Shown here piece by piece: positions 1 to 64,000 of a stretch of 64,000 nt of DNA. Source of the stretch: Epithemia pelagica (taxonomy: Eukaryota > Protista > Bacillariophyta). A program made the translations under genes and the position numbers. The stretch is from assembly GCA_946965045.2 (NCBI GenBank), contig OX337236.1:2232001-2296000 (forward strand), given 5' to 3'. Position 1 is the first letter of the stretch, and every line of letters begins with the position of its first letter. The notes under the pieces were generated by a model. That model was given only the letters and a program-made list of their open reading frames with translations, was not told the origin of the DNA and ran no database searches.

Positions 1-1148
1 TCGATTCCGGAAGAACGGTCGCATTGTAGTACCACGCTCAAAAGCACAAAAGGATGAGCTGTATAAGGACAACATCCATGTATTACAAGTGCCAAGGACC
101 AATGATGATCTCGTTCTCACGAAAGGAATGCCCCTCGGGCGGCAATGCTTTTGATGCTTTCGTACAAAACCTGGACCCTTCGATAACACATTGTCCTCCA
201 GGTCATTGCTCCTGGTGCGATTCATGGCATCTATCGTCTTCTCTTTTACTGTGTCAAGGAACATGAGTTGCCATGGTCATGGATGACATTGGCGCAAAAT
301 GAGGGCGAGTCGACACCATGATGTCATTTCAAAGAACAAATTTTAAAGTTTTTTGAAATATCCCCCCATTTGCCAACTGGATAAAATCCTTAGCGAGACC
401 CGCAATTTGTGAAAATTGATTCGATGTCGCTTTCGCTTGGGGTTTTTGTCATAATTCATAATAGAGAGGCAAGCCCCGTCAATTTGTTGATGATGCGGGG
501 GGTATCTTGCATTTTATTTTTTGTTCTCGCAAGTTGTTTCTCGTATTGTAGTAGTATTAGGACGGGGTGAAACCATAGAAAGTCAAAATTTTGATTGCCC
601 CCAAACAAGCGTTTTACTGTGGTGTAACCAGACCCCCCGGGAATTTGCGGCAGGGGGGAGAACGCTTACCACATTGCCAGCGTAACGACATTGAAGAGAT
701 TAAAATACAATTCTGGAGTGTAAGGTTGAAGGAAAAAAAATAAATAACGGCGCCGTTGGCCCTTAAAAATATAGAAGGGGAATACGGGGTCCGGGGGACG
801 AAAAATTCCACCACGATAGATAATAATACGCTGTCACGGTGGAATTTTTCGTCCCCCGGAGCCCATATAGGGAAAAAACGTGGCTGGGTGAAGGTAGTAT
901 GGTTGTCAGTTGTCACCGACTGGTAAGCTGTACAACTATAGAGAAAAGAGATGAATTTTTCAAAAATGGTGTCGCAATTATCCGGGTTTCCACTGAAATC
1001 CTGTAAAACAAGGATTACCCGGTATTTTTGATTATCTAGCGGGAACTACGGACTACGGAGAGACTTCCTCCACCCCCAATGTCTCATTGACACACCTCTT
1101 AGGTCTTATGGGTTATGGGATGATTGTGTGATCAAGAAACGCACAACG

Positions 1149-3648
1149 ATGACAACCGAAGCAGAATTGAAGAGTCGCTCGATTCAAAGCAACGCGTTGG
1201 ACGATCCGACCGACGTGGCGCCACTGTGGGATGAAGACGATCCTTTGCAAGACGTACAGAGGATACAATTTCCGTTTTGTGAAGTACGAGTTGGATCCGA
1301 TTTGTTCCTTCCATTGCCTTTTAGAGCATCACATCGATTGAAGAAAACCAATGAACAGGCTATACGTTTTGGTGGATCCAATGATATGATCACCTTATTG
1401 GAAGGCTCAAGCGATGAACAAGCGGATTACTTGTTTGGGTTAGTGGCTGGAAGTGTCCTCGTCGCTATCTTTTTTGCCCTCTGGACTGTGCTCATTCTCG
1501 TCTTCAAGTTCAATGGATACCGTCGGTGTGGATTTCTCTGTGGACGGTTCATTCGACCAAACAAGAAAGACTATAAGAAACAGCTGTTGCCAGCAGCTTT
1601 GGAAGCTTCCAATGAGTCAAAATCACCAGAGCAACCAAGGGATCAAAGTGGTACATCTCCAGTTAGCACTCGGAGAATGGGTTCAGGAAACTTGATTGAC
1701 GATGGCAGCGACGCAGTGGTGGTTAAAGGGATGGACGGAACCACAGACAACCTTGAGCAAGAAGGTGGATCTGACCGACCGAACGTTACGGCTACAATTG
1801 AACAAGAATCAGAAGCTCGAGAACATGCCCCTGGTGTACAGAGCGAAAAACCGGAAAGTCCAGAAGGAGAAACATTTACAAATGTCAACGACAATCGCTT
1901 TGAAGCTGATAAAGTAGATGATGCAGAAACAAACGCAAAGACGCAAGATACCGAAAATGAAGAGAGTGGAAGTAGAGGAATAGAGGATGGAGGAGATGGA
2001 AATGCCATTGAGACTGGAAAGGATGCTTTTTCAGCGGGCACAAATCTTGTGCCTGTCACTTCTGACACTCCGATGGAAAAACAGAGTGACTCTTTAGGTG
2101 TTGACGAAGAAGTTGACGATGCCATTCTTGTAGCCATGCAATATCAGGCTGACCATGAAGCTTGGTTGGAGGCCTGTCAGCGCCAAGAGAAACGGGTGTT
2201 CCGGGTCCGTATAGTCTTGGTGATCTCATGTATCTTCATCTGTGTTGCAGGGATTTTGTTCTGTTATTACGGTGAAAAGTATGTCTCTCAAACATTTGTG
2301 TCGGCGGAAACCGGATTCAGACACATCCAAGACTTATGCCAAGTAGGCATTGTCTATATTGATGGATATATCGCTCGTCAAGAACAAACGAGACAAGGAT
2401 TGAAGGATATATTTTCTGATGTTAACGGCCTGTGCCCCAATGTGCGACAAAGACTTTGTGAAGTGGTCGAGCCCGTGGTTTCTGAATGCAATTTCTCGGA
2501 CTTGCCTTTCGTTTCGAAATCATTGGAGGTGTTGTTCTCGTTTCTGTACACTTCGGAGGATTATATCAACCAAGAACTATTGAATCTGAGGGACGACTTG
2601 CAAGATATGTACAATGATATTGAAGATCCGTTGAATTCAAGTGTATCTCTGGAGTGGGCATTCTGGGTGGCCTTTGCTTTTATGATCGCACTTATTGTTT
2701 GTTGTTGTGTCATCGTGTTGGGTATCTACTGGAATCATCGATACGGTCATTTCAACAAGGCCCAGCGATTCTTTGGTCATCGAGTTGTATTTCCCATCTT
2801 CTGTGTTTTGGCATGTGTAGACTTTGCATTTTCACTCGCCGTTATCATCACGTCGGTCGGTGCTTCGGACTGGTGTATAAACTCACCAGACGCCAAAGTC
2901 TCTTACGTGTTGGATGAAGTGTTCAAGGACACAAGTGGTCGGAACTCAGTTATCTACTCTTATGCAAAATACTACGTGAACAGTTGCCAATCGACTTTGG
3001 CACCCGTTCAACCAGAGGATCAGTCAACCTCAATGCGAACAATTCTGCAGTCCGTGGCGGATTTTGCCCAAGATGTTGGATCAGTGCAAGTTGATGAATG
3101 GATCCAAGCTTGTGGTCAAGATTTAAATGTCTTACAATCATTCCAAAAATTAGTCGAGGAACTTTTGTGCGAGCTGACTGTGACTTTGGAAGATATCAAT
3201 CGCTTCTTTTGGTGCAGACATTGGAGTCCCATCTATACCAATTTTATGCATGAGGCAATATGTTTCGATGTGAGTGCTTGCCCTGACTTCCGAGAACGAG
3301 TTTTTTTCGATTTCTCACATTATCTGTACCCTCCTTGTGTACTGTTCTTTTGTGCAAATTCTATAACAGGCTCAAAATGGATTGGCCTGGGTGGCAAGTA
3401 CCAATTTTACGATTGTGGTTTTGTCCTTTGTGGTCCTGCTGTTGCGAGCGGGTGCCTTTGATATCCAAGAGGAAGAGGAATACTTGAGAGAAGTTCGACG
3501 GTGTCGTGCTTGTTGTTATCATGTGGTAACATGTGGGCCATGTAAGAAACAGCAACAACTGCACGAGGATGCATTCCACCAGGCAGACACGGATAACATG
3601 GATGGATCTCCTGTGTTTAAAGTCGTTACAGATGAGGAGGAAACATGA
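1149..3648 (+). CDS. Multi-pass membrane protein, Tweety-homolog-like; 2 exons (1149-3269, 3370-3648), ~799 aa
   Basis: First ATG at 1149. GTGAGT donor at 3270 and AACAG acceptor ending 3369 join ...EAICFD to AQNGLAWVASTNFTIVVLSFVVLLLR in phase 0. Several hydrophobic helices with Cys-rich loops and a long acidic insert after TM1. Family call from topology only. Confidence 0.55.
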
Positions 3649-3967
3649 AGTTACCTCACGGTGATCGAAAAGTGTCTGTGTTTGGATCAAACCAACTTGG
3701 ATTAGCTGTCGGTGGACCCTGATATATTACACGTGTTGGTGTCTCCATCGTGCCGAACCATTGTTGTCACGTTTTCTTGTATCAATGGTGTGCGTGACAA
3801 TAATGGACGATTTACTTCTACATAAGACAAAAGAGATTATTTGTTGTCGAACTTTAGGACAAACGAGCCCTTCGGCAACCCATCACTATACTTGGGAGTT
3901 GTTATTCTCCTGTGGTATTGTTCTTTGAAGAACTCTTCTCAACACAAATGATATGCCTGTTGTGTGA

Positions 3968-6031
3968 TCAAAACGGATACACCCCACCCATGGAGCTAAT
4001 GCCATTATAGACGTAGGTGGAATGTTCCAGAGGGGCATAGTGTCCAGTAATGAGTTTGACCGCTTCTTGACTGGCCACTCCACCGACGATGGCGGCAATG
4101 TTATGAATCTCGGCATTGCCATAACGACACGCTTCCAACGCAATCTTATCGGTGCACACCTTCACTTTGGGAATAGTGCTGTGATCCGTCATGGGCGTGT
4201 CTTGATCTTGATCGCTCTTTGACATTGCGAAGTAGTGGGCTAATCCGTAGTGATGAGCAACTTGTTCCAACAATTGTTCAACAATAGGAGCATCGGTCTC
4301 GTAGGACGAAGCGTCATTGGACTCTAAACTGGTCCCGGGATAGCGTTGGTGCTGATCAAAGAACAGGTTACAGGCTTGGTAAGCCAAGTACCATACTAGA
4401 GGCATCATGTCCAATTGGTATTGCAATTTTTGGATTTGTTCTTCATCATTGTCCAAACTTGCACCGCCTGCTTCCTCCACCATGTCGTCCATCGATTCGA
4501 TCAAGGTAGACGAAACAGTGTTTGGCGCACCACTGGAGGAACCAACCAGATTGTGCCATTCATCGGCCAAGCTACGACCTGGCCCATAGTCAATGAGCGA
4601 AAGCTTTGCAATATTTTGGACAAAGGCATCAATGGTTTCTTGGCTGGGCAAGGGCACTTCGTGTTGCTGTTTGGCATGTTCGTGCTGCAAACACTCGTGA
4701 AATTGACCAAGTTCGACTTGCGCTTGTTTTCGATACACAGTTTGCAGTTCAACATACGCCTGCGTTGAAGCCGTCAAATCGGGGACACTCCCTGTCAAGG
4801 GCGGTTGTCCTCCACTGGTTGCAGTTTGCTGTGTCTCGACAAACCGTGACAAGGCTCGCAACAGGAGAACAAATTCGGCCAGGGCTGCATTCGTATTCTT
4901 TTGTTGCAATCCTTCTTCCGCTTGTTGCAACAAGGTTTGAATGTGGGAGATATCAAAATCGGGTTTGGCATATGCCAAGTAGGCATATTGGACAGCTTCT
5001 TGTACATTTTCGGCATCTTGCATGGCTGCGCGGGTATTGGTGCCAGTAGAGGGATCGTCATTGGTACTACCACTCTCGTCTGAAAGGCCTTCTAGCATGG
5101 TCTCCTTGAGCAATCGCACAAAAGCTTGTTTGTCAGACCAAGATTTAGGGATGGAAGGAGGACTATTATTCGTAGTTGTCTCGGGTGATGACGATGATTG
5201 ACCTTCCTGCTCTTGTTTTTTCCAGCGAGGATATTCATAGTGTAAAATACGCCACAGAAGCAAGGGATAGGGAATATGCTTGCGATCACGAACCGAGAGT
5301 GCGGCAATATTGTTTGTGTACTTTTCCGCCAACTCTTGTAGAGCCGGAAACTGGGCGGTGGACTGCAATCGCCAATCGGGACGTCGTGATCCCTTGGCTT
5401 GTGGACCACCCCGTGGAATCAACGGGCGAGGACACGGAGACAATTGGAGCTGTACGACTCCTAACAAGCCATAGGAAACGACACGGACATAATCCACATC
5501 AAGATTGTTTCGACAATACACAGCCAAATGGTTGTGACTGGTGGGATCCAAATCACTGGAAATGACCAAATAGCGACGAATCACGGTGGAATCGGCATGA
5601 GCAGCCACAGCAGCCAGAACGGCTTGCTGGATCGGTCTCCAAAGGTGTTGATCAAAGTCTTCCAAGGACTGCAACCGTGACTTCCAGGATGTTTGGGAAG
5701 CATCCGAGGAAGCGGGAAGGAAGGTTCCCACCACATCTGGATTCAACTCTTGCAACAAGGCACACGTCTGTTCGGCGCGTGAAGTTGGCTTGGTGGTGGA
5801 ATTGGTGACAAAGAAATTGGAACTGACGGCATGATTCCAGGCATCGGCGTGACTCGGCAGCAAATCATCCACAATGCAAAAGGCACCAATGCCTGGTAGA
5901 ACAAGATTTTTGAGCGTTTCGGTGCCAGCCGCCGTAGCTTGGAAAAGAACGACGCAGGTTTCCGACAAGGCTCGCTGACCAGAGGCACCCCACAAGCGCA
6001 ATTGACGATCGTATTTGTCAGATGTAGCCAT
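3968..6031 (-). CDS. NAE1: NEDD8-activating enzyme E1 regulatory subunit (APPBP1/ULA1/AXR1 family)
   Basis: N-terminal KYDRQLRLWGASGQ...ETLKNLVLPGIGAF and C-terminal EIHNIAAIVGGVASQEAVKLIT are diagnostic; single 687-aa ORF. Confidence 0.93.
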   Translation of the reverse strand: MATSDKYDRQLRLWGASGQRALSETCVVLFQATAAGTETLKNLVLPGIGAFCIVDDLLPSHADAWNHAVSSNFFVTNSTTKPTSRAEQTCALLQELNPDVVGTFLPASSDASQTSWKSRLQSLEDFDQHLWRPIQQAVLAAVAAHADSTVIRRYLVISSDLDPTSHNHLAVYCRNNLDVDYVRVVSYGLLGVVQLQLSPCPRPLIPRGGPQAKGSRRPDWRLQSTAQFPALQELAEKYTNNIAALSVRDRKHIPYPLLLWRILHYEYPRWKKQEQEGQSSSSPETTTNNSPPSIPKSWSDKQAFVRLLKETMLEGLSDESGSTNDDPSTGTNTRAAMQDAENVQEAVQYAYLAYAKPDFDISHIQTLLQQAEEGLQQKNTNAALAEFVLLLRALSRFVETQQTATSGGQPPLTGSVPDLTASTQAYVELQTVYRKQAQVELGQFHECLQHEHAKQQHEVPLPSQETIDAFVQNIAKLSLIDYGPGRSLADEWHNLVGSSSGAPNTVSSTLIESMDDMVEEAGGASLDNDEEQIQKLQYQLDMMPLVWYLAYQACNLFFDQHQRYPGTSLESNDASSYETDAPIVEQLLEQVAHHYGLAHYFAMSKSDQDQDTPMTDHSTIPKVKVCTDKIALEACRYGNAEIHNIAAIVGGVASQEAVKLITGHYAPLEHSTYVYNGISSMGGVYPF

Positions 6032-6310
6032 TTGGTTTCTTCCCTACGGATTACGGATGCGACTATGCCAAGAATATGGTTCCTTCGTGCAGTCCTGTCG
6101 TCTTCGAGGCGAAATAGAGGAGTAGGTGTTAATCGCACTTACGTAACGGCGCATGCACGGGTGGGGGAGTGGCAGTGTGTCTGTTCGGCAGTACGGCAAA
6201 TATTATGGTGGGGGGAGGAGTGGTTTCTCAGCTTGTTTATGCACGATTCGTGAAAGGACCCGACTCCCGGGTGCAAAGGTGTAACGAGAGAGCCACATCG
6301 AGAATGGCAA

Positions 6311-7474
6311 ATGGCAACCATCGACGCTGTCAAAGAGGCCCTCCTCCAGGCGAATATCACTGGATGGGACGAGAATTCATGGACAGATTTCTACGAGGCA
6401 GTAACTCTTCGACTGATTGACTTTGGCCAAACGACGGATGTCATTGCCCACACGTACATTCGCTGCCTCCACAACGTAGGCGTGTCGACGGAACCACACA
6501 TTCAATCTGTGTTTGCTTCGCTGTCGACAGAAGAACTTGCTAACGATCTTTCTATCAGAACAGGGCAAGCAAGGACACTGCTTGCTGCTACTAAACCGCA
6601 AACTCAGACTTGCAAACTGCAGTACAGGAACAGCTGCAAGAGAGTTGATCTAAGTTTTTTTTTCTCAAAAGCGCCTGAAGCAATTATCGATATTGCCCGT
6701 CGCATTTTCGACCTAGCAATTCCAGCTTTGCAGTTGCGGATCGACAACAAAGAAGGTCCTTTGTATGCTTCTGGTAATCAATTCCGAGATGCGATGACGT
6801 TGTTTGTTGAGAACCTTCAGATACCCATGAGCAAGGTCCCGAATATGCAAGAGGCGCTTCGACTTTGTGGCCCAAATACTCTTCTCGCCGCAAATATGGA
6901 GAATCTTGTTGATCCACTTGATCTCAGTGGCCATGCCGAAGTAATTGAACAGGCTTTGAATGTTATTCGAACGCTGCAACGTGTAGTTCCGATCGTAGGC
7001 GGTTGCGAAACTACTCGACGCATCTACATTGACCCCATTCTCTACACAGCAGCATTGATAGCAGGTAACACCCAAATGGGTGTGGAGAAGACGGTGCAAA
7101 GTGAAAGAGTTGTCGGCGATGTTGACTTTTTGCTCCAGAATACGGAAGTGCCTCCGCTTACGGTTTGTGTTACAGAAGGAAAGTGTGACCACCATGACAA
7201 GGGGGTCGTACAAAACATTGCACAGCTTTCGGCGGTCCGCGAGACGAGGAAACGAGATCCAGGTGAAATTGCAGCAACTGAGCCTGTATTTGGAATTGCA
7301 ACCACATTCTTGACTTGGCAGTTCGTCGTGTTGCACGACAACTGTGTCCACACCAGCAAGCTGTATACAATTTCCCTAGACAACCTTGAAGCTTCTGTCA
7401 CGCCAGTCATCGCTCGTGCTGCTTCAATGCTAGCGCATCCAAAACCCAAATACTTTGCGGATGAGATTACTTGA
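6311..7474 (+). CDS. Crinkler-like protein with C-terminal PD-(D/E)xK restriction-endonuclease-fold domain
   Basis: ETTRRIYIDPIL...VEKTV...GDVDF...VTEGK...GVVQNIAQL...RKR...VFGIATTFLTWQF matches the motif series of CR-REase domains; helical, possibly SAM-like N-terminus. Confidence 0.65.
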   Translation: MATIDAVKEALLQANITGWDENSWTDFYEAVTLRLIDFGQTTDVIAHTYIRCLHNVGVSTEPHIQSVFASLSTEELANDLSIRTGQARTLLAATKPQTQTCKLQYRNSCKRVDLSFFFSKAPEAIIDIARRIFDLAIPALQLRIDNKEGPLYASGNQFRDAMTLFVENLQIPMSKVPNMQEALRLCGPNTLLAANMENLVDPLDLSGHAEVIEQALNVIRTLQRVVPIVGGCETTRRIYIDPILYTAALIAGNTQMGVEKTVQSERVVGDVDFLLQNTEVPPLTVCVTEGKCDHHDKGVVQNIAQLSAVRETRKRDPGEIAATEPVFGIATTFLTWQFVVLHDNCVHTSKLYTISLDNLEASVTPVIARAASMLAHPKPKYFADEIT

Positions 7475-7487
7475 GGTAAAAGACGCT

Positions 7488-8140
7488 AATGGAATACACT
7501 CTTTTGTTCTCCATTGCACACGTTGCTCAAGCACAACCGCTTAGGAACCTAGGTAGCTACAACGGTGAGGCTCAAGACAAATGGTTGCTGTGATGCGGTT
7601 ATCAGGGCGTCAATAGATAGAAATGCCGCAGCATCTTTGGCAAAGGCGCCAGAGGTCCTGGTTCACCGAAGTAGGGATGCGTGTAAACACCACCGCTTAG
7701 GAACCTACTCCTAGGTAGCTACAACGGTGAGGCTCAAGACAAATGGTTGCTGTGATGCGGTTATCAGGGCGTCAATAGATAGAAATGCCGCAGCATCTTT
7801 GGCAAAGGCGCCAGAGGTCCTGGTTCACGAAGTAGGGATGCATGTAAACACCACAAGGGTGTTGAGGGTTGGTTTGGGAGTGGTGAAAAGGGGTGTGCAC
7901 AGTCAAGGCGGTGCGTGAAATGCCAAGACCATGCGTGGAAGATGTTGTGCAAGCACAAGGGACCTCCCCGGTTGCAAAAAATAGTTTAACAAGAGCCTCC
8001 CGAAGGAGGCATATCATTGTTAAATGATATAGAACAGTTACTACACAAGATCAAAGCCAATAGGCGAAGAGAGATACTGTGATTAATGGAGGAGGAGGTT
8101 GGTCGAGTGGACCAGGCCTTCGAACTCAATTCCGAGGCCT
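7488..8140 (+). repeat. Dispersed non-coding repeat, copy A (inverted partner at 14044-14516)
   Basis: Blocks AATGGAATACACTC, GACAAATGGTTGC, GCCGCAGCATCTTTGG, GTGTGCACAGTCAAGGCGGTGCGTGAAA, GACCATGCGTGGAAGATGTTGTGCAAGCACAAGGGACCTCCCC and CCAGGCCTTCRAACTCAAWTCCGAGGCCT recur as reverse complement at 14044-14516. Confidence 0.9.
7537..7853. repeat. Tandem duplication (156 + 161 bp) inside repeat copy A
   Basis: 7537-7692 and 7693-7853 are near-identical (one 6-nt insertion, one 1-nt deletion, one substitution seen). Confidence 0.9.
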
Positions 8141-8394
8141 GTCAGATATTTTTTGGGAGTGCCCAGTTTCTGCGACCAAGACGGTTGCCCTCTACGGTAA
8201 TAGCATTAGTAGTCTTTTCTCCTAACCATTGACTTATCAACATCAACTACCCCTAGTAGTAGAGGTAAGGTTATAAGTGGTCAGAAAAAGCTACTCCTAC
8301 TCTTTTCAGAAAGGAGAAGAGATGTTAGCCTGAGTAGACCAGAGTGTCTTGCTACTCCGCTGTTTTACTGGAGTACTCCGGGACAGGAGACTAA

Positions 8395-10305
8395 CTACTC
8401 CGGGAGAGGATAGCCCATCAACTCGGCCACAACGTCGGTGGGCGGCAAAGGCATATGATGCTGCACGGTGGCTTGTGGTTGGGAGGATGCATCGGTTGGG
8501 GCTTCCTCGGATTCATTCGTTGGATGTGTGGTGGAAACGGAAGGAGCATGCGCCGGATGGTTTCCCATGGGAACTAGGACGAGTTCATCCCGTTCCAACC
8601 ATACCAGTTGATACACGGTAAGAACCAGTGGAGCAGTGGGATCGTGTGGTTGTTCTTGTTGTCGTTGCCTCCAAATGGTCCGTACTTGATATTCAATGGA
8701 CTTCAATCCTTCCAGTATCGCTCGTTCGGAACGACCCGGAGACGGGGAGGGTGGAAATACTCGTCCAGTACCATTCGAATGATAATGCTGATGATGGGCT
8801 ACCATGGCGTTGATGGATTCTTTGACAAGTTGGGACAAGGTTTGCATTTCGATTCGTTCCACAGCCGTACCCCGAACATTTTTGTATCCATGGCACAAGA
8901 AGGGACTGCCACTGGCAATCATTTGGTACGCCTTGAGCATTCCAAATTCTCGAACATTGGACATGGCAGAAATTTCCACCAATTCCGTATCATCGCCTGG
9001 TAAACAGGCATCGACTTCGGTATGAAACAAAATATGAAAAGGACCCACTTTCATACTTTGCATATGTTCCAATGCTGCGGCAGGTAGCATGGACGGTTTC
9101 TCGGCCGTCCTTGCCTTGAGTTCGTCTGTGGATGGTTGTTCCGTTACCCATCGTTCAAATTGAAACCCTGCAGAGTTCCAATTTTTGGTATAGCGTTTGC
9201 GTTTCGCAATGACAATGACTGGTTTGTTACTGTTCCGTTGTGAGTGTGTAGCATCGGTGAAGGATTGTGCCGGTGGCGGCGGCAACAAGGTCAAGTAATA
9301 TTGATCGGGTTCTGTGTTTTGTCGTCGTCTTGCTCGTCCTTGCGTGTCGTGGATTTGTTTTTGCAGGGTGGGTCGATGTACCAAAAATTCCAAAAATGAT
9401 CCACCACAAACCAAATCGATGTTTTGTTTCTGCAAACCCCCCATGCGTTGAGTGGCAACATGCAAGGCCCCTGCCAAGGTTTCCCCATAAGGAAATTGAT
9501 TCGAATGATACACCCCATTTGAATAATCAAATTCCCTGGGCAACGACACGGTGGAGGGGTCTATCAACAAATTGGGAGCCAAGGCTTTGCCATTGTCGCA
9601 TGTCGTTTGGATGTATTGTGTGATTTGACTGGCACTGGTCAAGTGGGACAAGTCAATTTGTGGGGAAGGAAAATATTCCTTGTCCGTCATCGCTGCATCA
9701 TTGCTGGAAGAAGCGGTTAGATCCGCAGTGTCAATGGAGGACGAAGTCAAGAATGGCAAATGGGGATCCCATTCAAAGAAGCCCCAATCGGTGATTTGTT
9801 TTTGACCAAAGATCGTAAAGCCCGATCGAATCAATTCTTTTTGCATCATGGATTTGTCTGCATTGGTATTACGGCGACGAGACGAAATGAAGGAAATGGG
9901 ATTGCTCTTGGGGCTTTTCTCCAGTGAAAGCTTCCTTTTATACGCCTTGGCGGTCGACGAGAAACACTGCAATTCGAGTTTTGCTGGAATAACCATCCAT
10001 GGCGACGGCATCCGTCTGGGCAGTTGTCGAAACCACATTGACGGCGAGCGTGTCCCTCCGCTTGGCAGCCGGGATCCACAAACAGCCAAGACCATGATTT
10101 CGCCAAGTTGGTGGTGCAGTGTCCAAGCAAAGCAAAAGTGAAGGTCAAAGAGGAATCGGATGAATCGACCCCTCTGTAACACGGTGAACTGTGAAAGAAG
10201 ATACCAAAAACGACCAAACAATAAAAAACAAAGATCCACATTATCACTAATGGCATGGATTTGATCCGCGACCGACATAGTTCGCGACCACGAATTCCTG
10301 TTCAA
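8395..10305 (-). CDS. RAI1/DXO-like (decapping/exoribonuclease fold) protein; true start probably a downstream Met
   Basis: IDLVCGGSFLEFL, SAGFQFERWVT, HTEVDAC, LVEIS and YQMIASGS resemble the RAI1/DXO motifs GxxFE, EVD, ExK and Q. Confidence 0.55.
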   Translation of the reverse strand: MNRNSWSRTMSVADQIHAISDNVDLCFLLFGRFWYLLSQFTVLQRGRFIRFLFDLHFCFAWTLHHQLGEIMVLAVCGSRLPSGGTRSPSMWFRQLPRRMPSPWMVIPAKLELQCFSSTAKAYKRKLSLEKSPKSNPISFISSRRRNTNADKSMMQKELIRSGFTIFGQKQITDWGFFEWDPHLPFLTSSSIDTADLTASSSNDAAMTDKEYFPSPQIDLSHLTSASQITQYIQTTCDNGKALAPNLLIDPSTVSLPREFDYSNGVYHSNQFPYGETLAGALHVATQRMGGLQKQNIDLVCGGSFLEFLVHRPTLQKQIHDTQGRARRRQNTEPDQYYLTLLPPPPAQSFTDATHSQRNSNKPVIVIAKRKRYTKNWNSAGFQFERWVTEQPSTDELKARTAEKPSMLPAAALEHMQSMKVGPFHILFHTEVDACLPGDDTELVEISAMSNVREFGMLKAYQMIASGSPFLCHGYKNVRGTAVERIEMQTLSQLVKESINAMVAHHQHYHSNGTGRVFPPSPSPGRSERAILEGLKSIEYQVRTIWRQRQQEQPHDPTAPLVLTVYQLVWLERDELVLVPMGNHPAHAPSVSTTHPTNESEEAPTDASSQPQATVQHHMPLPPTDVVAELMGYPLPE

Positions 10306-10858
10306 GCGGGACTCGAATGTGGATCGATGGCGTCACGGACTTGACCGAACCTGATTGGCTCTGTGGAGGCAAACTGTGACGCAGAACTATGGATTACGTG
10401 GCCAACCAACACACCCGGTGGGGTGTCATTCGTCTCTTTCTTCGGATTTGGATCGTCCTACAGTGAGCGTACAAGGAGCGACACGACGACCAACTGGAAG
10501 GTGTCATTGACACCCCATTTCTTGACACTCTTGATGTTATAAGGTACCACTGGTGTGCAACGAAGACCAACCAATCGGCTTCGAGACATCCCAATCGCCC
10601 ATTCCGTTGGATGGAGGAAAAGAACGCGAGAGTGGCCAACCGAACGTCACCTTTGATCCATTCCCAATTGCCTTTTTTTGTTCGTTTTGCGCCTTGTTGG
10701 ATCGGAACTTTTGAGTTTTGAGGTCCCTCTGACAGTCCCTCCCTCACAATTCGCCCTTTTGCAAATCAATCAATACATGTACATTCATAGTCTTGTTGTT
10801 GTTGTCAAGTCCCTCTTTTGTTGATTCTGACCAACCAAGTCACACTATACATACTATC

Positions 10859-12457
10859 ATGATCCGCCCATATCCTTCCTCCTCCTCGTCGGTGGCAGTA
10901 CCTCGCATCTTGTGGCAACAGTGGCAAACCAAACGTGCATGTTCCTGGTCCGTTTGGCCGGCCAGTAATCCTCCAGGAGGGGCATTCTTCTTCTCGTCCA
11001 CGTCCACCACTCCCAATCACAACGATGATCATCGTGTCGAACCATCCGACCGCCATGACCAGCAAAAACCCAAAAATGGTGGCTACCAATTGTGCTTTGT
11101 GCGACATGGTCAATCGACGTGGAATCGGGACAATCGCTTTATTGGGTGGACCGATACACCCTTGACGGACGATGGCGTGGTGGAAGCCCGTGTTGCGGGC
11201 CAAATGTTGTATCAAGCTGGGTTGCGACAATTTGATCAAGTCCATACATCGTGGTTGCGTCGAAGCATTCGAACGGCCAATTTGGTACTCATGGAATTGG
11301 GTCAAGAATATTTACCCATGCACAAGGATTGGCGTCTCAACGAACGGCATTATGGGGCCCTGGTGGGGTTGGATAAGAAACAAGTCGTCCGACAGTATGG
11401 TGCCGATCAAGTCAAGCAATGGCGACGATCCTTTGATCAGGCGCCACCGCCCATGCCACTCGATCATCCCTATCATCCGGCGCGCGATGCTCGATATCAA
11501 CAGGTAAGTCGTCAAACGTATTCGCAATCAATTGCTTTGTGATATATTCATGCAGGTTGGCGGAAACGACAGCAACGCAGACAAGTGCCACGGTCCTTGA
11601 TTGTGTCGAATGACTCTTCCACGCACACTGTTGACGGCAGACCCCTGCTCACATGCCATTTGATTTTTCTGACGTCTTGATTATTACAGATGTTGGATCG
11701 ATTGCCTCAGTCGGAATCCTTGAAGGATACCTTGGCTCGTTCCAAACGATATTGGGAAGAAGTGTTGGTTCCCGCTGTGCGCGACCAACAGCAATCTGTC
11801 CTGGTGATTGGTCACGAAAACAATTTGCGTTCCTTACTCATGCATTTGGAAGATTTGACACCGGAACAAGTCTTGCATTTGAATCTACCTCGCGCCGTTC
11901 CCTTGGTGTATCGTCTTGATTTGGAAACCATGAAACCATTGGAGGAGGACCAACACCAAAAAGACGCGGCGGCAGCACCCGAGGCGTCACGCGATGTCGC
12001 TACGGAATTTTTGCGGGGTACCTGGTTGGGAGGCGATGATGCCGTGTCCCAAATTTTGCATCGTGACCATGTGCAAGTCTACGATACGCAAGTGGAAGAA
12101 AATCTGGAAACAACCAGTGTGTCCACCGAACAAACCCAACGACAAAAATGGGCCGCCTGGATGAAGTCGGTCACAGTCAAGAAACCAACACCGCAGCAAG
12201 CCGAAACAGGGGCCACCACACCCAATGACCAGAACGATTCTTCCCAACAGGGGAAAACGGTTGAAAACGATGATGAAGACGAAGTCTTGTTGCAACAAGG
12301 GTATGCGGCCTCGACCCGTGTGGCGGCACCGGTACCAGGAGGGGAAATTGATTATCACTTTACCGAACTTTCGCAGTCTCCACCTCCTCGAAAAGAACTC
12401 AATGGTTTACACTCGAGCCCACGACCGCAAACTGCCACCACGTCCGCTTCGGCATGA
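10859..12457 (+). CDS. PGAM: 2,3-BPG-dependent phosphoglycerate mutase; 2 exons (10859-11503, 11690-12457), ~470 aa
   Basis: VRHGQSTWN, WRLNERHYGAL, VKQWRRSFD, ESLKDT and GHENNLR motifs; GTAAGT donor at 11504, TACAG acceptor ending 11689, phase 0. Confidence 0.93.
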
Positions 12458-12937
12458 AACAATGGATGGACTGTCCATGAGACAAATGTTGTGTATTGTG
12501 TTGAATGACCAAATGACTGGAGAGACACGATCGTTTGTTCGACCATGAAAGAACATGAAGCTTACAAGGAATACAGCACAATGCCAACGTTAAGAAAGAT
12601 GAAGGCTTTTATTGAATCGAGATGCCTAAACTTGTCGCGCTGACAAAGCAAACACTTGCTCTGGCGGACAGGGTGTCGATCTATCAGATTCTTAACTTCA
12701 GCTAGTCTCTTTGAGGTGTTAGAAGCTATTAGAAAGTAATTAACTTAGCATGAGATGCTGATTCTCAAACCAGAAAGCGTCAGGAGCAGTACCATTTTAT
12801 TCACGTGGTACTTGCCATAGAAGGATTAACACAATGTGACGTCGGTTCGCGTATTTGCTTCCCACATTATCAAGAGCAAAGTTTTGTGTTTCCTTTGATA
12901 GCCAACGCTCTCTTGTCCTCTCACTGTTCTAAGTCTC

Positions 12938-13680
12938 TCATGGTGGCGCTCCAAACGCTTCTGGCATTCGTTCAACCGTATACTTATATCCAGCAATATA
13001 CATGCAGGGTACGCCAGGAATTTTGCGTATCCGTCCTCGTAATTCCTTGTCGCAAGTAGCGACAATAAAGCATTTCCATTGTGTCACCATTTTGACTAAG
13101 CAATCATCCGCGTAACAACCCTTGCAGGTACAAGGTATCCGTTCAAAACGGGGATCCTTGGCCAACTTCAAGGCAACCTTGTATTTGCCTCCCAACTTTT
13201 CCAATTCTCCCATGACACAATCTGTGATGCACGGTGTGCATTTGGCCAACAAACAATCCATCATGGAACGAACCATATCCAACTTCTTTCTGTGTCACGA
13301 TAAAAGAAACAGAACAGAGACAAGAAAAAGCACGGCAACGCAACACCAAACAAATGAGTTCATCAAGGGTCCCATTCTATTCCAAATACAGCATGTTTGT
13401 CTTGAGTCTCCGAATAAGAAACAGATGGACAAACGCACCGAATGGAAAAATTAATAAAGTTGGTATCGACCAAGACATGGTAGGGTGGACCCAACTGAGT
13501 ATTGTATTGGAAAAAGAGGGCCGAGTTGGCTTGTTCGACATGACGAGCTTCCGTTCGATGTTTCTGAACTTGCCGCTGTTTTTCTTGTGCCTTTACCAGA
13601 TTTTCTTGCACCCTTGTATCCTTGGGGCTAATAATCTTTTTGGCAACGGCAAATTTTCGAGATTTCTTGGCCTTGCCCAT
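12938..13680 (-). CDS. FCF1: rRNA-processing PIN-domain protein Fcf1/Utp24; 2 exons (13680-13439, 13289-12938), 197 aa
   Basis: [11 protein letters not shown]...[26 protein letters not shown] joined to [18 protein letters not shown]...YADDCLV...[19 protein letters not shown] by a GT-AG intron at 13438-13290. Confidence 0.95.
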
Positions 13681-14043
13681 GCTCGTAAATGCTGGATTCA
13701 GCGATAGAATGTAGACCAAAGAAAGCGAGCTTTGATGACGGTGGTTGTCGTCTTTTGTTCCCTCTTGTATTTCAAGTCAAAACACACAGCACTGACTGTG
13801 ACAATCAGATCGACCAAAACACTGCTTGAACTTGAAGGAAAAGGTCCTTTTCGTCTCTCTTGGGGATTTGTTAGACGGTCCAAATCGAATGGTTTGTCAT
13901 GTAGATTGTAGATGTCGTCGATCGATTGTCGAGGCAACCGATGGTGTGGCGAGTGGACGCATCGGGCGAAGGTCTGACCGTAGAAGTCTGAGTCGTGGAT
14001 GTGACGCAGTCTTTAGGTACTCTCATATCTTTTACAAGTAGAT

Positions 14044-14516
14044 AGGCCTCGGATTTGAGTTTGAAGGCCTGGGCCATTCGGCCGACCCTACACACGTTAA
14101 CAATATGATGGCCTTGTGTAGTAGCTATTTTGTCTCATCGAATACTGAAACGCCACTTTCGGGATTCGGGAGGCCCTTGCTAAACTATTCTAGGCAACCG
14201 GGGGAGGTCCCTTGTGCTTGCACAACATCTTCCACGCATGGTCTTTTTTCACGCACCGCCTTGACTGTGCACACCCCCTCTCCACAACCCTCAACCCCTC
14301 CTCCCACCACCGTAGTGGTTCAGTTATGAGCCTCTCTGCGTCGGTTAGAACCGCCTTCGCCAAAGATGCTGCGGCATTGCTCCATCTATGGACGCCGCAC
14401 TGATAACCGCATCATAGCAACCATTTGTCTTCAGCCTCATCGTGGTAGTTAGGTTCCTGAAAAGTTGTGCTTGAGCAAGGCGTGCAATGGAGAACTTGTA
14501 AAGAGTGTATTCCATT
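14044..14516 (-). repeat. Dispersed non-coding repeat, copy B (inverted relative to 7488-8140)
   Basis: Reverse complement aligns with copy A in conserved blocks; lacks the internal tandem duplication. Confidence 0.9.
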
Positions 14517-14753
14517 TTATAGAGATGGAGCGATTATCTCTCTACCTCGTAGCTAGGAGTACACCATTGTAAAGTGAGCCTTTACCTAGGAGTACGTAGG
14601 AGTACTACTCCTACCTACCTACCTACTCCTACCATATATGGTAGCTACTAGTAGAGGTAGCTGCAGAAAGACCATCGGCTAGCTGACTTCCACGTGGCGT
14701 TCCACAGGTCTTTCCCCGCAGTCTCACATCCAGACAAACAACCGAAAGTGACC

Positions 14754-15235
14754 ATGGTACGTCTTTGCTATCAACGCTGCGGATAAACTCTATAGCATTC
14801 GTTCAAAAATGACTGCCCATGGCCTGTTCTCCACTTTGTGATATGTCCTTGAACCATAGTGAATGGTATTGAATGGAATTCGACGTGTATGATGATCCTG
14901 TGGTCGACGACTCGACGCATTGTGTCGCTGCGTGGGTTTGTTGCATTTCCCTTGTGTCTTGTCTCTGTTTCTAACGTCTTTTTACCACGTTCATATCAAT
15001 CGCCTTATTCCTTGACTTCTTTATCTTTGTCCAGGCACCCGCACAACGACGAGCACGAGCACCTGGTGGCGGTGGAGGCCGTCCGCAAGGAGGTGCCGGA
15101 ACCAACATTTTGCAATTCTATACCGATGACTCTCCAGGTATTCAAGTGGGTCCCACGACCGTCTTGATTGCTTCCCTTTCCTTTGTGGGGATTGTGGTGT
15201 TGTTACACATTATTGGAAAATTCCGGTCTTCGTAG
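14754..15235 (+). CDS. SEC61B: Sec61 translocon beta subunit; ATG-only first exon (14754-14756), intron 14757-15034, exon 2 15035-15235; 67 aa; absent from the ORF track
   Basis: Spliced product MAPAQRRARAPGGGGGRPQGGAGTNILQFYTDDSPGIQVGPTTVLIASLSFVGIVVLLHIIGKFRSS; ATG|GTACGT donor and TTTGTCCAG acceptor. Confidence 0.9.
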
Positions 15236-16020
15236 GAGAAACTGTGTGAAAGGAAACACTATCTATACTCGGTCATTGGTTGGCATTTGGCCGTTTGGAG
15301 TGAAAAGGCAGAATTTTGGGCCGCGGCTTATTGAGCGATGCAACGTCGATAACTGTTCATTATCAATCAAGATAGAACAATTTATGTGTATGCTAATCCA
15401 CACTTTGAATGGGGAGTTTCATTCCGACAAGACTATCTCGTTCAGTCGTTGTTGTGCACAAACCGATCTGGTTGATTCGGTTTTGGATCAGCGTGTCTGC
15501 AAGAGTGTTGACGATGCAAAGTGATGATACTGTGACTGTCCGTGTCTTTTTACGACTCTCTAGTAGATTGCATCGGAAGATCGGTCTGTCTGCAGCACTC
15601 GTTCGCCAACTGAAGTATTCAAAGATGACATGCGACAGATAACCTCAACTTCATGTGACATCCTGTCATCCTAGCTGTCCAACGCCCAAACAGGTCTAAC
15701 GATCGCCTGGGGAAGTCAAATCCCATTTACGTGCTTTCACAGAAATGTTTGACCTTTCCGGTCCTTCGAACGTCTCTCCCTGGGCTGAAAATAGAAAGTC
15801 ATGAAAAACTGATTCAAAACAAAATGACACTCCTACTCCTAGAGAGAACAAACGTTGCCAATAGTGGAGTAGGAGCAGTTTGCGAGTTGCAAGAGCAACA
15901 TTGGGGATGTGTGGGGGTAGGGAGGGTAGCCCAGATACCTACCTGTACTCCAGTCGCCTTACCTCTGTCTTTGTATTCAAGGCTTGAATACATGCGTGCG
16001 TCTCTTAGGGGAGATACAAA

Positions 16021-16075
16021 AATGTGAGTTGTGAGTTGTGAGTTGTGAGCTACGAGAGTTGTGAGTTGTGAGTTG
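16021..16075. repeat. MULE left subterminal array of (T)TGTGAG motifs
   Basis: GTGAGTTGTGAGTTGTGAGTTGTGAG...GTTGTGAGTTGTGAGTT directly inside the left terminus. Confidence 0.8.
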
Positions 16076-16444
16076 GAAGCTATGCATGCTATCCATGATA
16101 GGTATGCTAGGTGTCCCAACAGCCCCTAGTACGGTCATAAGCTAGATTTGTAGGAGTAAATGAGAGTTTATGACAAAAAATTGAGAGAACTGTTATATCA
16201 CCCAGCTTGCCTCCCACTAAGATTCCAATTGCAAAGATAAGAATTTCTACACGATGCAACAATGGAGGTATAAGAACACTTCTTTTCACATGTATGTCCT
16301 AGCTAGCCTCCAACTAAGTTGCCAATTGGAAAAATTGGAATATACTACAAGAAACAACAACGGGAGTACAAGATCATTTCATTTCACATGCATGTCCTAA
16401 TAGTATGTAGTAAGTGTTATTGCTATGTAAGAAGTTTCTTTCCC

Positions 16445-17002
16445 TCACTTTGGACTGACATCATGTTGCAGCTCACGAACAACTTTCACCACTTCTGCTT
16501 CAACCCATCGCTTTTCCATGAATGACCTCGTATGCTCTCTGCTCAATTTTTGCAAACATGTTGCTTCACAATGATATTGGGAAATCGTGTTATAATTAAA
16601 GTTCTTTTTTTCTTTCCAATTATGACGTATGGTATTCTGTCCATATTCAATTCTTTTGCCACATCCCTGACAAGTTGGCCTTGGACCACGGCTTTGTATG
16701 TTCTCTCGTAATGAAAAGCCATGTGGAATGCGTTGCTTTGATGCACTTTTGGGTTTTTGCTTACTTACGTTGTCACTTTCTTCACTGCTCTCTGCTTTCC
16801 TTTTCCTTTTGTCGTCCTTGCCTTTCATTTTGTGTTTCCTTTGTTGTGACAAAATTTCGCTTGAGAGTTTTGTCAATGATTCTCCTATATCTCGCGGTAC
16901 ACGATCAGATCTCTCAACATCTTTTTTGTTTGCTTGGTTGAAGAACGTGGGTATTGCGCATATTGTAAAGGCATTCCTCTTGCAGAGTTTCTTCTGTCGC
17001 AC
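16445..17002 (-). CDS. ORF inside the MULE with a PARP-type zinc-finger-like motif; possibly the frameshifted C-terminus of the transposase
   Basis: CQGC-x29-HCEATC and a basic KRKRK patch; overlaps the transposase 3' end in the -1 frame. Confidence 0.45.
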   Translation of the reverse strand: MRQKKLCKRNAFTICAIPTFFNQANKKDVERSDRVPRDIGESLTKLSSEILSQQRKHKMKGKDDKRKRKAESSEESDNVSKQKPKSASKQRIPHGFSLRENIQSRGPRPTCQGCGKRIEYGQNTIRHNWKEKKNFNYNTISQYHCEATCLQKLSREHTRSFMEKRWVEAEVVKVVRELQHDVSPK

Positions 17003-18546
17003 TCGAACCTGTTAACAAACTTCCATGCATTAAGTACTGCTTCATTGACGCTCATTTTCCGGTTTCTTACTAGAAATAGATCCTGAAACTGCTTTCCAAC
17101 ATTTTCTTGTGCATTTGTTGACGACGATAGTTTGGAAAATCTGTCAGCCTGTGATGATGTAAAATTTTGGCAGGCAGGGAAGAATGTTTGTGCTCTGTCC
17201 GGATGTAAATACCAACGAAGCCACGGCATAGCTTTTGGGAAATGTTGCATCATTTTCTGACACGCATTCCAATAGTGATGGAACTTTGATTTGACGTTGG
17301 TAAAGGTATGGATTAGTTTGCAAAAATCACCCTTTTTTGAAGGTGGGACCACAGCACCATTTTGCTCAATGCGAGTTACAGACCGTTCAAAGTGGACGTT
17401 GCATTTTTGCAGAAATGCTAACAAATCTTTTTTGTCGATTGCTTTGTCACCAAGTGTTATTGTGGCATGGTCGTAGAGTTCATCCATAAAAGACATCCCA
17501 AGAGCATCTGACCAATCTACAGTGACTCCTGGGAAAATTGCTGCAAAGGATTGCCAAGACGTGTTAATTGAATCTCCATAGCTATGAAAAAGGCTTCTCC
17601 AATGTGATCCATAATGCTTTTTGCTCCTTCCAAAAATTAATGAGATTAGAACTGGCACCCATCTTTCAAGGATGAAATCATATGCCAAAATAAAATGAAC
17701 GTCAATTGTTCCTGTGAATTCAGGATCATCAATGACTCCTTCAACAGTATCAGATTGCATTCCGCTATTTGCTTCATGTAGGATTTCTCTCATGTAATTG
17801 CTTTGCAACGTTATAATCGCTTCATCTAGCTTCACAAGCTCGGCTTTTACTATAAAAGTTTTTTCTGGTAAATCCTTTGTAAATTGGAGCAAGGAACCAA
17901 TGCTGCCATGAATCCCCTGTGCTTTGATGGGTGTACGTCCAAGTGTCTTATGCCGAAGGTACTTAACACGGTTAATAGTGCTAAATGCATCATATAAGGC
18001 AACAACAGAATCATTTGTCAATGACCCCATTTGGAGTTTCTGGGGACCAAGGGAAGGGTTGGCAGTAACAATTTCATTAAACTGTTCGACTGCGTGGGGA
18101 GATGGTTTTGTTACTGGTGGGTTGGGATGATTGTGTGACCCTTTATGCTCAATCAACCACTGCTTCTTGTCTTTGATGAACTCACAAACAATCATGCATG
18201 GGACATCTTCTTTATTCTGTGATCGTGAGTTTCCCTGTTGGATTCCACCAGTACATGCAATCCATTTCAGAGGTAGCTCAGGATGAATCGGACAAACATA
18301 CTTTGCAGGACGTGGCGGGGCACCGAGTTTTTTGGATTTTGGTTGCATTGGTCTTTGCAGAAAATTACATTTTGGATCTTGACATGCCATCACACCAAGA
18401 CAATACAAATACCGTTTTGAATTCCCATTTGAATGTGTCTTGGTATATAGATGACATAATGCATATCCAAAGTATGGCTTACCATCATTGGACAAAAGGC
18501 CGGTGTCTAAGAGATACTTAGTATTCCCGTTTGGCCAATACACATC

Positions 18547-19329
18547 TATTACAATTCTTTCTGAATCGTAGGGACATTGATGCTCGGTAGAGCAGACAAT
18601 CAGGTAGGTCACCAACCGATACAAGCTTCTCAGGGTCAGAGAAGCAAGCAAGTCGAAGTCTATCAGAAGGATAGTCGGGACACAAAAGAGGATGTGATAA
18701 ATGGTGATATTGTTAGATTGTGTGTTGATTACTACGATAGGTCTACGTGAAATGTTCGGTCCTGCCAAGGGTCATGTGTCATAGGTTCTTGGCGGCAACA
18801 GGTTTGGAATAGTTGGAGTTGATTCATGTGATGTATATGACATGTATATGTGGGCGGATAACATATACAGGGTCAACAGCTCTTGCTTTGGGTTGGCATA
18901 GTTGTTTTCATGGCGCGCAGCTTGTTGACAATTTGGAGATTGTGGGAATGGAAATATGGTCTCGCGTGATCGTGTGTCGTGCTTGGGATACTTAGACCGT
19001 TGGATCGGATAGATGCCGATAGCGCTCGGATGTCGCTTGGGCGCGCTCGATGATTTCGGGCGCGTACGCTTAGGGCGTTAGTATAATGTCCGAGCAACGG
19101 CCAAATTTATGTCCGTTGTAATACCGCACGACCCAGTTTAGTCTTGAGAGTGAGTTCGTCAATCTATTCTCACTTTTCATGATTTGCGAAGAAATATAGG
19201 TCGATATAGCGCGAAGCTAGGAAACATAGCTCGAAGCTAGAGGGCATGATGCGATAGCACGAGGCTATGTGACATGGGGAATCGATGAGATGTAGAATCT
19301 AACCACCATAGACGGTGAGAATTCTAACA
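18547..19329 (-). repeat. Copia 1 3' LTR (783 bp; TG...TA on the sense strand)
   Basis: Direct repeat of 26148-26930; no difference found by eye. Confidence 0.95.
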
Positions 19330-22300
19330 CTCCCCACAACTCGTCGTTTCAGCCTTGTCATCATTGGGTTTGTTGAGATCTTGAACTTCTCCTTTCCAAA
19401 ACAACAATGGCTTGAGCATGGGCCAAATAGATACGAAATCCCAATGTTTGCTAAGGATATCGGCAGGGTTGGTCTTTCCATCTTTCCAGTAGAATGCAAC
19501 ATACTTTGCTGCGATGGCTTCACGAACTCGGTGGTATGACAGAAGATGGTGTCTCTTGGATAGTATGGAGTGAGGAACGGTTGCATTGAGCACAACAGAT
19601 CTGTTATCTCCGTACAAGTAACTTCGCTCTCGGATAGGTACTCCAAGGTAGCGGAGAGAATGTCGTAATTCTGTAATCTGATCTATTGCTGTCCTTGCAG
19701 CCACAAACTCGGATCCATAGGTAGCAGTTTCCACCGTGCTCTGTCTCTTGCTGTACCAGTCAATAGGTGTTCCGTTCAACAAATGTAGAACAGCAGTGAC
19801 GGATTTACCAGTGACTATGTCATGCATGAGATTGGCATCAACATAATGAGTTGTGGTAACATAGCGGCCAAGAGGTGTTGGGCAGTCTTCAGGAATACGT
19901 TCACTTGCATTCGAATAGACAGTGCGAGTCCAATCAAATTCTTGGGTAGGAAGACTTGAATAATCAGGCTCTCCAATCCTAAATCTGATTGCGCCTTCTG
20001 GGAGATGTGCAAGGTATCCATAGATACGCTTGGCTCTATCAAGATGTCCTTTCCTCGGAGCAGCACGAAAGCGTGATAGCGTCATTGTAGCGGTGAAGAC
20101 GTCGAAACGACCAATAGTGATCACCCATTGGAGTTGTCCAATCAGAGTTTGGAAATGGCTAGTACCTTCTTCATCAAGGAGCTCAGAATCATCCAATTCA
20201 GGATGGTCTTCACCAATAAGAGGTGTTTTGGCTTTCTTGGGTTTCTCCTTGAAGATTCGTTCGAAAGTGTCCATCATCTTACCAATGTAGCGTCTTGGAT
20301 CTGCTACGAATGTTCCATCAGAATCCTTGGTGTAACAACATCCCAAATGGAAATCAATAGGTCCATCTCCTTTGAGTTTGAAGTTGTATTTCTCCTTCAG
20401 GATCTTGCAGATATTCCCAGGATCAGTAGAAATAATGGCTAAGTCATCAACGTATACGGCAATGTATTCGTAACAGTCTTCTCCAGGTGCTTTCCTCATC
20501 CAGATATCCGGATCTGCTTTGCTTGGTGAAAATCCCATGTCTGTCAAAACATCGAATAAGACATCATGCCAGCGTGCGCCTGATGACTTCAATCCATAAA
20601 GTGCCTTGTATATAATCAGGATGTGACCTTCTAATTCCTTGAATTCAGGTCCTGCGACAATGAAAATTTTCTCCCCTGTCAAGGCTTCCAGATATGCATT
20701 TCCAATATCTGCTCCCCATATTTCCAAGTCATTCAAAGTACCCAGGAATAAGGCAATGCGGAGGTTGCGAATGGAAACAACACCTGAATAGATTGTCTCA
20801 ACAGGTTCTTTTGTGAGATGTCCATCTGCGACAAGTCTTGCTTTATGTCGTCCATCATGTTTTACGTCAAAGACAAGATGCACACGTATCTTATGATATC
20901 CTTCAGGTGCATTGGATACTTTCCCTTTAATGAAGATGGCTTTCCCAAAATCCTTGAATGTCTTGTAGGACTGGATCTGTGACAATTCTAATTCTGTTGC
21001 ATCCTGCCACTTTGTGTTGCCATGTTGTTTATCAAGAGCAACAGCTTCCTCATAATTGCGTGGTACTTGAAATCCAAACTTATACTTGACGGAATGGTGA
21101 ACTTGTTTAATCCTTGACTGTTTGGCTGCTCGAATGAGACGTTTGCTTGTTTTGACATAACGTTTCAAATGCTTCCATCCAGGTTCGTTGAGTAAACCAT
21201 GTTTCTTTCCATAAATTGCTACAGTGATCGGATCATCATTGGCGATGAGTGATAAAGGTTCATAGGTAGTCTCCCCAGTTTCCCAATCAACAAGCAAATT
21301 ATATTTGCTCCCCTTGTAATCTGGATCAGTTGTGTTCAGTGGGCCTTGATGGGCAATGACATCCCTGAACCTGAAAAGATTATCTCCAGAGGTTTGAGCT
21401 TGGTTATCTCGTTCGATATACTCCATGAGTTGATTATAGGATATCATCTCATCAACATCAGAATTTGTCTTTCGGTAAATGTACTTGACACGTTCTTCCT
21501 GTTTCGTTGCTTCTTCATTAAGATCAATGACTCGTTTGATGACACGTGCACGGTGTCGCTCCCCATTTTCTTCTGTGTCGCATAGGAATGTGCGTCCTAT
21601 CATGTCGTCAAAATCGATCGTGGGCATTGGTTTGGATGGATCTTCACTATCACTGCGAATGAAGACAGTGTCAGCTTGCTTATCATTGTCATCCTTCTCA
21701 GACGAATCCTCCCCTGAAGGTCGATCCACACGTAGGTTAGGTGTAGTGGATTCAACACGGCGAACGGCAGAACGATAGATTATCTGGTTATCCTGGGTGA
21801 GAATTTTCCAAGTAAAAGAATCACCAACGTTGTGAGCAAAACCAACCCAGTGGCCAAGTTTCTCATCAGAAGAAGATGGATATGAACCGGAATTGGGTTC
21901 AGCGGGGTCGACACGGTAGTAAACCTCATCCCAGAAAGGAAAGAACAAGAGATGAGTAATGTCGGGTGGGCGGCCGGAGAGAGCCTCAAGAGGAGTGCGA
22001 CCGGAGTGGGTGGGTGATGACGTATGGTTCAATAAGTCACAGACATACTCAAGGCAAAGAAGCCAGGTGTTGGCAGGGCAACCAGTGGCATTCATGAGAG
22101 CGTTGGTCATACGTTTAACGGTCTGGTAACGGTTTTCAGCCTTATTCTGGTGTTGATGATAAGGTTCGGATCGATACTCCCCAATAAGCAAAGTGCGAAG
22201 AATGTCTTTAACCTTTTGAGAGATGAGAGATGAACCACCATCACTGATAAGAGTCTCCATGGCACCACGAAACCGGATGTTGTCCTGAAGAGTATTGACA

Positions 22301-25011
22301 AACTGTTTGGTTGACTTGATCCCATAGATATCAGTAACCAGAGTATCTCGACCAACAAAGATTTGTGCGACTTTACCGCCATGGTCAACAGCAGGGGTGT
22401 CGGAGAAAACCGAGTCAGTAGCAACGGGTTCATGGCGTCGAGGTATATTAAGGACCGGATTGCGAGCCTTGAAATGTTTCTTGAGGGTGTCGTGGTCAAA
22501 AGTAATGCTACCATTACGTGTAGTGTGCTTGAACGTATCGGCAGTAACATCTTCAGATTGCCAACCAAAGAATGGACGGAACTTCTTCCAGTCATACGCT
22601 TCCTGGTAACGACGGTGGACAGAGGCATGAAGTGTAGGATCATTACCTTCTGCGTCAGCATAGATAGAAAAGAAGGGTGCGTCGTCAGGTCCATGATCGT
22701 ATGGGAGATCCAAAAGGAGATTGAGGTTACAAACAACACGATCAGTGTACTCCCCATAGTTGTCATATGGATGGTTCGACATACTACCATCAGTCTTGAC
22801 GTGTTTCCAATCAGGATCATTGTCAGAGGGTGTGGGAGAATACGAATGGTCCAGAACACCAGGATCCCATGTGTCGGGTGACGTGAAGATGATCTGAGGT
22901 AAGGTATCCATGTCATCGTCGCTGGGGATACCCAAGGAGTGGATGTAGGCTAACCCATCCTTGATGTGAAGGGGTATGGCACGACCATCAAGTGTAGTGA
23001 TGCGTTGTTTACCATCAACTTTAACAGATCGTTCATCAACAGCAAGTCCGAAATGCTCGAATTGACCAGGAGCATGGATAGATAAGCCCTTCCCATAATA
23101 AGCATATTCATTGAAGATGCCGACAATAGGTCCATCATTGGTCTCAAACTTTGCGGCACATGTGACGACAGGAAGTCCAGTAAGTTCATGGTTATCAATA
23201 CCCACAATAGTGATATGGCGGCCAGTCTTAGAAAGGATGCGCATGTCAGAACCAGCAAGTCCTCCATTAGCACCACGGTCAATCAATTGATTCCCTGGTA
23301 AAGTAGATTTCCTGGAAAACAGATAGCGTGGAACATGTCCTGCTCGTTTATGCATGTTGGCTTTGAAAGTAACCTTCTTGCTCGTCTTGGACTTGGCGTT
23401 AGAAAGAACACTAGTCAGGTCAGTTGCCGGGTGATTGATATCAGTCGTCATGGCTTGGTTGATAAATTGTGTAACCGGATCTGAATCATCTGAATGCTCA
23501 GTGACTACGCCAGGTGAGTCGTCATCAGATACAACTTGGTTGGGATCAGGATCAGGTTCCGGATCAATGTCGAGGGCATGTGTTTGCACTGTCCTCGGTG
23601 TTGTTGATGAAGGTGCTTGAATCATCTTGTTATATTCAATGATCAACTTGCGATCTTCTTCAGAAAGTTTGAACCATAGGTCACGCGGTAGACTAACCTT
23701 GGACGAAGAGGATGGAGATTCAGATGTCGCTTTGGTGTTGTGGACGTGATACTCCATATCATCTTGTGAGGTTATGTCAGCATCTGTATCTTGGCCATAT
23801 AGTGATTCATGTTGTTTGACATGTCGACGGCGACTATGAACAGATGACTGGGTTGCTTGATCATGGTCATAAGCTGCGTCTAGAAGGAGACGGAAGTATG
23901 ATTGATAGCAAAGGGATTTTGCACCGGATTTGGTGTTCACCACATTATCCAAGATCTTGACTCGGCGGAGATCAGGTACCTTTTCTACAGCTTGCATGAG
24001 GAAGGTCATCCTGGTATGATCAGGGATGCGATCAGACAATGTCACTAAATTGTCTAGCAAACGTAGCTGCTCTTGAAAGTGTAGAAGAAATTGACGTGTT
24101 GTTCCGCGCCATGTGTCGTCAAGACGTAGATTGGAAATGTAGTTGGTTAAGCGGAGGACTTCTCGCTTTGCTAGGTCGGATTCGGTATGCAAAGAGTGTA
24201 ACTTCTGCAATACGGCACGCGCATCTTCATCATGTTCATGTTCACGTACATAGGCTCGACCTTGGTCAGTCTGAATGATACGGACAAGAACGGAGTAAAG
24301 AAATACTTGTTGCTCTTGAAAAAGTTCTTCGGCATACTCATCATCATGGGGTGGTGTGTATTTGAAATTCAGAACGTTGGATAGGCCTTGAGCCTTAGCT
24401 GTAGTCTTGAATACACGCCAGAATGAATCGTAGTATCGTTCATCCTTGAATACCTCATATGCAGTTGCGTCGCGCTTAGTTCCCTTTCTGAATGCTGTAA
24501 GGTCTTGTTGAGATTGGGATGCGGCAGTAACTGTGCTGACAGATTTCACAGATGACGGTGACTTCATTGGCGAGACTGGGACTTGGCTAGGTGGTCCCTT
24601 AGAGAAATCTGTGTTGATCCTCCAAGTGTTGAACTCTTTCCTCGTTAGGTTCATCCAGTCGCTATTGGATAGCTCGTCTTGAATTTCATTGGTCTTGTAT
24701 GTGGCCCAATAAGCCAAGAGCTTGATCTGCTGTCTTGTGGGGCCTTGTAGATCATGTGTCTGTTTGTTGACCTTGTATTGTGTCAGTTCCTTCATGGATT
24801 CCTCGGTATTAGTTTGCATATACGAGATAACATGGGTAATGTTCTCAAAACCATGGTATTTCATCCACTTCATTAAGTAGTCAGCCCTTTCTTTGGTAAA
24901 AAATTGGCAGACAGTAAATATGATGTGGTCGAATAGGTCTGTGTCCGAGACATTGTCTTGGTTATCTTCTCCCTTAGGAGTCGTAGGTGTCTTGGGTGAT
25001 TGAGGATCCAT
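19324..25011 (-). CDS. Copia 1 Gag-Pol polyprotein, 1895 aa
   Basis: Protease LIDRGANGG; integrase VATDS...LISDGG...NKAENRYQTVK; RT YVDDL; RNase H YVDANL...TYGSEF...GDN...DILSK. Confidence 0.97.
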   Translation of the reverse strand: MDPQSPKTPTTPKGEDNQDNVSDTDLFDHIIFTVCQFFTKERADYLMKWMKYHGFENITHVISYMQTNTEESMKELTQYKVNKQTHDLQGPTRQQIKLLAYWATYKTNEIQDELSNSDWMNLTRKEFNTWRINTDFSKGPPSQVPVSPMKSPSSVKSVSTVTAASQSQQDLTAFRKGTKRDATAYEVFKDERYYDSFWRVFKTTAKAQGLSNVLNFKYTPPHDDEYAEELFQEQQVFLYSVLVRIIQTDQGRAYVREHEHDEDARAVLQKLHSLHTESDLAKREVLRLTNYISNLRLDDTWRGTTRQFLLHFQEQLRLLDNLVTLSDRIPDHTRMTFLMQAVEKVPDLRRVKILDNVVNTKSGAKSLCYQSYFRLLLDAAYDHDQATQSSVHSRRRHVKQHESLYGQDTDADITSQDDMEYHVHNTKATSESPSSSSKVSLPRDLWFKLSEEDRKLIIEYNKMIQAPSSTTPRTVQTHALDIDPEPDPDPNQVVSDDDSPGVVTEHSDDSDPVTQFINQAMTTDINHPATDLTSVLSNAKSKTSKKVTFKANMHKRAGHVPRYLFSRKSTLPGNQLIDRGANGGLAGSDMRILSKTGRHITIVGIDNHELTGLPVVTCAAKFETNDGPIVGIFNEYAYYGKGLSIHAPGQFEHFGLAVDERSVKVDGKQRITTLDGRAIPLHIKDGLAYIHSLGIPSDDDMDTLPQIIFTSPDTWDPGVLDHSYSPTPSDNDPDWKHVKTDGSMSNHPYDNYGEYTDRVVCNLNLLLDLPYDHGPDDAPFFSIYADAEGNDPTLHASVHRRYQEAYDWKKFRPFFGWQSEDVTADTFKHTTRNGSITFDHDTLKKHFKARNPVLNIPRRHEPVATDSVFSDTPAVDHGGKVAQIFVGRDTLVTDIYGIKSTKQFVNTLQDNIRFRGAMETLISDGGSSLISQKVKDILRTLLIGEYRSEPYHQHQNKAENRYQTVKRMTNALMNATGCPANTWLLCLEYVCDLLNHTSSPTHSGRTPLEALSGRPPDITHLLFFPFWDEVYYRVDPAEPNSGSYPSSSDEKLGHWVGFAHNVGDSFTWKILTQDNQIIYRSAVRRVESTTPNLRVDRPSGEDSSEKDDNDKQADTVFIRSDSEDPSKPMPTIDFDDMIGRTFLCDTEENGERHRARVIKRVIDLNEEATKQEERVKYIYRKTNSDVDEMISYNQLMEYIERDNQAQTSGDNLFRFRDVIAHQGPLNTTDPDYKGSKYNLLVDWETGETTYEPLSLIANDDPITVAIYGKKHGLLNEPGWKHLKRYVKTSKRLIRAAKQSRIKQVHHSVKYKFGFQVPRNYEEAVALDKQHGNTKWQDATELELSQIQSYKTFKDFGKAIFIKGKVSNAPEGYHKIRVHLVFDVKHDGRHKARLVADGHLTKEPVETIYSGVVSIRNLRIALFLGTLNDLEIWGADIGNAYLEALTGEKIFIVAGPEFKELEGHILIIYKALYGLKSSGARWHDVLFDVLTDMGFSPSKADPDIWMRKAPGEDCYEYIAVYVDDLAIISTDPGNICKILKEKYNFKLKGDGPIDFHLGCCYTKDSDGTFVADPRRYIGKMMDTFERIFKEKPKKAKTPLIGEDHPELDDSELLDEEGTSHFQTLIGQLQWVITIGRFDVFTATMTLSRFRAAPRKGHLDRAKRIYGYLAHLPEGAIRFRIGEPDYSSLPTQEFDWTRTVYSNASERIPEDCPTPLGRYVTTTHYVDANLMHDIVTGKSVTAVLHLLNGTPIDWYSKRQSTVETATYGSEFVAARTAIDQITELRHSLRYLGVPIRERSYLYGDNRSVVLNATVPHSILSKRHHLLSYHRVREAIAAKYVAFYWKDGKTNPADILSKHWDFVSIWPMLKPLLFWKGEVQDLNKPNDDKAETTSCGEC
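19330..19337 (-). promoter_or_regulatory. Copia 1 polypurine tract GTGGGGAG
   Basis: Abuts the 3' LTR; the same sequence occurs at 56008-56015 in copia 2. Confidence 0.75.
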
Positions 25012-25278
25012 GGTGTTATTTGGTTGGTTCGATGTTTATTTAATGTGCGGTGTGATGTGGTTTATTTAATGTGTGATGTGATGTGAACCCGGATGTACCA
25101 CGTGTGCCACGTATGTACCACGTATGTAATACCCGGATGTGTGTTGTGATGTGCGACTCCTGGAAATTTCCGTTGATTTCGACAAATTTTCGCCGGGTTT
25201 CAACAAATTTTCGCCGAATTTTCGCGATTTGACGGGAATGTGTGGCGTGTTGTGCGACCAAGGGTACCCGGATGTGCG
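24986..25278 (-). promoter_or_regulatory. Ultraconserved 293-nt cis module spanning the gag-pol leader and first codons (copy in copia 1)
   Basis: Only 4 substitutions versus 61658-61950; repeated CCGGATGT, CCACGT, AAATTTTCGCCG and TTTATTTAATGTG motifs. Confidence 0.7.
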
Positions 25279-25331
25279 TTGAGTTTAAGTCTTGGAAAGG
25301 TTTTGAGAGGACGGGAGTTAACTATGAGTAA

Positions 25332-26111
25332 TTAAGCTTCGGTCTCTGAATCCTCACCCTCTTCCGAATGATCAGAGTCGCTTCCAGGCTCAGATGGGGC
25401 AGCACAAGCAACAGAAGAAGGGGTATCACCTTCAGCCAGGTGGTTCTCGACCTCGGTACGCAAAGGGTAGATAGTTGCACGATGGTCCTCGATGGTATGG
25501 ACCTCGTGGATGTAGGCAACGTAGTTATCTAGGCGTACAACGTTAGGAGGCAGAGGGCAAGTCGTCGTGTTCACGACGTGGATGGTATTGTAGTATCCAG
25601 TTGGGCGCTCGAAGGTTAGGAAGCGGAGGTGGACAGTACGGATGGGGTTGCCCGAGAGGGCGGCAAAGATGAGGCGACGCCTCGGAGAACGATGAAGTTG
25701 GTCGTTCAGACGGTCAATGTCTTCTTGGTCGACGATGTGGGTCACCGATTGGAACTGGCGTTCGATCTGGGTCTCCCCACGAATGATCTCGGGATCGAAG
25801 GTCGAACAAGTTGGTTGGCGGAAGTACTTGATATGATCAGCAATCAACCGGGTGGTACGACGGGATCGAGAAGGGACGAGCCGACGAGGCGGACTCGGGG
25901 GCCGAAGCAACGGCGCAGGGATCGGAGCGTGAGGCTGGGTTGGAGTCTCGAATGGATTGCTGTTGGAACTGTCGACGGAGATGTTGACCGATGTGTTGGC
26001 TGCCTTCGGCGTCGGCACCAGTTCCTGCTGCACCAGGGTATCGGGCTGCCCGGGATGCAGGTTGGCTCGATAGATCTGTCGTACAGGAGTGATAATCTCG
26101 TTAGTATCCAT
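25332..26111 (-). CDS. Copia 1 extra upstream ORF (ORF0), 259 aa, unknown function
   Basis: ATG just downstream of the PBS, same strand as gag-pol; homologous to 62753-61998. Confidence 0.85.
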   Translation of the reverse strand: MDTNEIITPVRQIYRANLHPGQPDTLVQQELVPTPKAANTSVNISVDSSNSNPFETPTQPHAPIPAPLLRPPSPPRRLVPSRSRRTTRLIADHIKYFRQPTCSTFDPEIIRGETQIERQFQSVTHIVDQEDIDRLNDQLHRSPRRRLIFAALSGNPIRTVHLRFLTFERPTGYYNTIHVVNTTTCPLPPNVVRLDNYVAYIHEVHTIEDHRATIYPLRTEVENHLAEGDTPSSVACAAPSEPGSDSDHSEEGEDSETEA

Positions 26112-26133
26112 GAAACCACAAGGAAATAAGCTT

Positions 26134-26147
26134 TGAGACTGTTAATC
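26134..26147 (-). promoter_or_regulatory. Copia 1 primer-binding site GATTAACAGTCTCA (putative half-tRNA-Asn primer)
   Basis: Abuts the 5' LTR; identical 14-mer at the same position in copia 2. Confidence 0.7.
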
Positions 26148-26930
26148 TATTACAATTCTTTCTGAATCGTAGGGACATTGATGCTCGGTAGAGCAGACAA
26201 TCAGGTAGGTCACCAACCGATACAAGCTTCTCAGGGTCAGAGAAGCAAGCAAGTCGAAGTCTATCAGAAGGATAGTCGGGACACAAAAGAGGATGTGATA
26301 AATGGTGATATTGTTAGATTGTGTGTTGATTACTACGATAGGTCTACGTGAAATGTTCGGTCCTGCCAAGGGTCATGTGTCATAGGTTCTTGGCGGCAAC
26401 AGGTTTGGAATAGTTGGAGTTGATTCATGTGATGTATATGACATGTATATGTGGGCGGATAACATATACAGGGTCAACAGCTCTTGCTTTGGGTTGGCAT
26501 AGTTGTTTTCATGGCGCGCAGCTTGTTGACAATTTGGAGATTGTGGGAATGGAAATATGGTCTCGCGTGATCGTGTGTCGTGCTTGGGATACTTAGACCG
26601 TTGGATCGGATAGATGCCGATAGCGCTCGGATGTCGCTTGGGCGCGCTCGATGATTTCGGGCGCGTACGCTTAGGGCGTTAGTATAATGTCCGAGCAACG
26701 GCCAAATTTATGTCCGTTGTAATACCGCACGACCCAGTTTAGTCTTGAGAGTGAGTTCGTCAATCTATTCTCACTTTTCATGATTTGCGAAGAAATATAG
26801 GTCGATATAGCGCGAAGCTAGGAAACATAGCTCGAAGCTAGAGGGCATGATGCGATAGCACGAGGCTATGTGACATGGGGAATCGATGAGATGTAGAATC
26901 TAACCACCATAGACGGTGAGAATTCTAACA
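26148..26930 (-). repeat. Copia 1 5' LTR (783 bp)
   Basis: Direct repeat of 18547-19329. Confidence 0.95.
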
Positions 26931-28493
26931 ACATCTGACAAGGCCTTGGAAGCTGTATCATCTTTGACATTCTGCTGATGATGTTTAATAAAATGTTTTG
27001 TCACATCCATATTGGATGTCTCTGGACAGGCACCTTCTGTAGCTATTCCTTCTTGTGGTGCTAAAACTGGAGTAGAGTCATTGGCATTCATGGGTGTGCA
27101 ACTCTCTGGAAATAAATTGCCCCGTACTGGTGGAGACGCCGTTAGGGATGTTCCATTACCTACTCGAACAGGATGAGTTTGCTGAGAGATGACACCACTA
27201 TTTGGGTGATTGGGAAGCATATGCGAAAGAGACATCAATTCACGTCGTTGTCGCAAATTTCTATCCATCTCTATGAGTGATAATGACTGGACAACACCTT
27301 GGAACATTGTCCTGGAAAGCATGGATGACTGTTCTCCAGATGATGCAAGATTCTGCATGAGAAGTGTCATGAGAGGGTCGACACCAGTAGAACTAGCAGT
27401 GTTGGCAGAGTCATTCTGCTGGTCTGTTTTGTCGTCATCCGAGTCTTGAGCATTACTCCTAGAAGAAGACATGATTAATGCAGAAAACTAACCAACTGAG
27501 TTCCCTGCTGTAGCTATCTCTCCCTTACCAGTCGGGTAGAGATGTCACGACTAATGACGAAACGCGTGATCCACAGCAGTAGAATGCCAAAACACCAATG
27601 GAATGTAATCAGTACCGGGAGCAGTTGTCACTGGGCTTGCCTGGCAAAGCTAATTAGGTGTGACACGCTTCCACTGCAGTCTTTAGGCTAGGTAGCTACT
27701 CGGAAGTAACCAAGAACTAGCAAGTTCTGACGGTAACTGTTCTTGTCTCCACACACCGGGATTGCCAGTCCCTAGCCCAATCTCCAGACATAGACAGTTG
27801 AGGAATTGTAAGGAGCAAGATGAACTCTGGCTACTCTGGCTGCACTGAAATCGTTCCAATTTGATGAATTCCACGCTTGTCCGATTGCAAAAGTGTAGAT
27901 TCTCAAGACGGACCAACCTGCCACAGCACAAAGATAGAGAGCCTTGTCGCTTGGCAGGCGACAGCAACAGATGCTTTGTTAGGAAACAAGCGGTGTGCCG
28001 GAGCACGCGAAGTAGTACCTGTTGAGTACCTTAACTTTGCCCCCCTAACGATATCCAGCCGGTCTGGCAAGGATCGCCCTCTTTTCAGCCTGTTGGCCTA
28101 CTTGTACAATCACGTACGGGGTGGGGGATTACACAGTCTCGCGGGGACTGGGAATTGGGTTGGCCGTGGGATTGGTTACCTCGGATATGTCCCCCAATTC
28201 AGTGGAAAAACTCACAATGCCAGGTATCTAGTTACGGGACGGGGCAAGCACAAAGAGGCCCAATGCAATATCAGGTGGGTCTAGTGACGCTTCTTGCAAG
28301 ATAAATTCAAAAATGAGCACGCAGCACACAAAAACCAATCGCACAAAAAACACAACAGATTTCTATTCTGTAATCTCACAGATTGTGAGAAGTAGAGGAA
28401 AAAATGGTCGGGATTAGTGCCTCAGGGGTATCTTCTAGTCCTTGAACTTGGTGTATGCTGTATGCTGGATAGTTAGAGTAGTAGTACGTAGCT

Positions 28494-28865
28494 GGCCCAA
28501 TACAACATCAGATAACGAGCTCACATCTTTTTCTTCTGTTCCTTACCTAGGCCCAATAAAAATCAGATGACGAGCTCACATCTTTTTCTTCTTTTGTGTT
28601 CCGGTGAATTCTTTTATTTGGCCCAATACATTATCAGATGACGAGCTCACATCTTTTTCTTCTTTTGTGTTCCGGTGAATTCTTTTTTTGACCCAATACA
28701 ATATCAGATGACGAGCTCACAACTTTTTCTTCTTTTGTGTTCCAGTGAGTTCTTTAGCTCACAACATTGGACAAAATGAAATTTTTCTTATGTGTTCCAG
28801 TGAGTTCTTTAGCTCACAAAATTGGCCAAAAAATCAGACGGTCGACAACTTGAACTCACAAAATT
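28494..28865. repeat. MULE right subterminal tandem array (~55-70-bp units containing GAGCTCACA)
   Basis: Four copies of G(G/A)CCCAATA...ATCAGATRACGAGCTCACA.CTTTTT...TGTTCC, followed by degenerate partial copies. Confidence 0.85.
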
Positions 28866-29212
28866 TGCCATTTAGTACCAGTGAGACATCTGAATAATGT
28901 CCGAAGAATCAAAATTAGATTTAACTATGGTCTATTGTGAGTATTGAGACATAATGTGGACAAAAAAAAGAAACTACCCCTAGAAACTCCCCTCTAGGCT
29001 GTGGACAATTTTGTGAGCTCACAACGAACTCACAAAATTATCCTCCCTCCGTCTCTTACGATTTGTGATTGGCCGCTTACCAAACCAAAGCGCGTCGTCT
29101 TATAATTCGACGCGAAGAACCCACAGAACAAAATAAACACGTAGGATAAGCACGTTGCACGCTGTTGGTGCGCATCGGAAGAAAAATTTGGACAAACCAA
29201 CGTCAGTTTTAA

Positions 29213-32200
29213 TTGTCCATGATGAGAGCTAAACCACAGCAGCAAGAGCGGGCTGTTTCACTCGGTGGCATGAGAGCCTCTGGCCAGCGTTCGTGCATGA
29301 TGGCTTGGTGGTTGTTTACAGCTTTGATCCTTGGTGCATTTGGAATTGTCGATGCAGTTGGGGACAATGGAAGCGACATGATTTTGCATAGCTTGCCAAA
29401 AGTCGATGCGCTACGACGAGGGGCCAACACCATCAACAGCACAGTTTTGCTTCAACGACGCCCTGGTGAAACGGTTGACTCCTTGGTAAACACAACGGAT
29501 GATAGTTTCCTTGGTGGAATCTGTGGAATGGTTGATTTGAATGTTTATTCCATCTTCCCAGCTCCCAACGTGCGAATCGCCTTTCCAGCAACTCTGCCAT
29601 GGCAAGGTTTGGCAGCCATATCGTTGGCCTTGCATCATTTGAATACAGGCAATGGAGTGGTGGTGGAAGAATTGAATCAACTCGAAACATGTCCAATTCA
29701 GTTCGCGGCTGAATTCCGTGATACTTCGCTCCTGGAAAATCAAGCAGTCGATGCAGTTGTGGATATTACTCAAAACGGTCTGAGTGGAGGTGGTGGTCCC
29801 TGTGCCTTTACAGGTGCATTTCGATCGCAAGTGTCTATACCTACAGCACTTTTGACCGGTCTCAAGGGATATCCACAAGTATCAGTACTCAGTGCCTCAC
29901 CGCAACTCAATGACAAGACCCAATATCCTTTGTTTGGTCGAGTGATTCCTGCCAATGACGAATATGGAGGACCATTGTTGGAGTTTCTGTACACGCAATG
30001 GAACGTCCGACACTTGGCCGTGGTGTATACAGACAATACGGTTGGCCTTCCTTATGTGGCTGGCATTCGACGAGCGCAAGCCCGACAGTTTCCGGATATG
30101 GAAATTCGTGCGGTGGCTTTTCCTGATCAATCGACCGATGAGGACTATGCTGCAGCCGTAGATGCATTGGCACAAACGGGATTTCGTTACTTTTTCTGTG
30201 TTGCCCGTCGTCACCACTTGCAAGCCTTGTTACCGGAAGCGGTCCGGCAAGGTATTGCCGGCGATGGCTTGCACAACTGGATGATTAGCAATGAGCAAGC
30301 CCTGACCGCCCTCTACGTCGGACAGAACTTTTCATCTACCGATGTAATGAAACAAGCGGGTGTTGGATTAATGGCCTTTTCTCGCAGAGCCAGTCGTCCC
30401 GGAATTGGACGCTATACCGCTTTTGCTCAAGCCATGCAAGAGTTGGGCCAAAGCAGCGCTGACTTGGAGTATTTGCAAACAAAAATTCCAACCTATCCTG
30501 GTGTTCCTAGCTACAATCCCTTACCCCTCTTCCAACAAGCCCTCTCTACGGCTCCGATCGATTCGGTGACACCCAGTTATTATGATGCAGCAATTTTGGT
30601 GGGTTTGGCTGCCTGTCGGGCCGCACAAGGGTCTGCCTCACCACCGACAACCTTTTTCACCGGTGCGGAACATTATCAGCAGTTGTTGCAAACGTCCTTC
30701 ATTGGAGCCAGTGGTCAGATTGCCCTTGATCCCAACACTGGTTCACGGATTGCGACAAGCAGTCTTTTTTCAATGATAAACTACGTACCATACCAACTGG
30801 AGGGTGCATCCAACTATTCCTTTCGAGAGGTCGAAGTGGCGTCTTATAGTGACAAGACATGGGAAATGCTAGAAGCGGTGGTTTTCAACGATGGTTCCAC
30901 TGTTGTTGCGCAGGACTTGGAACCTGTCCGTGTCAATCAGAATTACATTGGATCAAGATTACGCGCCGTCGGCTTGGTCCTCTCCATCTTGGTCATGGTC
31001 TCTTCCCTTTGTTTTTCCTTGTGGACTTTTCGCCATGGCAAGGAACGGGTCGTCTTGGCCTCACAACCCATCTTCCTGCATCTCTTGTGTTTTGGTACAG
31101 CGATGATGGGGAGTGCCATTGTGCCCTTTAGTTTTGATGAAGAAGTGAATGGGGTCAATCTCAATGCATCGTGTCGCGTTGTGCCCTGGTTGTGGAGTTT
31201 GGGCTGGTGCATTGCTTTTTCGGCGCTCTTTACGAAAACCATGCGTGTGAATCGAATCTTTCACAACCCAGGATTCCGTCGTGTCAAGGTCACAGCGACT
31301 GATGTAATGAAGCCGCTGGCTGTGTTAACCTGTCTTAATTTCGTCATCTTGATTCTTTGGACTACCCTGGATCCCTTGACCTGGGAACGAGATGTGGTGG
31401 AAACGGATCGATTTGGTCGGCCTTCCGAAACGCGAGGTGAATGTCAATCCGACGATGTCTTGGCCTACCTGATCCCCCTTCTTACAGTCAATTTGGGAGC
31501 CTTATCATTGGCGGTCTACCAAGCCTATGTGGCACGACAGATATCAGTAGAATTCGCCGAGTCCGATTACATTGCGCGCGCTTCAAGCCTTATATTGGTT
31601 GTGGCTTTCATGGCGATACCCATTGCCGTGATTGCTCAAGACAACAACCGAGCCTTTTTCTTTGTTGCCTCCGGATTTGTCTTTGTCGTCTGCGCTTCAC
31701 TCTTGGGTTTTATCTTTGTACCCAAAATAGTGTTCCAATGGCAAGCTGGAGATGAAGAATCTCGACAACGTATGGCCACTTCAGTTTCTCAGACAGTGCG
31801 TAGGCTGAACAACAAAAACAGTAACGACAGCGTCACCAGCAGCAGCTTTCACATGTTTTCCGGCTCGAGTCATCCCATGTCCACGGAAAATGGACTCAAT
31901 TTGCCAGAGGGGAACAAAGATTCCGTAGGAGATCTGCCAACTACCACCAATGATCCCAGCGGAACTACACACAGCAACCCGACTGCTGAGGATCTGGGCA
32001 GAGACACTAATAGTGTCCGTATTGTATCCACGGCAAGTAGTGTTCTTCGCGAATCCACCATGCGCGCGGACGAGAACAATGACTCTGGAGATGATGAACC
32101 AAGTACCATAAACCCAGAGCCAGCGACTCAACCAGGCATGATAAGGAGACTCACACAACGATTTGGTGATAATGACGACGAACAAGGCATCCGCATTCTT

Positions 32201-32341
32201 GAACACCCGAAGCAACAACGAGACTTGGAACTTCAAGTCGCCTTCTTGCAGTCTGAAAATGATCGACTGCAACGTCGGATGGAGAAATTGCGAAAGACAA
32301 TACAAAGTGACGCCGACAAGCAAGTATCAAGCGAGGAATGA
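29213..32341 (+). CDS. Class C (GABA-B/metabotropic-like) GPCR with periplasmic-binding-type ectodomain and 7TM, 1042 aa
   Basis: Signal-like N-terminus; FTGAFRSQVS...LSASPQLNDKTQYPLFGRVIP; 7TM segment SQPIFLHLLCFG...IAFSALFTKTMRVNRIF...FVPKI; coiled-coil tail. Confidence 0.88.
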   Translation: MSMMRAKPQQQERAVSLGGMRASGQRSCMMAWWLFTALILGAFGIVDAVGDNGSDMILHSLPKVDALRRGANTINSTVLLQRRPGETVDSLVNTTDDSFLGGICGMVDLNVYSIFPAPNVRIAFPATLPWQGLAAISLALHHLNTGNGVVVEELNQLETCPIQFAAEFRDTSLLENQAVDAVVDITQNGLSGGGGPCAFTGAFRSQVSIPTALLTGLKGYPQVSVLSASPQLNDKTQYPLFGRVIPANDEYGGPLLEFLYTQWNVRHLAVVYTDNTVGLPYVAGIRRAQARQFPDMEIRAVAFPDQSTDEDYAAAVDALAQTGFRYFFCVARRHHLQALLPEAVRQGIAGDGLHNWMISNEQALTALYVGQNFSSTDVMKQAGVGLMAFSRRASRPGIGRYTAFAQAMQELGQSSADLEYLQTKIPTYPGVPSYNPLPLFQQALSTAPIDSVTPSYYDAAILVGLAACRAAQGSASPPTTFFTGAEHYQQLLQTSFIGASGQIALDPNTGSRIATSSLFSMINYVPYQLEGASNYSFREVEVASYSDKTWEMLEAVVFNDGSTVVAQDLEPVRVNQNYIGSRLRAVGLVLSILVMVSSLCFSLWTFRHGKERVVLASQPIFLHLLCFGTAMMGSAIVPFSFDEEVNGVNLNASCRVVPWLWSLGWCIAFSALFTKTMRVNRIFHNPGFRRVKVTATDVMKPLAVLTCLNFVILILWTTLDPLTWERDVVETDRFGRPSETRGECQSDDVLAYLIPLLTVNLGALSLAVYQAYVARQISVEFAESDYIARASSLILVVAFMAIPIAVIAQDNNRAFFFVASGFVFVVCASLLGFIFVPKIVFQWQAGDEESRQRMATSVSQTVRRLNNKNSNDSVTSSSFHMFSGSSHPMSTENGLNLPEGNKDSVGDLPTTTNDPSGTTHSNPTAEDLGRDTNSVRIVSTASSVLRESTMRADENNDSGDDEPSTINPEPATQPGMIRRLTQRFGDNDDEQGIRILEHPKQQRDLELQVAFLQSENDRLQRRMEKLRKTIQSDADKQVSSEE

Positions 32342-33463
32342 TTGAAGAATATTCAGAGAGAAGGGGAACATACAATTTCGAATCAACTACAACCTTCTTT
32401 GGATGAAGCCAAGCTTTTTGCGGGTTTAATCTTAAAATGACCATTTTGAGAGAGCTGCAAGGCTGTTTCATTGAACTGTTCCCCTCCTCTCTGAATGGTT
32501 CGTGCGCGTGTCGGTATTGTTTCAATGCCATCGCTGGCCAAGGAGTGCGCAGCCCAATGACTGGACTTCTATGTTTTCCGCTGGAATTCAACCATTTCAG
32601 AGAATGGGTCGCCATGACTCCATGCCAATCCGACCTTGAATGTATGACAGCAAAAGAATGTATGAAGACAAGGCATCCATGAAAGGCGACTTGAGTCTCT
32701 CGTAGGTCAAGAAAAGCTTGGTAGGCTGTATCTGTCGCGGCTCAAGGAATCACAGGCGTACGAAGAGTAAAGATAAAGCTATCCGTGGGCAATGCGCGAT
32801 GAAGGACACACACAGCTGTTACTCTGAATAATATCCCCCATTTCTACTACTAGGAATCGGAATATCTCATAGGAGTGCAAGTCAGGTTGCGCCTCAGAAA
32901 CCTAGAGCAGTACAGTGGAGACGAGTGCATCGAGAGAGCTGTTTACCCGAATTTCAACCTCGAATCAATCAACAGCATTTCTTAAGCGCTTTGGTAATAG
33001 GCATCTACCTAGCTGGTAAAGAGCTTACGGCAAGGTCGTCAGTTCGTGTGTTCTGTTAATGGTCTTGTGCTCTCCGTCGACATGCGATTTTGCCTTTGTT
33101 TAGGTACAATTCTTTCAAGATTTCGTTTCGTGTCCCTTGCAAAAGTTCAGTGGTGTAGGGGTATCGTCGTGTTGTGGATTAGAGGGGTATTTTGGCGTGA
33201 AAGTCCCTTCATTTTCTCGAATACGGTTTTTATCTCTCGTTTGGGCAGCGCTAGAAGGCGATTCATCAAAAATTGAGTTGTTTTTGAAGAACATGGGATC
33301 GCGACTGTTCGGCTGAGCTTGCTACGGTAGATGCGTCATAGAAGCATCAAGTACAAGACATTCACAGACAGCAAGCATATTCCAATTCACAAAGAACTCG
33401 CATGTTCTCCTGAACCTTGTGGGCAACGAAGCCAAACATTCGGTCAATATGGATAGTGACTTT

Positions 33464-35150
33464 CTAGTCTTCATCAGGATCAGGGCCATCTTCATCATCA
33501 CCACACTCCTCATCGTCCATATCACCATCAATGGCAAGAGTTTTGCCATGTTCTGGATCCCCTGGAGGAGGGTTCGCAACCTTGACTGTCACTCCAATGA
33601 AGTTCACAATAGTATTTTGAGCATCGCGAAGTGCTGCAATAAATAACTTGTTCCAAAATGGTGTGCCATCTGCCATGTAGTTGATAAACGTGACTGACAC
33701 GTCTTCCCCTTGCTTAACAGCCGCCTCAATTTGCTTGACCTTGTCCTTCGACGTTTCAGTTCCCTGAAGAAAACGGCAGTTTCGTCCCAGAATTTCTTCA
33801 CGTTTGTATCCAGTTACAGTGCAGAAATAGTCCGAGGCAAACACAATAGGATTGTCTTGCAAGCTTGGATCCGTAATGACAAATGCGTGTTGAGAATTTT
33901 GGATGCTCTTTACCAAAGAAAAGTCCTTTGGGTCAATATCAGAGGCATTTTCGCCTATAGCTTCGAGAACAGAGGGGGGCATCTTTTCCATCGCATCGCA
34001 CTCGTCGAGAATGGACTTTGATTGATCTGGTTGAAGGTTTTGACGAACAAGTTCTTTCAACATTGCATTTTCTTGCTGGAGATCTATTACTTCCTTTTGT
34101 AAGGATTCAAAGAAGAATTTTTTTCGTAAACGCGTTCGTCTGGCAAGGATGCGGTTTCGTTCTCGACGACGATCAATCTGCGCCTGACTCTTTTTCCTAC
34201 GCCCAGCCACGACCGTCCCATGCTGCTGTTGTTGCATAGCCTGAGCCGCCGCAGCTGCAAGTTGTTGACCACTCAAAAGAGCGGCCGGATTCATCCCGGC
34301 CACGGCCAACATGGGGAACCCTTGAGGTGGTTGTGGGGCTCCAGGGTGTGCCAAGGTTGGTTGAACCCTTGCTTGGTCCACACGTCGGCGCTTGGCAGCA
34401 TTTGCAGTAGCAGCAACTTGTTGCTGTTGCTGAAACAGCATCGGTTGTTGAACCGATGGTACTAGGACGGCTGAAAGCGCCGCAAAAGGAGACATTCCTG
34501 TAGGGGGTGCTGGAGCCAATGGAGCTAAAGGAGCCAACGGCATCGGAGTCGGAGCTATCGCTGTCCGTCCTGCAGATGCTGTTGCAGGTGGAAGCGGCGA
34601 TGGTACGGGCAAACTTCGAGCTGGGAGGGGAGCCGGTACGCTAGGTGCCGGAGCACTTGGTACGGTTGATGGGGGCACAATAGGTTTAGGCACAGTCTGT
34701 TTAGGAGCTGAGGCAGCACTCTGATTCAGTGCTGGAGCAGATGGAGCCGGTGCCAGTGGAGTCGGCACCGCTGGTGTAGCGACAGGAGCTGGTTTTGTCG
34801 ACGTCTTTTGCTCTGCCACAGTTGGAAGAGCCCCATCCTCACTGTTCTCTGGTGACACAACACCTGATCCATTCAGAGTGCTATCCATTCTAACGTGTTC
34901 AAGTATCAATTGCATGATCAACATCAAAAGACGCGGTGAGTTAAGCAAGTATTTTCACACGACGAAAAGCCATTCAAAAGCAACAATCTTACTTGAAGTC
35001 AAATGTAACACTCGTTACAGCAGAATCATCGAGAAGATATTCTGCCAACATCTCCACATCAAAGTTATCACCATCCCCCCAATCGGACTGGCCTGTTGCA
35101 GAAGTCCCCGCCTTCCCAAACAAAGGCATCTGGATATCTTGGTTCGTCAT
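33464..35150 (-). CDS. AUREO: Aureochrome (bZIP-LOV blue-light transcription factor); 2 exons (35150-34993, 34889-33464), ~527 aa
   Basis: bZIP RRRERNRILARRTRLRKK; LOV ITDPSLQDNPIVFAS...GRNCRFLQG...FWNKLFI. Exon 1 MTNQDIQMPLFGK...EMLAEYLLDD is joined by a GTAAGA...TTAG intron at 34992-34890. Confidence 0.93.
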
Positions 35151-36688
35151 GGTTCCCAGTCGGATTCAGAACAGAATGGGAATCGGTCCAACAAGTTCGG
35201 TTCAAACCTAAAAGACAAAATACAAAGGAAAAATTGATGGATCGGATGAGTACGGTGTTGAGGCAAACGTTGGTGTACAAACGGGGAAGTACAATATTAT
35301 CAAAGGGCACAAAAAAGACAGGTGACATGACTGTTCTTCCAAGGAACATCTAAACAGTGGAAATATGTCGCAGCGGGACCTGACGTGGGGTGCATCAGTA
35401 CAGAGAGAAATGATAGTAAATCCGAACCGGTACTGAAACGACAACACTGCTGGATTCCATCATGTGTAAAGCGAGAAATCGCCGAAAAACGGACGACCTT
35501 TGGCGCCAAACCATCCATCGATCATCCTTTCCCATCATGATTCTTGATTCCCATGATGAATGAACTCAGACGGAAACACCCCAACAAAGTCGCGGTCTGG
35601 TTCGGTTCATTTGTAAACAGAGAGTTTTCATTAGGTTTCATCTGTCGTAGATTGATTCGCTCCAGATGTAGTGATGTTTCATCCAGAATCAAATCGAATT
35701 GCGCAACCAAGACCTCATAAGCAGGGTGCGCCAACCGAGGACAAGTAGAGACTGGTCATGTGGACAAGTGGTAGATTGGAGTAGGATTTTTGCCATCCAT
35801 CCACAAAATCAGAACACTAGAAGGCATGTTCAGGAAACACACCGATGCTGATTGATGGTACACAATGCCGATCCCATAGAGGAGCCCTCCTCGGAAGTAC
35901 GTGTTTGCGATTGTTGCGTTTCATCCATTTACGTACACAACTATGAACTCTCATTCCTTCAGTCTCACTCACCAAGACAGCGATACAATATGAAAAAGAA
36001 CCAATGCTTGGTCCCAGAGGTGTCCAATCGCTGTTGTTGTCACCGGGTCACCAGTGTTTTTGTTCGCCTTCATACAAGTTGATGTAAAAGATTGGGTTGG
36101 GAGGTTGATCTCGTCGGCGGCAGTGTGTGTGGATTGTGGATCTCCCTTGGGCTCGGGAGTCGCGAGTCGGTGCCAGTGTCTGTCTGGTCTGTGCCAGTAC
36201 TGTTTGTCCCTATACTTCCACACGAAATCACAAACTTGTTCCTGAACCTGACGATCGTCATCGAACTTTGAGGAGCAATCAAATGCTACCTTAGCTATCT
36301 GTGCTATGGCTGCAGTTTGGTGTTTGGTTATGACTCCTCTCTCTCTATGAGCGAGAACCTCCAACTCAGTGTGCTAGAGGGTCCTACTCCCCTACCTAGT
36401 ACTTCCACTCCAATCATCATATCATCCTTATGCATGGAGAGCAAGCAAGCCGTTGAAAGGAAAGAGATTATGAATATCCCGGGAAGGCAATGGGAATGCC
36501 TGTCACCCTTCCATATCGCCTTATGCTCTAAAACTACATCTTGATCTAGCTTCCAGGTCCCATACAATGAATTGTTGTGATAAAGAATAAAGTTGGGATC
36601 CATGACAAATGTTCATACCCCTACTGAGAGGCTTCTTATTTGGAACTAATTTGATATCTACAAAGCATAACGTATACTTCTCAAGCAT

Positions 36689-37555
36689 CTACCAAGTGGC
36701 GATGCGTCGCTCGGTGGGATGAACGAGCGGTTCATAAAATCCTCCGAAAGGAACAGGGATTCCCCTGTCCACATAATGCTTCGCGTATTCCTCCTCCTTC
36801 CCGTGCCAGACAGGTGTAGGCAAATGATTGGGCATGTGCTTGTCCAAACTTTCATTGTAGGCTTTCCAATTGGCACTCATAGATGCACGCAAACCGGTAG
36901 GATCAAAGTCAGTCGGTCCAGTTGCAAACACGCCCCCATTTCCGGGACTACTCTCCGGTCCCCTTTCCAATCTTTCTAGCTCTTCCTTGACGGCCGGATC
37001 GTTTTGATCCATCATCATCAATTTCATGCGCTCTACTTGAGGATTGCCATATTCAACAGAGTCGTAACGACGACGAGTATCACGTTTGTAGTAACCAGAA
37101 TCAAAGGGGTCTTCATCGTCATCCATAGTAGGCTGTTTGACTGGACCTTGAGATCCTGGGGAAGGCCAACGGTAGGCAAATTTAATCTTGGGGTCCGTGG
37201 CGGAAACGGGAATTTCACGATGGGCCATAATGGGTTGACCGTCATAGATATCATCAGGTGCGAAGGTGACAATGTTTTTCAAATACTTGAATCGTTCTTC
37301 TCCTAGAACATCCGTCAACCAACGAGAGAACCAACCTTTCCAAGGCATCAACGACACTTTGGTGGATTCTCGGGCGGGTGTGACAAAGGGAGCTTCAGCT
37401 GCGGTCACGGAACGATTGACAACTTGCGACACATTGGCGGCTGACAACGCTGTGGTCGGCTTGGATGCCGTGGATGAGGCTACAGATGCAGCGGCTTTCA
37501 CAGCCACTTCGCCGGCTTTCTTTACCGTAATGGTCATGATGGCAATAGGAAACAC
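36689..37555 (-). CDS. Probable mitochondrial complex I accessory subunit, NDUFA7/B14.5a (NUZM)-like
   Basis: Ala/Ser/Lys-rich presequence-like N-terminus; YRWPSPGSQ...DPFDSGYYKRDTRR motif pair. Confidence 0.5.
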   Translation of the reverse strand: MFPIAIMTITVKKAGEVAVKAAASVASSTASKPTTALSAANVSQVVNRSVTAAEAPFVTPARESTKVSLMPWKGWFSRWLTDVLGEERFKYLKNIVTFAPDDIYDGQPIMAHREIPVSATDPKIKFAYRWPSPGSQGPVKQPTMDDDEDPFDSGYYKRDTRRRYDSVEYGNPQVERMKLMMMDQNDPAVKEELERLERGPESSPGNGGVFATGPTDFDPTGLRASMSANWKAYNESLDKHMPNHLPTPVWHGKEEEYAKHYVDRGIPVPFGGFYEPLVHPTERRIATW

Positions 37556-37804
37556 AAAGGCTTTCTTCTCCAGGTGCGTGTTCAGGCTCCGCGTCCATCA
37601 CAAGTACCGTCGCTGCGTTCCACATATCGCTACAACTGAGCGGTGCGACCGCCGTAGAAGGACGTCATCATTGCGTCATCACATTCCTCTCGCCAAAACA
37701 AGGTTCTCTGGGGATTTTTGCCTCCCTTCTCTTTTTTTTTGCACCGACACGATGAGACAAATAATTTCCATATCTGATTCGATCTGTCTCTACCTCAAGG
37801 AATC

Positions 37805-38654
37805 ATGGCAAACGCCGCGGCCAAGAAAGCTTCAACAGGTAAGGCAAACTTGGGAGAGTTGCTTGATGGTATGATGTGTGATTGTTGCGGAACGATGCAT
37901 TTTGTACCAACGTCGTGTTGTCATTTCTCATGCTTTTTTTTTCATCGATCATCGTTATCTTGTGGTGCGCCTTTGGATCGCAGCACGTCAAGACGCCAAA
38001 AAGTTCTACCAACCGCTTCTCTGGATCGTCAATATCGTTTTCCTGCTGTTAAGAATAGTATGTTGGTCGTCCAGAAATATCAGCTCGACGGATGAAATTG
38101 CTGAAGACTTGAATCAACGCATTGGAGCAATCTCATGGTGGATGCATGTCTTCCCGCAGGGATGGCCTGAGCTCGTAATGTGGTTAGCCTTTCTGGGGCT
38201 TCAATATTACTCATACGTGGGAATCTTGGATCACGCAGCCACGCACAGCAGCAGTAATAGTAGTGCTTTGGTCGGTGGCTCCTACCTGGACTTGTTTGCT
38301 GTGACCATTTTGATTCAGTACATTGGCGGGCTGTTATGGACTCCCATGTATTGGTGCTGCTGCATTTTCCCACTCTGGGGAGCCTACTCCTTATACCAAA
38401 CCATGACACAACAAAAGAGCCCTGTCGCGAACAATGCCGCCGTAGGTCAACGTGGTGGTCTTTCGACGAAACACTCTTCATCGTTGGCGCGCACTTTTCG
38501 ACGAGACAATACAACAAGTGGGTTAAACAATCGACGTGGTGAGGCTCAGGAGGAACAAAAGGAAGAGTCTCCTAGTAAAGGAAATCGATTGCGGGAGAGA
38601 ATAGCCGATCGTCGTCAGCAACGCAAAGAACGAAGAAGGAACGCCCGCTTCTGA
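37805..38654 (+). CDS. TMEM208: TMEM208/SND2 (DUF788) ER-targeting protein; 2 exons (37805-37838, 37984-38654), 234 aa
   Basis: MANAAAKK start, two hydrophobic stretches, GSYLDLFAVT...IFPLWGAYSLY, basic tail; GTAAGG...GCAG intron in phase 1. Confidence 0.8.
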
Positions 38655-38989
38655 GAGATTTCTTCTTTCCGATAGGTTATGCTAATAGATCTATCAAAAG
38701 TAGTGTTTTACGTCCAATCGATCGTTCCATCATCCATCTGACAAAAAGAGACGCCAAAAGTGTATCCACAAACGATTTTCTCCCTTCGAGCAGTTATCTC
38801 AACGATCATATGCACATATCCCTGACTCACAGAAAAGGCAGAGGATATTGGCGCCTACTTTGCAATCTCATTCATTGCAAATAAGTGTGTATCCAATACA
38901 TGTTAGGGGAGTCATTCCTTCGTGGTTTGGGCCGTCGTTGATGTTTTCCAGCGCTTCGATATCTTGTCGCCTCCAACGCATCATGAATC

Positions 38990-40015
38990 TTAAGAATGAT
39001 ACGATCTGTCTGGTCCAAACTGAAGGTGGAATTGGACTCTCGATGCAATTTGGTGTCTATCCAAAACTTCTTGGGGAGTCATTCCTTCGCGGATTTGGAC
39101 ATTGTGGATGTTTTCCATCTCGGCGAACGCTTCGAGATCTTCACGCGTCCAACGCATTCCTGTCCACTGTGGAGCAACTGTGAATGGACTTGTGACATCT
39201 TGTCTTGGATTTCGGATCACTTGGTTCACTGGAAGGATCTTCACTCCGCCGTTCAATTGAATAAGCCGATTAGCCCAAGTCTCTTCTTTCATAAAAACCA
39301 AGACTGTTGCTTTGGATTCGTCTGCTGCCTCGTACAGAGCACCCACAAAATTCAAGTTTTCTTGGGACTCAGCAAGGTCATCAATTATTAAAAGGGGAAG
39401 ATCCGTACAATTTGTTCGCGCGGGTACTGTTTGCCGCATATGTTGACTACGAATGCGTCGTAGTTCCGTCTCAAATCCTCTGGAATAACACTTCCGCAAC
39501 TTGGCAGCAGCCCAATCGAAATAGCTACTAAAAGGAACTCTTGCAAAAGGTTCTCTTTCATCTTTCGGAACCAGTGCTCGAACAAGCAACTCATGGATGA
39601 TTGGCGCAGCATTTTCGACCCCCAGGCTTCTCGAAAATGAAGTCGCCAAATCCGTGGAATTGTTTGCTCTGATCATAATGGCACGGCGAGGGCCAGTGTT
39701 GAAATCTCCGTGCATCAAGTACAAAGCAGATGCTGTTTTTCCAGAGCCTGACAAACCCTGACAGATGTACGTCGTTCCCTCTAACGCGGTTTCATAATGC
39801 TGGACAAGAGCACGAATTGTAGACTGGCTATCCACATACTCCGTTCTTGCTGGTACTTGTCCGTAAACCTTTCTCGAATCTGCTGCGCTGTCAAGCTCGT
39901 CGAGTAACCAAAGCCACCGTGAGCCACAGTCCATTTTGGATAGAGTGTAGTCCATCGTCCACGAGCGGGAGATGTTCGGGTGGAGAAACGAAAACGAAAG
40001 AAGCGCCAAGACCAA
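38990..40015 (-). CDS. Hypothetical P-loop NTPase (AAA/STAND-like); 5' end uncertain
   Basis: Walker A GLSGSGKT and Walker B LLIIDD in a 341-aa ORF. Confidence 0.6.
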   Translation of the reverse strand: MVLALLSFSFLHPNISRSWTMDYTLSKMDCGSRWLWLLDELDSAADSRKVYGQVPARTEYVDSQSTIRALVQHYETALEGTTYICQGLSGSGKTASALYLMHGDFNTGPRRAIMIRANNSTDLATSFSRSLGVENAAPIIHELLVRALVPKDEREPFARVPFSSYFDWAAAKLRKCYSRGFETELRRIRSQHMRQTVPARTNCTDLPLLIIDDLAESQENLNFVGALYEAADESKATVLVFMKEETWANRLIQLNGGVKILPVNQVIRNPRQDVTSPFTVAPQWTGMRWTREDLEAFAEMENIHNVQIREGMTPQEVLDRHQIASRVQFHLQFGPDRSYHS

Positions 40016-40501
40016 GTGAACTACAATACTCTCGTAGTTACCGGAAGTTGCTGAGCCTCAAGACTCTAGACAGCTTACCCGACTCGTTCAAACGTGAATG
40101 ATTGATCTTTTTGATGAACTCGGTCGACGACGGCCGAGCCTGCCACGGTTGCGTAGAATACGGCGCGTTCCACGGACCTCCATGGTCTTAAGGTTACTCG
40201 GCGCAAAACGCACGATCCATGTTTCAACCACGATCGAAACGCCAACAGTGAGTTTTGTCAGAAAGGCTCGAACCATGAGAATGCGACTGAGCGGTCTCAA
40301 TAATCTGTTTCCAGCAATAGTGGTGACCACGACTCCTGCCTGGAAATGCAAGCTTAACACTGTTCGACAAATCCGGCGTACGATTGCCGCATAGGACTGT
40401 CGTCATTCTGGAAAATTTGCAATCCCTCGTCCGATCCATGGAGCGAATTTGCAGATCGGGAGCGAGAAACGGGACCCATACATCTTCTCTAACCGAGAGT
40501 T

Positions 40502-41997
40502 CTACTCCAATTCGACGTCCACCTCCAGGATGACACTTGTTTCCACCGTTTTCTCGTCCTCCAAATCATCTAAAGAGGAGGATGACAACGACCGTAAAGG
40601 TTCGACCTTTGCGGATGGTAGAAGTCGTTGCATTTGGCTCTTGTTCTTTGCGCTTGTGGTGGTTGAACTGTGGCTACCACAACTTGGATCATAAAGCTCT
40701 CTATCTTCTTCCATCGTGACTTCACCATCGTTTACCGAGTCAGACGTCGCGTTTGGGAGATGGTCGTCATTTTGCCTCCCGGGTTTGATAGCAGTGTTGA
40801 TAAAGCGGCTGTTCATAGCATCTATACCTTCTCTTCCTCCTTCGTCGGGATCAGATACGCCGATATTTCCCGGCAAACATTCCTCAACATTTTTGCGTCG
40901 TGGACCGGCTTCATCTAGCAAATCCAAGCAAACAGAGCTGGAAATGGCCGATGCGGTAGACTGTTCCACCACTTCTTCCGGTACAGTGGTGGGAAAGAAT
41001 ACCATGCGCAAGGTCAGCCAAAACCCAAGGGGTGGTGCATTGCTTCTACGAGCCCGTTCGCGAATGCGGAGATAACGGGGGCGCGCATAAATAAAGGCAT
41101 TCCAAAAGCCTTGCAGCGGAGCTAGCGTATTGATGATGGGGAGGGGCCAAAAGGCGGAATATCCACCAATCCATCCAATCAAGTGGTAGACAGTAGTGAA
41201 GGAAACACCAAGGAAAAAGGCCGCCACGTACAAAAAAGACTGAATGGCCACTTGTCGTGTATGTTTGTTGCTAGACTTGACCTTGGCCAACGTTCGGCCT
41301 GATAGCTGTCGAGAAAACTCGTATTTGGCCACTCGCTTCTCTTGTTGTCGGACTGTGTACCAAATCTTGTCATTGGTAAACAAAACAACCACATAGGCAA
41401 TTTGCAGCCATAATTGAGCGAAAAATTATAATAGAGAGAATGAGTATCTCCGAATCGCTCACAGTCCACATCTGGATTACCGTTGCAACGTGGAGGCCAT
41501 GGTGCAATGAAACAAAAAGCACCCGTCGGATTGTACAAACCAATCGAGACACTGTAGGATGCCAATGTCATGAAAAGGACCGTGATTGCCACGTGCAAAA
41601 TGGGTTCTGATCGTTGAGCAAACGTTCTGGACTTGACGCCATGACAAATGGTCAAATAGAAGAAGCTACCCAAAAAGGAACTGTAGCAATTGGCGGCGTA
41701 GCCCAAATGGGTGAAAAAACCTTGTAGGGCACAGGAGGTTGAATAGCCTTGCGCGCCCAAAATACCTTGTACCTTGGGATGGGTGAGAAAAAGCAAGGCC
41801 TTATTGGCCGAATACAGCAAGTCGTACACGGACAAACCCAACAAGATGCGAAAATGAGGATTGCGCAACTTGACATTTCGATACACAAAAATGTGCGAAA
41901 TGATTGCCACAGATCCAATGGACGACAAGGTTCCGGTCAAGGTGGGAACGTATGCGGCAAATTGAAACAAGGCCTGGGAAGGCTGTCGATTCGACAT
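40502..41997 (-). pseudogene. 7TM receptor (rhodopsin/cAMP-receptor-like GPCR) split by a 1-nt frameshift at the A5 run 41421-41425 (pseudogene or assembly error)
   Basis: TM1-4 lie in 41997-41430 and TM5-7 in the other frame. Adding one T on the minus strand gives YYNFFAQLWLQIAYVVVLFTNDKIWYTV...PLQGFWNAFIYARPRY. Confidence 0.75.
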
Positions 41998-42675
41998 GTC
42001 GAAGCACTTTTATGCCCTTGACCTGGTCAACGCTGTGGTCGTACGGAACGAAACAAAGAAGGAACAACCGACAGAAACAAGGAACTCTAACCGAAAACAG
42101 GTCCGATGCTTGCATTGGGCATTGTTGTTATGTTCTTTGTCTTTGACTGTTCATCTACCACAGAAGGTATACAGGTTATCGATTAGAATCCACCTGAAGG
42201 GACCTGGGAAAACAATGTTTGTCTTTTCGCTTCGTTTTGGATTGGAGAGTCTCACACAACAGCAGGATCAGATAAGGAGGCATTCACAAAGCCATTCCCA
42301 TTTCCATTTTGATTGTGGCGTGGTTCGTAATGAGAAGACCAAAATTGGGTCGAAAAAGGGATGACGACGCGGAGACGAGGTGCTCGGTTTTCGGGGGTCT
42401 TTTTCCGCGTCTTGGAAATGTCCATGGTGGGAGGTGGCTGTACAATAGGGGTTATCGCTATTGTAGGAATTCGGGGGCGATGTTATTTTTTTGCATGTCG
42501 ATCTGACAATTCCCAGCAGCTATCTTCAGTAACTTATTTCAGAGAAGTATAAGAGTACTTCTGATGAAACTTCTTAGGATTATATCAATTTATTTATATT
42601 GTAAGAAGAAGAGTCACAGCTCCTTCATCCCCAATACCCCAATCTCCAAATACCAAATACGGATGCCCCTAAGAA

Positions 42676-45600
42676 ATGAGTTTGGGGGTGGGGGCATGTA
42701 GACCAATTGCCAATGCCAGAACAAGTATCTTCCAAGACGACGCTGGAACCATGGTATGTTCAAACCCACCGCATCCTTTTAGTTCCAGAGATGACACGGA
42801 AGAGGATTATGATGGACCTTCTAATTCCCTCCCGCAGGATCAGCATCAACGCGAGCAGACCTCGAACGATGCTATCACCCAAACTACCCAAACCCACCAA
42901 GAATCAGCACAAGAGGATCCAGCAGCAGTACCCTCCTCCATCAAGTCAGAGCAAAACGACGGTCGCACAATATATTATTGTGTAACAGGCAGTACCGCTC
43001 ACAGCAGAATTGTACCCTTGTTGCCGTCCCATTGGGTCAATGTCACTCGAACAACAACGGCCTTGAAACTTCCCAAGTTGAATTTTGTGTGGGAAAATGC
43101 ACCGCGCAAGGATACCCAATCACACTGCAATACCTTGGCCTGTTATTCTCATTTGCCCAATGGAACACGCATTTTGGATGATAAATGGGTCTTGGCCAAA
43201 TTGTTTGCTCATGACGCTGCCGATTCGAATGAAACGTCAAACCACCTGGTGGGAAACTTGGAAACGCATTGCTTCCAAGGGATTCGGGGATTCTGGAATT
43301 GGGTTTTTCAACAGCAACGACAAAAACAACAACACGCGGGGAAGGATTCAGGCCAGTTCGAACCAGAACTGAACCATGGAGACGAAGAAGAACCTGTTCC
43401 TTCTCATGACCATATCGACATGAGCAATGGAGCAGAAGATGAGTCATCTACATGGAGAACCGTGGCATGGCCCGATTTGGCATGGCCTTTGGACCGTGAC
43501 TTGGTACCATCATCTATGGGGAAGGATGTTGCAGCAATCAAAGAAAGTTCACATTGGTGGGTGATCAAGGATGCGTCGTGCAACGGAGCTGGAGGCATTT
43601 GGTTTGTTGACGTCCATGAACCATCCACCTGGACGCCTTTTCTGAGAGCAGTCCACCACCCATCAACAACCTACTCCACATCACCCACCATGCAACAAGG
43701 ATACCACCAAGCATTTCAAGTAAAGGACGAGTCCGGCTCTTTGAAGACTACAACGACAAATGGGTCCTTCCCTTCAAGTATAAGCTCGGTCGGACCCACA
43801 AACTCGTCGACAACAGAAAAAAGAACAAATTCACCGTCTTATAGTAGTCCTCCACGTTTTGTGGCACAACGCTATGTTTTGCCCATGGTTTTGTACCATG
43901 GTCGAAAGTGCCATGTACGAGTGTATGCCACTATAACTTGTTATGGACAAGCCTTTGTCCATGAACAAGCATTCCTGCATGTGGCCAACCAACCCTTTGT
44001 TGTCGGAGGAAACAAACAATCACAGCCAGATCCCGAACAGCACTTGACCAACTGTTGTGCGAACAGTCACAATGCGGCGCTCTTTGCCGGAGAAATATGT
44101 GCCAATTTGCAACTCACTCGTACGCAACAAAGACAGCAACAGCTACAAGAACACTCGAACAAAACAGAGGTACTCATCCAGGCGGAGACCATGCTCGACC
44201 AAGGACAACAAGCGGTGGTTGCACTGGGCGAATTTTATCCTTCCATTGCCGCAACAGTTGCGGCTTTGGCTAAGCGAGCCATGCCCTTTCTGGATGGTGG
44301 ACAAGCCAATGGTGGATTTGAATATCTAGGATTGGATTTCATCTTGTCAACGACGTCGTCTGGCACGCACATGGCATACTTGTTGGAGGTCAATGCCCCT
44401 CCCTCTCAGGACACTGCCACGGGCTTGCCCCATGCCGAGCGCGTCCACAATACCGTCTCACAGGATTGGATCCACCATTGGATCATTCCCCATGTTGAGA
44501 AAGCAAGACAAATGGATTCGGATACCATTCAATTAGGACCGAGTGGTGGATGGAGATGTGTCTACGAGCCGCCAGTATCTTCCCCATCGGCGGTATCTTT
44601 CGTACCCAAAGTTCCCAGCAAAGCAATGTGGTTGAATCGCATCAAATGGGCCCTATTCGAACAAAAATTAGACAAACAACTGGAAAAACAAGGCAAGAAC
44701 ATCCGCAAGGGAGCCTCAGCTATGAAAGATCTATTGCCCTCTCAACAACAAGTGGATCAACTCGCTCTTGAAGCTCGTCAGCATTTTGCCTACTATACCT
44801 TGTCATCCAAAACTAACAGCAAGCCACGTCCAATGTTGTCGTCGTCGACCAAAAGCCCAAACCCTTCTTCGCATGTTCAGACACCGTTTGTATTCTTTGA
44901 AAATGCTGGCGGAACACAAGTTCCTCAGTCCGTGGTTGACCGCATGACCACTTCCTTACAACAACGGCATCGGGCTGTCATTGGAAAAGCATCTGTGGAA
45001 CGAGCTCATGCAGCCTTGTACGAATTCATGGATACCAATTCTGAGCATTTTGAAATTGGGTTGGGAACCAACGCCACCTCTCTCCTTGCCATGGTGGCCT
45101 CGACCGTGCAACTATCGTCATCGCGGAGGAATCCAGATAATGAGCATCCCGGCCAAAAACCATGCCAGGAGGTTGGCGACCTCGAAGCATCCCGGGAACC
45201 ACCACTACACCAGGAACAAGTTGAAATCGTCATTGCCGTGGAAAATCACATGGCGAATGTTACACCATGGTTGAACTATCAACTTCAACAGCAGCACAAT
45301 CTTAATCAGCAGGATCAATCGAACCCTCCTGTTCGGATAAAATGGTGGACTATCCAAACTGAGAACAAGAAAGTTTCAACTGCAATGCCTCGAGGAGACA
45401 CGAGTCAAACGGAGATAAGTGATACTCCTTCTGCTGATATTGATTCATCGGTAGAAGGTCCATATACGTGGTCTAGGAATTCGAAGGACTTGTTGAATGA
45501 ACGTACAAGAATTGTGGCTATTTCACATGCCAGTAATGTCTTGGGTGAACCACGGGATTTACACAAAATTGGTCGTTTGGTGCGAGCGCATGCACCTCAT

Positions 45601-46362
45601 GCTCGTATCGTGGTAGACGGCGTTGCTGCTGTTCCACATGTGCATGTGTCCTTGAACGAGCTAGTCGACTGCGTCGATTACTACGTATGGTCATGCCACA
45701 AAGTATTTGGTCCCCATTGTGGAGTTTTATTCCATAGAAAGAGAGAAAACAGTGACATGCGTGAAGGTATCGGCGGCGGACTTGGAGGTGGGACGGCCAA
45801 CTATGAAGCCTGTGAAGGCATTGTTGGCATGGTGGAGTATTTCAAGCAATTTGGTGGTGGTAATATCCCAAATGCGTTTCACAAGATTGAACAGATAGAA
45901 CAAGCCTTGGCCCACCGATTGCTTGAAGGACTTCGGCTGTCCCCCCGAGTCGAAATTCTGGAGTCGTCACTGTCACTGACCAAAGACAAAGGGAGCTGTT
46001 CCGATGCCAACTTTGGAACATTTCCTCGACGATTGCCGTTGGTTTCTTTGAAACATTCCCATTGGTCAAGCCCGGAATTGGAGAAGGCCTGTCACAAGGC
46101 TGGATTTATTTGTCGGAGTGGTACGTTTTTGGCCACAGACCAATTATTGGACGAACTGCTTTCTCCACAAGCCGAGGATTGCGTTGGAGAGAAGACGAAG
46201 ACAAATGACAAGTCTGGTGAGTCGGACAAAATCACCGCAGGAACAGACGAAAACACTCTGCGACGACCTATGATTCTTAGGTTTTCCATGGTCCACTACA
46301 ATGCATTGCATGAAGTCGAGCAACTTCTGGACTTTTTGTATTCGCTGCCTGGGTGGTTTTGA
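42676..46362 (+). CDS. Fusion of a tubulin-tyrosine-ligase-like ATP-grasp domain and a class-V PLP aminotransferase/cysteine-desulfurase-like domain, 1228 aa
   Basis: TTL motifs WVIKDASCNGAGGIWFV, VAQRYV...RKCHVRVY, LGLDFIL...LLEVNAPP; AT-V motifs ENAGGTQ, SHASNVLG, VVDGVAAVPH, SCHKVFGPH. Confidence 0.85.
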   Translation: MSLGVGACRPIANARTSIFQDDAGTMVCSNPPHPFSSRDDTEEDYDGPSNSLPQDQHQREQTSNDAITQTTQTHQESAQEDPAAVPSSIKSEQNDGRTIYYCVTGSTAHSRIVPLLPSHWVNVTRTTTALKLPKLNFVWENAPRKDTQSHCNTLACYSHLPNGTRILDDKWVLAKLFAHDAADSNETSNHLVGNLETHCFQGIRGFWNWVFQQQRQKQQHAGKDSGQFEPELNHGDEEEPVPSHDHIDMSNGAEDESSTWRTVAWPDLAWPLDRDLVPSSMGKDVAAIKESSHWWVIKDASCNGAGGIWFVDVHEPSTWTPFLRAVHHPSTTYSTSPTMQQGYHQAFQVKDESGSLKTTTTNGSFPSSISSVGPTNSSTTEKRTNSPSYSSPPRFVAQRYVLPMVLYHGRKCHVRVYATITCYGQAFVHEQAFLHVANQPFVVGGNKQSQPDPEQHLTNCCANSHNAALFAGEICANLQLTRTQQRQQQLQEHSNKTEVLIQAETMLDQGQQAVVALGEFYPSIAATVAALAKRAMPFLDGGQANGGFEYLGLDFILSTTSSGTHMAYLLEVNAPPSQDTATGLPHAERVHNTVSQDWIHHWIIPHVEKARQMDSDTIQLGPSGGWRCVYEPPVSSPSAVSFVPKVPSKAMWLNRIKWALFEQKLDKQLEKQGKNIRKGASAMKDLLPSQQQVDQLALEARQHFAYYTLSSKTNSKPRPMLSSSTKSPNPSSHVQTPFVFFENAGGTQVPQSVVDRMTTSLQQRHRAVIGKASVERAHAALYEFMDTNSEHFEIGLGTNATSLLAMVASTVQLSSSRRNPDNEHPGQKPCQEVGDLEASREPPLHQEQVEIVIAVENHMANVTPWLNYQLQQQHNLNQQDQSNPPVRIKWWTIQTENKKVSTAMPRGDTSQTEISDTPSADIDSSVEGPYTWSRNSKDLLNERTRIVAISHASNVLGEPRDLHKIGRLVRAHAPHARIVVDGVAAVPHVHVSLNELVDCVDYYVWSCHKVFGPHCGVLFHRKRENSDMREGIGGGLGGGTANYEACEGIVGMVEYFKQFGGGNIPNAFHKIEQIEQALAHRLLEGLRLSPRVEILESSLSLTKDKGSCSDANFGTFPRRLPLVSLKHSHWSSPELEKACHKAGFICRSGTFLATDQLLDELLSPQAEDCVGEKTKTNDKSGESDKITAGTDENTLRRPMILRFSMVHYNALHEVEQLLDFLYSLPGWF

Positions 46363-46678
46363 ATGTACAGAAACGATTGAAAATTTGACCAGTTGTGACC
46401 GTCTTTTCGCCGTATTTCGAAGAGCAAAACCGATTCTCTTTATACCCCCTGTTATGTCGTGATCTTCTTATCCTTTGTTGCACCCTTCAACGCGTGCTAC
46501 TTTGGGGTGATTCGAAACTTATGAAACTGATGCACTATGTAATAGCACTCTTATTTTCTACCATACATTGTGGCTGACGGAACATGCAAGATGTTGGGAA
46601 GATGCCGCCTTATCGCTCACTGTGAATGCATCCTCATCTGTCCCAACTCTGTTGATACATGGAACTCCTCTTTTTCGT

Positions 46679-49266
46679 TCAAGACAATTCATCAGCATCT
46701 CCCGGTGGAACCTCTGCAACATCCTGAGGTGCTTCTAACGATTCTACAGCAGCTTCTTCGACGTCTTTTTCGAAATTTATCTCATTCTCTTCCTTTGTCC
46801 CCGGGGCTTCGTCACTGTACGTTGCAACCTTATGCTCTTCTTCACTAAGTATGGCACCTATCTGGGACATGAAGGCACAGAACTCAGCGAAGTCAATGGC
46901 TCCACTGTGATCAATGTCAATAGCGGCAAACATGACATTAAAGTCCTGCTGAGACACGCTGTCGCCCATGAACGAATGAAGTTCTTCCTTAGTGACAACA
47001 CCGTCCCCATCTACGTCAATGGCCTTGAATTCATCTTCCAATCCCTGTGCAGAAAGTTTTTTGTCGTGGTCCAAGTTGATGGTTTCGGCAATGCGTCGGG
47101 CAAACTGGTGCTTGAAACGGTCAGCTTGCTTGTTGATGCGGTACACGTGCCACGCGTACAAGGCCCCAAACAAGAACAGAGCACCGATCAAGACAAAGAA
47201 TGCAATCCATCCTCCTTTGACGCCCACATCCTCTTCGTAAGGAGTCGGGTTATACAAGGGATCGTACATTCGCCACATCGATTCATCAGGACAATTCGTC
47301 CTGCTTGTATCAACACAGTTACCATCAGTGATGATGGGTTTGCGGTCAAAGCTTCGGACGTCATTAGCATCATAAGCTCGTTCCAGTTCGTCCTTGAAGG
47401 TTGTCTCGCTAACCTGGTTCAATTGATATGTGAACGATTCAGCAAGCGGGTTATCAGAGTATGGAAGGCTTTCCGAGATGATGAAGTACTGTCCGTTTCC
47501 AGCCATTCGAGTATTGAGAGCGTTGGTGAAGCTCTCTGTTTCGTGGTACTCGAAACTCTTGTCGTCTCCGATGGAATAGTAGAAAGTGTCTTCATCAACC
47601 GTGCTTGAGTTTCCGTCACCACCGGCATAACGACCCGTCGTCATGAAGAGTTTGATGGAACCATCCTTTTCGAAAGTTGCGGTGCCAAACTTTTCTCCAA
47701 CAGTAACATAACCGTTTTCACCGCAAATGCCGCTTCCCAAGACATTCGCCGACTCTTCAGGCACATTGTATGTGCAAAATGTCGAATCCGCGGGCTTGTA
47801 TACATGGTACACATGCTCGTAGTATCGTGTTTCGCGAATGGTACGGTTGACAAACATGAATACTTCCTCTTGAGGATACGGCTAAGTATTCTTGAACTTG
47901 TCCGACGAAAACGTTTCCATCAGAGTTTCACCTTGGCTGTCATAGACACGCATCTTTCCAACCCAGAAACCTTCGGCGTCCACCCACGAGGGACCAGCCG
48001 ACTTGATGTTGGGCGAGACACGGGGGTTGTAGCGAGGATCGTCCGAACAGTCCTCAAAGATGGTCTTGGTACACTTGGAATCACCGGTGTTGGAAGGCTC
48101 GGGCGCTGGCTCATCAGGTACAAAGTCCCAGCCAGGTTCACGTCGAACACCGAGATCATTAATCTCAACTTCTGGTCCACCGGGACAACGATGAATCACT
48201 CGTCGTCCCAACAAGGGTTGAGGTGGCCTGGAGGTGCTTCCTTCTTCGTCGGCTACAGTAGCGTGTACACAATTTCTCTCATCGTCTATCTGAACATAGC
48301 ACAGGATGAGATATTCCAAGCGGTCAAGTTGTTCCTGTGAAATCAGCAAAGGCTCATCCAACAAGTTCCAGTTGACGATTTCGGTACATCCTGGTGTGGT
48401 CAAACCTCCCTTGTAGGTGAAGACACCAAAGTCTTCGGTGGTAGGAAGACCGTACACATTCGGTGCCTTGTCGGGGAAGAAGCTTCCACTGGGAAGAACT
48501 GTCGGTTCTTGAAGCACGTCGTTGACAGTTCCACAAGTGACTTTGGTTTGTACTGCAGCAAACGGATCCTCACTGGGACGACATTCTTTTGCAACTTGCT
48601 CCGCGGTACGTTCCCAACCACGCAAAAAGTCTTCAAAGACAGGGTGGGCCGTCTCACCGACATCAATCATTGTACCAAATACAGCAAATGATTCCTTGGT
48701 TTCTTCTTGGTGGACAACGTGAAGTTCGGCAGGGAAGAATCCACGAGTTCCTTTGCCTCTGATTTCGTGTTCCGAGTAGGTGTGAATGTGGAACTGCAAG
48801 GCGTTGAAGGGATTATCCGTGTGTGGGATTTCCATGCTTCCAAAGCTGCAGCTGCTATCAGGGTTCGGCTTGACCAAGACACCTGGTAAAGGAATAGAAA
48901 GACGATATCTTTTAGTGATGGGTCGAATCTTGGAAGTGGGGACGACAAGCGATTGCATTCATGCGACGTACCGTTGTTGTTGATCTCAAAGACCAACTCG
49001 TCCCATGTACAAGTTCCAGGGTTGAATTTATAATCTTTCATGTCGGTGTCGCAGCGTTGCTCGACGGCTCGAGTGATGGTGACGGGCGATTGACCATATC
49101 CAGTGGAGCCGCTCATTCCTCCACATTGGTTGCCTTCCAAGTTTAGCAAAGGCCATCGAGAAGGACCCAATCCACCCGTCTCGTAGTAGGTGAAGAAGTT
49201 ACCCACACCAGCACCATCGACGACGGTGAGGAGGGAGGCGGCGCTCAAGCTCCAATGAAGCTTCAT
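46679..49266 (-). CDS. Signal peptide + alpha-carbonic anhydrase + unknown ectodomain + TM + 2 EF-hands; exons 49266-48972 and 48882-46679, with one in-frame TAG at 47884-47882
   Basis: QFHIH, SEH, ELHVVH and GGLTTPGC are CA motifs; GTACGT...CCAG intron. After the TAG the same frame continues PYPQEEVFMFVNRT to a TM helix and EF loops DVDGDGVVTKEE and DIDHSGAIDFAE. Confidence 0.8.
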
Positions 49267-50253
49267 TGTTTTTCGACCTTCCAGAAATGTTTCTTAGCAC
49301 CAGTTTGTGAGGATCCACGTAAATTGTGAGATCGGAACGGTGGTATCCTTTTTGAGTTGAGATGCAAGAAGCTAGGTTACACTACAATACACACACTACA
49401 ATATACCGGCGATGAGAATATTGAATACTATTTTTTCTTGTGCTATAGATATGTGAATATTCCTTGTATTGTATGTCGTATTGAGCTAGAGCATATGAGG
49501 GAATAGGAATGAAGTACGAAGCGTATGTTGAATATTGAATGAATATTTCTTTTCGTATTTCGATATATTGTATTCTGAGATTGTCGTATTACTTTTAATA
49601 CGATTACTTTATATGAGGTGTGAGGTAGAAATGCGAAGTCTCTCGTCTGACATCAGAAATATTTCTGACACTATAGAAAAAAATGTTGAGACGTCTAAAG
49701 CATCAAGAAGACGAGTATAGGAGTTTTTATATTTCACTACTGAATTCGATTTGCCTTCAAAAACGAAAGCAATAAGGTCGACTATAGGAATAACAAGTAC
49801 GAATGGTCCGATGCCGGAACTTTTGGTTCTCATATTCTCAAAGGATTAATATGAATATGCGATATGCCGTGGAAAAGCATTAATATAACACGTGATTGTG
49901 TATTACGTCGTATTGAGCCGCCGATGATGACGAATGCAAATAATTTCTTCTCGCGAACATCAACAATTGCCGGAGACCCTATACTCGAGTACGTATGCAA
50001 GTGGTGTCGTCCATGATGATCAGACATGCTTTTCTGATTCTCTGCTGCTGTCGTTGCTGTTCACGAATGATGATTGATGATAGGAATCGGTGTGACGGTT
50101 GACGGTGTCGTATGATTGCAAGTTGCAAGCGGATCCAAGCCAAGACGGATGAGATACTCTGATCCATGATGGATCCTCTTGTTGTCGAACCGTTGATGAG
50201 AAATGGATGTGTTGTTTTACCATGGGTAACCGATATAAGAATCCGATTTTCTT

Positions 50254-50519
50254 AATAGGCTTGTACTTTGGAAGTAGAGATATGTTGAACCAGTGAATCT
50301 CACATCCAAGAAAGGAGCAGGTTTGATAGGACATGTAACAGGCACTCTTTAATGTCACGAGCTCAAGAAGTCAAGACTGGTTGTGGAATAGGCTTGTACT
50401 TTGGAAGTAGAGTGATGTTGAACCAGTGAATCTCACATCCAAGAAAGGAGCAGGTTTGAAAGGACATGTAACAGGCACTCTTTAATGTCACGAGCTCAAG
50501 AAGTCAAGACTGGTTGTGG
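50254..50519. repeat. Tandem duplication, 2 x 133 bp
   Basis: 50254-50386 and 50387-50519 differ at about 3 positions. Confidence 0.9.
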
Positions 50520-50599
50520 ATGCGACATGGACGGCACACCGGGAATGCAGTACTAGGGGCTTCTCTCTATCTCACCTCACCAGTTGTACCCACTGGGTT

Positions 50600-52960
50600 C
50601 ACAGAAGTCTTTTTGAGTACATACCAGGACGATACATAGAGGTTTTTCGGCTTCCATCTAGAGTATTGATGACTGAGGCAGCGCGCATAGTTCACAAGCA
50701 TAGAGTCGTGCAATACTTCGTAGGCATGGACAGCTTATACTCCTTCGTGTTTTTCCATCTAGGAAGAATCGTCTCTCGCCGAAACGGTTCAGCCAAACCA
50801 TTGAAAGCACACCAATCCATTTCGTAAACTTGAATGAGTTTCGTCTTCTTCTTGTTCGAAAAGCGAACGAATCAACCACATTGGTCGATTGGTACCTTTC
50901 TTGTTGAATTCGAGATAGATCTTATGTCCTCCGAAGATTCCTTTCCTAATTCTCTGCGTCTGCATGTAATTCATGACAAATGAACAAAAGTTGCCTGACG
51001 GTTTACCGGTCGATTCATCTACTCCAAGCGAGCATCGGAACAGACTCCTCGGCAATACAGAGTCCGAATGTACGAGCGAATGCGAGAGGGAGACCCTCAA
51101 CACTACTGCGCGCTTTGCGGAGCAAGAAAACAAAAACTTCCACAGTTCACATGACATTGATGAACTCAAGGATCTCTGCTGGTTCTCTGGAAGAGAATTG
51201 CGAAACTTCAGTAAGCCAACAAACACTACGTGTTGAGACTGCGCGTGAGCGAAAGAGAATACGGATAAGGCGACCTCACTACTGATCTGTCTCCTTGCTT
51301 CGCCTCTACCAAGCTCTGCAGTCGGTGGTGACACCGGAAGACTTGCAACCACTGTTGGATTCCATCAACACCTTGTCCCTGGACCCAGAAAATGTAGGGA
51401 TTGTTGAACACCTCGTTGTCCTACAAATAAACCGCGAAAACACAAATCGTCGAAGAGAAATGCTCCAAGAAATCCAGTGCATCCAAGAAGCCTACCTGTT
51501 CCTTTGAAAGTAAGCAAGCGGATGAAATCGAGAAGACCATGGTCGCGATCAGCAGCCGCTCCTCCCAAATCTGGCCTAATCTGGGATCTTTACCTTGCTC
51601 ACATTGCCGCCGGCAGTCGATAAGAAATTGCTGTTCTCACGGCGGAATAATCCTCTTGGTTGGTTGGACCCTGAGTTATAATTTTCAGAATGCTCTATTT
51701 TCCCGACCGCGATTGTTTTTCCCGCACTCATGTCATTCTCTTTGTGTCAGCCAACATCAATCAATTAGCGATGGGGAATGTGCCAGGCTTTTCTTCCCAC
51801 AACATTCCAACGGTCTTTCAAGACGAGTGGCTCTTGCAATGGTGGCCGCCGGTATAGCGGTAGGATTGAACAAAAACCACTTTGACAGAGTCATAGGGCA
51901 CGATTTCTGCAACTCCTTCTCGCCCATGAGGTCCAACTCAATCCGCCTCGTTGTGGGGAAATTTTCAATCCAACGAGAGAGCCCGCTACGCACCTTCTGC
52001 AGCCATATCTGAAGCGCAAAAACGGGTTGTTGTTCAAACTGGTTGTTGTTCACGATCAGATTTTTCAAACATGTCATCGACTCGAATTTCTTCCTTTCTT
52101 GCTTTGCCACATATATATTTACAAGCCCTGAGTGTCCACTCGTGCGCTGGAAAATATCAATGACGACCGCCTCCTCAACATCAACTTGCGACAACTCTTA
52201 TAGTCTTTGAACATCTCTTGAACTTGTACAGTTGTCAAGAGTGGGACTAGAACCTCGTCTCCAACATTGAAACGAGACATTGAACCGGTGGTGTTGACCC
52301 AAACCGGAAAACACGCCGAGGCAACGACACTATGTGTGTAGTGAAACCCCCACGATTCCTTGAGCCTGCAAAGTATTGATAGAATCGTACTTCTTTCTTC
52401 TTTTTCATCGTTCTCCCCGTTATATCTCAATAAACAAAGCATACTTTCTGTTGACTTTTAATTCTGTGTGTTGTTCTCTTGTGCCAAAGTAGGTTGAACT
52501 CAGGACCGGATTCAACTTGGCGAAGACCGAGGCGATGGTACTTTGCAAACAGATAACGTCTCGACGCTTTGAAGCGATACGTAAAACAAAAGTATTTGGC
52601 TTTGAGATCGTCGCCTCCTTGCAGCATTTGGTGTTTTTTGGGCCAAGGAGCATGACGTATTGTCCATTGGAGACGAAAAAGTGATTCTGACGAGAAATTT
52701 TTCCACTGGCGCCATTGACGGTAAACGCTCATCTCTTCGGACTTGCAGTGGATAAAGTCAACTGACGTTCCGTTTCTTTCGCAGCAGATGCGTCCATGCG
52801 CCGTGGTTGTTTTCGTGTTTGTTCCGGTACATAATCCGCTTCCTCCTTCTTGGCCCGTATTTTCCTGATTCTTTGCTGTTTTGGGTTTTATTGTGTCGTC
52901 CTTTTCATCCATTGTTGTCTCTTGCGTGTGTTTTTGGTTTTCTCCTCCGTTTCCTTGCAT
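50600..52960 (-). pseudogene. Degenerate coding-like segment of unidentified origin (possible decayed gene or TE)
   Basis: Chain of 70-190-aa minus-strand ORFs that hand over between frames; no recognisable domain. Confidence 0.3.
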
Positions 52961-53342
52961 TCGGTAAGGTCGTCCTGGGTTTGGACTCTAAATCTCCATT
53001 GTCACAGTGCTCTCCTTGTCGCAACCCGTCAAAAGCTCGTTAATCGTCAAGCTCATCCCAGAAAGGCATAATGATTGTGCATGATCGTTCAAATAGGGAA
53101 GGATGCCCTATGAAATTGCCTTAAAAGCTGGTTCCGTCTCGGACGAGAGGCTGCCAAGAGATCGGCCAATAACCTGTCGAGTCCGAACGAGAAGTCTGGC
53201 TAGTAGTCATAACACAACCTATCCTAGTTAATCATTGCCTTGAAGCAGATAGTGTTGACAGTCCATAGCTAAAACCCGAATTTCGACAATGGCTAATTTC
53301 ACTAGTATCTGTTACGACTATGGACTATGGATCTGTGGACGA

Positions 53343-54341
53343 CTAGGATGGATCTGTGTAGTCAACGGAGAAGAGTTTCTCTCCATTGTTGATGGCAAGT
53401 TGCGAGACGATGAGGATGACACGGAAAGCACGGCCATGGGACGCAATGTCATGCCGCCACGTTTGACGCAGACAACCCCAGTCCTTGAACCGCTTGTTGA
53501 TGGTTTCTTGTCGGCTTCGGACTCGTTGTTGCATTTTTAGATTGTCTGCTGGATTGCTGAATCCAGCTGGGCACTTGACAAACTCAGGATGTTCGCCACG
53601 GTAGCCATCATCAGCCTCGACCCTCTCATTGGGGTCGAGGTGTGACAGAAGACAGTCACGGAAAATTGTGATGTCGTTGTGGCTGCCAGCAACGTAGGGC
53701 CCATTCAACCACACGACATCCCCTGTCAAAATACACAGCCCAATTTCATATCTGAGGGCACTTTTCTTGAATTTGTGGCTGTAGAACTTGCGTCCGTTCT
53801 CAGCCACCCGAAAGTCTGTCCCATCAACACTAATGAGGCAGTCATTCCCTTTGTCTAGCTTATAGCGGTTTTCCCACACTATCTGTAAAGCATTCTTGGA
53901 ATGTTAGATAATGAAACAAAAACAAACAAAAACGACTGTAGGGAGACTTACCACTTGACTTTCAAGGCGGACAATGGCATCAATGAAGAGCCATGTCCAT
54001 TTCGAGAACGTGTTCCTGTTGACACCACCAGCCAGAGTGCACAATACTCGTTCCTTTGCATACACCCGAAGGAACATGAGTGTCCAAAGAAGATGGGACA
54101 TTGTTCCTGACACAGGCACCGAGTCGGACTCCACAAGAGCGCACCACAAATTCAAGCAAACAAGAATGCCACACCCAAAATACTGCCGAAACATCCGCTC
54201 CTCACTTTGGACGGTCCCCTTTTTACGGTGGAACAAAAGGGAATCGTTGCTCCAGATCAACCGGGCATAGTACAAAAAGTCTTCAGGGTTTGGGGCAGAC
54301 CAGCGTTGCCGCTTGTTCCCCTCGGCATTCGACGGAGCCAT
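53343..54341 (-). CDS. PIF/Harbinger (DDE_Tnp_4, IS5-related) transposase; 2 exons (54341-53952, 53882-53343), 309 aa
   Basis: SVDGTDF, HKFKKSALRYE, ADDGYRG and RSRQETINKRFKDW catalytic series; GTAAGT...TACAG intron joins SQV to IVWENR. Confidence 0.88.
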
Positions 54342-54714
54342 GATGGACAGTTTTTGTGAGAAATCTTGAGGACGAGACACGACTTTTAGGTAGAAATCGT
54401 ACCTTTCACGATTCACGCGAGCATCGATTTCTCCTTTCTACTTCTACTAGGGACTACAACTGTGGATTAGGGACCGTTCCCCACCGAAAAATTTGAACGG
54501 ATCCATGTTGATTTCGTTGATAGTGTTACATAGGCAGATGACTATTCATTCGTGACCAATATAACACCACTCTCTAGACCTGTCATATTGACTTAGCACG
54601 TACATGTCCATTACAGATTAGACAAACAACCGATTAAGCGTAAGAAAGCGGGCCGGTCAGTTGGATGGCACGTGTCAATAATTAATTTTGGTCCTGATGT
54701 CAGAAATCTGGTCC

Positions 54715-54920
54715 CGATCTCGGAATTCGGGTCGATCTCGGAATTCGGGCCAGATCTCGGAATTCGGGTCGATCTCGGAATTCGGGCCAGATCTCGGAAT
54801 TCGGGTTTTTACTCTGAAATAAAGTATACTTTGGTCGGAATTCGGGTCGATCTCGGAATTCGGGCCAGATCTCGGAATTCGGGTCGATCTCGGAATTCGG
54901 GCCAGATCTCGGAATTTGGG
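54715..54920. repeat. Tandem array of GATCTCGGAATTCGGG in alternating 18/19-bp units (two blocks, ~9 units)
   Basis: Block 1 at 54715-54806 has 5 units; block 2 at 54835-54920 has 4 units plus a partial one. Confidence 0.92.
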
Positions 54921-55249
54921 CTTTCCGTTGAACGGACCAATTATGTTTTTTCAGTTACCGCGCCTGCTTGCAATGCCGTGTGACTGCGAGAGGGAAAGTC
55001 AACTCGTTTCTGATTGCAAGCATGCCAGTCACACAAACACAACACAACGGAGTGCTCAGAAGAAGAACTTCACGTCGTTGTCTCGCAATCTCTTGCCATC
55101 ATAAATTTTGTCTCAATGAAATGAAAGTGGTGCTACCGACCGACAGAGTACCTGCTTGGAGTAAGAAAGACGATGCCAAGCTCGCTGAACTCTTTCGCAA
55201 GGGTCCAAGCCACGGTGGAATTTCAAGCAACGACACGTCCGTTAACACT

Positions 55250-56007
55250 TGATAAACTTCTCTCGATTCAACAGGGGTTAGACAGATAGGTAGGATAGGT
55301 AAAAGGCTCGCTGAGCCGACAATCGAATCACCAACCGATACAACAATCCTCCACGGGTCAGAGAAGAGTTGCAAGTCGAAGTCCGCCGTGGGTGGGGGCA
55401 GTCGGTCCACTGATAAGAGGTTAGTCTTAAGATGAGTGTTAAAATGGTGATATTAATGATTGTGAGACGATTACTAACTAAGGTGGTTGATGGTGTCGAA
55501 GTCCTGGCTCTTGTATACGGCCATGGATCTGGTGTGATAGGTCCTCACTGGTTGGAGTAGACCGGCATTGGTGTATATTGAATGTATAGGGTGATGGATA
55601 ACATGTATGGGATGCAACAGCTCTTGCTTTGTCGTGGTATAAGTCTTGTCCTGGGCGCGTTGCTGTTTGCATTCTTGGATTTGTGGGAACAGAGATATGG
55701 TCTCGCGTGATCGTGATTCGTGCTTTGATTACATAGACCGTTAGGTCGAATCGTGGATGTGCGTACTCGGATAGTAGAGGCGCGCACTTGATAGTTTTGG
55801 GCGCGCACGTGTTGGGCCATAGTTAATATCCGAGCGGTCGCCGATAACGCGTGCACTGCGAGCATGCCGTGGCCAAATTTATAGTTTCGCGAGCATGCCG
55901 ACATTCTTTTCTCATTTTTAGGAAAATGTCATCGGATGCCATAAAATACTAGCATCATTCGATGAGTTGTAGGTTTCGCCACCTAGTTTTCGGTGAGAAT
56001 CCTAACA
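55250..56007 (-). repeat. Copia 2 3' LTR (758 bp)
   Basis: Direct repeat of 62792-63549; one mismatch seen (55423 A vs 62965 G). Confidence 0.95.
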
Positions 56008-59000
56008 CTCCCCACAATTCGTCGAATGAGGATTGTCAATTCCCTCATCACTTTCCTGGATTTTTCCTCTCCAGAATAACAAAGATCTGAGCATGGGCCA
56101 AACTGCGGCGAATTCCCAATGTTTGCTGAGGATATCAGCTGGGTTTGTCTTTCCATCTTTCCAGTAGAATGCGACGTACTTTGCAGCGATAGCTTCACGG
56201 ACTCGGTGATAGGATAGGAGATGGTGCCTCTTGGAGATGATTGAGTGTGGTGTGGTGCTATTGATAACGACAGAGCGGTTATCTCCAAACATGTAACTCT
56301 TCTCTCGCAGAGGGACTCCCAAGTATCGGAGTGTAAGGCGTAGCTCCGTGATCTGATCAACTGCAGTCCTTGCGGCAACAAATTCAGATCCATACGTGGC
56401 TGTTTCCACTGTGGCTTGTCGCTTACTGTACCAGTCCACGGGTGTACCATTCACAAAATGCAGGATGGCTGTAACTGCTTTCCCAGTAACCGTATCATGC
56501 ATGAGATTTGCGTCGACATAATGTATAGTTGTCACAAAACGCCCAAGTGGGGTTGGACAGTCCTCAGGGATACGTTCCTTGGCGTCCATGTATACGGTAC
56601 GACTCCAATCGTATTCTTGGATAGGTAAAGCTGATAAATCTGGCTCCCCAGTGCGGAATCTGATAGACCCATCAGGAAATGACATGAGGTATCCATAGAT
56701 GCGTTTAGCTCGCTTCAAATGACCAATCCTTGGAGCAGCTCTGAACCTTGATAGAGTCATGGTAGCAGGAAAGACATCAAAACGGCCAATGGTAATTAGC
56801 CATTGCAGTTGTCCAATAAGAGTCTGGAAATGCTGGGTCCCTTCTTCATCTAAGAGCTCAGAGTCATCGAGTTCAGGATGATCGTTAGCAATGACTGGCG
56901 GCTTTGCTTTCTTGGGTTTCTCATTGAACAATCGCTCATAGGTATCCATCATCTTCTCGATGTACCTTCGTGGGTCAGACACAAGTGTACCGTCTGGATC
57001 TGTGGTATAACGACACCCCAAATGATACTCGATAGGTCCGACTCCTTTGAGTTTGAAGTTGTATTTGTCTGTAAAGATCTTGCAGACAGCTTCAGGGTCC
57101 ATGGCAACGATAGCTAAGTCATCAACATATACAGCGATATATTCATAACAGTCTTCTCCAGGAGCCTTCTTCATCCAGATATCAGGGTCAGCCTTGCTTG
57201 GAGAAAATCCCATATCAATGAGAACATCAAACAGTTTGTCATGCCAGCGAGCACCTGAGGATTTGAGACCATATAATGCCTTGTAGATGATCAAGATATG
57301 TCCTTCTAACTCCTTGAACTCTGGTCCTGCAATGATGAAAATCTTCTCTCCTGTCAATGCTTCTAGGTATGCGTTCCCAATATCTGCTCCCCATATTTCC
57401 ATGTCGTTCATGGTTCCAAGAAATATGGCAATGCGAAGGTTGCGAATGGAGACAACCCCTGAATAGATGGTCTCAACGGGTTCCTTGGTGAGATGTCCAT
57501 CTGCGACAAGTCGTGCCTTGTGCCTTCCGTCATGCTTGACATCAAAGACCAGATGTACTCTTATCTTATGATATCCTTCTGGTGCATTGGCCAATTTCCC
57601 ATTAATGAACTTGGCTTTTCCATGGTCCTTGAAAGTGTTATACGATTGGATCTGTGAGAGTTCCAATTCTGTTGCGTCTTGCCATTTCGTGTTCCCAAAT
57701 TGCTTGTCTAGTTCCACTGCTTCTTCATAGGTGCGAGGTACTTGGAAACCAAACTTGTACTTGATAGAGCGACGAACTTGTTTGATCCTGGATTGTTTAG
57801 CTGCTCGAATGAGTCTTTTGCTTGTCTTGACGTATCGCTTGAGATGTTTCCATCCAGGTAGATCCAGCAAACCATTTTTCTTGGCATAGATGGTGACTGT
57901 GATGGGGTCATCATTTGCAATAAGAGATAGAGGTTCGTATGTCGTCTCCCCAGTCTCCCAATCAACAAGGACATAATATTTACTCCCTTTATAGTCTGGG
58001 TCGCTTGAGTTCAAAGGTCCTTGGTGTGCAATAACGTCTCTGAATCGGAAGAGACTATCCCCTGTCGTTTGGGCTTGATTATCCCTTTCAATGTATTCCA
58101 TGAGCTGGTTGTAGGAGATCATCTCATCAACATTGGAGTTAGACTTGCGAAAGATATATTTGAGTCGATCTTCTTGTTTGGTTGCATCTTGTTCCAGGTC
58201 GACAACTCGTTTGATTACTCGTGCTCGGTGGCGCTCCCCATTCTCTTCAGTGTCACAAAGGAATGTGCGTCCAACTAAATCGTCGTAGTCAATTGTTGGC
58301 ATAGGTGTGGATGGGTCTTCACTTCTGCTGCGAATAAAGACAGTGTCACCTTGCTTGTCAGTGGGTTTATGCGGCGACTCCTCCCCTGAAGAGATATCCA
58401 CACGAAGGTTGGGGGTAGTGGAGGCAACGCGACGGACAGCGGAACGGTAGATGATGACGTTGTCGGCAGTGAGGATCTTCCAAGTAAAGGCATCACCAAC
58501 ATTGTGGGCAAAACCAACCCAGTGGCCAATCTTCTCGTCGGGAGACGAAGGGTAAGAACCGGAGGTAGGTTCAGAAGGGTCGACACGATAGTAGACCTCA
58601 TCCCAGAAAGGAAAGAAAAGGAGATGGGTAATGTCGGGTGGGGTACCGGTAAGAGCCTCAAGAGGGGTGCAGCCAGAGTGGGTGGGAGAGGAAGTGTGAT
58701 TGAGGAGGTCACACACATATTCTAAACAAAGTAACCATGCAGAAGCAGGGCAACCAGATGCATTCATGATAGCATTGGTCATACGCTTAACGGTCTGATA
58801 GCGGTTCTCAGCTTTGTTCTGGTGTTGATGATAGGGCTCGGAACGGTATTCACCAATCAGAAGGGTGCGAAGAATATCCTTGACCTTGTGGGAAATAAGT
58901 GACGAACCACCATCACTGATCAAAGTCTCCATGACACCACGTGTACGAATGTTATCCTGGAGGGTATTGACGAATTGCTTGGTAGACTTGATACCATAAA

Positions 59001-61683
59001 TGTCAGTAACCAAAGTATCACGACCAACAAAAATCTGAGCAATCTTGCCACCATGGTTAACAGCCGGGGTGTCGGAGAAGATGGAGTCAGTGGCAACGGG
59101 TTCATGCCGTCGTGGGAGGTTAAGGATAGGATTCCGGGCCTTAAAGTGTTTCTTCAAGGTATCCTGGTCAAAGGAAATGTGTCCATGACGAGTTGTATGC
59201 TTGAACGTATCGGCGATTACGTCTTCCGATTGCCACCCAAAGAAAGGGCGAAATTTCTTCCAGTCGTATTGTTCCTTGTAGAGTTTGTGGACAGACGCAT
59301 GAAGTGTGGGGTCGTTGCCATCTTGATCAGCATAGATGGAAAAGAAGGAAGGTGTATCGGGGCCATGATCATATGGGAGATCAAGGAGGAGATTCAAAGT
59401 GCATACAACGCGATCGGTATACTCCCCATATTGGTCATAGGGGTACGTTTCCATACTACCATCAGTCTCCACAGATGTCCAGTTCGGTGCAGGGTCTTGA
59501 TGGGGGTCTGGATGGGTATGGTCAAGTACAGAAGGATCCCAGATATGGGGTGAAGTGAACACAATATGCGGATATTTATCCATATCGTCATCAGAAGGGA
59601 TTCCCAGAGATTGAATGTATGCAAGGCCATCCTTGATTCGTAAGGGCAATGCGCGTCCATCAAGGGTAGTAATGCGTTGTTTGCCATCAACCTTGACGGA
59701 TCGTTCGTCGACAGATAGGCCGAAATGTTCAAATTGCGCTGGGGCATGGATAGATAAACCCTTTCCATAGTGGGCATACTCATTGAAGATACCAATAATG
59801 GGTCCATCACTTGTATCAAACTTGGCAGCACAGGTAACAACTGGAAGGCCAGTCAATTCATGATTGTCAATACCTACGATGGTAATATGACGTCCGGTTT
59901 TGGCAAGGATACGCATGTCAGATCCTGCAAGGCCTCCATTGGCACCTCGATCGATGAGTTGATTACCAGAAAAGGTGGATTTGCGGGAGAATAGATATCG
60001 TGACATATGAACCTTTTGCTTGTGATCAGCAGAAGACTTGAACTTGACTTTAGGACTTGATTTTGTCGTAGAAGTTGACAAGATGTTGCTGAGGTCAGAT
60101 GCTGGATGATTGATATCTGTCGATGCAATAGCCTGGTGTACGAACTGGGTAACCGGATCAGAGGATGTATCGAATGGATCTTGTTCTGGTGCATCTTGAT
60201 GGGTATCACCAATGTTGTTGGCATCAGGATCAGGGTCTGGTTCAGGATCAATGTCAAGAGAATGTGTTTGGACCTTGCGTGGAGTTGTCGGGGAATCTTG
60301 GACGGATTTATTGAAGTCGACAATGATTTGCCGATCCTCTTCAGAGAGTTTAAACCATACATCTCTTGGAAGGCTGATTTTCGACGAAGTTGAGGACTTT
60401 TCGGATTGGATATTCGTGTTGTTGATCTGGTAGTCAGGGGACTCCACTGGTTCAAAAGGTTCATCCAACTGAAATTCATGTTGCTTTACATGACGACGGC
60501 GGTTAGACGCAGAAGTTCGGGTAGCTTGGTCATGGTCAAAAGCAGCATCAAGAAGCAGGCGGAAATATGATTGATAACAGAGAGACTTGGCTCCAGATTT
60601 TGTGTTGACAACGTTATCCAAGATCTTGACTCGTCTTAAATCAGGTACCTTTTCAACAGCTTGCATAAGGAAGGTCATCCTTGTATGGTCATGGATACGA
60701 TCCGACAGTGATACAAGGTTATCCAGAAGTCGTAGCTGTTCTTGAAAATGTAGGAGAAACTGACGAGTTGTACCACGCCAAGAGTCATCCAGTCGAAGAT
60801 TCGAAATGTAGCTTGTTAGGCGTAACACTTCTCGTTTAGCTAGATCAGATTCAGTGTGTAGAACATGGAGTTTCTTCAAGACGGCTCTTGCATCTTCATC
60901 ATGTTCATGTTCTCGAACATATGCTCTTCCTTGGTCGGTTTGGATAATACGTACAAGTACAGAATAGACAAAGACTTGTTGTTCTCGGAAAAGTAACTCT
61001 GCGCATTCGTCATCCTTGGGTACCTTGTAATCGAAATCAAGAACATTCGACAATCCTTGTGCTTTCGCAGTTGATTTGAATACACGCCAAAACGAATCAA
61101 AATATCGTTCGTCTTTGAATGATTCAAATGCTGTTGCATCTCTTTTGGTTCCTTTCTTGAAAGCAGAGAGATCTAACATGGATTGAGATGTTGTAGAGGA
61201 TGTAGTGGGAGATCGGGATGATACGGAGTGTGCAGGTGATTTCAGAGGAGAAACTGGGTCTTGGTTCATACCAGACTTGGTAAAGTCGGTGTTGATCCTC
61301 CAATCGTCATATTGGTCCCTCGTGAGGTTCATCCATGTAGCACGGGGTAGTTTTCCATGTTGGAGTTGCCGTTGTTGTAGTAACCAATATGCCATTAGTT
61401 TGAGTTGTAATCTTGTACTTGTCTGTAGGTCGTTGACTTGTTTTCCAACCTTGTATTGCATGAGATCCTTGAGTGTCTCCTCGGGATCAGTTGCAACATG
61501 GTCGAGGACATGAAGGATATGTTCAAAACCATGATGTCGCATCCACTTTTGAAGTGATTGGGCTCGTTCATCATTACAACCAAAGATGCCTTTAGTTATA
61601 TGGTCAAAGAGATCTTGATCGGTTATATGACTTGACTTGTCCTCAGAAGGGGTAAACGGTGTCTTGGGTGATTGAGGATCCAT
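56002..61683 (-). CDS. Copia 2 Gag-Pol polyprotein, 1893 aa
   Basis: Same PR (LIDRGANGG), INT, RT (YVDDL) and RNase H motifs as copia 1; diverged gag N-terminus. Confidence 0.97.
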   Translation of the reverse strand: MDPQSPKTPFTPSEDKSSHITDQDLFDHITKGIFGCNDERAQSLQKWMRHHGFEHILHVLDHVATDPEETLKDLMQYKVGKQVNDLQTSTRLQLKLMAYWLLQQRQLQHGKLPRATWMNLTRDQYDDWRINTDFTKSGMNQDPVSPLKSPAHSVSSRSPTTSSTTSQSMLDLSAFKKGTKRDATAFESFKDERYFDSFWRVFKSTAKAQGLSNVLDFDYKVPKDDECAELLFREQQVFVYSVLVRIIQTDQGRAYVREHEHDEDARAVLKKLHVLHTESDLAKREVLRLTSYISNLRLDDSWRGTTRQFLLHFQEQLRLLDNLVSLSDRIHDHTRMTFLMQAVEKVPDLRRVKILDNVVNTKSGAKSLCYQSYFRLLLDAAFDHDQATRTSASNRRRHVKQHEFQLDEPFEPVESPDYQINNTNIQSEKSSTSSKISLPRDVWFKLSEEDRQIIVDFNKSVQDSPTTPRKVQTHSLDIDPEPDPDPDANNIGDTHQDAPEQDPFDTSSDPVTQFVHQAIASTDINHPASDLSNILSTSTTKSSPKVKFKSSADHKQKVHMSRYLFSRKSTFSGNQLIDRGANGGLAGSDMRILAKTGRHITIVGIDNHELTGLPVVTCAAKFDTSDGPIIGIFNEYAHYGKGLSIHAPAQFEHFGLSVDERSVKVDGKQRITTLDGRALPLRIKDGLAYIQSLGIPSDDDMDKYPHIVFTSPHIWDPSVLDHTHPDPHQDPAPNWTSVETDGSMETYPYDQYGEYTDRVVCTLNLLLDLPYDHGPDTPSFFSIYADQDGNDPTLHASVHKLYKEQYDWKKFRPFFGWQSEDVIADTFKHTTRHGHISFDQDTLKKHFKARNPILNLPRRHEPVATDSIFSDTPAVNHGGKIAQIFVGRDTLVTDIYGIKSTKQFVNTLQDNIRTRGVMETLISDGGSSLISHKVKDILRTLLIGEYRSEPYHQHQNKAENRYQTVKRMTNAIMNASGCPASAWLLCLEYVCDLLNHTSSPTHSGCTPLEALTGTPPDITHLLFFPFWDEVYYRVDPSEPTSGSYPSSPDEKIGHWVGFAHNVGDAFTWKILTADNVIIYRSAVRRVASTTPNLRVDISSGEESPHKPTDKQGDTVFIRSRSEDPSTPMPTIDYDDLVGRTFLCDTEENGERHRARVIKRVVDLEQDATKQEDRLKYIFRKSNSNVDEMISYNQLMEYIERDNQAQTTGDSLFRFRDVIAHQGPLNSSDPDYKGSKYYVLVDWETGETTYEPLSLIANDDPITVTIYAKKNGLLDLPGWKHLKRYVKTSKRLIRAAKQSRIKQVRRSIKYKFGFQVPRTYEEAVELDKQFGNTKWQDATELELSQIQSYNTFKDHGKAKFINGKLANAPEGYHKIRVHLVFDVKHDGRHKARLVADGHLTKEPVETIYSGVVSIRNLRIAIFLGTMNDMEIWGADIGNAYLEALTGEKIFIIAGPEFKELEGHILIIYKALYGLKSSGARWHDKLFDVLIDMGFSPSKADPDIWMKKAPGEDCYEYIAVYVDDLAIVAMDPEAVCKIFTDKYNFKLKGVGPIEYHLGCRYTTDPDGTLVSDPRRYIEKMMDTYERLFNEKPKKAKPPVIANDHPELDDSELLDEEGTQHFQTLIGQLQWLITIGRFDVFPATMTLSRFRAAPRIGHLKRAKRIYGYLMSFPDGSIRFRTGEPDLSALPIQEYDWSRTVYMDAKERIPEDCPTPLGRFVTTIHYVDANLMHDTVTGKAVTAILHFVNGTPVDWYSKRQATVETATYGSEFVAARTAVDQITELRLTLRYLGVPLREKSYMFGDNRSVVINSTTPHSIISKRHHLLSYHRVREAIAAKYVAFYWKDGKTNPADILSKHWEFAAVWPMLRSLLFWRGKIQESDEGIDNPHSTNCGEC

Positions 61684-61950
61684 GGTGTTATTTGGTTGGT
61701 TCGATGTTTATTTAATGTGCGGTGTGATGTGGTTTATTTAATGTGTGATGTGATGTGAACCCGGATGTACCACGTGTGCCACGTATGTACCACGTATATG
61801 ATACCCGGATGTGTGTTGTGATGTGCGACTCCTGGAAATTTCCGTTGATTCCGACAAATTTTCGCCGAGTTTCAACAAATTTTCGCCGAATTTTCGCGAT
61901 TTGACGGGAATGTGTGGCGTGTTGTGCGACCAAGGGTACCCGGATGTGCG
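61658..61950 (-). promoter_or_regulatory. Ultraconserved 293-nt cis module (copy in copia 2)
   Basis: 4 substitutions versus 24986-25278. Confidence 0.7.
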
Positions 61951-61997
61951 GAACTCGGTCTTGTGTCTGGTTTGGTGTAGAAACTACGTAAAGTTAC

Positions 61998-62753
61998 TTA
62001 TTCTTGGTCACTTTCGGCTCGGTACTGAAGACGAGATGCGGAATCGGTCACTGTAGTGGCTAGTTCTTCAACGTCGTCGTCTTCCAACAAGTGGTTCACG
62101 TGTTGAGTGAAGAGAGGGTAGATAGTCGCACGGAAATCCTGGCAGAGATGGATCTCGTGAACAAAGGAGACGTACTCGTCGAGACGAGTAGTCGGGGTAG
62201 GTAGCGGATTCGTCGTCGAGTTGACGATCCAGATGGTGTGAAAGTAGTTGGTTGGACGTTCAAAAGAGATGAATCGAATACGGATGGGTTCCACAGGGTT
62301 GCCCAACAGGGCTTGGACAATGAAACGGCGTCTCGAGCACTGGTTCAAGAGGTCGAGAAGTCGTTGGATGTCCTCAAGGTCAGTCACGGGTTGGACGGAC
62401 TGGAAATCGATCTCGCGTTCGGTTGTGGAACGGATCACGTCGGGGTCGGTAGTCGACTCAGTCGGCTCGCGGAAGTGTCGGATATGCGCAGTAAGAAGAC
62501 GGCTCGTACGTCGGGTGCGAGTAGGGTTCAAACGGCGAGGCGGAGTCGAAGGTTGAGTCGGGATCGAAGGAGGCTGGACCACTTGGTCCGGGGTCTGGAA
62601 GGGATTCGGAGCACTGGCCTGAGTCGGGGTCTGTTTCGGAGTTTCAACCAAGGGCTCGCCCGGATGGGACACGGGTGGATGGAGTTCCTCCCCGCTTTGT
62701 TGGAAGGAATGAAAGATGTGTCGAATAGAGAGGTTGGAATCGTCGTGAGACAT
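61998..62753 (-). CDS. Copia 2 extra upstream ORF (ORF0), 251 aa from ATG 62753
   Basis: Homologous to 25332-26111 (shared NPF.TP, PPRRL, FQSV, RRR...AL.GNP, RF..FERPT, RLD.YV, RATIYPL). Confidence 0.85.
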   Translation of the reverse strand: MSHDDSNLSIRHIFHSFQQSGEELHPPVSHPGEPLVETPKQTPTQASAPNPFQTPDQVVQPPSIPTQPSTPPRRLNPTRTRRTSRLLTAHIRHFREPTESTTDPDVIRSTTEREIDFQSVQPVTDLEDIQRLLDLLNQCSRRRFIVQALLGNPVEPIRIRFISFERPTNYFHTIWIVNSTTNPLPTPTTRLDEYVSFVHEIHLCQDFRATIYPLFTQHVNHLLEDDDVEELATTVTDSASRLQYRAESDQE

Positions 62754-62777
62754 CGAAAGCTTCTCGGAAATAAACGA

Positions 62778-62791
62778 TGAGACTGTTAATC
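62778..62791 (-). promoter_or_regulatory. Copia 2 primer-binding site GATTAACAGTCTCA
   Basis: Abuts the 5' LTR; identical to 26134-26147. Confidence 0.7.
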
Positions 62792-63549
62792 TGATAAACT
62801 TCTCTCGATTCAACAGGGGTTAGACAGATAGGTAGGATAGGTAAAAGGCTCGCTGAGCCGACAATCGAATCACCAACCGATACAACAATCCTCCACGGGT
62901 CAGAGAAGAGTTGCAAGTCGAAGTCCGCCGTGGGTGGGGGCAGTCGGTCCACTGATAAGAGGTTGGTCTTAAGATGAGTGTTAAAATGGTGATATTAATG
63001 ATTGTGAGACGATTACTAACTAAGGTGGTTGATGGTGTCGAAGTCCTGGCTCTTGTATACGGCCATGGATCTGGTGTGATAGGTCCTCACTGGTTGGAGT
63101 AGACCGGCATTGGTGTATATTGAATGTATAGGGTGATGGATAACATGTATGGGATGCAACAGCTCTTGCTTTGTCGTGGTATAAGTCTTGTCCTGGGCGC
63201 GTTGCTGTTTGCATTCTTGGATTTGTGGGAACAGAGATATGGTCTCGCGTGATCGTGATTCGTGCTTTGATTACATAGACCGTTAGGTCGAATCGTGGAT
63301 GTGCGTACTCGGATAGTAGAGGCGCGCACTTGATAGTTTTGGGCGCGCACGTGTTGGGCCATAGTTAATATCCGAGCGGTCGCCGATAACGCGTGCACTG
63401 CGAGCATGCCGTGGCCAAATTTATAGTTTCGCGAGCATGCCGACATTCTTTTCTCATTTTTAGGAAAATGTCATCGGATGCCATAAAATACTAGCATCAT
63501 TCGATGAGTTGTAGGTTTCGCCACCTAGTTTTCGGTGAGAATCCTAACA
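62792..63549 (-). repeat. Copia 2 5' LTR (758 bp)
   Basis: Direct repeat of 55250-56007. Confidence 0.95.
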
Positions 63550-64000
63550 ACACTGCGAAGAAAGTCCTTCTCACTCACTTTCCCGAGCGCTGCAAGCCCC
63601 ACGTCCACAAGGCATACAAGAATTTTGGCCCTCTCTTTCGCGAAAAAGCCAGAGCCTGGAATATTAACCAGACTTTGACAGGGGCACGGAAAGCCCGAGC
63701 TGGTAAACGACGTAAGTGCAAGTGTCCATTGTTGAAAGTTGCTTCATGATTCTAACTACTTTCTTTCTTTTGTTATAGAATCAGCTGTTGCTGCTGAAGA
63801 GCAAAATCGCCTAGAGGTTAACAACCTTGTCGAGGACGAAGCCGAGGAAGTTGAAGACGGAGACTACAGTGGGGCTGAGGAGGAGGAGGACATCTCCATT
63901 GATCTTGAAGAGGCGTCAGTTGAATCTGGTGCAGCAGAAGAAGAGGTAGAAGACAACAACAGCGAAATCAACAGCTTCAGCATGGAGGAGGCGGTTCAAG

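Follow-up and report, generated by a model that had tools for sequence, protein, structure and literature searches.

A lineage-specific accessory gene upstream of gag-pol in two copia-type LTR retrotransposons

Accessory genes are a route by which retroelements acquire new abilities, such as envelope, fusogen, and export factors. To our knowledge, they are amply described from Ty3/gypsy elements and retroviruses, rarely from Ty1/copia elements, and not from algae. Ogre-type Ty3/gypsy elements carry an ORF upstream of gag. The aORFs described from plant LTR retrotransposons are overwhelmingly found in Ty3/gypsy elements, most of them downstream of pol and ahead of the 3′ LTR (PMC7264820). In the Drosophila MDG1 group (412 and mdg1), also Ty3/gypsy, sORF1 and sORF2 are located between the 5′ LTR and gag (bioRxiv 10.1101/2025.03.14.642691). 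Rice tungro bacilliform virus and the badnaviruses (Caulimoviridae) place ORFs I and II before the polyprotein ORF III and use leaky scanning, for which passage over ~900 nt of AUG-free ORFs has been reviewed as a precedent (PMC5902531). Among copia-type elements, Maumus et al. 2009 (PMC2806351) tabulated, but did not discuss, an “ORF1” that precedes the polyprotein ORF2 in diatom CoDi elements.

Here, we describe two copia-type elements, A and B, from a window of 64,000 nucleotides (the whole stretch of DNA that was analyzed). In both, an ORF that we call ORF0 lies on the sense strand between the 5′ LTR and gag-pol. We find that ORF0 is a real accessory gene and that it is lineage-specific.

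Two copia-type elements and their closest described counterparts

The elements comprise the following features:

18547..26930, minus strand: element A, a full-length copia-type LTR retrotransposon (8,384 bp), with the 5-bp target-site duplication ACATC at 18542-18546 and 26931-26935
26148..26930, minus strand: 5′ LTR of element A, 783 bp, same sequence as the 3′ LTR at 18547-19329 (783/783)
26134..26147, minus strand: 14-nt motif GATTAACAGTCTCA in the position of a putative primer-binding site, directly 3′ of the element A 5′ LTR
25332..26111, minus strand: ORF0-A, 259 aa, single Met, ATG with T at -3 (from the ORF, BLASTP alignment, and selection)
19324..25011, minus strand: gag-pol A, 1,895 aa, with RVT_2, integrase core, and protease-like motif
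19330..19337, minus strand: polypurine-type tract GTGGGGAG, adjoining the element A 3′ LTR
55250..63549, minus strand: element B, full-length (8,300 bp), with the 5-bp target-site duplication ACACT at 55245-55249 and 63550-63554
55250-56007 and 62792-63549, minus strand: LTRs of element B, 757/758 identical
61998..62753, minus strand: ORF0-B, 251 aa from the ATG, single Met, ATG with T at -3 and T at +4 (from the ORF and BLASTP alignment)
56002..61683, minus strand: gag-pol B, 1,893 aa (from the ORF and alignment with gag-pol A)

Both elements have paired LTRs, a target-site duplication, and the Ty1/copia order, with the integrase 5′ of a copia-type reverse transcriptase. The element A LTR measures 783 bp and not 786 bp, the exact repeat being lengthened by three bases of its 5-bp duplication. 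A and B are freshly inserted elements, and the identity of the LTRs and the large number of nearly identical copies point to recent activity of their families. Between the two elements, the LTRs share ~66% identity over alignable columns, with ~150 gap columns. Element B carries the same 8-mer GTGGGGAG at 56008-56015. The window also codes for an aureochrome of the bZIP-LOV type. Among solved structures, its best match is the LOV domain of P. tricornutum Aureo1a, which places the host among the photosynthetic stramenopiles. The host is not P. tricornutum: no named relative of the host proteins reaches 90% identity, and the copies of ORF0 all belong to a single ENA assembly.

Two further groups of elements were compared with A and B. 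The ENA assemblies concerned are ERZ21939226 and ERZ25042306, on which the literature search returned nothing. Family C, from the same assembly as the homologous copies, has an ORF0 homologue of 259 aa. Clade D, a sister clade from another assembly, is 60% identical to these elements in INT-RT and has a matching layout, with an upstream ORF of 187 aa (omega 0.17-0.45). This ORF has no detectable similarity to the ORF0 of A, B, and C (hhalign probability 0.4%). The candidate third family L003 proved to be a B copy that has lost one internal segment, and the candidate new clades L020 and L021 are clade D copies with broken gag-pol. The putative primer-binding motif GATTAACAGTCTCA is identical in A, B, and C, while the clade D version has a one-base insertion. 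The motif starts without TGG, and a search of the 64-kb window and 15 loci found no tRNA genes that could identify the primer.

The gag-pol proteins of A and B are 78% identical. In A, RVT_2 is located at aa 1365-1584 (Pfam, E 7e-25) and an rve integrase core at aa 899-952, the latter failing to reach the Pfam cut-off (E 1e-3). Residues 539-568 form a basic stretch ahead of a protease-like DRGA at aa 578. The N-terminus is predicted to be helical over aa 165-400, which gives it a Gag-like layout, and the highest-probability Foldseek match of this model is the Drosophila Copia capsid 8vvw_A, a weak match (prob 0.57, E 0.39). Neither a Pfam gag family nor a CCHC knuckle was found in the element. 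The gag-pol alignment profile matched nothing among PDB sequences, including for reverse transcriptase and integrase, and thus Gag cannot be confirmed in this way. CoDi-A, a diatom copia lineage, has an integrase with a C-terminal chromodomain (PMC2774666). Pfam gave no chromodomain match C-terminal to the integrase (E up to 1, aa 1190-1300). A chromodomain resemblance seen by eye in the same region is a lead only. The relatives recovered for these elements are ENA proteins throughout.

Several parallels to this layout are found outside copia elements. Like A and B, the tungro- and badnaviruses have one or more accessory ORFs 5′ of a capsid-protease-RT polyprotein on what is, or for A and B would be, a full-length RNA. 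They also share ~0.9-1.1 kb without internal AUG, and weak upstream starts followed by a stronger polyprotein start. However, these viruses are episomal pararetroviruses of plants, are related to Ty3/gypsy, and have a ribosome shunt and a long, structured leader. A and B are integrated algal copia-type elements with one upstream ORF, for which scanning is proposed. There is no sequence similarity between ORF0 and the viral P1 and P2 proteins. The MDG1 sORFs resemble ORF0 in their sense orientation, their position between 5′ LTR and gag, their low dN/dS, their lineage specificity, and their lack of database homologues. They are carried on an unspliced LTR-to-LTR transcript, an RNA of the kind that we propose for ORF0. 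In contrast to ORF0, they belong to insect Metaviridae and encode only ~110 aa and ~70 aa. Furthermore, ORF0 lacks a hydrophobic segment, unlike sORF2, a fusogen-like transmembrane protein, and no similarity to the sORFs was found. Plant aORFs are likewise conserved extra ORFs in LTR retrotransposons, some families having them upstream of gag. ORF0 differs in belonging to a Ty1/copia element and in its 5′ position, and has no named match to these proteins. VANC of the VANDAL transposons is also a fast-evolving, family-specific accessory protein, but it belongs to a Mutator-like DNA transposon class and no sequence or fold similarity to ORF0 was found.

An upstream ORF had been considered unusual for a copia element in an earlier sequence-only reading of this DNA. 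This has to be qualified by the tabulated CoDi “ORF1”. CoDi elements are copia-type elements of diatoms, and an ORF upstream of the polyprotein was looked for and listed in them (PMC2806351). The CoDi “ORF1” may simply be gag in elements where gag and pol are separate. A and B, at 8.3-8.4 kb, exceed every CoDi element listed there (maximum 8,062 bp; PMC2806351) and belong to a different organism.

Conservation of ORF0 and searches for relatives

ORF0 starts 33-39 nt 3′ of the 5′ LTR and ends 314-320 nt 5′ of the gag-pol ATG in A and B. The two proteins are identical at 107 of 220 aligned residues (49%; BLASTP, E 1e-61), with gaps confined to the Pro-rich N-terminus and an ungapped core of ~150 aa, at approximately aa 74-225. 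Across families A, B, and C, an Arg-rich patch and other motifs are invariant, and an NPF motif is conserved. ORF0-A and ORF0-B have an acidic tail and 10-12% Pro, and neither contains a transmembrane-like segment (maximum Kyte-Doolittle 19-residue mean below 1.0). The sequence-only reading had proposed a sense ORF in both elements, of 259 and 251 aa, with a gapless core in which about half the residues match, a Pro-rich N-terminus, an acidic tail, and no transmembrane helix. All of these features are borne out.

We show that ORF0 evolves in the manner of a protein-coding gene. Its sense frame is the only stop-free frame of the six, and pN/pS is lowest there. pN falls far short of pS (Fisher p 8e-12 in the A-B comparison and 3e-22 in B-C), and omega is 0.30 (A-B), 0.19 (B-C), and 0.30 (A-C), with dS saturated in all three comparisons. 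A comparison of ORF0-A with an 81%-identical relative, in which dS is unsaturated (0.28), gives an omega of 0.35 (Fisher p 2e-6). ORF0 changes ~4 times faster than gag-pol (dN 0.55 versus 0.14), and its amino acid identity between families is 49% (A-B), 59% (B-C), and 42% (A-C). It is intact in 13 of 13 copies that have an intact gag-pol, in a sample biased by nine A copies that were retrieved via ORF0 itself. Two antisense ORFs over ORF0 (166 aa and 180 aa) were ruled out, being interrupted by stops where the sequences align and showing no sign of selection. These substitution patterns indicate that ORF0 is under purifying selection. A dN/dS near 1 or frequent stops in otherwise intact copies would have spoken against a selected gene, and neither is seen: omega is 0.19-0.35, and ORF0 is broken in none of the 13 copies. 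The earlier proposal of a selected protein additional to gag-pol is thus upheld, with ORF0 as a separate cistron followed by a spacer with stops in three frames.

ORF0 has no recognizable relatives outside these elements. A profile search against 1.84 billion representative proteins matched only copies from one ENA assembly and found no homologue outside an element, and no relative beyond the source assembly turned up in JGI metagenome contigs. Pfam searches with the upstream ORFs of A, B, C, and D returned only noise (E up to 10), and a PDB sequence search with ORF0 had no match. An AlphaFold2 model built from a 19-row alignment is unreliable (pLDDT 37) and does not establish a folded domain; Foldseek on this model gave a best E of 1.1, which is uninterpretable at such model quality. 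A match to a gag-derived domain, which would have undermined the case for a new gene, was not found (hhalign probability 0.5% against gag-pol). No sequence or fold similarity to Ogre ORF1, the MDG1 sORFs, env-like proteins, VANC, or badnavirus P1 and P2 was detected with Pfam, PDB, the 1.84 billion representatives, or Foldseek. By these searches, ORF0 is an orphan protein family without known relatives. The roles suggested from sequence alone (silencing suppressor, RNA chaperone, or targeting factor) gain no support from the sequence, family, or fold searches.

Start codons, the ATG-free interval, and alternative readings

Three further features lie between ORF0 and gag-pol:

25012..25331, minus strand: spacer between ORF0-A and gag-pol, no ATG, stops in all three frames
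61684..61997, minus strand: spacer of element B, no ATG, holding most of the near-identical block
24986..25278, minus strand: 293-nt block in A, 289/293 identical to B 61658-61950, extending 26 nt into gag-pol

The strongest clue to how ORF0 works is the ATG-free 1.1 kb. From the ORF0 ATG to the gag-pol ATG there is no ATG in any frame, over 1,097 nt in A and 1,067 nt in B. The expected numbers are 12.6 and 8.4, respectively, and none of 2,000 dinucleotide-preserving shuffles reached zero. These intervals are by far the longest ATG-free stretches of the elements, whose gag-pol has 23-27 ATGs per kb. The interval is kept in 13 of 14 A and B copies, while families C and D have one ATG each inside it. 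Every ORF0 protein has only one Met. The ORF0 AUG is the first AUG 3′ of the LTR; element A has an extra ATG 67 nt upstream of it, within the LTR, which may be in the leader. Position -3 of the ORF0 ATG is T in A, B, C, and D. The gag-pol ATG, which in element A lies within AACACCATGG, has A at -3 in all four groups, and in A, B, and C it also has G at +4. In the host, T at -3 is not rare (24% of first ATGs, against 67% with a purine, in a noisy sample of 46 long non-element ORFs). The elements thus show in their sequence the arrangement of tungro- and badnaviruses: an AUG-free upstream region, a weak upstream start context, and a stronger polyprotein start context.

The absence of any other ATG between the two starts suggests that one RNA makes both proteins by leaky scanning. 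Under this model, the full-length LTR-to-LTR RNA would be bicistronic. Scanning ribosomes would reach the ORF0 AUG first, in a poor context (U at -3), and a fraction would initiate there and make the ~255-aa ORF0 protein. The remaining ribosomes would cross ~1.1 kb in which AUG is avoided in all frames, and would start on gag-pol at an AUG whose context is strong (A at -3, G at +4). We propose that start-codon context would thereby set the ratio of accessory protein to Gag-Pol, as it does in tungro- and badnaviruses. Folding of the spacer and block RNA shows no more structure than shuffled sequences (z 0.07), which rules out a structured RNA element in the conserved block and is compatible with scanning. 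Rfam had no match in the 5′ region.

Our joint reading is that ORF0 is an accessory gene of a CoDi-like copia clade in a photosynthetic stramenopile, expressed by leaky scanning and with a role in the element cycle (probability roughly 0.6). We infer the single mRNA, the leaky scanning, and any biochemical role of ORF0 from sequence. With lower confidence, the protein may serve the element’s own cycle, most likely as a nucleic acid or ribonucleoprotein cofactor acting through the invariant Arg-rich patch and the helix that follows it. The conserved NPF motif and acidic tail would contact other proteins.

The same start-codon arrangement could mean that ORF0 is a regulatory uORF, with ribosome diversion at its AUG tuning Gag-Pol and a functionless peptide. 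An AUG that comes first after the LTR, in weak context and 5′ of the main ORF, fits this explanation, as do the ~4-fold faster evolution relative to gag-pol, the dissimilar protein filling the slot in clade D, and the lack of a confident AlphaFold fold. However, pure regulation requires neither 250 codons nor amino acid conservation, and ORF0 has a length held at 251-259 aa, low omega, a gap-free core, and invariant motifs in three families; we consider a uORF unlikely. It is also improbable that the 293-nt block acts as an internal promoter or ribosome entry site from which gag-pol would be expressed without ORF0. Between A and B, the block is nearly identical despite the saturation of synonymous sites elsewhere. 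It contains three sense-strand copies of ACATCCGGGT (25087-25096, 25131-25140, and 25266-25275), a motif that leaky scanning does not account for; family C likewise has three copies, and the rest of ~400 kb has none. CACGTG-like repeats and a duplicated TAAATAAA immediately 5′ of the gag-pol ATG are also present. Neither mechanism, however, demands the absence of ATG from all frames of ORF0 and the spacer. Moreover, apart from the 10-mer ACATCCGGGT in C, the block is missing from C and D, its RNA is unstructured, and its near-identity between A and B looks like recent exchange rather than deep constraint.

A further reading makes ORF0 the N-terminal portion of Gag, fused to gag-pol through splicing, frameshifting, or readthrough. 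Its position on the same strand, immediately 5′ of Gag, would fit, as would the lack of any Pfam gag family in the element. However, all three spacer frames contain stops in every family, which excludes fusion by frameshift or readthrough. The frame offset from ORF0 to gag-pol varies (+2 in A and B, 0 in C and D), hhalign finds no similarity between the two, the gag-pol N-terminus is already Gag-like by its model, albeit with a weak Copia capsid match, and splicing does not need an ATG-free ORF0. A Gag part is thus very improbable. By analogy with VANC, ORF0 might instead suppress host silencing, and its fast evolution and lineage restriction, in families that were recently active, are as expected in host conflict. 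Yet overall omega is well below 1, no positive selection is seen at this resolution, and ORF0 resembles no known protein in Pfam, PDB, or the 1.84 billion representatives and therefore has no tie to silencing, so that we regard this role as distinctly unlikely. A chance open frame or a decaying, functionless host capture would agree with an orphan of low-confidence predicted structure, but is scarcely credible: pN is well below pS in four independent between-family comparisons, the frame is open in three families despite saturated synonymous divergence and intact wherever gag-pol is intact, and no homologue outside an element is known among the representatives.

Significance for copia-type elements

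A and B are young, high-copy elements, and selection has left a clear signature in their 5′ gene. The leaky-scanning reading makes a concrete prediction for transcriptome, ribosome-profiling, and proteome data from the source organism or related diatoms. More tentatively, an algal copia clade may have converged on the badnavirus strategy, with a 5′ accessory slot occupied by fast-evolving orphans that are unrecognizably different between sister clades. If true, this pattern would fit an arms-race factor (counter-silencing or host interaction) and not a housekeeping component of the particle.

ORF0 adds a protein family without known relatives, and the sequence carries a signature of the way in which one eukaryotic mRNA could be read as two cistrons. 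It also provides an annotation rule by which similar genes might be recognized: a weak first AUG, an ATG-free stretch, and a strong gag-pol AUG.

Two copia elements and their upstream gene

The window contains two full-length copia-type LTR retrotransposons, elements A and B, after which we also name their families. Both carry an additional sense ORF (ORF0) between the 5' LTR and gag-pol, bearing out what had been proposed from the sequence alone.

18547-26930, minus strand: element A; LTRs of 783 bp, identical; 5-bp target-site duplication ACATC
55250-63549, minus strand: element B; LTRs of 758 bp, one base different; target-site duplication ACACT
26111-25332, minus strand: ORF0-A, 259 aa
62753-61998, minus strand: ORF0-B, 251 aa
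26134-26147 (A) and 62778-62791 (B), minus strand: 14-nt motif GATTAACAGTCTCA, immediately 3' of the 5' LTR
19324-19329 (A) and 56002-56007 (B): gag-pol stop codon inside the 3' LTR, a 6-nt overlap in both

In each element, GTGGGGAG directly adjoins the 3' LTR. The 14-nt motif is common to A, B, and a third family with an ORF0 homologue (family C), while the version in clade D, a sister clade from another assembly, has a one-base insertion. GATTAACAGTCTCA occupies the primer-binding position, yet its first bases are not TGG; this putative primer site may pair with an internal portion of a tRNA. The gag-pol gene is a single long ORF of 1,895 aa (A) or 1,893 aa (B), 78% identical between the two, in which the integrase core precedes a copia-type reverse transcriptase (RVT_2, E 7e-25). 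A chromodomain-like segment after the integrase has been reported for CoDi-A elements (PMC2774666). By eye, residues 1190-1300 of gag-pol A (21112-21444, minus strand), also after the integrase, resemble a chromodomain; they have no Pfam match to one at E up to 1.

The window also codes for host proteins, among them a carbonic anhydrase and a class-C GPCR. Its aureochrome-type gene points to a photosynthetic stramenopile, plausibly a diatom but not P. tricornutum; for five of the host proteins, a search at 90% identity gave no named relative. The pairing of domains in the 1,228-aa ORF listed here is unusual, if it is a single gene.

33467-34948, minus strand: bZIP-PAS/LOV aureochrome-type host gene; best solved match, the P. 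tricornutum Aureo1a LOV domain
42676-46362, plus strand: 1,228-aa ORF with tubulin-tyrosine-ligase and class-V aminotransferase domains
28487-28831: tandem array of ~70-nt units, upstream of the class-C GPCR gene (29213-32341)
54683-54961: tandem array of 37-nt units, ~300 nt from the element B 3' LTR

The two ORF0 proteins are 49% identical over 220 aa (BLASTP, E 1e-61), with gaps in the N-terminal part only, matching the ungapped, half-identical core that the sequence-only reading had seen by eye. In the aligned region, five of the six frames contain stops; the open one is the sense frame, which also has the lowest pN/pS. Using Nei-Gojobori estimates, we find pN 0.39, pS 0.68, and omega 0.30 for A-B (0.24 in the core, aa 74-225), with omega 0.19 for B-C and 0.30 for A-C; these three are upper bounds, because synonymous sites are saturated (Fisher p 3e-22 to 3e-11 for the between-family pairs). 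A less diverged comparison is provided by ORF0-A and a decayed relative in L001 (81% aa identity): dS is 0.28, dN 0.095, and omega 0.35 (p 2e-6), next to 0.17-0.22 for the surviving gag-pol pieces. Omega is low in all pairs, and ORF0 is therefore under purifying selection. The earlier suggestion of a selected protein thus holds, at values (0.19-0.35) that are not near 1. The evolutionary rate of ORF0 is about four times that of gag-pol, with a dN close to the value for the first 150 residues of Gag.

Layout and probable expression of ORF0 and gag-pol

The stretch that separates the start codons of ORF0 and gag-pol, 1,097 nt in A and 1,067 nt in B, is free of ATG in every frame. The expected numbers of ATGs are 12.6 and 8.4, respectively, and zero was reached in none of 2,000 dinucleotide-preserving shuffles. 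These intervals are more than three times as long as any other ATG-free interval within A and B, and they run exactly from one start codon to the other; in gag-pol, ATGs number 23-27 per kb. The interval is kept in 13 of the 14 A and B copies examined, and each ORF0 protein has one Met. In all families, position -3 is T for the ORF0 ATG and A for the gag-pol ATG, the latter lying within AACACCATGG in A and B. Caveats for the reading given below are that the host's preference for a purine at -3 is a rough estimate (67% of 46 ORFs) and that element A has an LTR-internal ATG 67 nt upstream of ORF0. The spacer, from the ORF0 stop to the gag-pol ATG, is predicted to be no more stable as RNA than shuffled controls (z 0.07).

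The same combination of features is found in rice tungro bacilliform virus and badnaviruses, where leaky scanning proceeds through AUG-free ORFs I and II (PMC5902531). By this analogy, ORF0 and gag-pol are probably expressed by leaky scanning: the genomic RNA would be bicistronic, and start-codon context would set the ratio of ORF0 to Gag-Pol. In every family, each of the three reading frames of the spacer contains stops, and the frame offset from ORF0 to gag-pol varies, being +2 for both A and B but 0 for both C and D. Expression as a fusion, by frameshifting or readthrough, is therefore excluded.

ORF0 shows no likeness to the gag-pol alignment (hhalign probability 0.5%). In layout, gag-pol resembles Gag over its first 570 aa, with a confident small domain (aa 20-135), an all-helical region (aa 165-400), and a basic stretch (aa 539-568, net charge +10) followed by a protease-like DRGA at aa 578. 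There is no CCHC knuckle in these 570 aa. Foldseek returned no significant match for the Gag-like region, the highest-probability one being a weak match to the Drosophila Copia capsid (8vvw_A, probability 0.57, E 0.39). The assignment of this region as Gag is thus partly inferential.

Families, copies, and a sister clade

All fetched loci of the ORF0 family are in ENA assembly ERZ21939226, whose contig ctg1318l includes the window. One locus, L018, has an intact family C element (ORF0 259 aa, gag-pol 1,839 aa), whose ORF0 is 59% identical to that of B and 42% to that of A. At 90% clustering, the ORF0 of family C has 15 members and the B cluster 39.

Among the copies in hand, 13 have both ORF0 and gag-pol intact. 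ORF0 is intact in three A copies in which a broken gag-pol is called as two to four ORFs. In three C copies, stops or a frameshift interrupt ORF0 as well as gag-pol, and one B copy has lost the greater part of ORF0, the spacer, and the beginning of gag-pol to a single internal deletion. In L001, parts of gag-pol are deleted and the aligned pieces contain four in-frame stops, and the ORF0 frame is still open over all 244 aligned codons. A search for stops in the ORF0 of otherwise intact copies, as had been suggested, found no copy in hand with intact gag-pol and broken ORF0, in a sample biased by the nine copies obtained via ORF0. Contigs ctg1318l and ctg1261l (L015 and L016) share the element A insertion and the genes that flank it. 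These contigs are probably haplotigs, so copy counts from this assembly may be inflated.

Two features of the spacer are listed here.

24986-25278 (A) and 61658-61950 (B), minus strand: 293-nt block, 289/293 identical
25087-25096, 25131-25140, and 25266-25275 (A), minus strand: 10-mer ACATCCGGGT
61759-61768, 61803-61812, and 61938-61947 (B), minus strand: 10-mer ACATCCGGGT
L018 3838-3922 (family C): 10-mer ACATCCGGGT

The block lies mostly 5' of gag-pol, with its last 26 nt inside, and is absent from family C. A-B synonymous sites elsewhere are saturated; the near-identity looks like a recent recombinational exchange between families A and B. Exactly three copies of ACATCCGGGT occur in the spacer of each of A, B, and C, always on the sense strand, and none in the rest of the window (0.1 expected), ~400 kb of loci, or clade D. 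The repeat looks like an unexplained cis element. For ORF0, B and C are the closest pair (dN 0.32, versus 0.55-0.62 to A); for gag-pol, the three families are roughly equidistant (dN 0.12-0.15). From these distances, the two modules seem to have differing histories.

Clade D comprises gag-pol relatives (~60% identity in INT-RT, 36% in the Gag region) that form a very large family of at least 639 protein clusters in ENA assembly ERZ25042306. These elements also have an ORF of 186-187 aa between LTR and gag-pol (L019 3398-3961; also L020 and L021). Its first ATG is weak (T at -3, C at +4), with at most one or two internal ATGs, and the protein, with a single Met, has an acidic tail. Omega is 0.17-0.45 among subfamilies. 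The profile-profile probability against ORF0 of A, B, and C is 0.4%. Thus, the layout is common, and the proteins have either diverged beyond recognition or been independently acquired.

Relatives and possible function of ORF0

The layout first described, a Pro-rich N-terminus, an Arg patch, a core, and an acidic tail, is present. The N-terminus is disordered and Pro/Ser/Thr-rich, with an invariant NPF[EQ]TP motif; an invariant Arg-rich patch runs into a predicted helix, and the ~130-aa core has predicted helices and then strands. An AlphaFold2 model is unreliable (pLDDT 37.3), hinting at three helices followed by strands (aa 82-206), and Foldseek on this unreliable model gave no fold match. 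ORF0 matched neither a Pfam family nor a PDB sequence. Searching 5.8 billion proteins by a word index gave only two results, ORF0-A (145 member sequences) and the relative in L001, and a profile search of 1.84 billion representatives returned six proteins, each a complete or partial copy from ORF0's own family. JGI metagenome contigs yielded no relatives. ORF0 is therefore an orphan.

We favor, at about one chance in four, the view that ORF0 serves the element itself as a nucleic acid or ribonucleoprotein cofactor. A silencing suppressor is possible but unsupported.

Accessory ORFs of LTR retrotransposons are known mostly in Ty3/gypsy elements, with plant aORFs (PMC7264820) and, upstream of gag, MDG1-group sORFs (bioRxiv 10.1101/2025.03.14.642691) as examples. 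For CoDi elements, an "ORF1" upstream of the polyprotein was tabulated without comment by Maumus et al. 2009 (PMC2806351). In the titles and abstracts returned by a literature search, we found no description of leaky scanning for an LTR retrotransposon. Three aspects appear to be new: the presence in algal copia-type elements of an orphan 5' gene under selection, the ATG-free bicistronic layout of ORF0 and gag-pol, and a sister clade with an unrecognizable protein in the same 5' slot.
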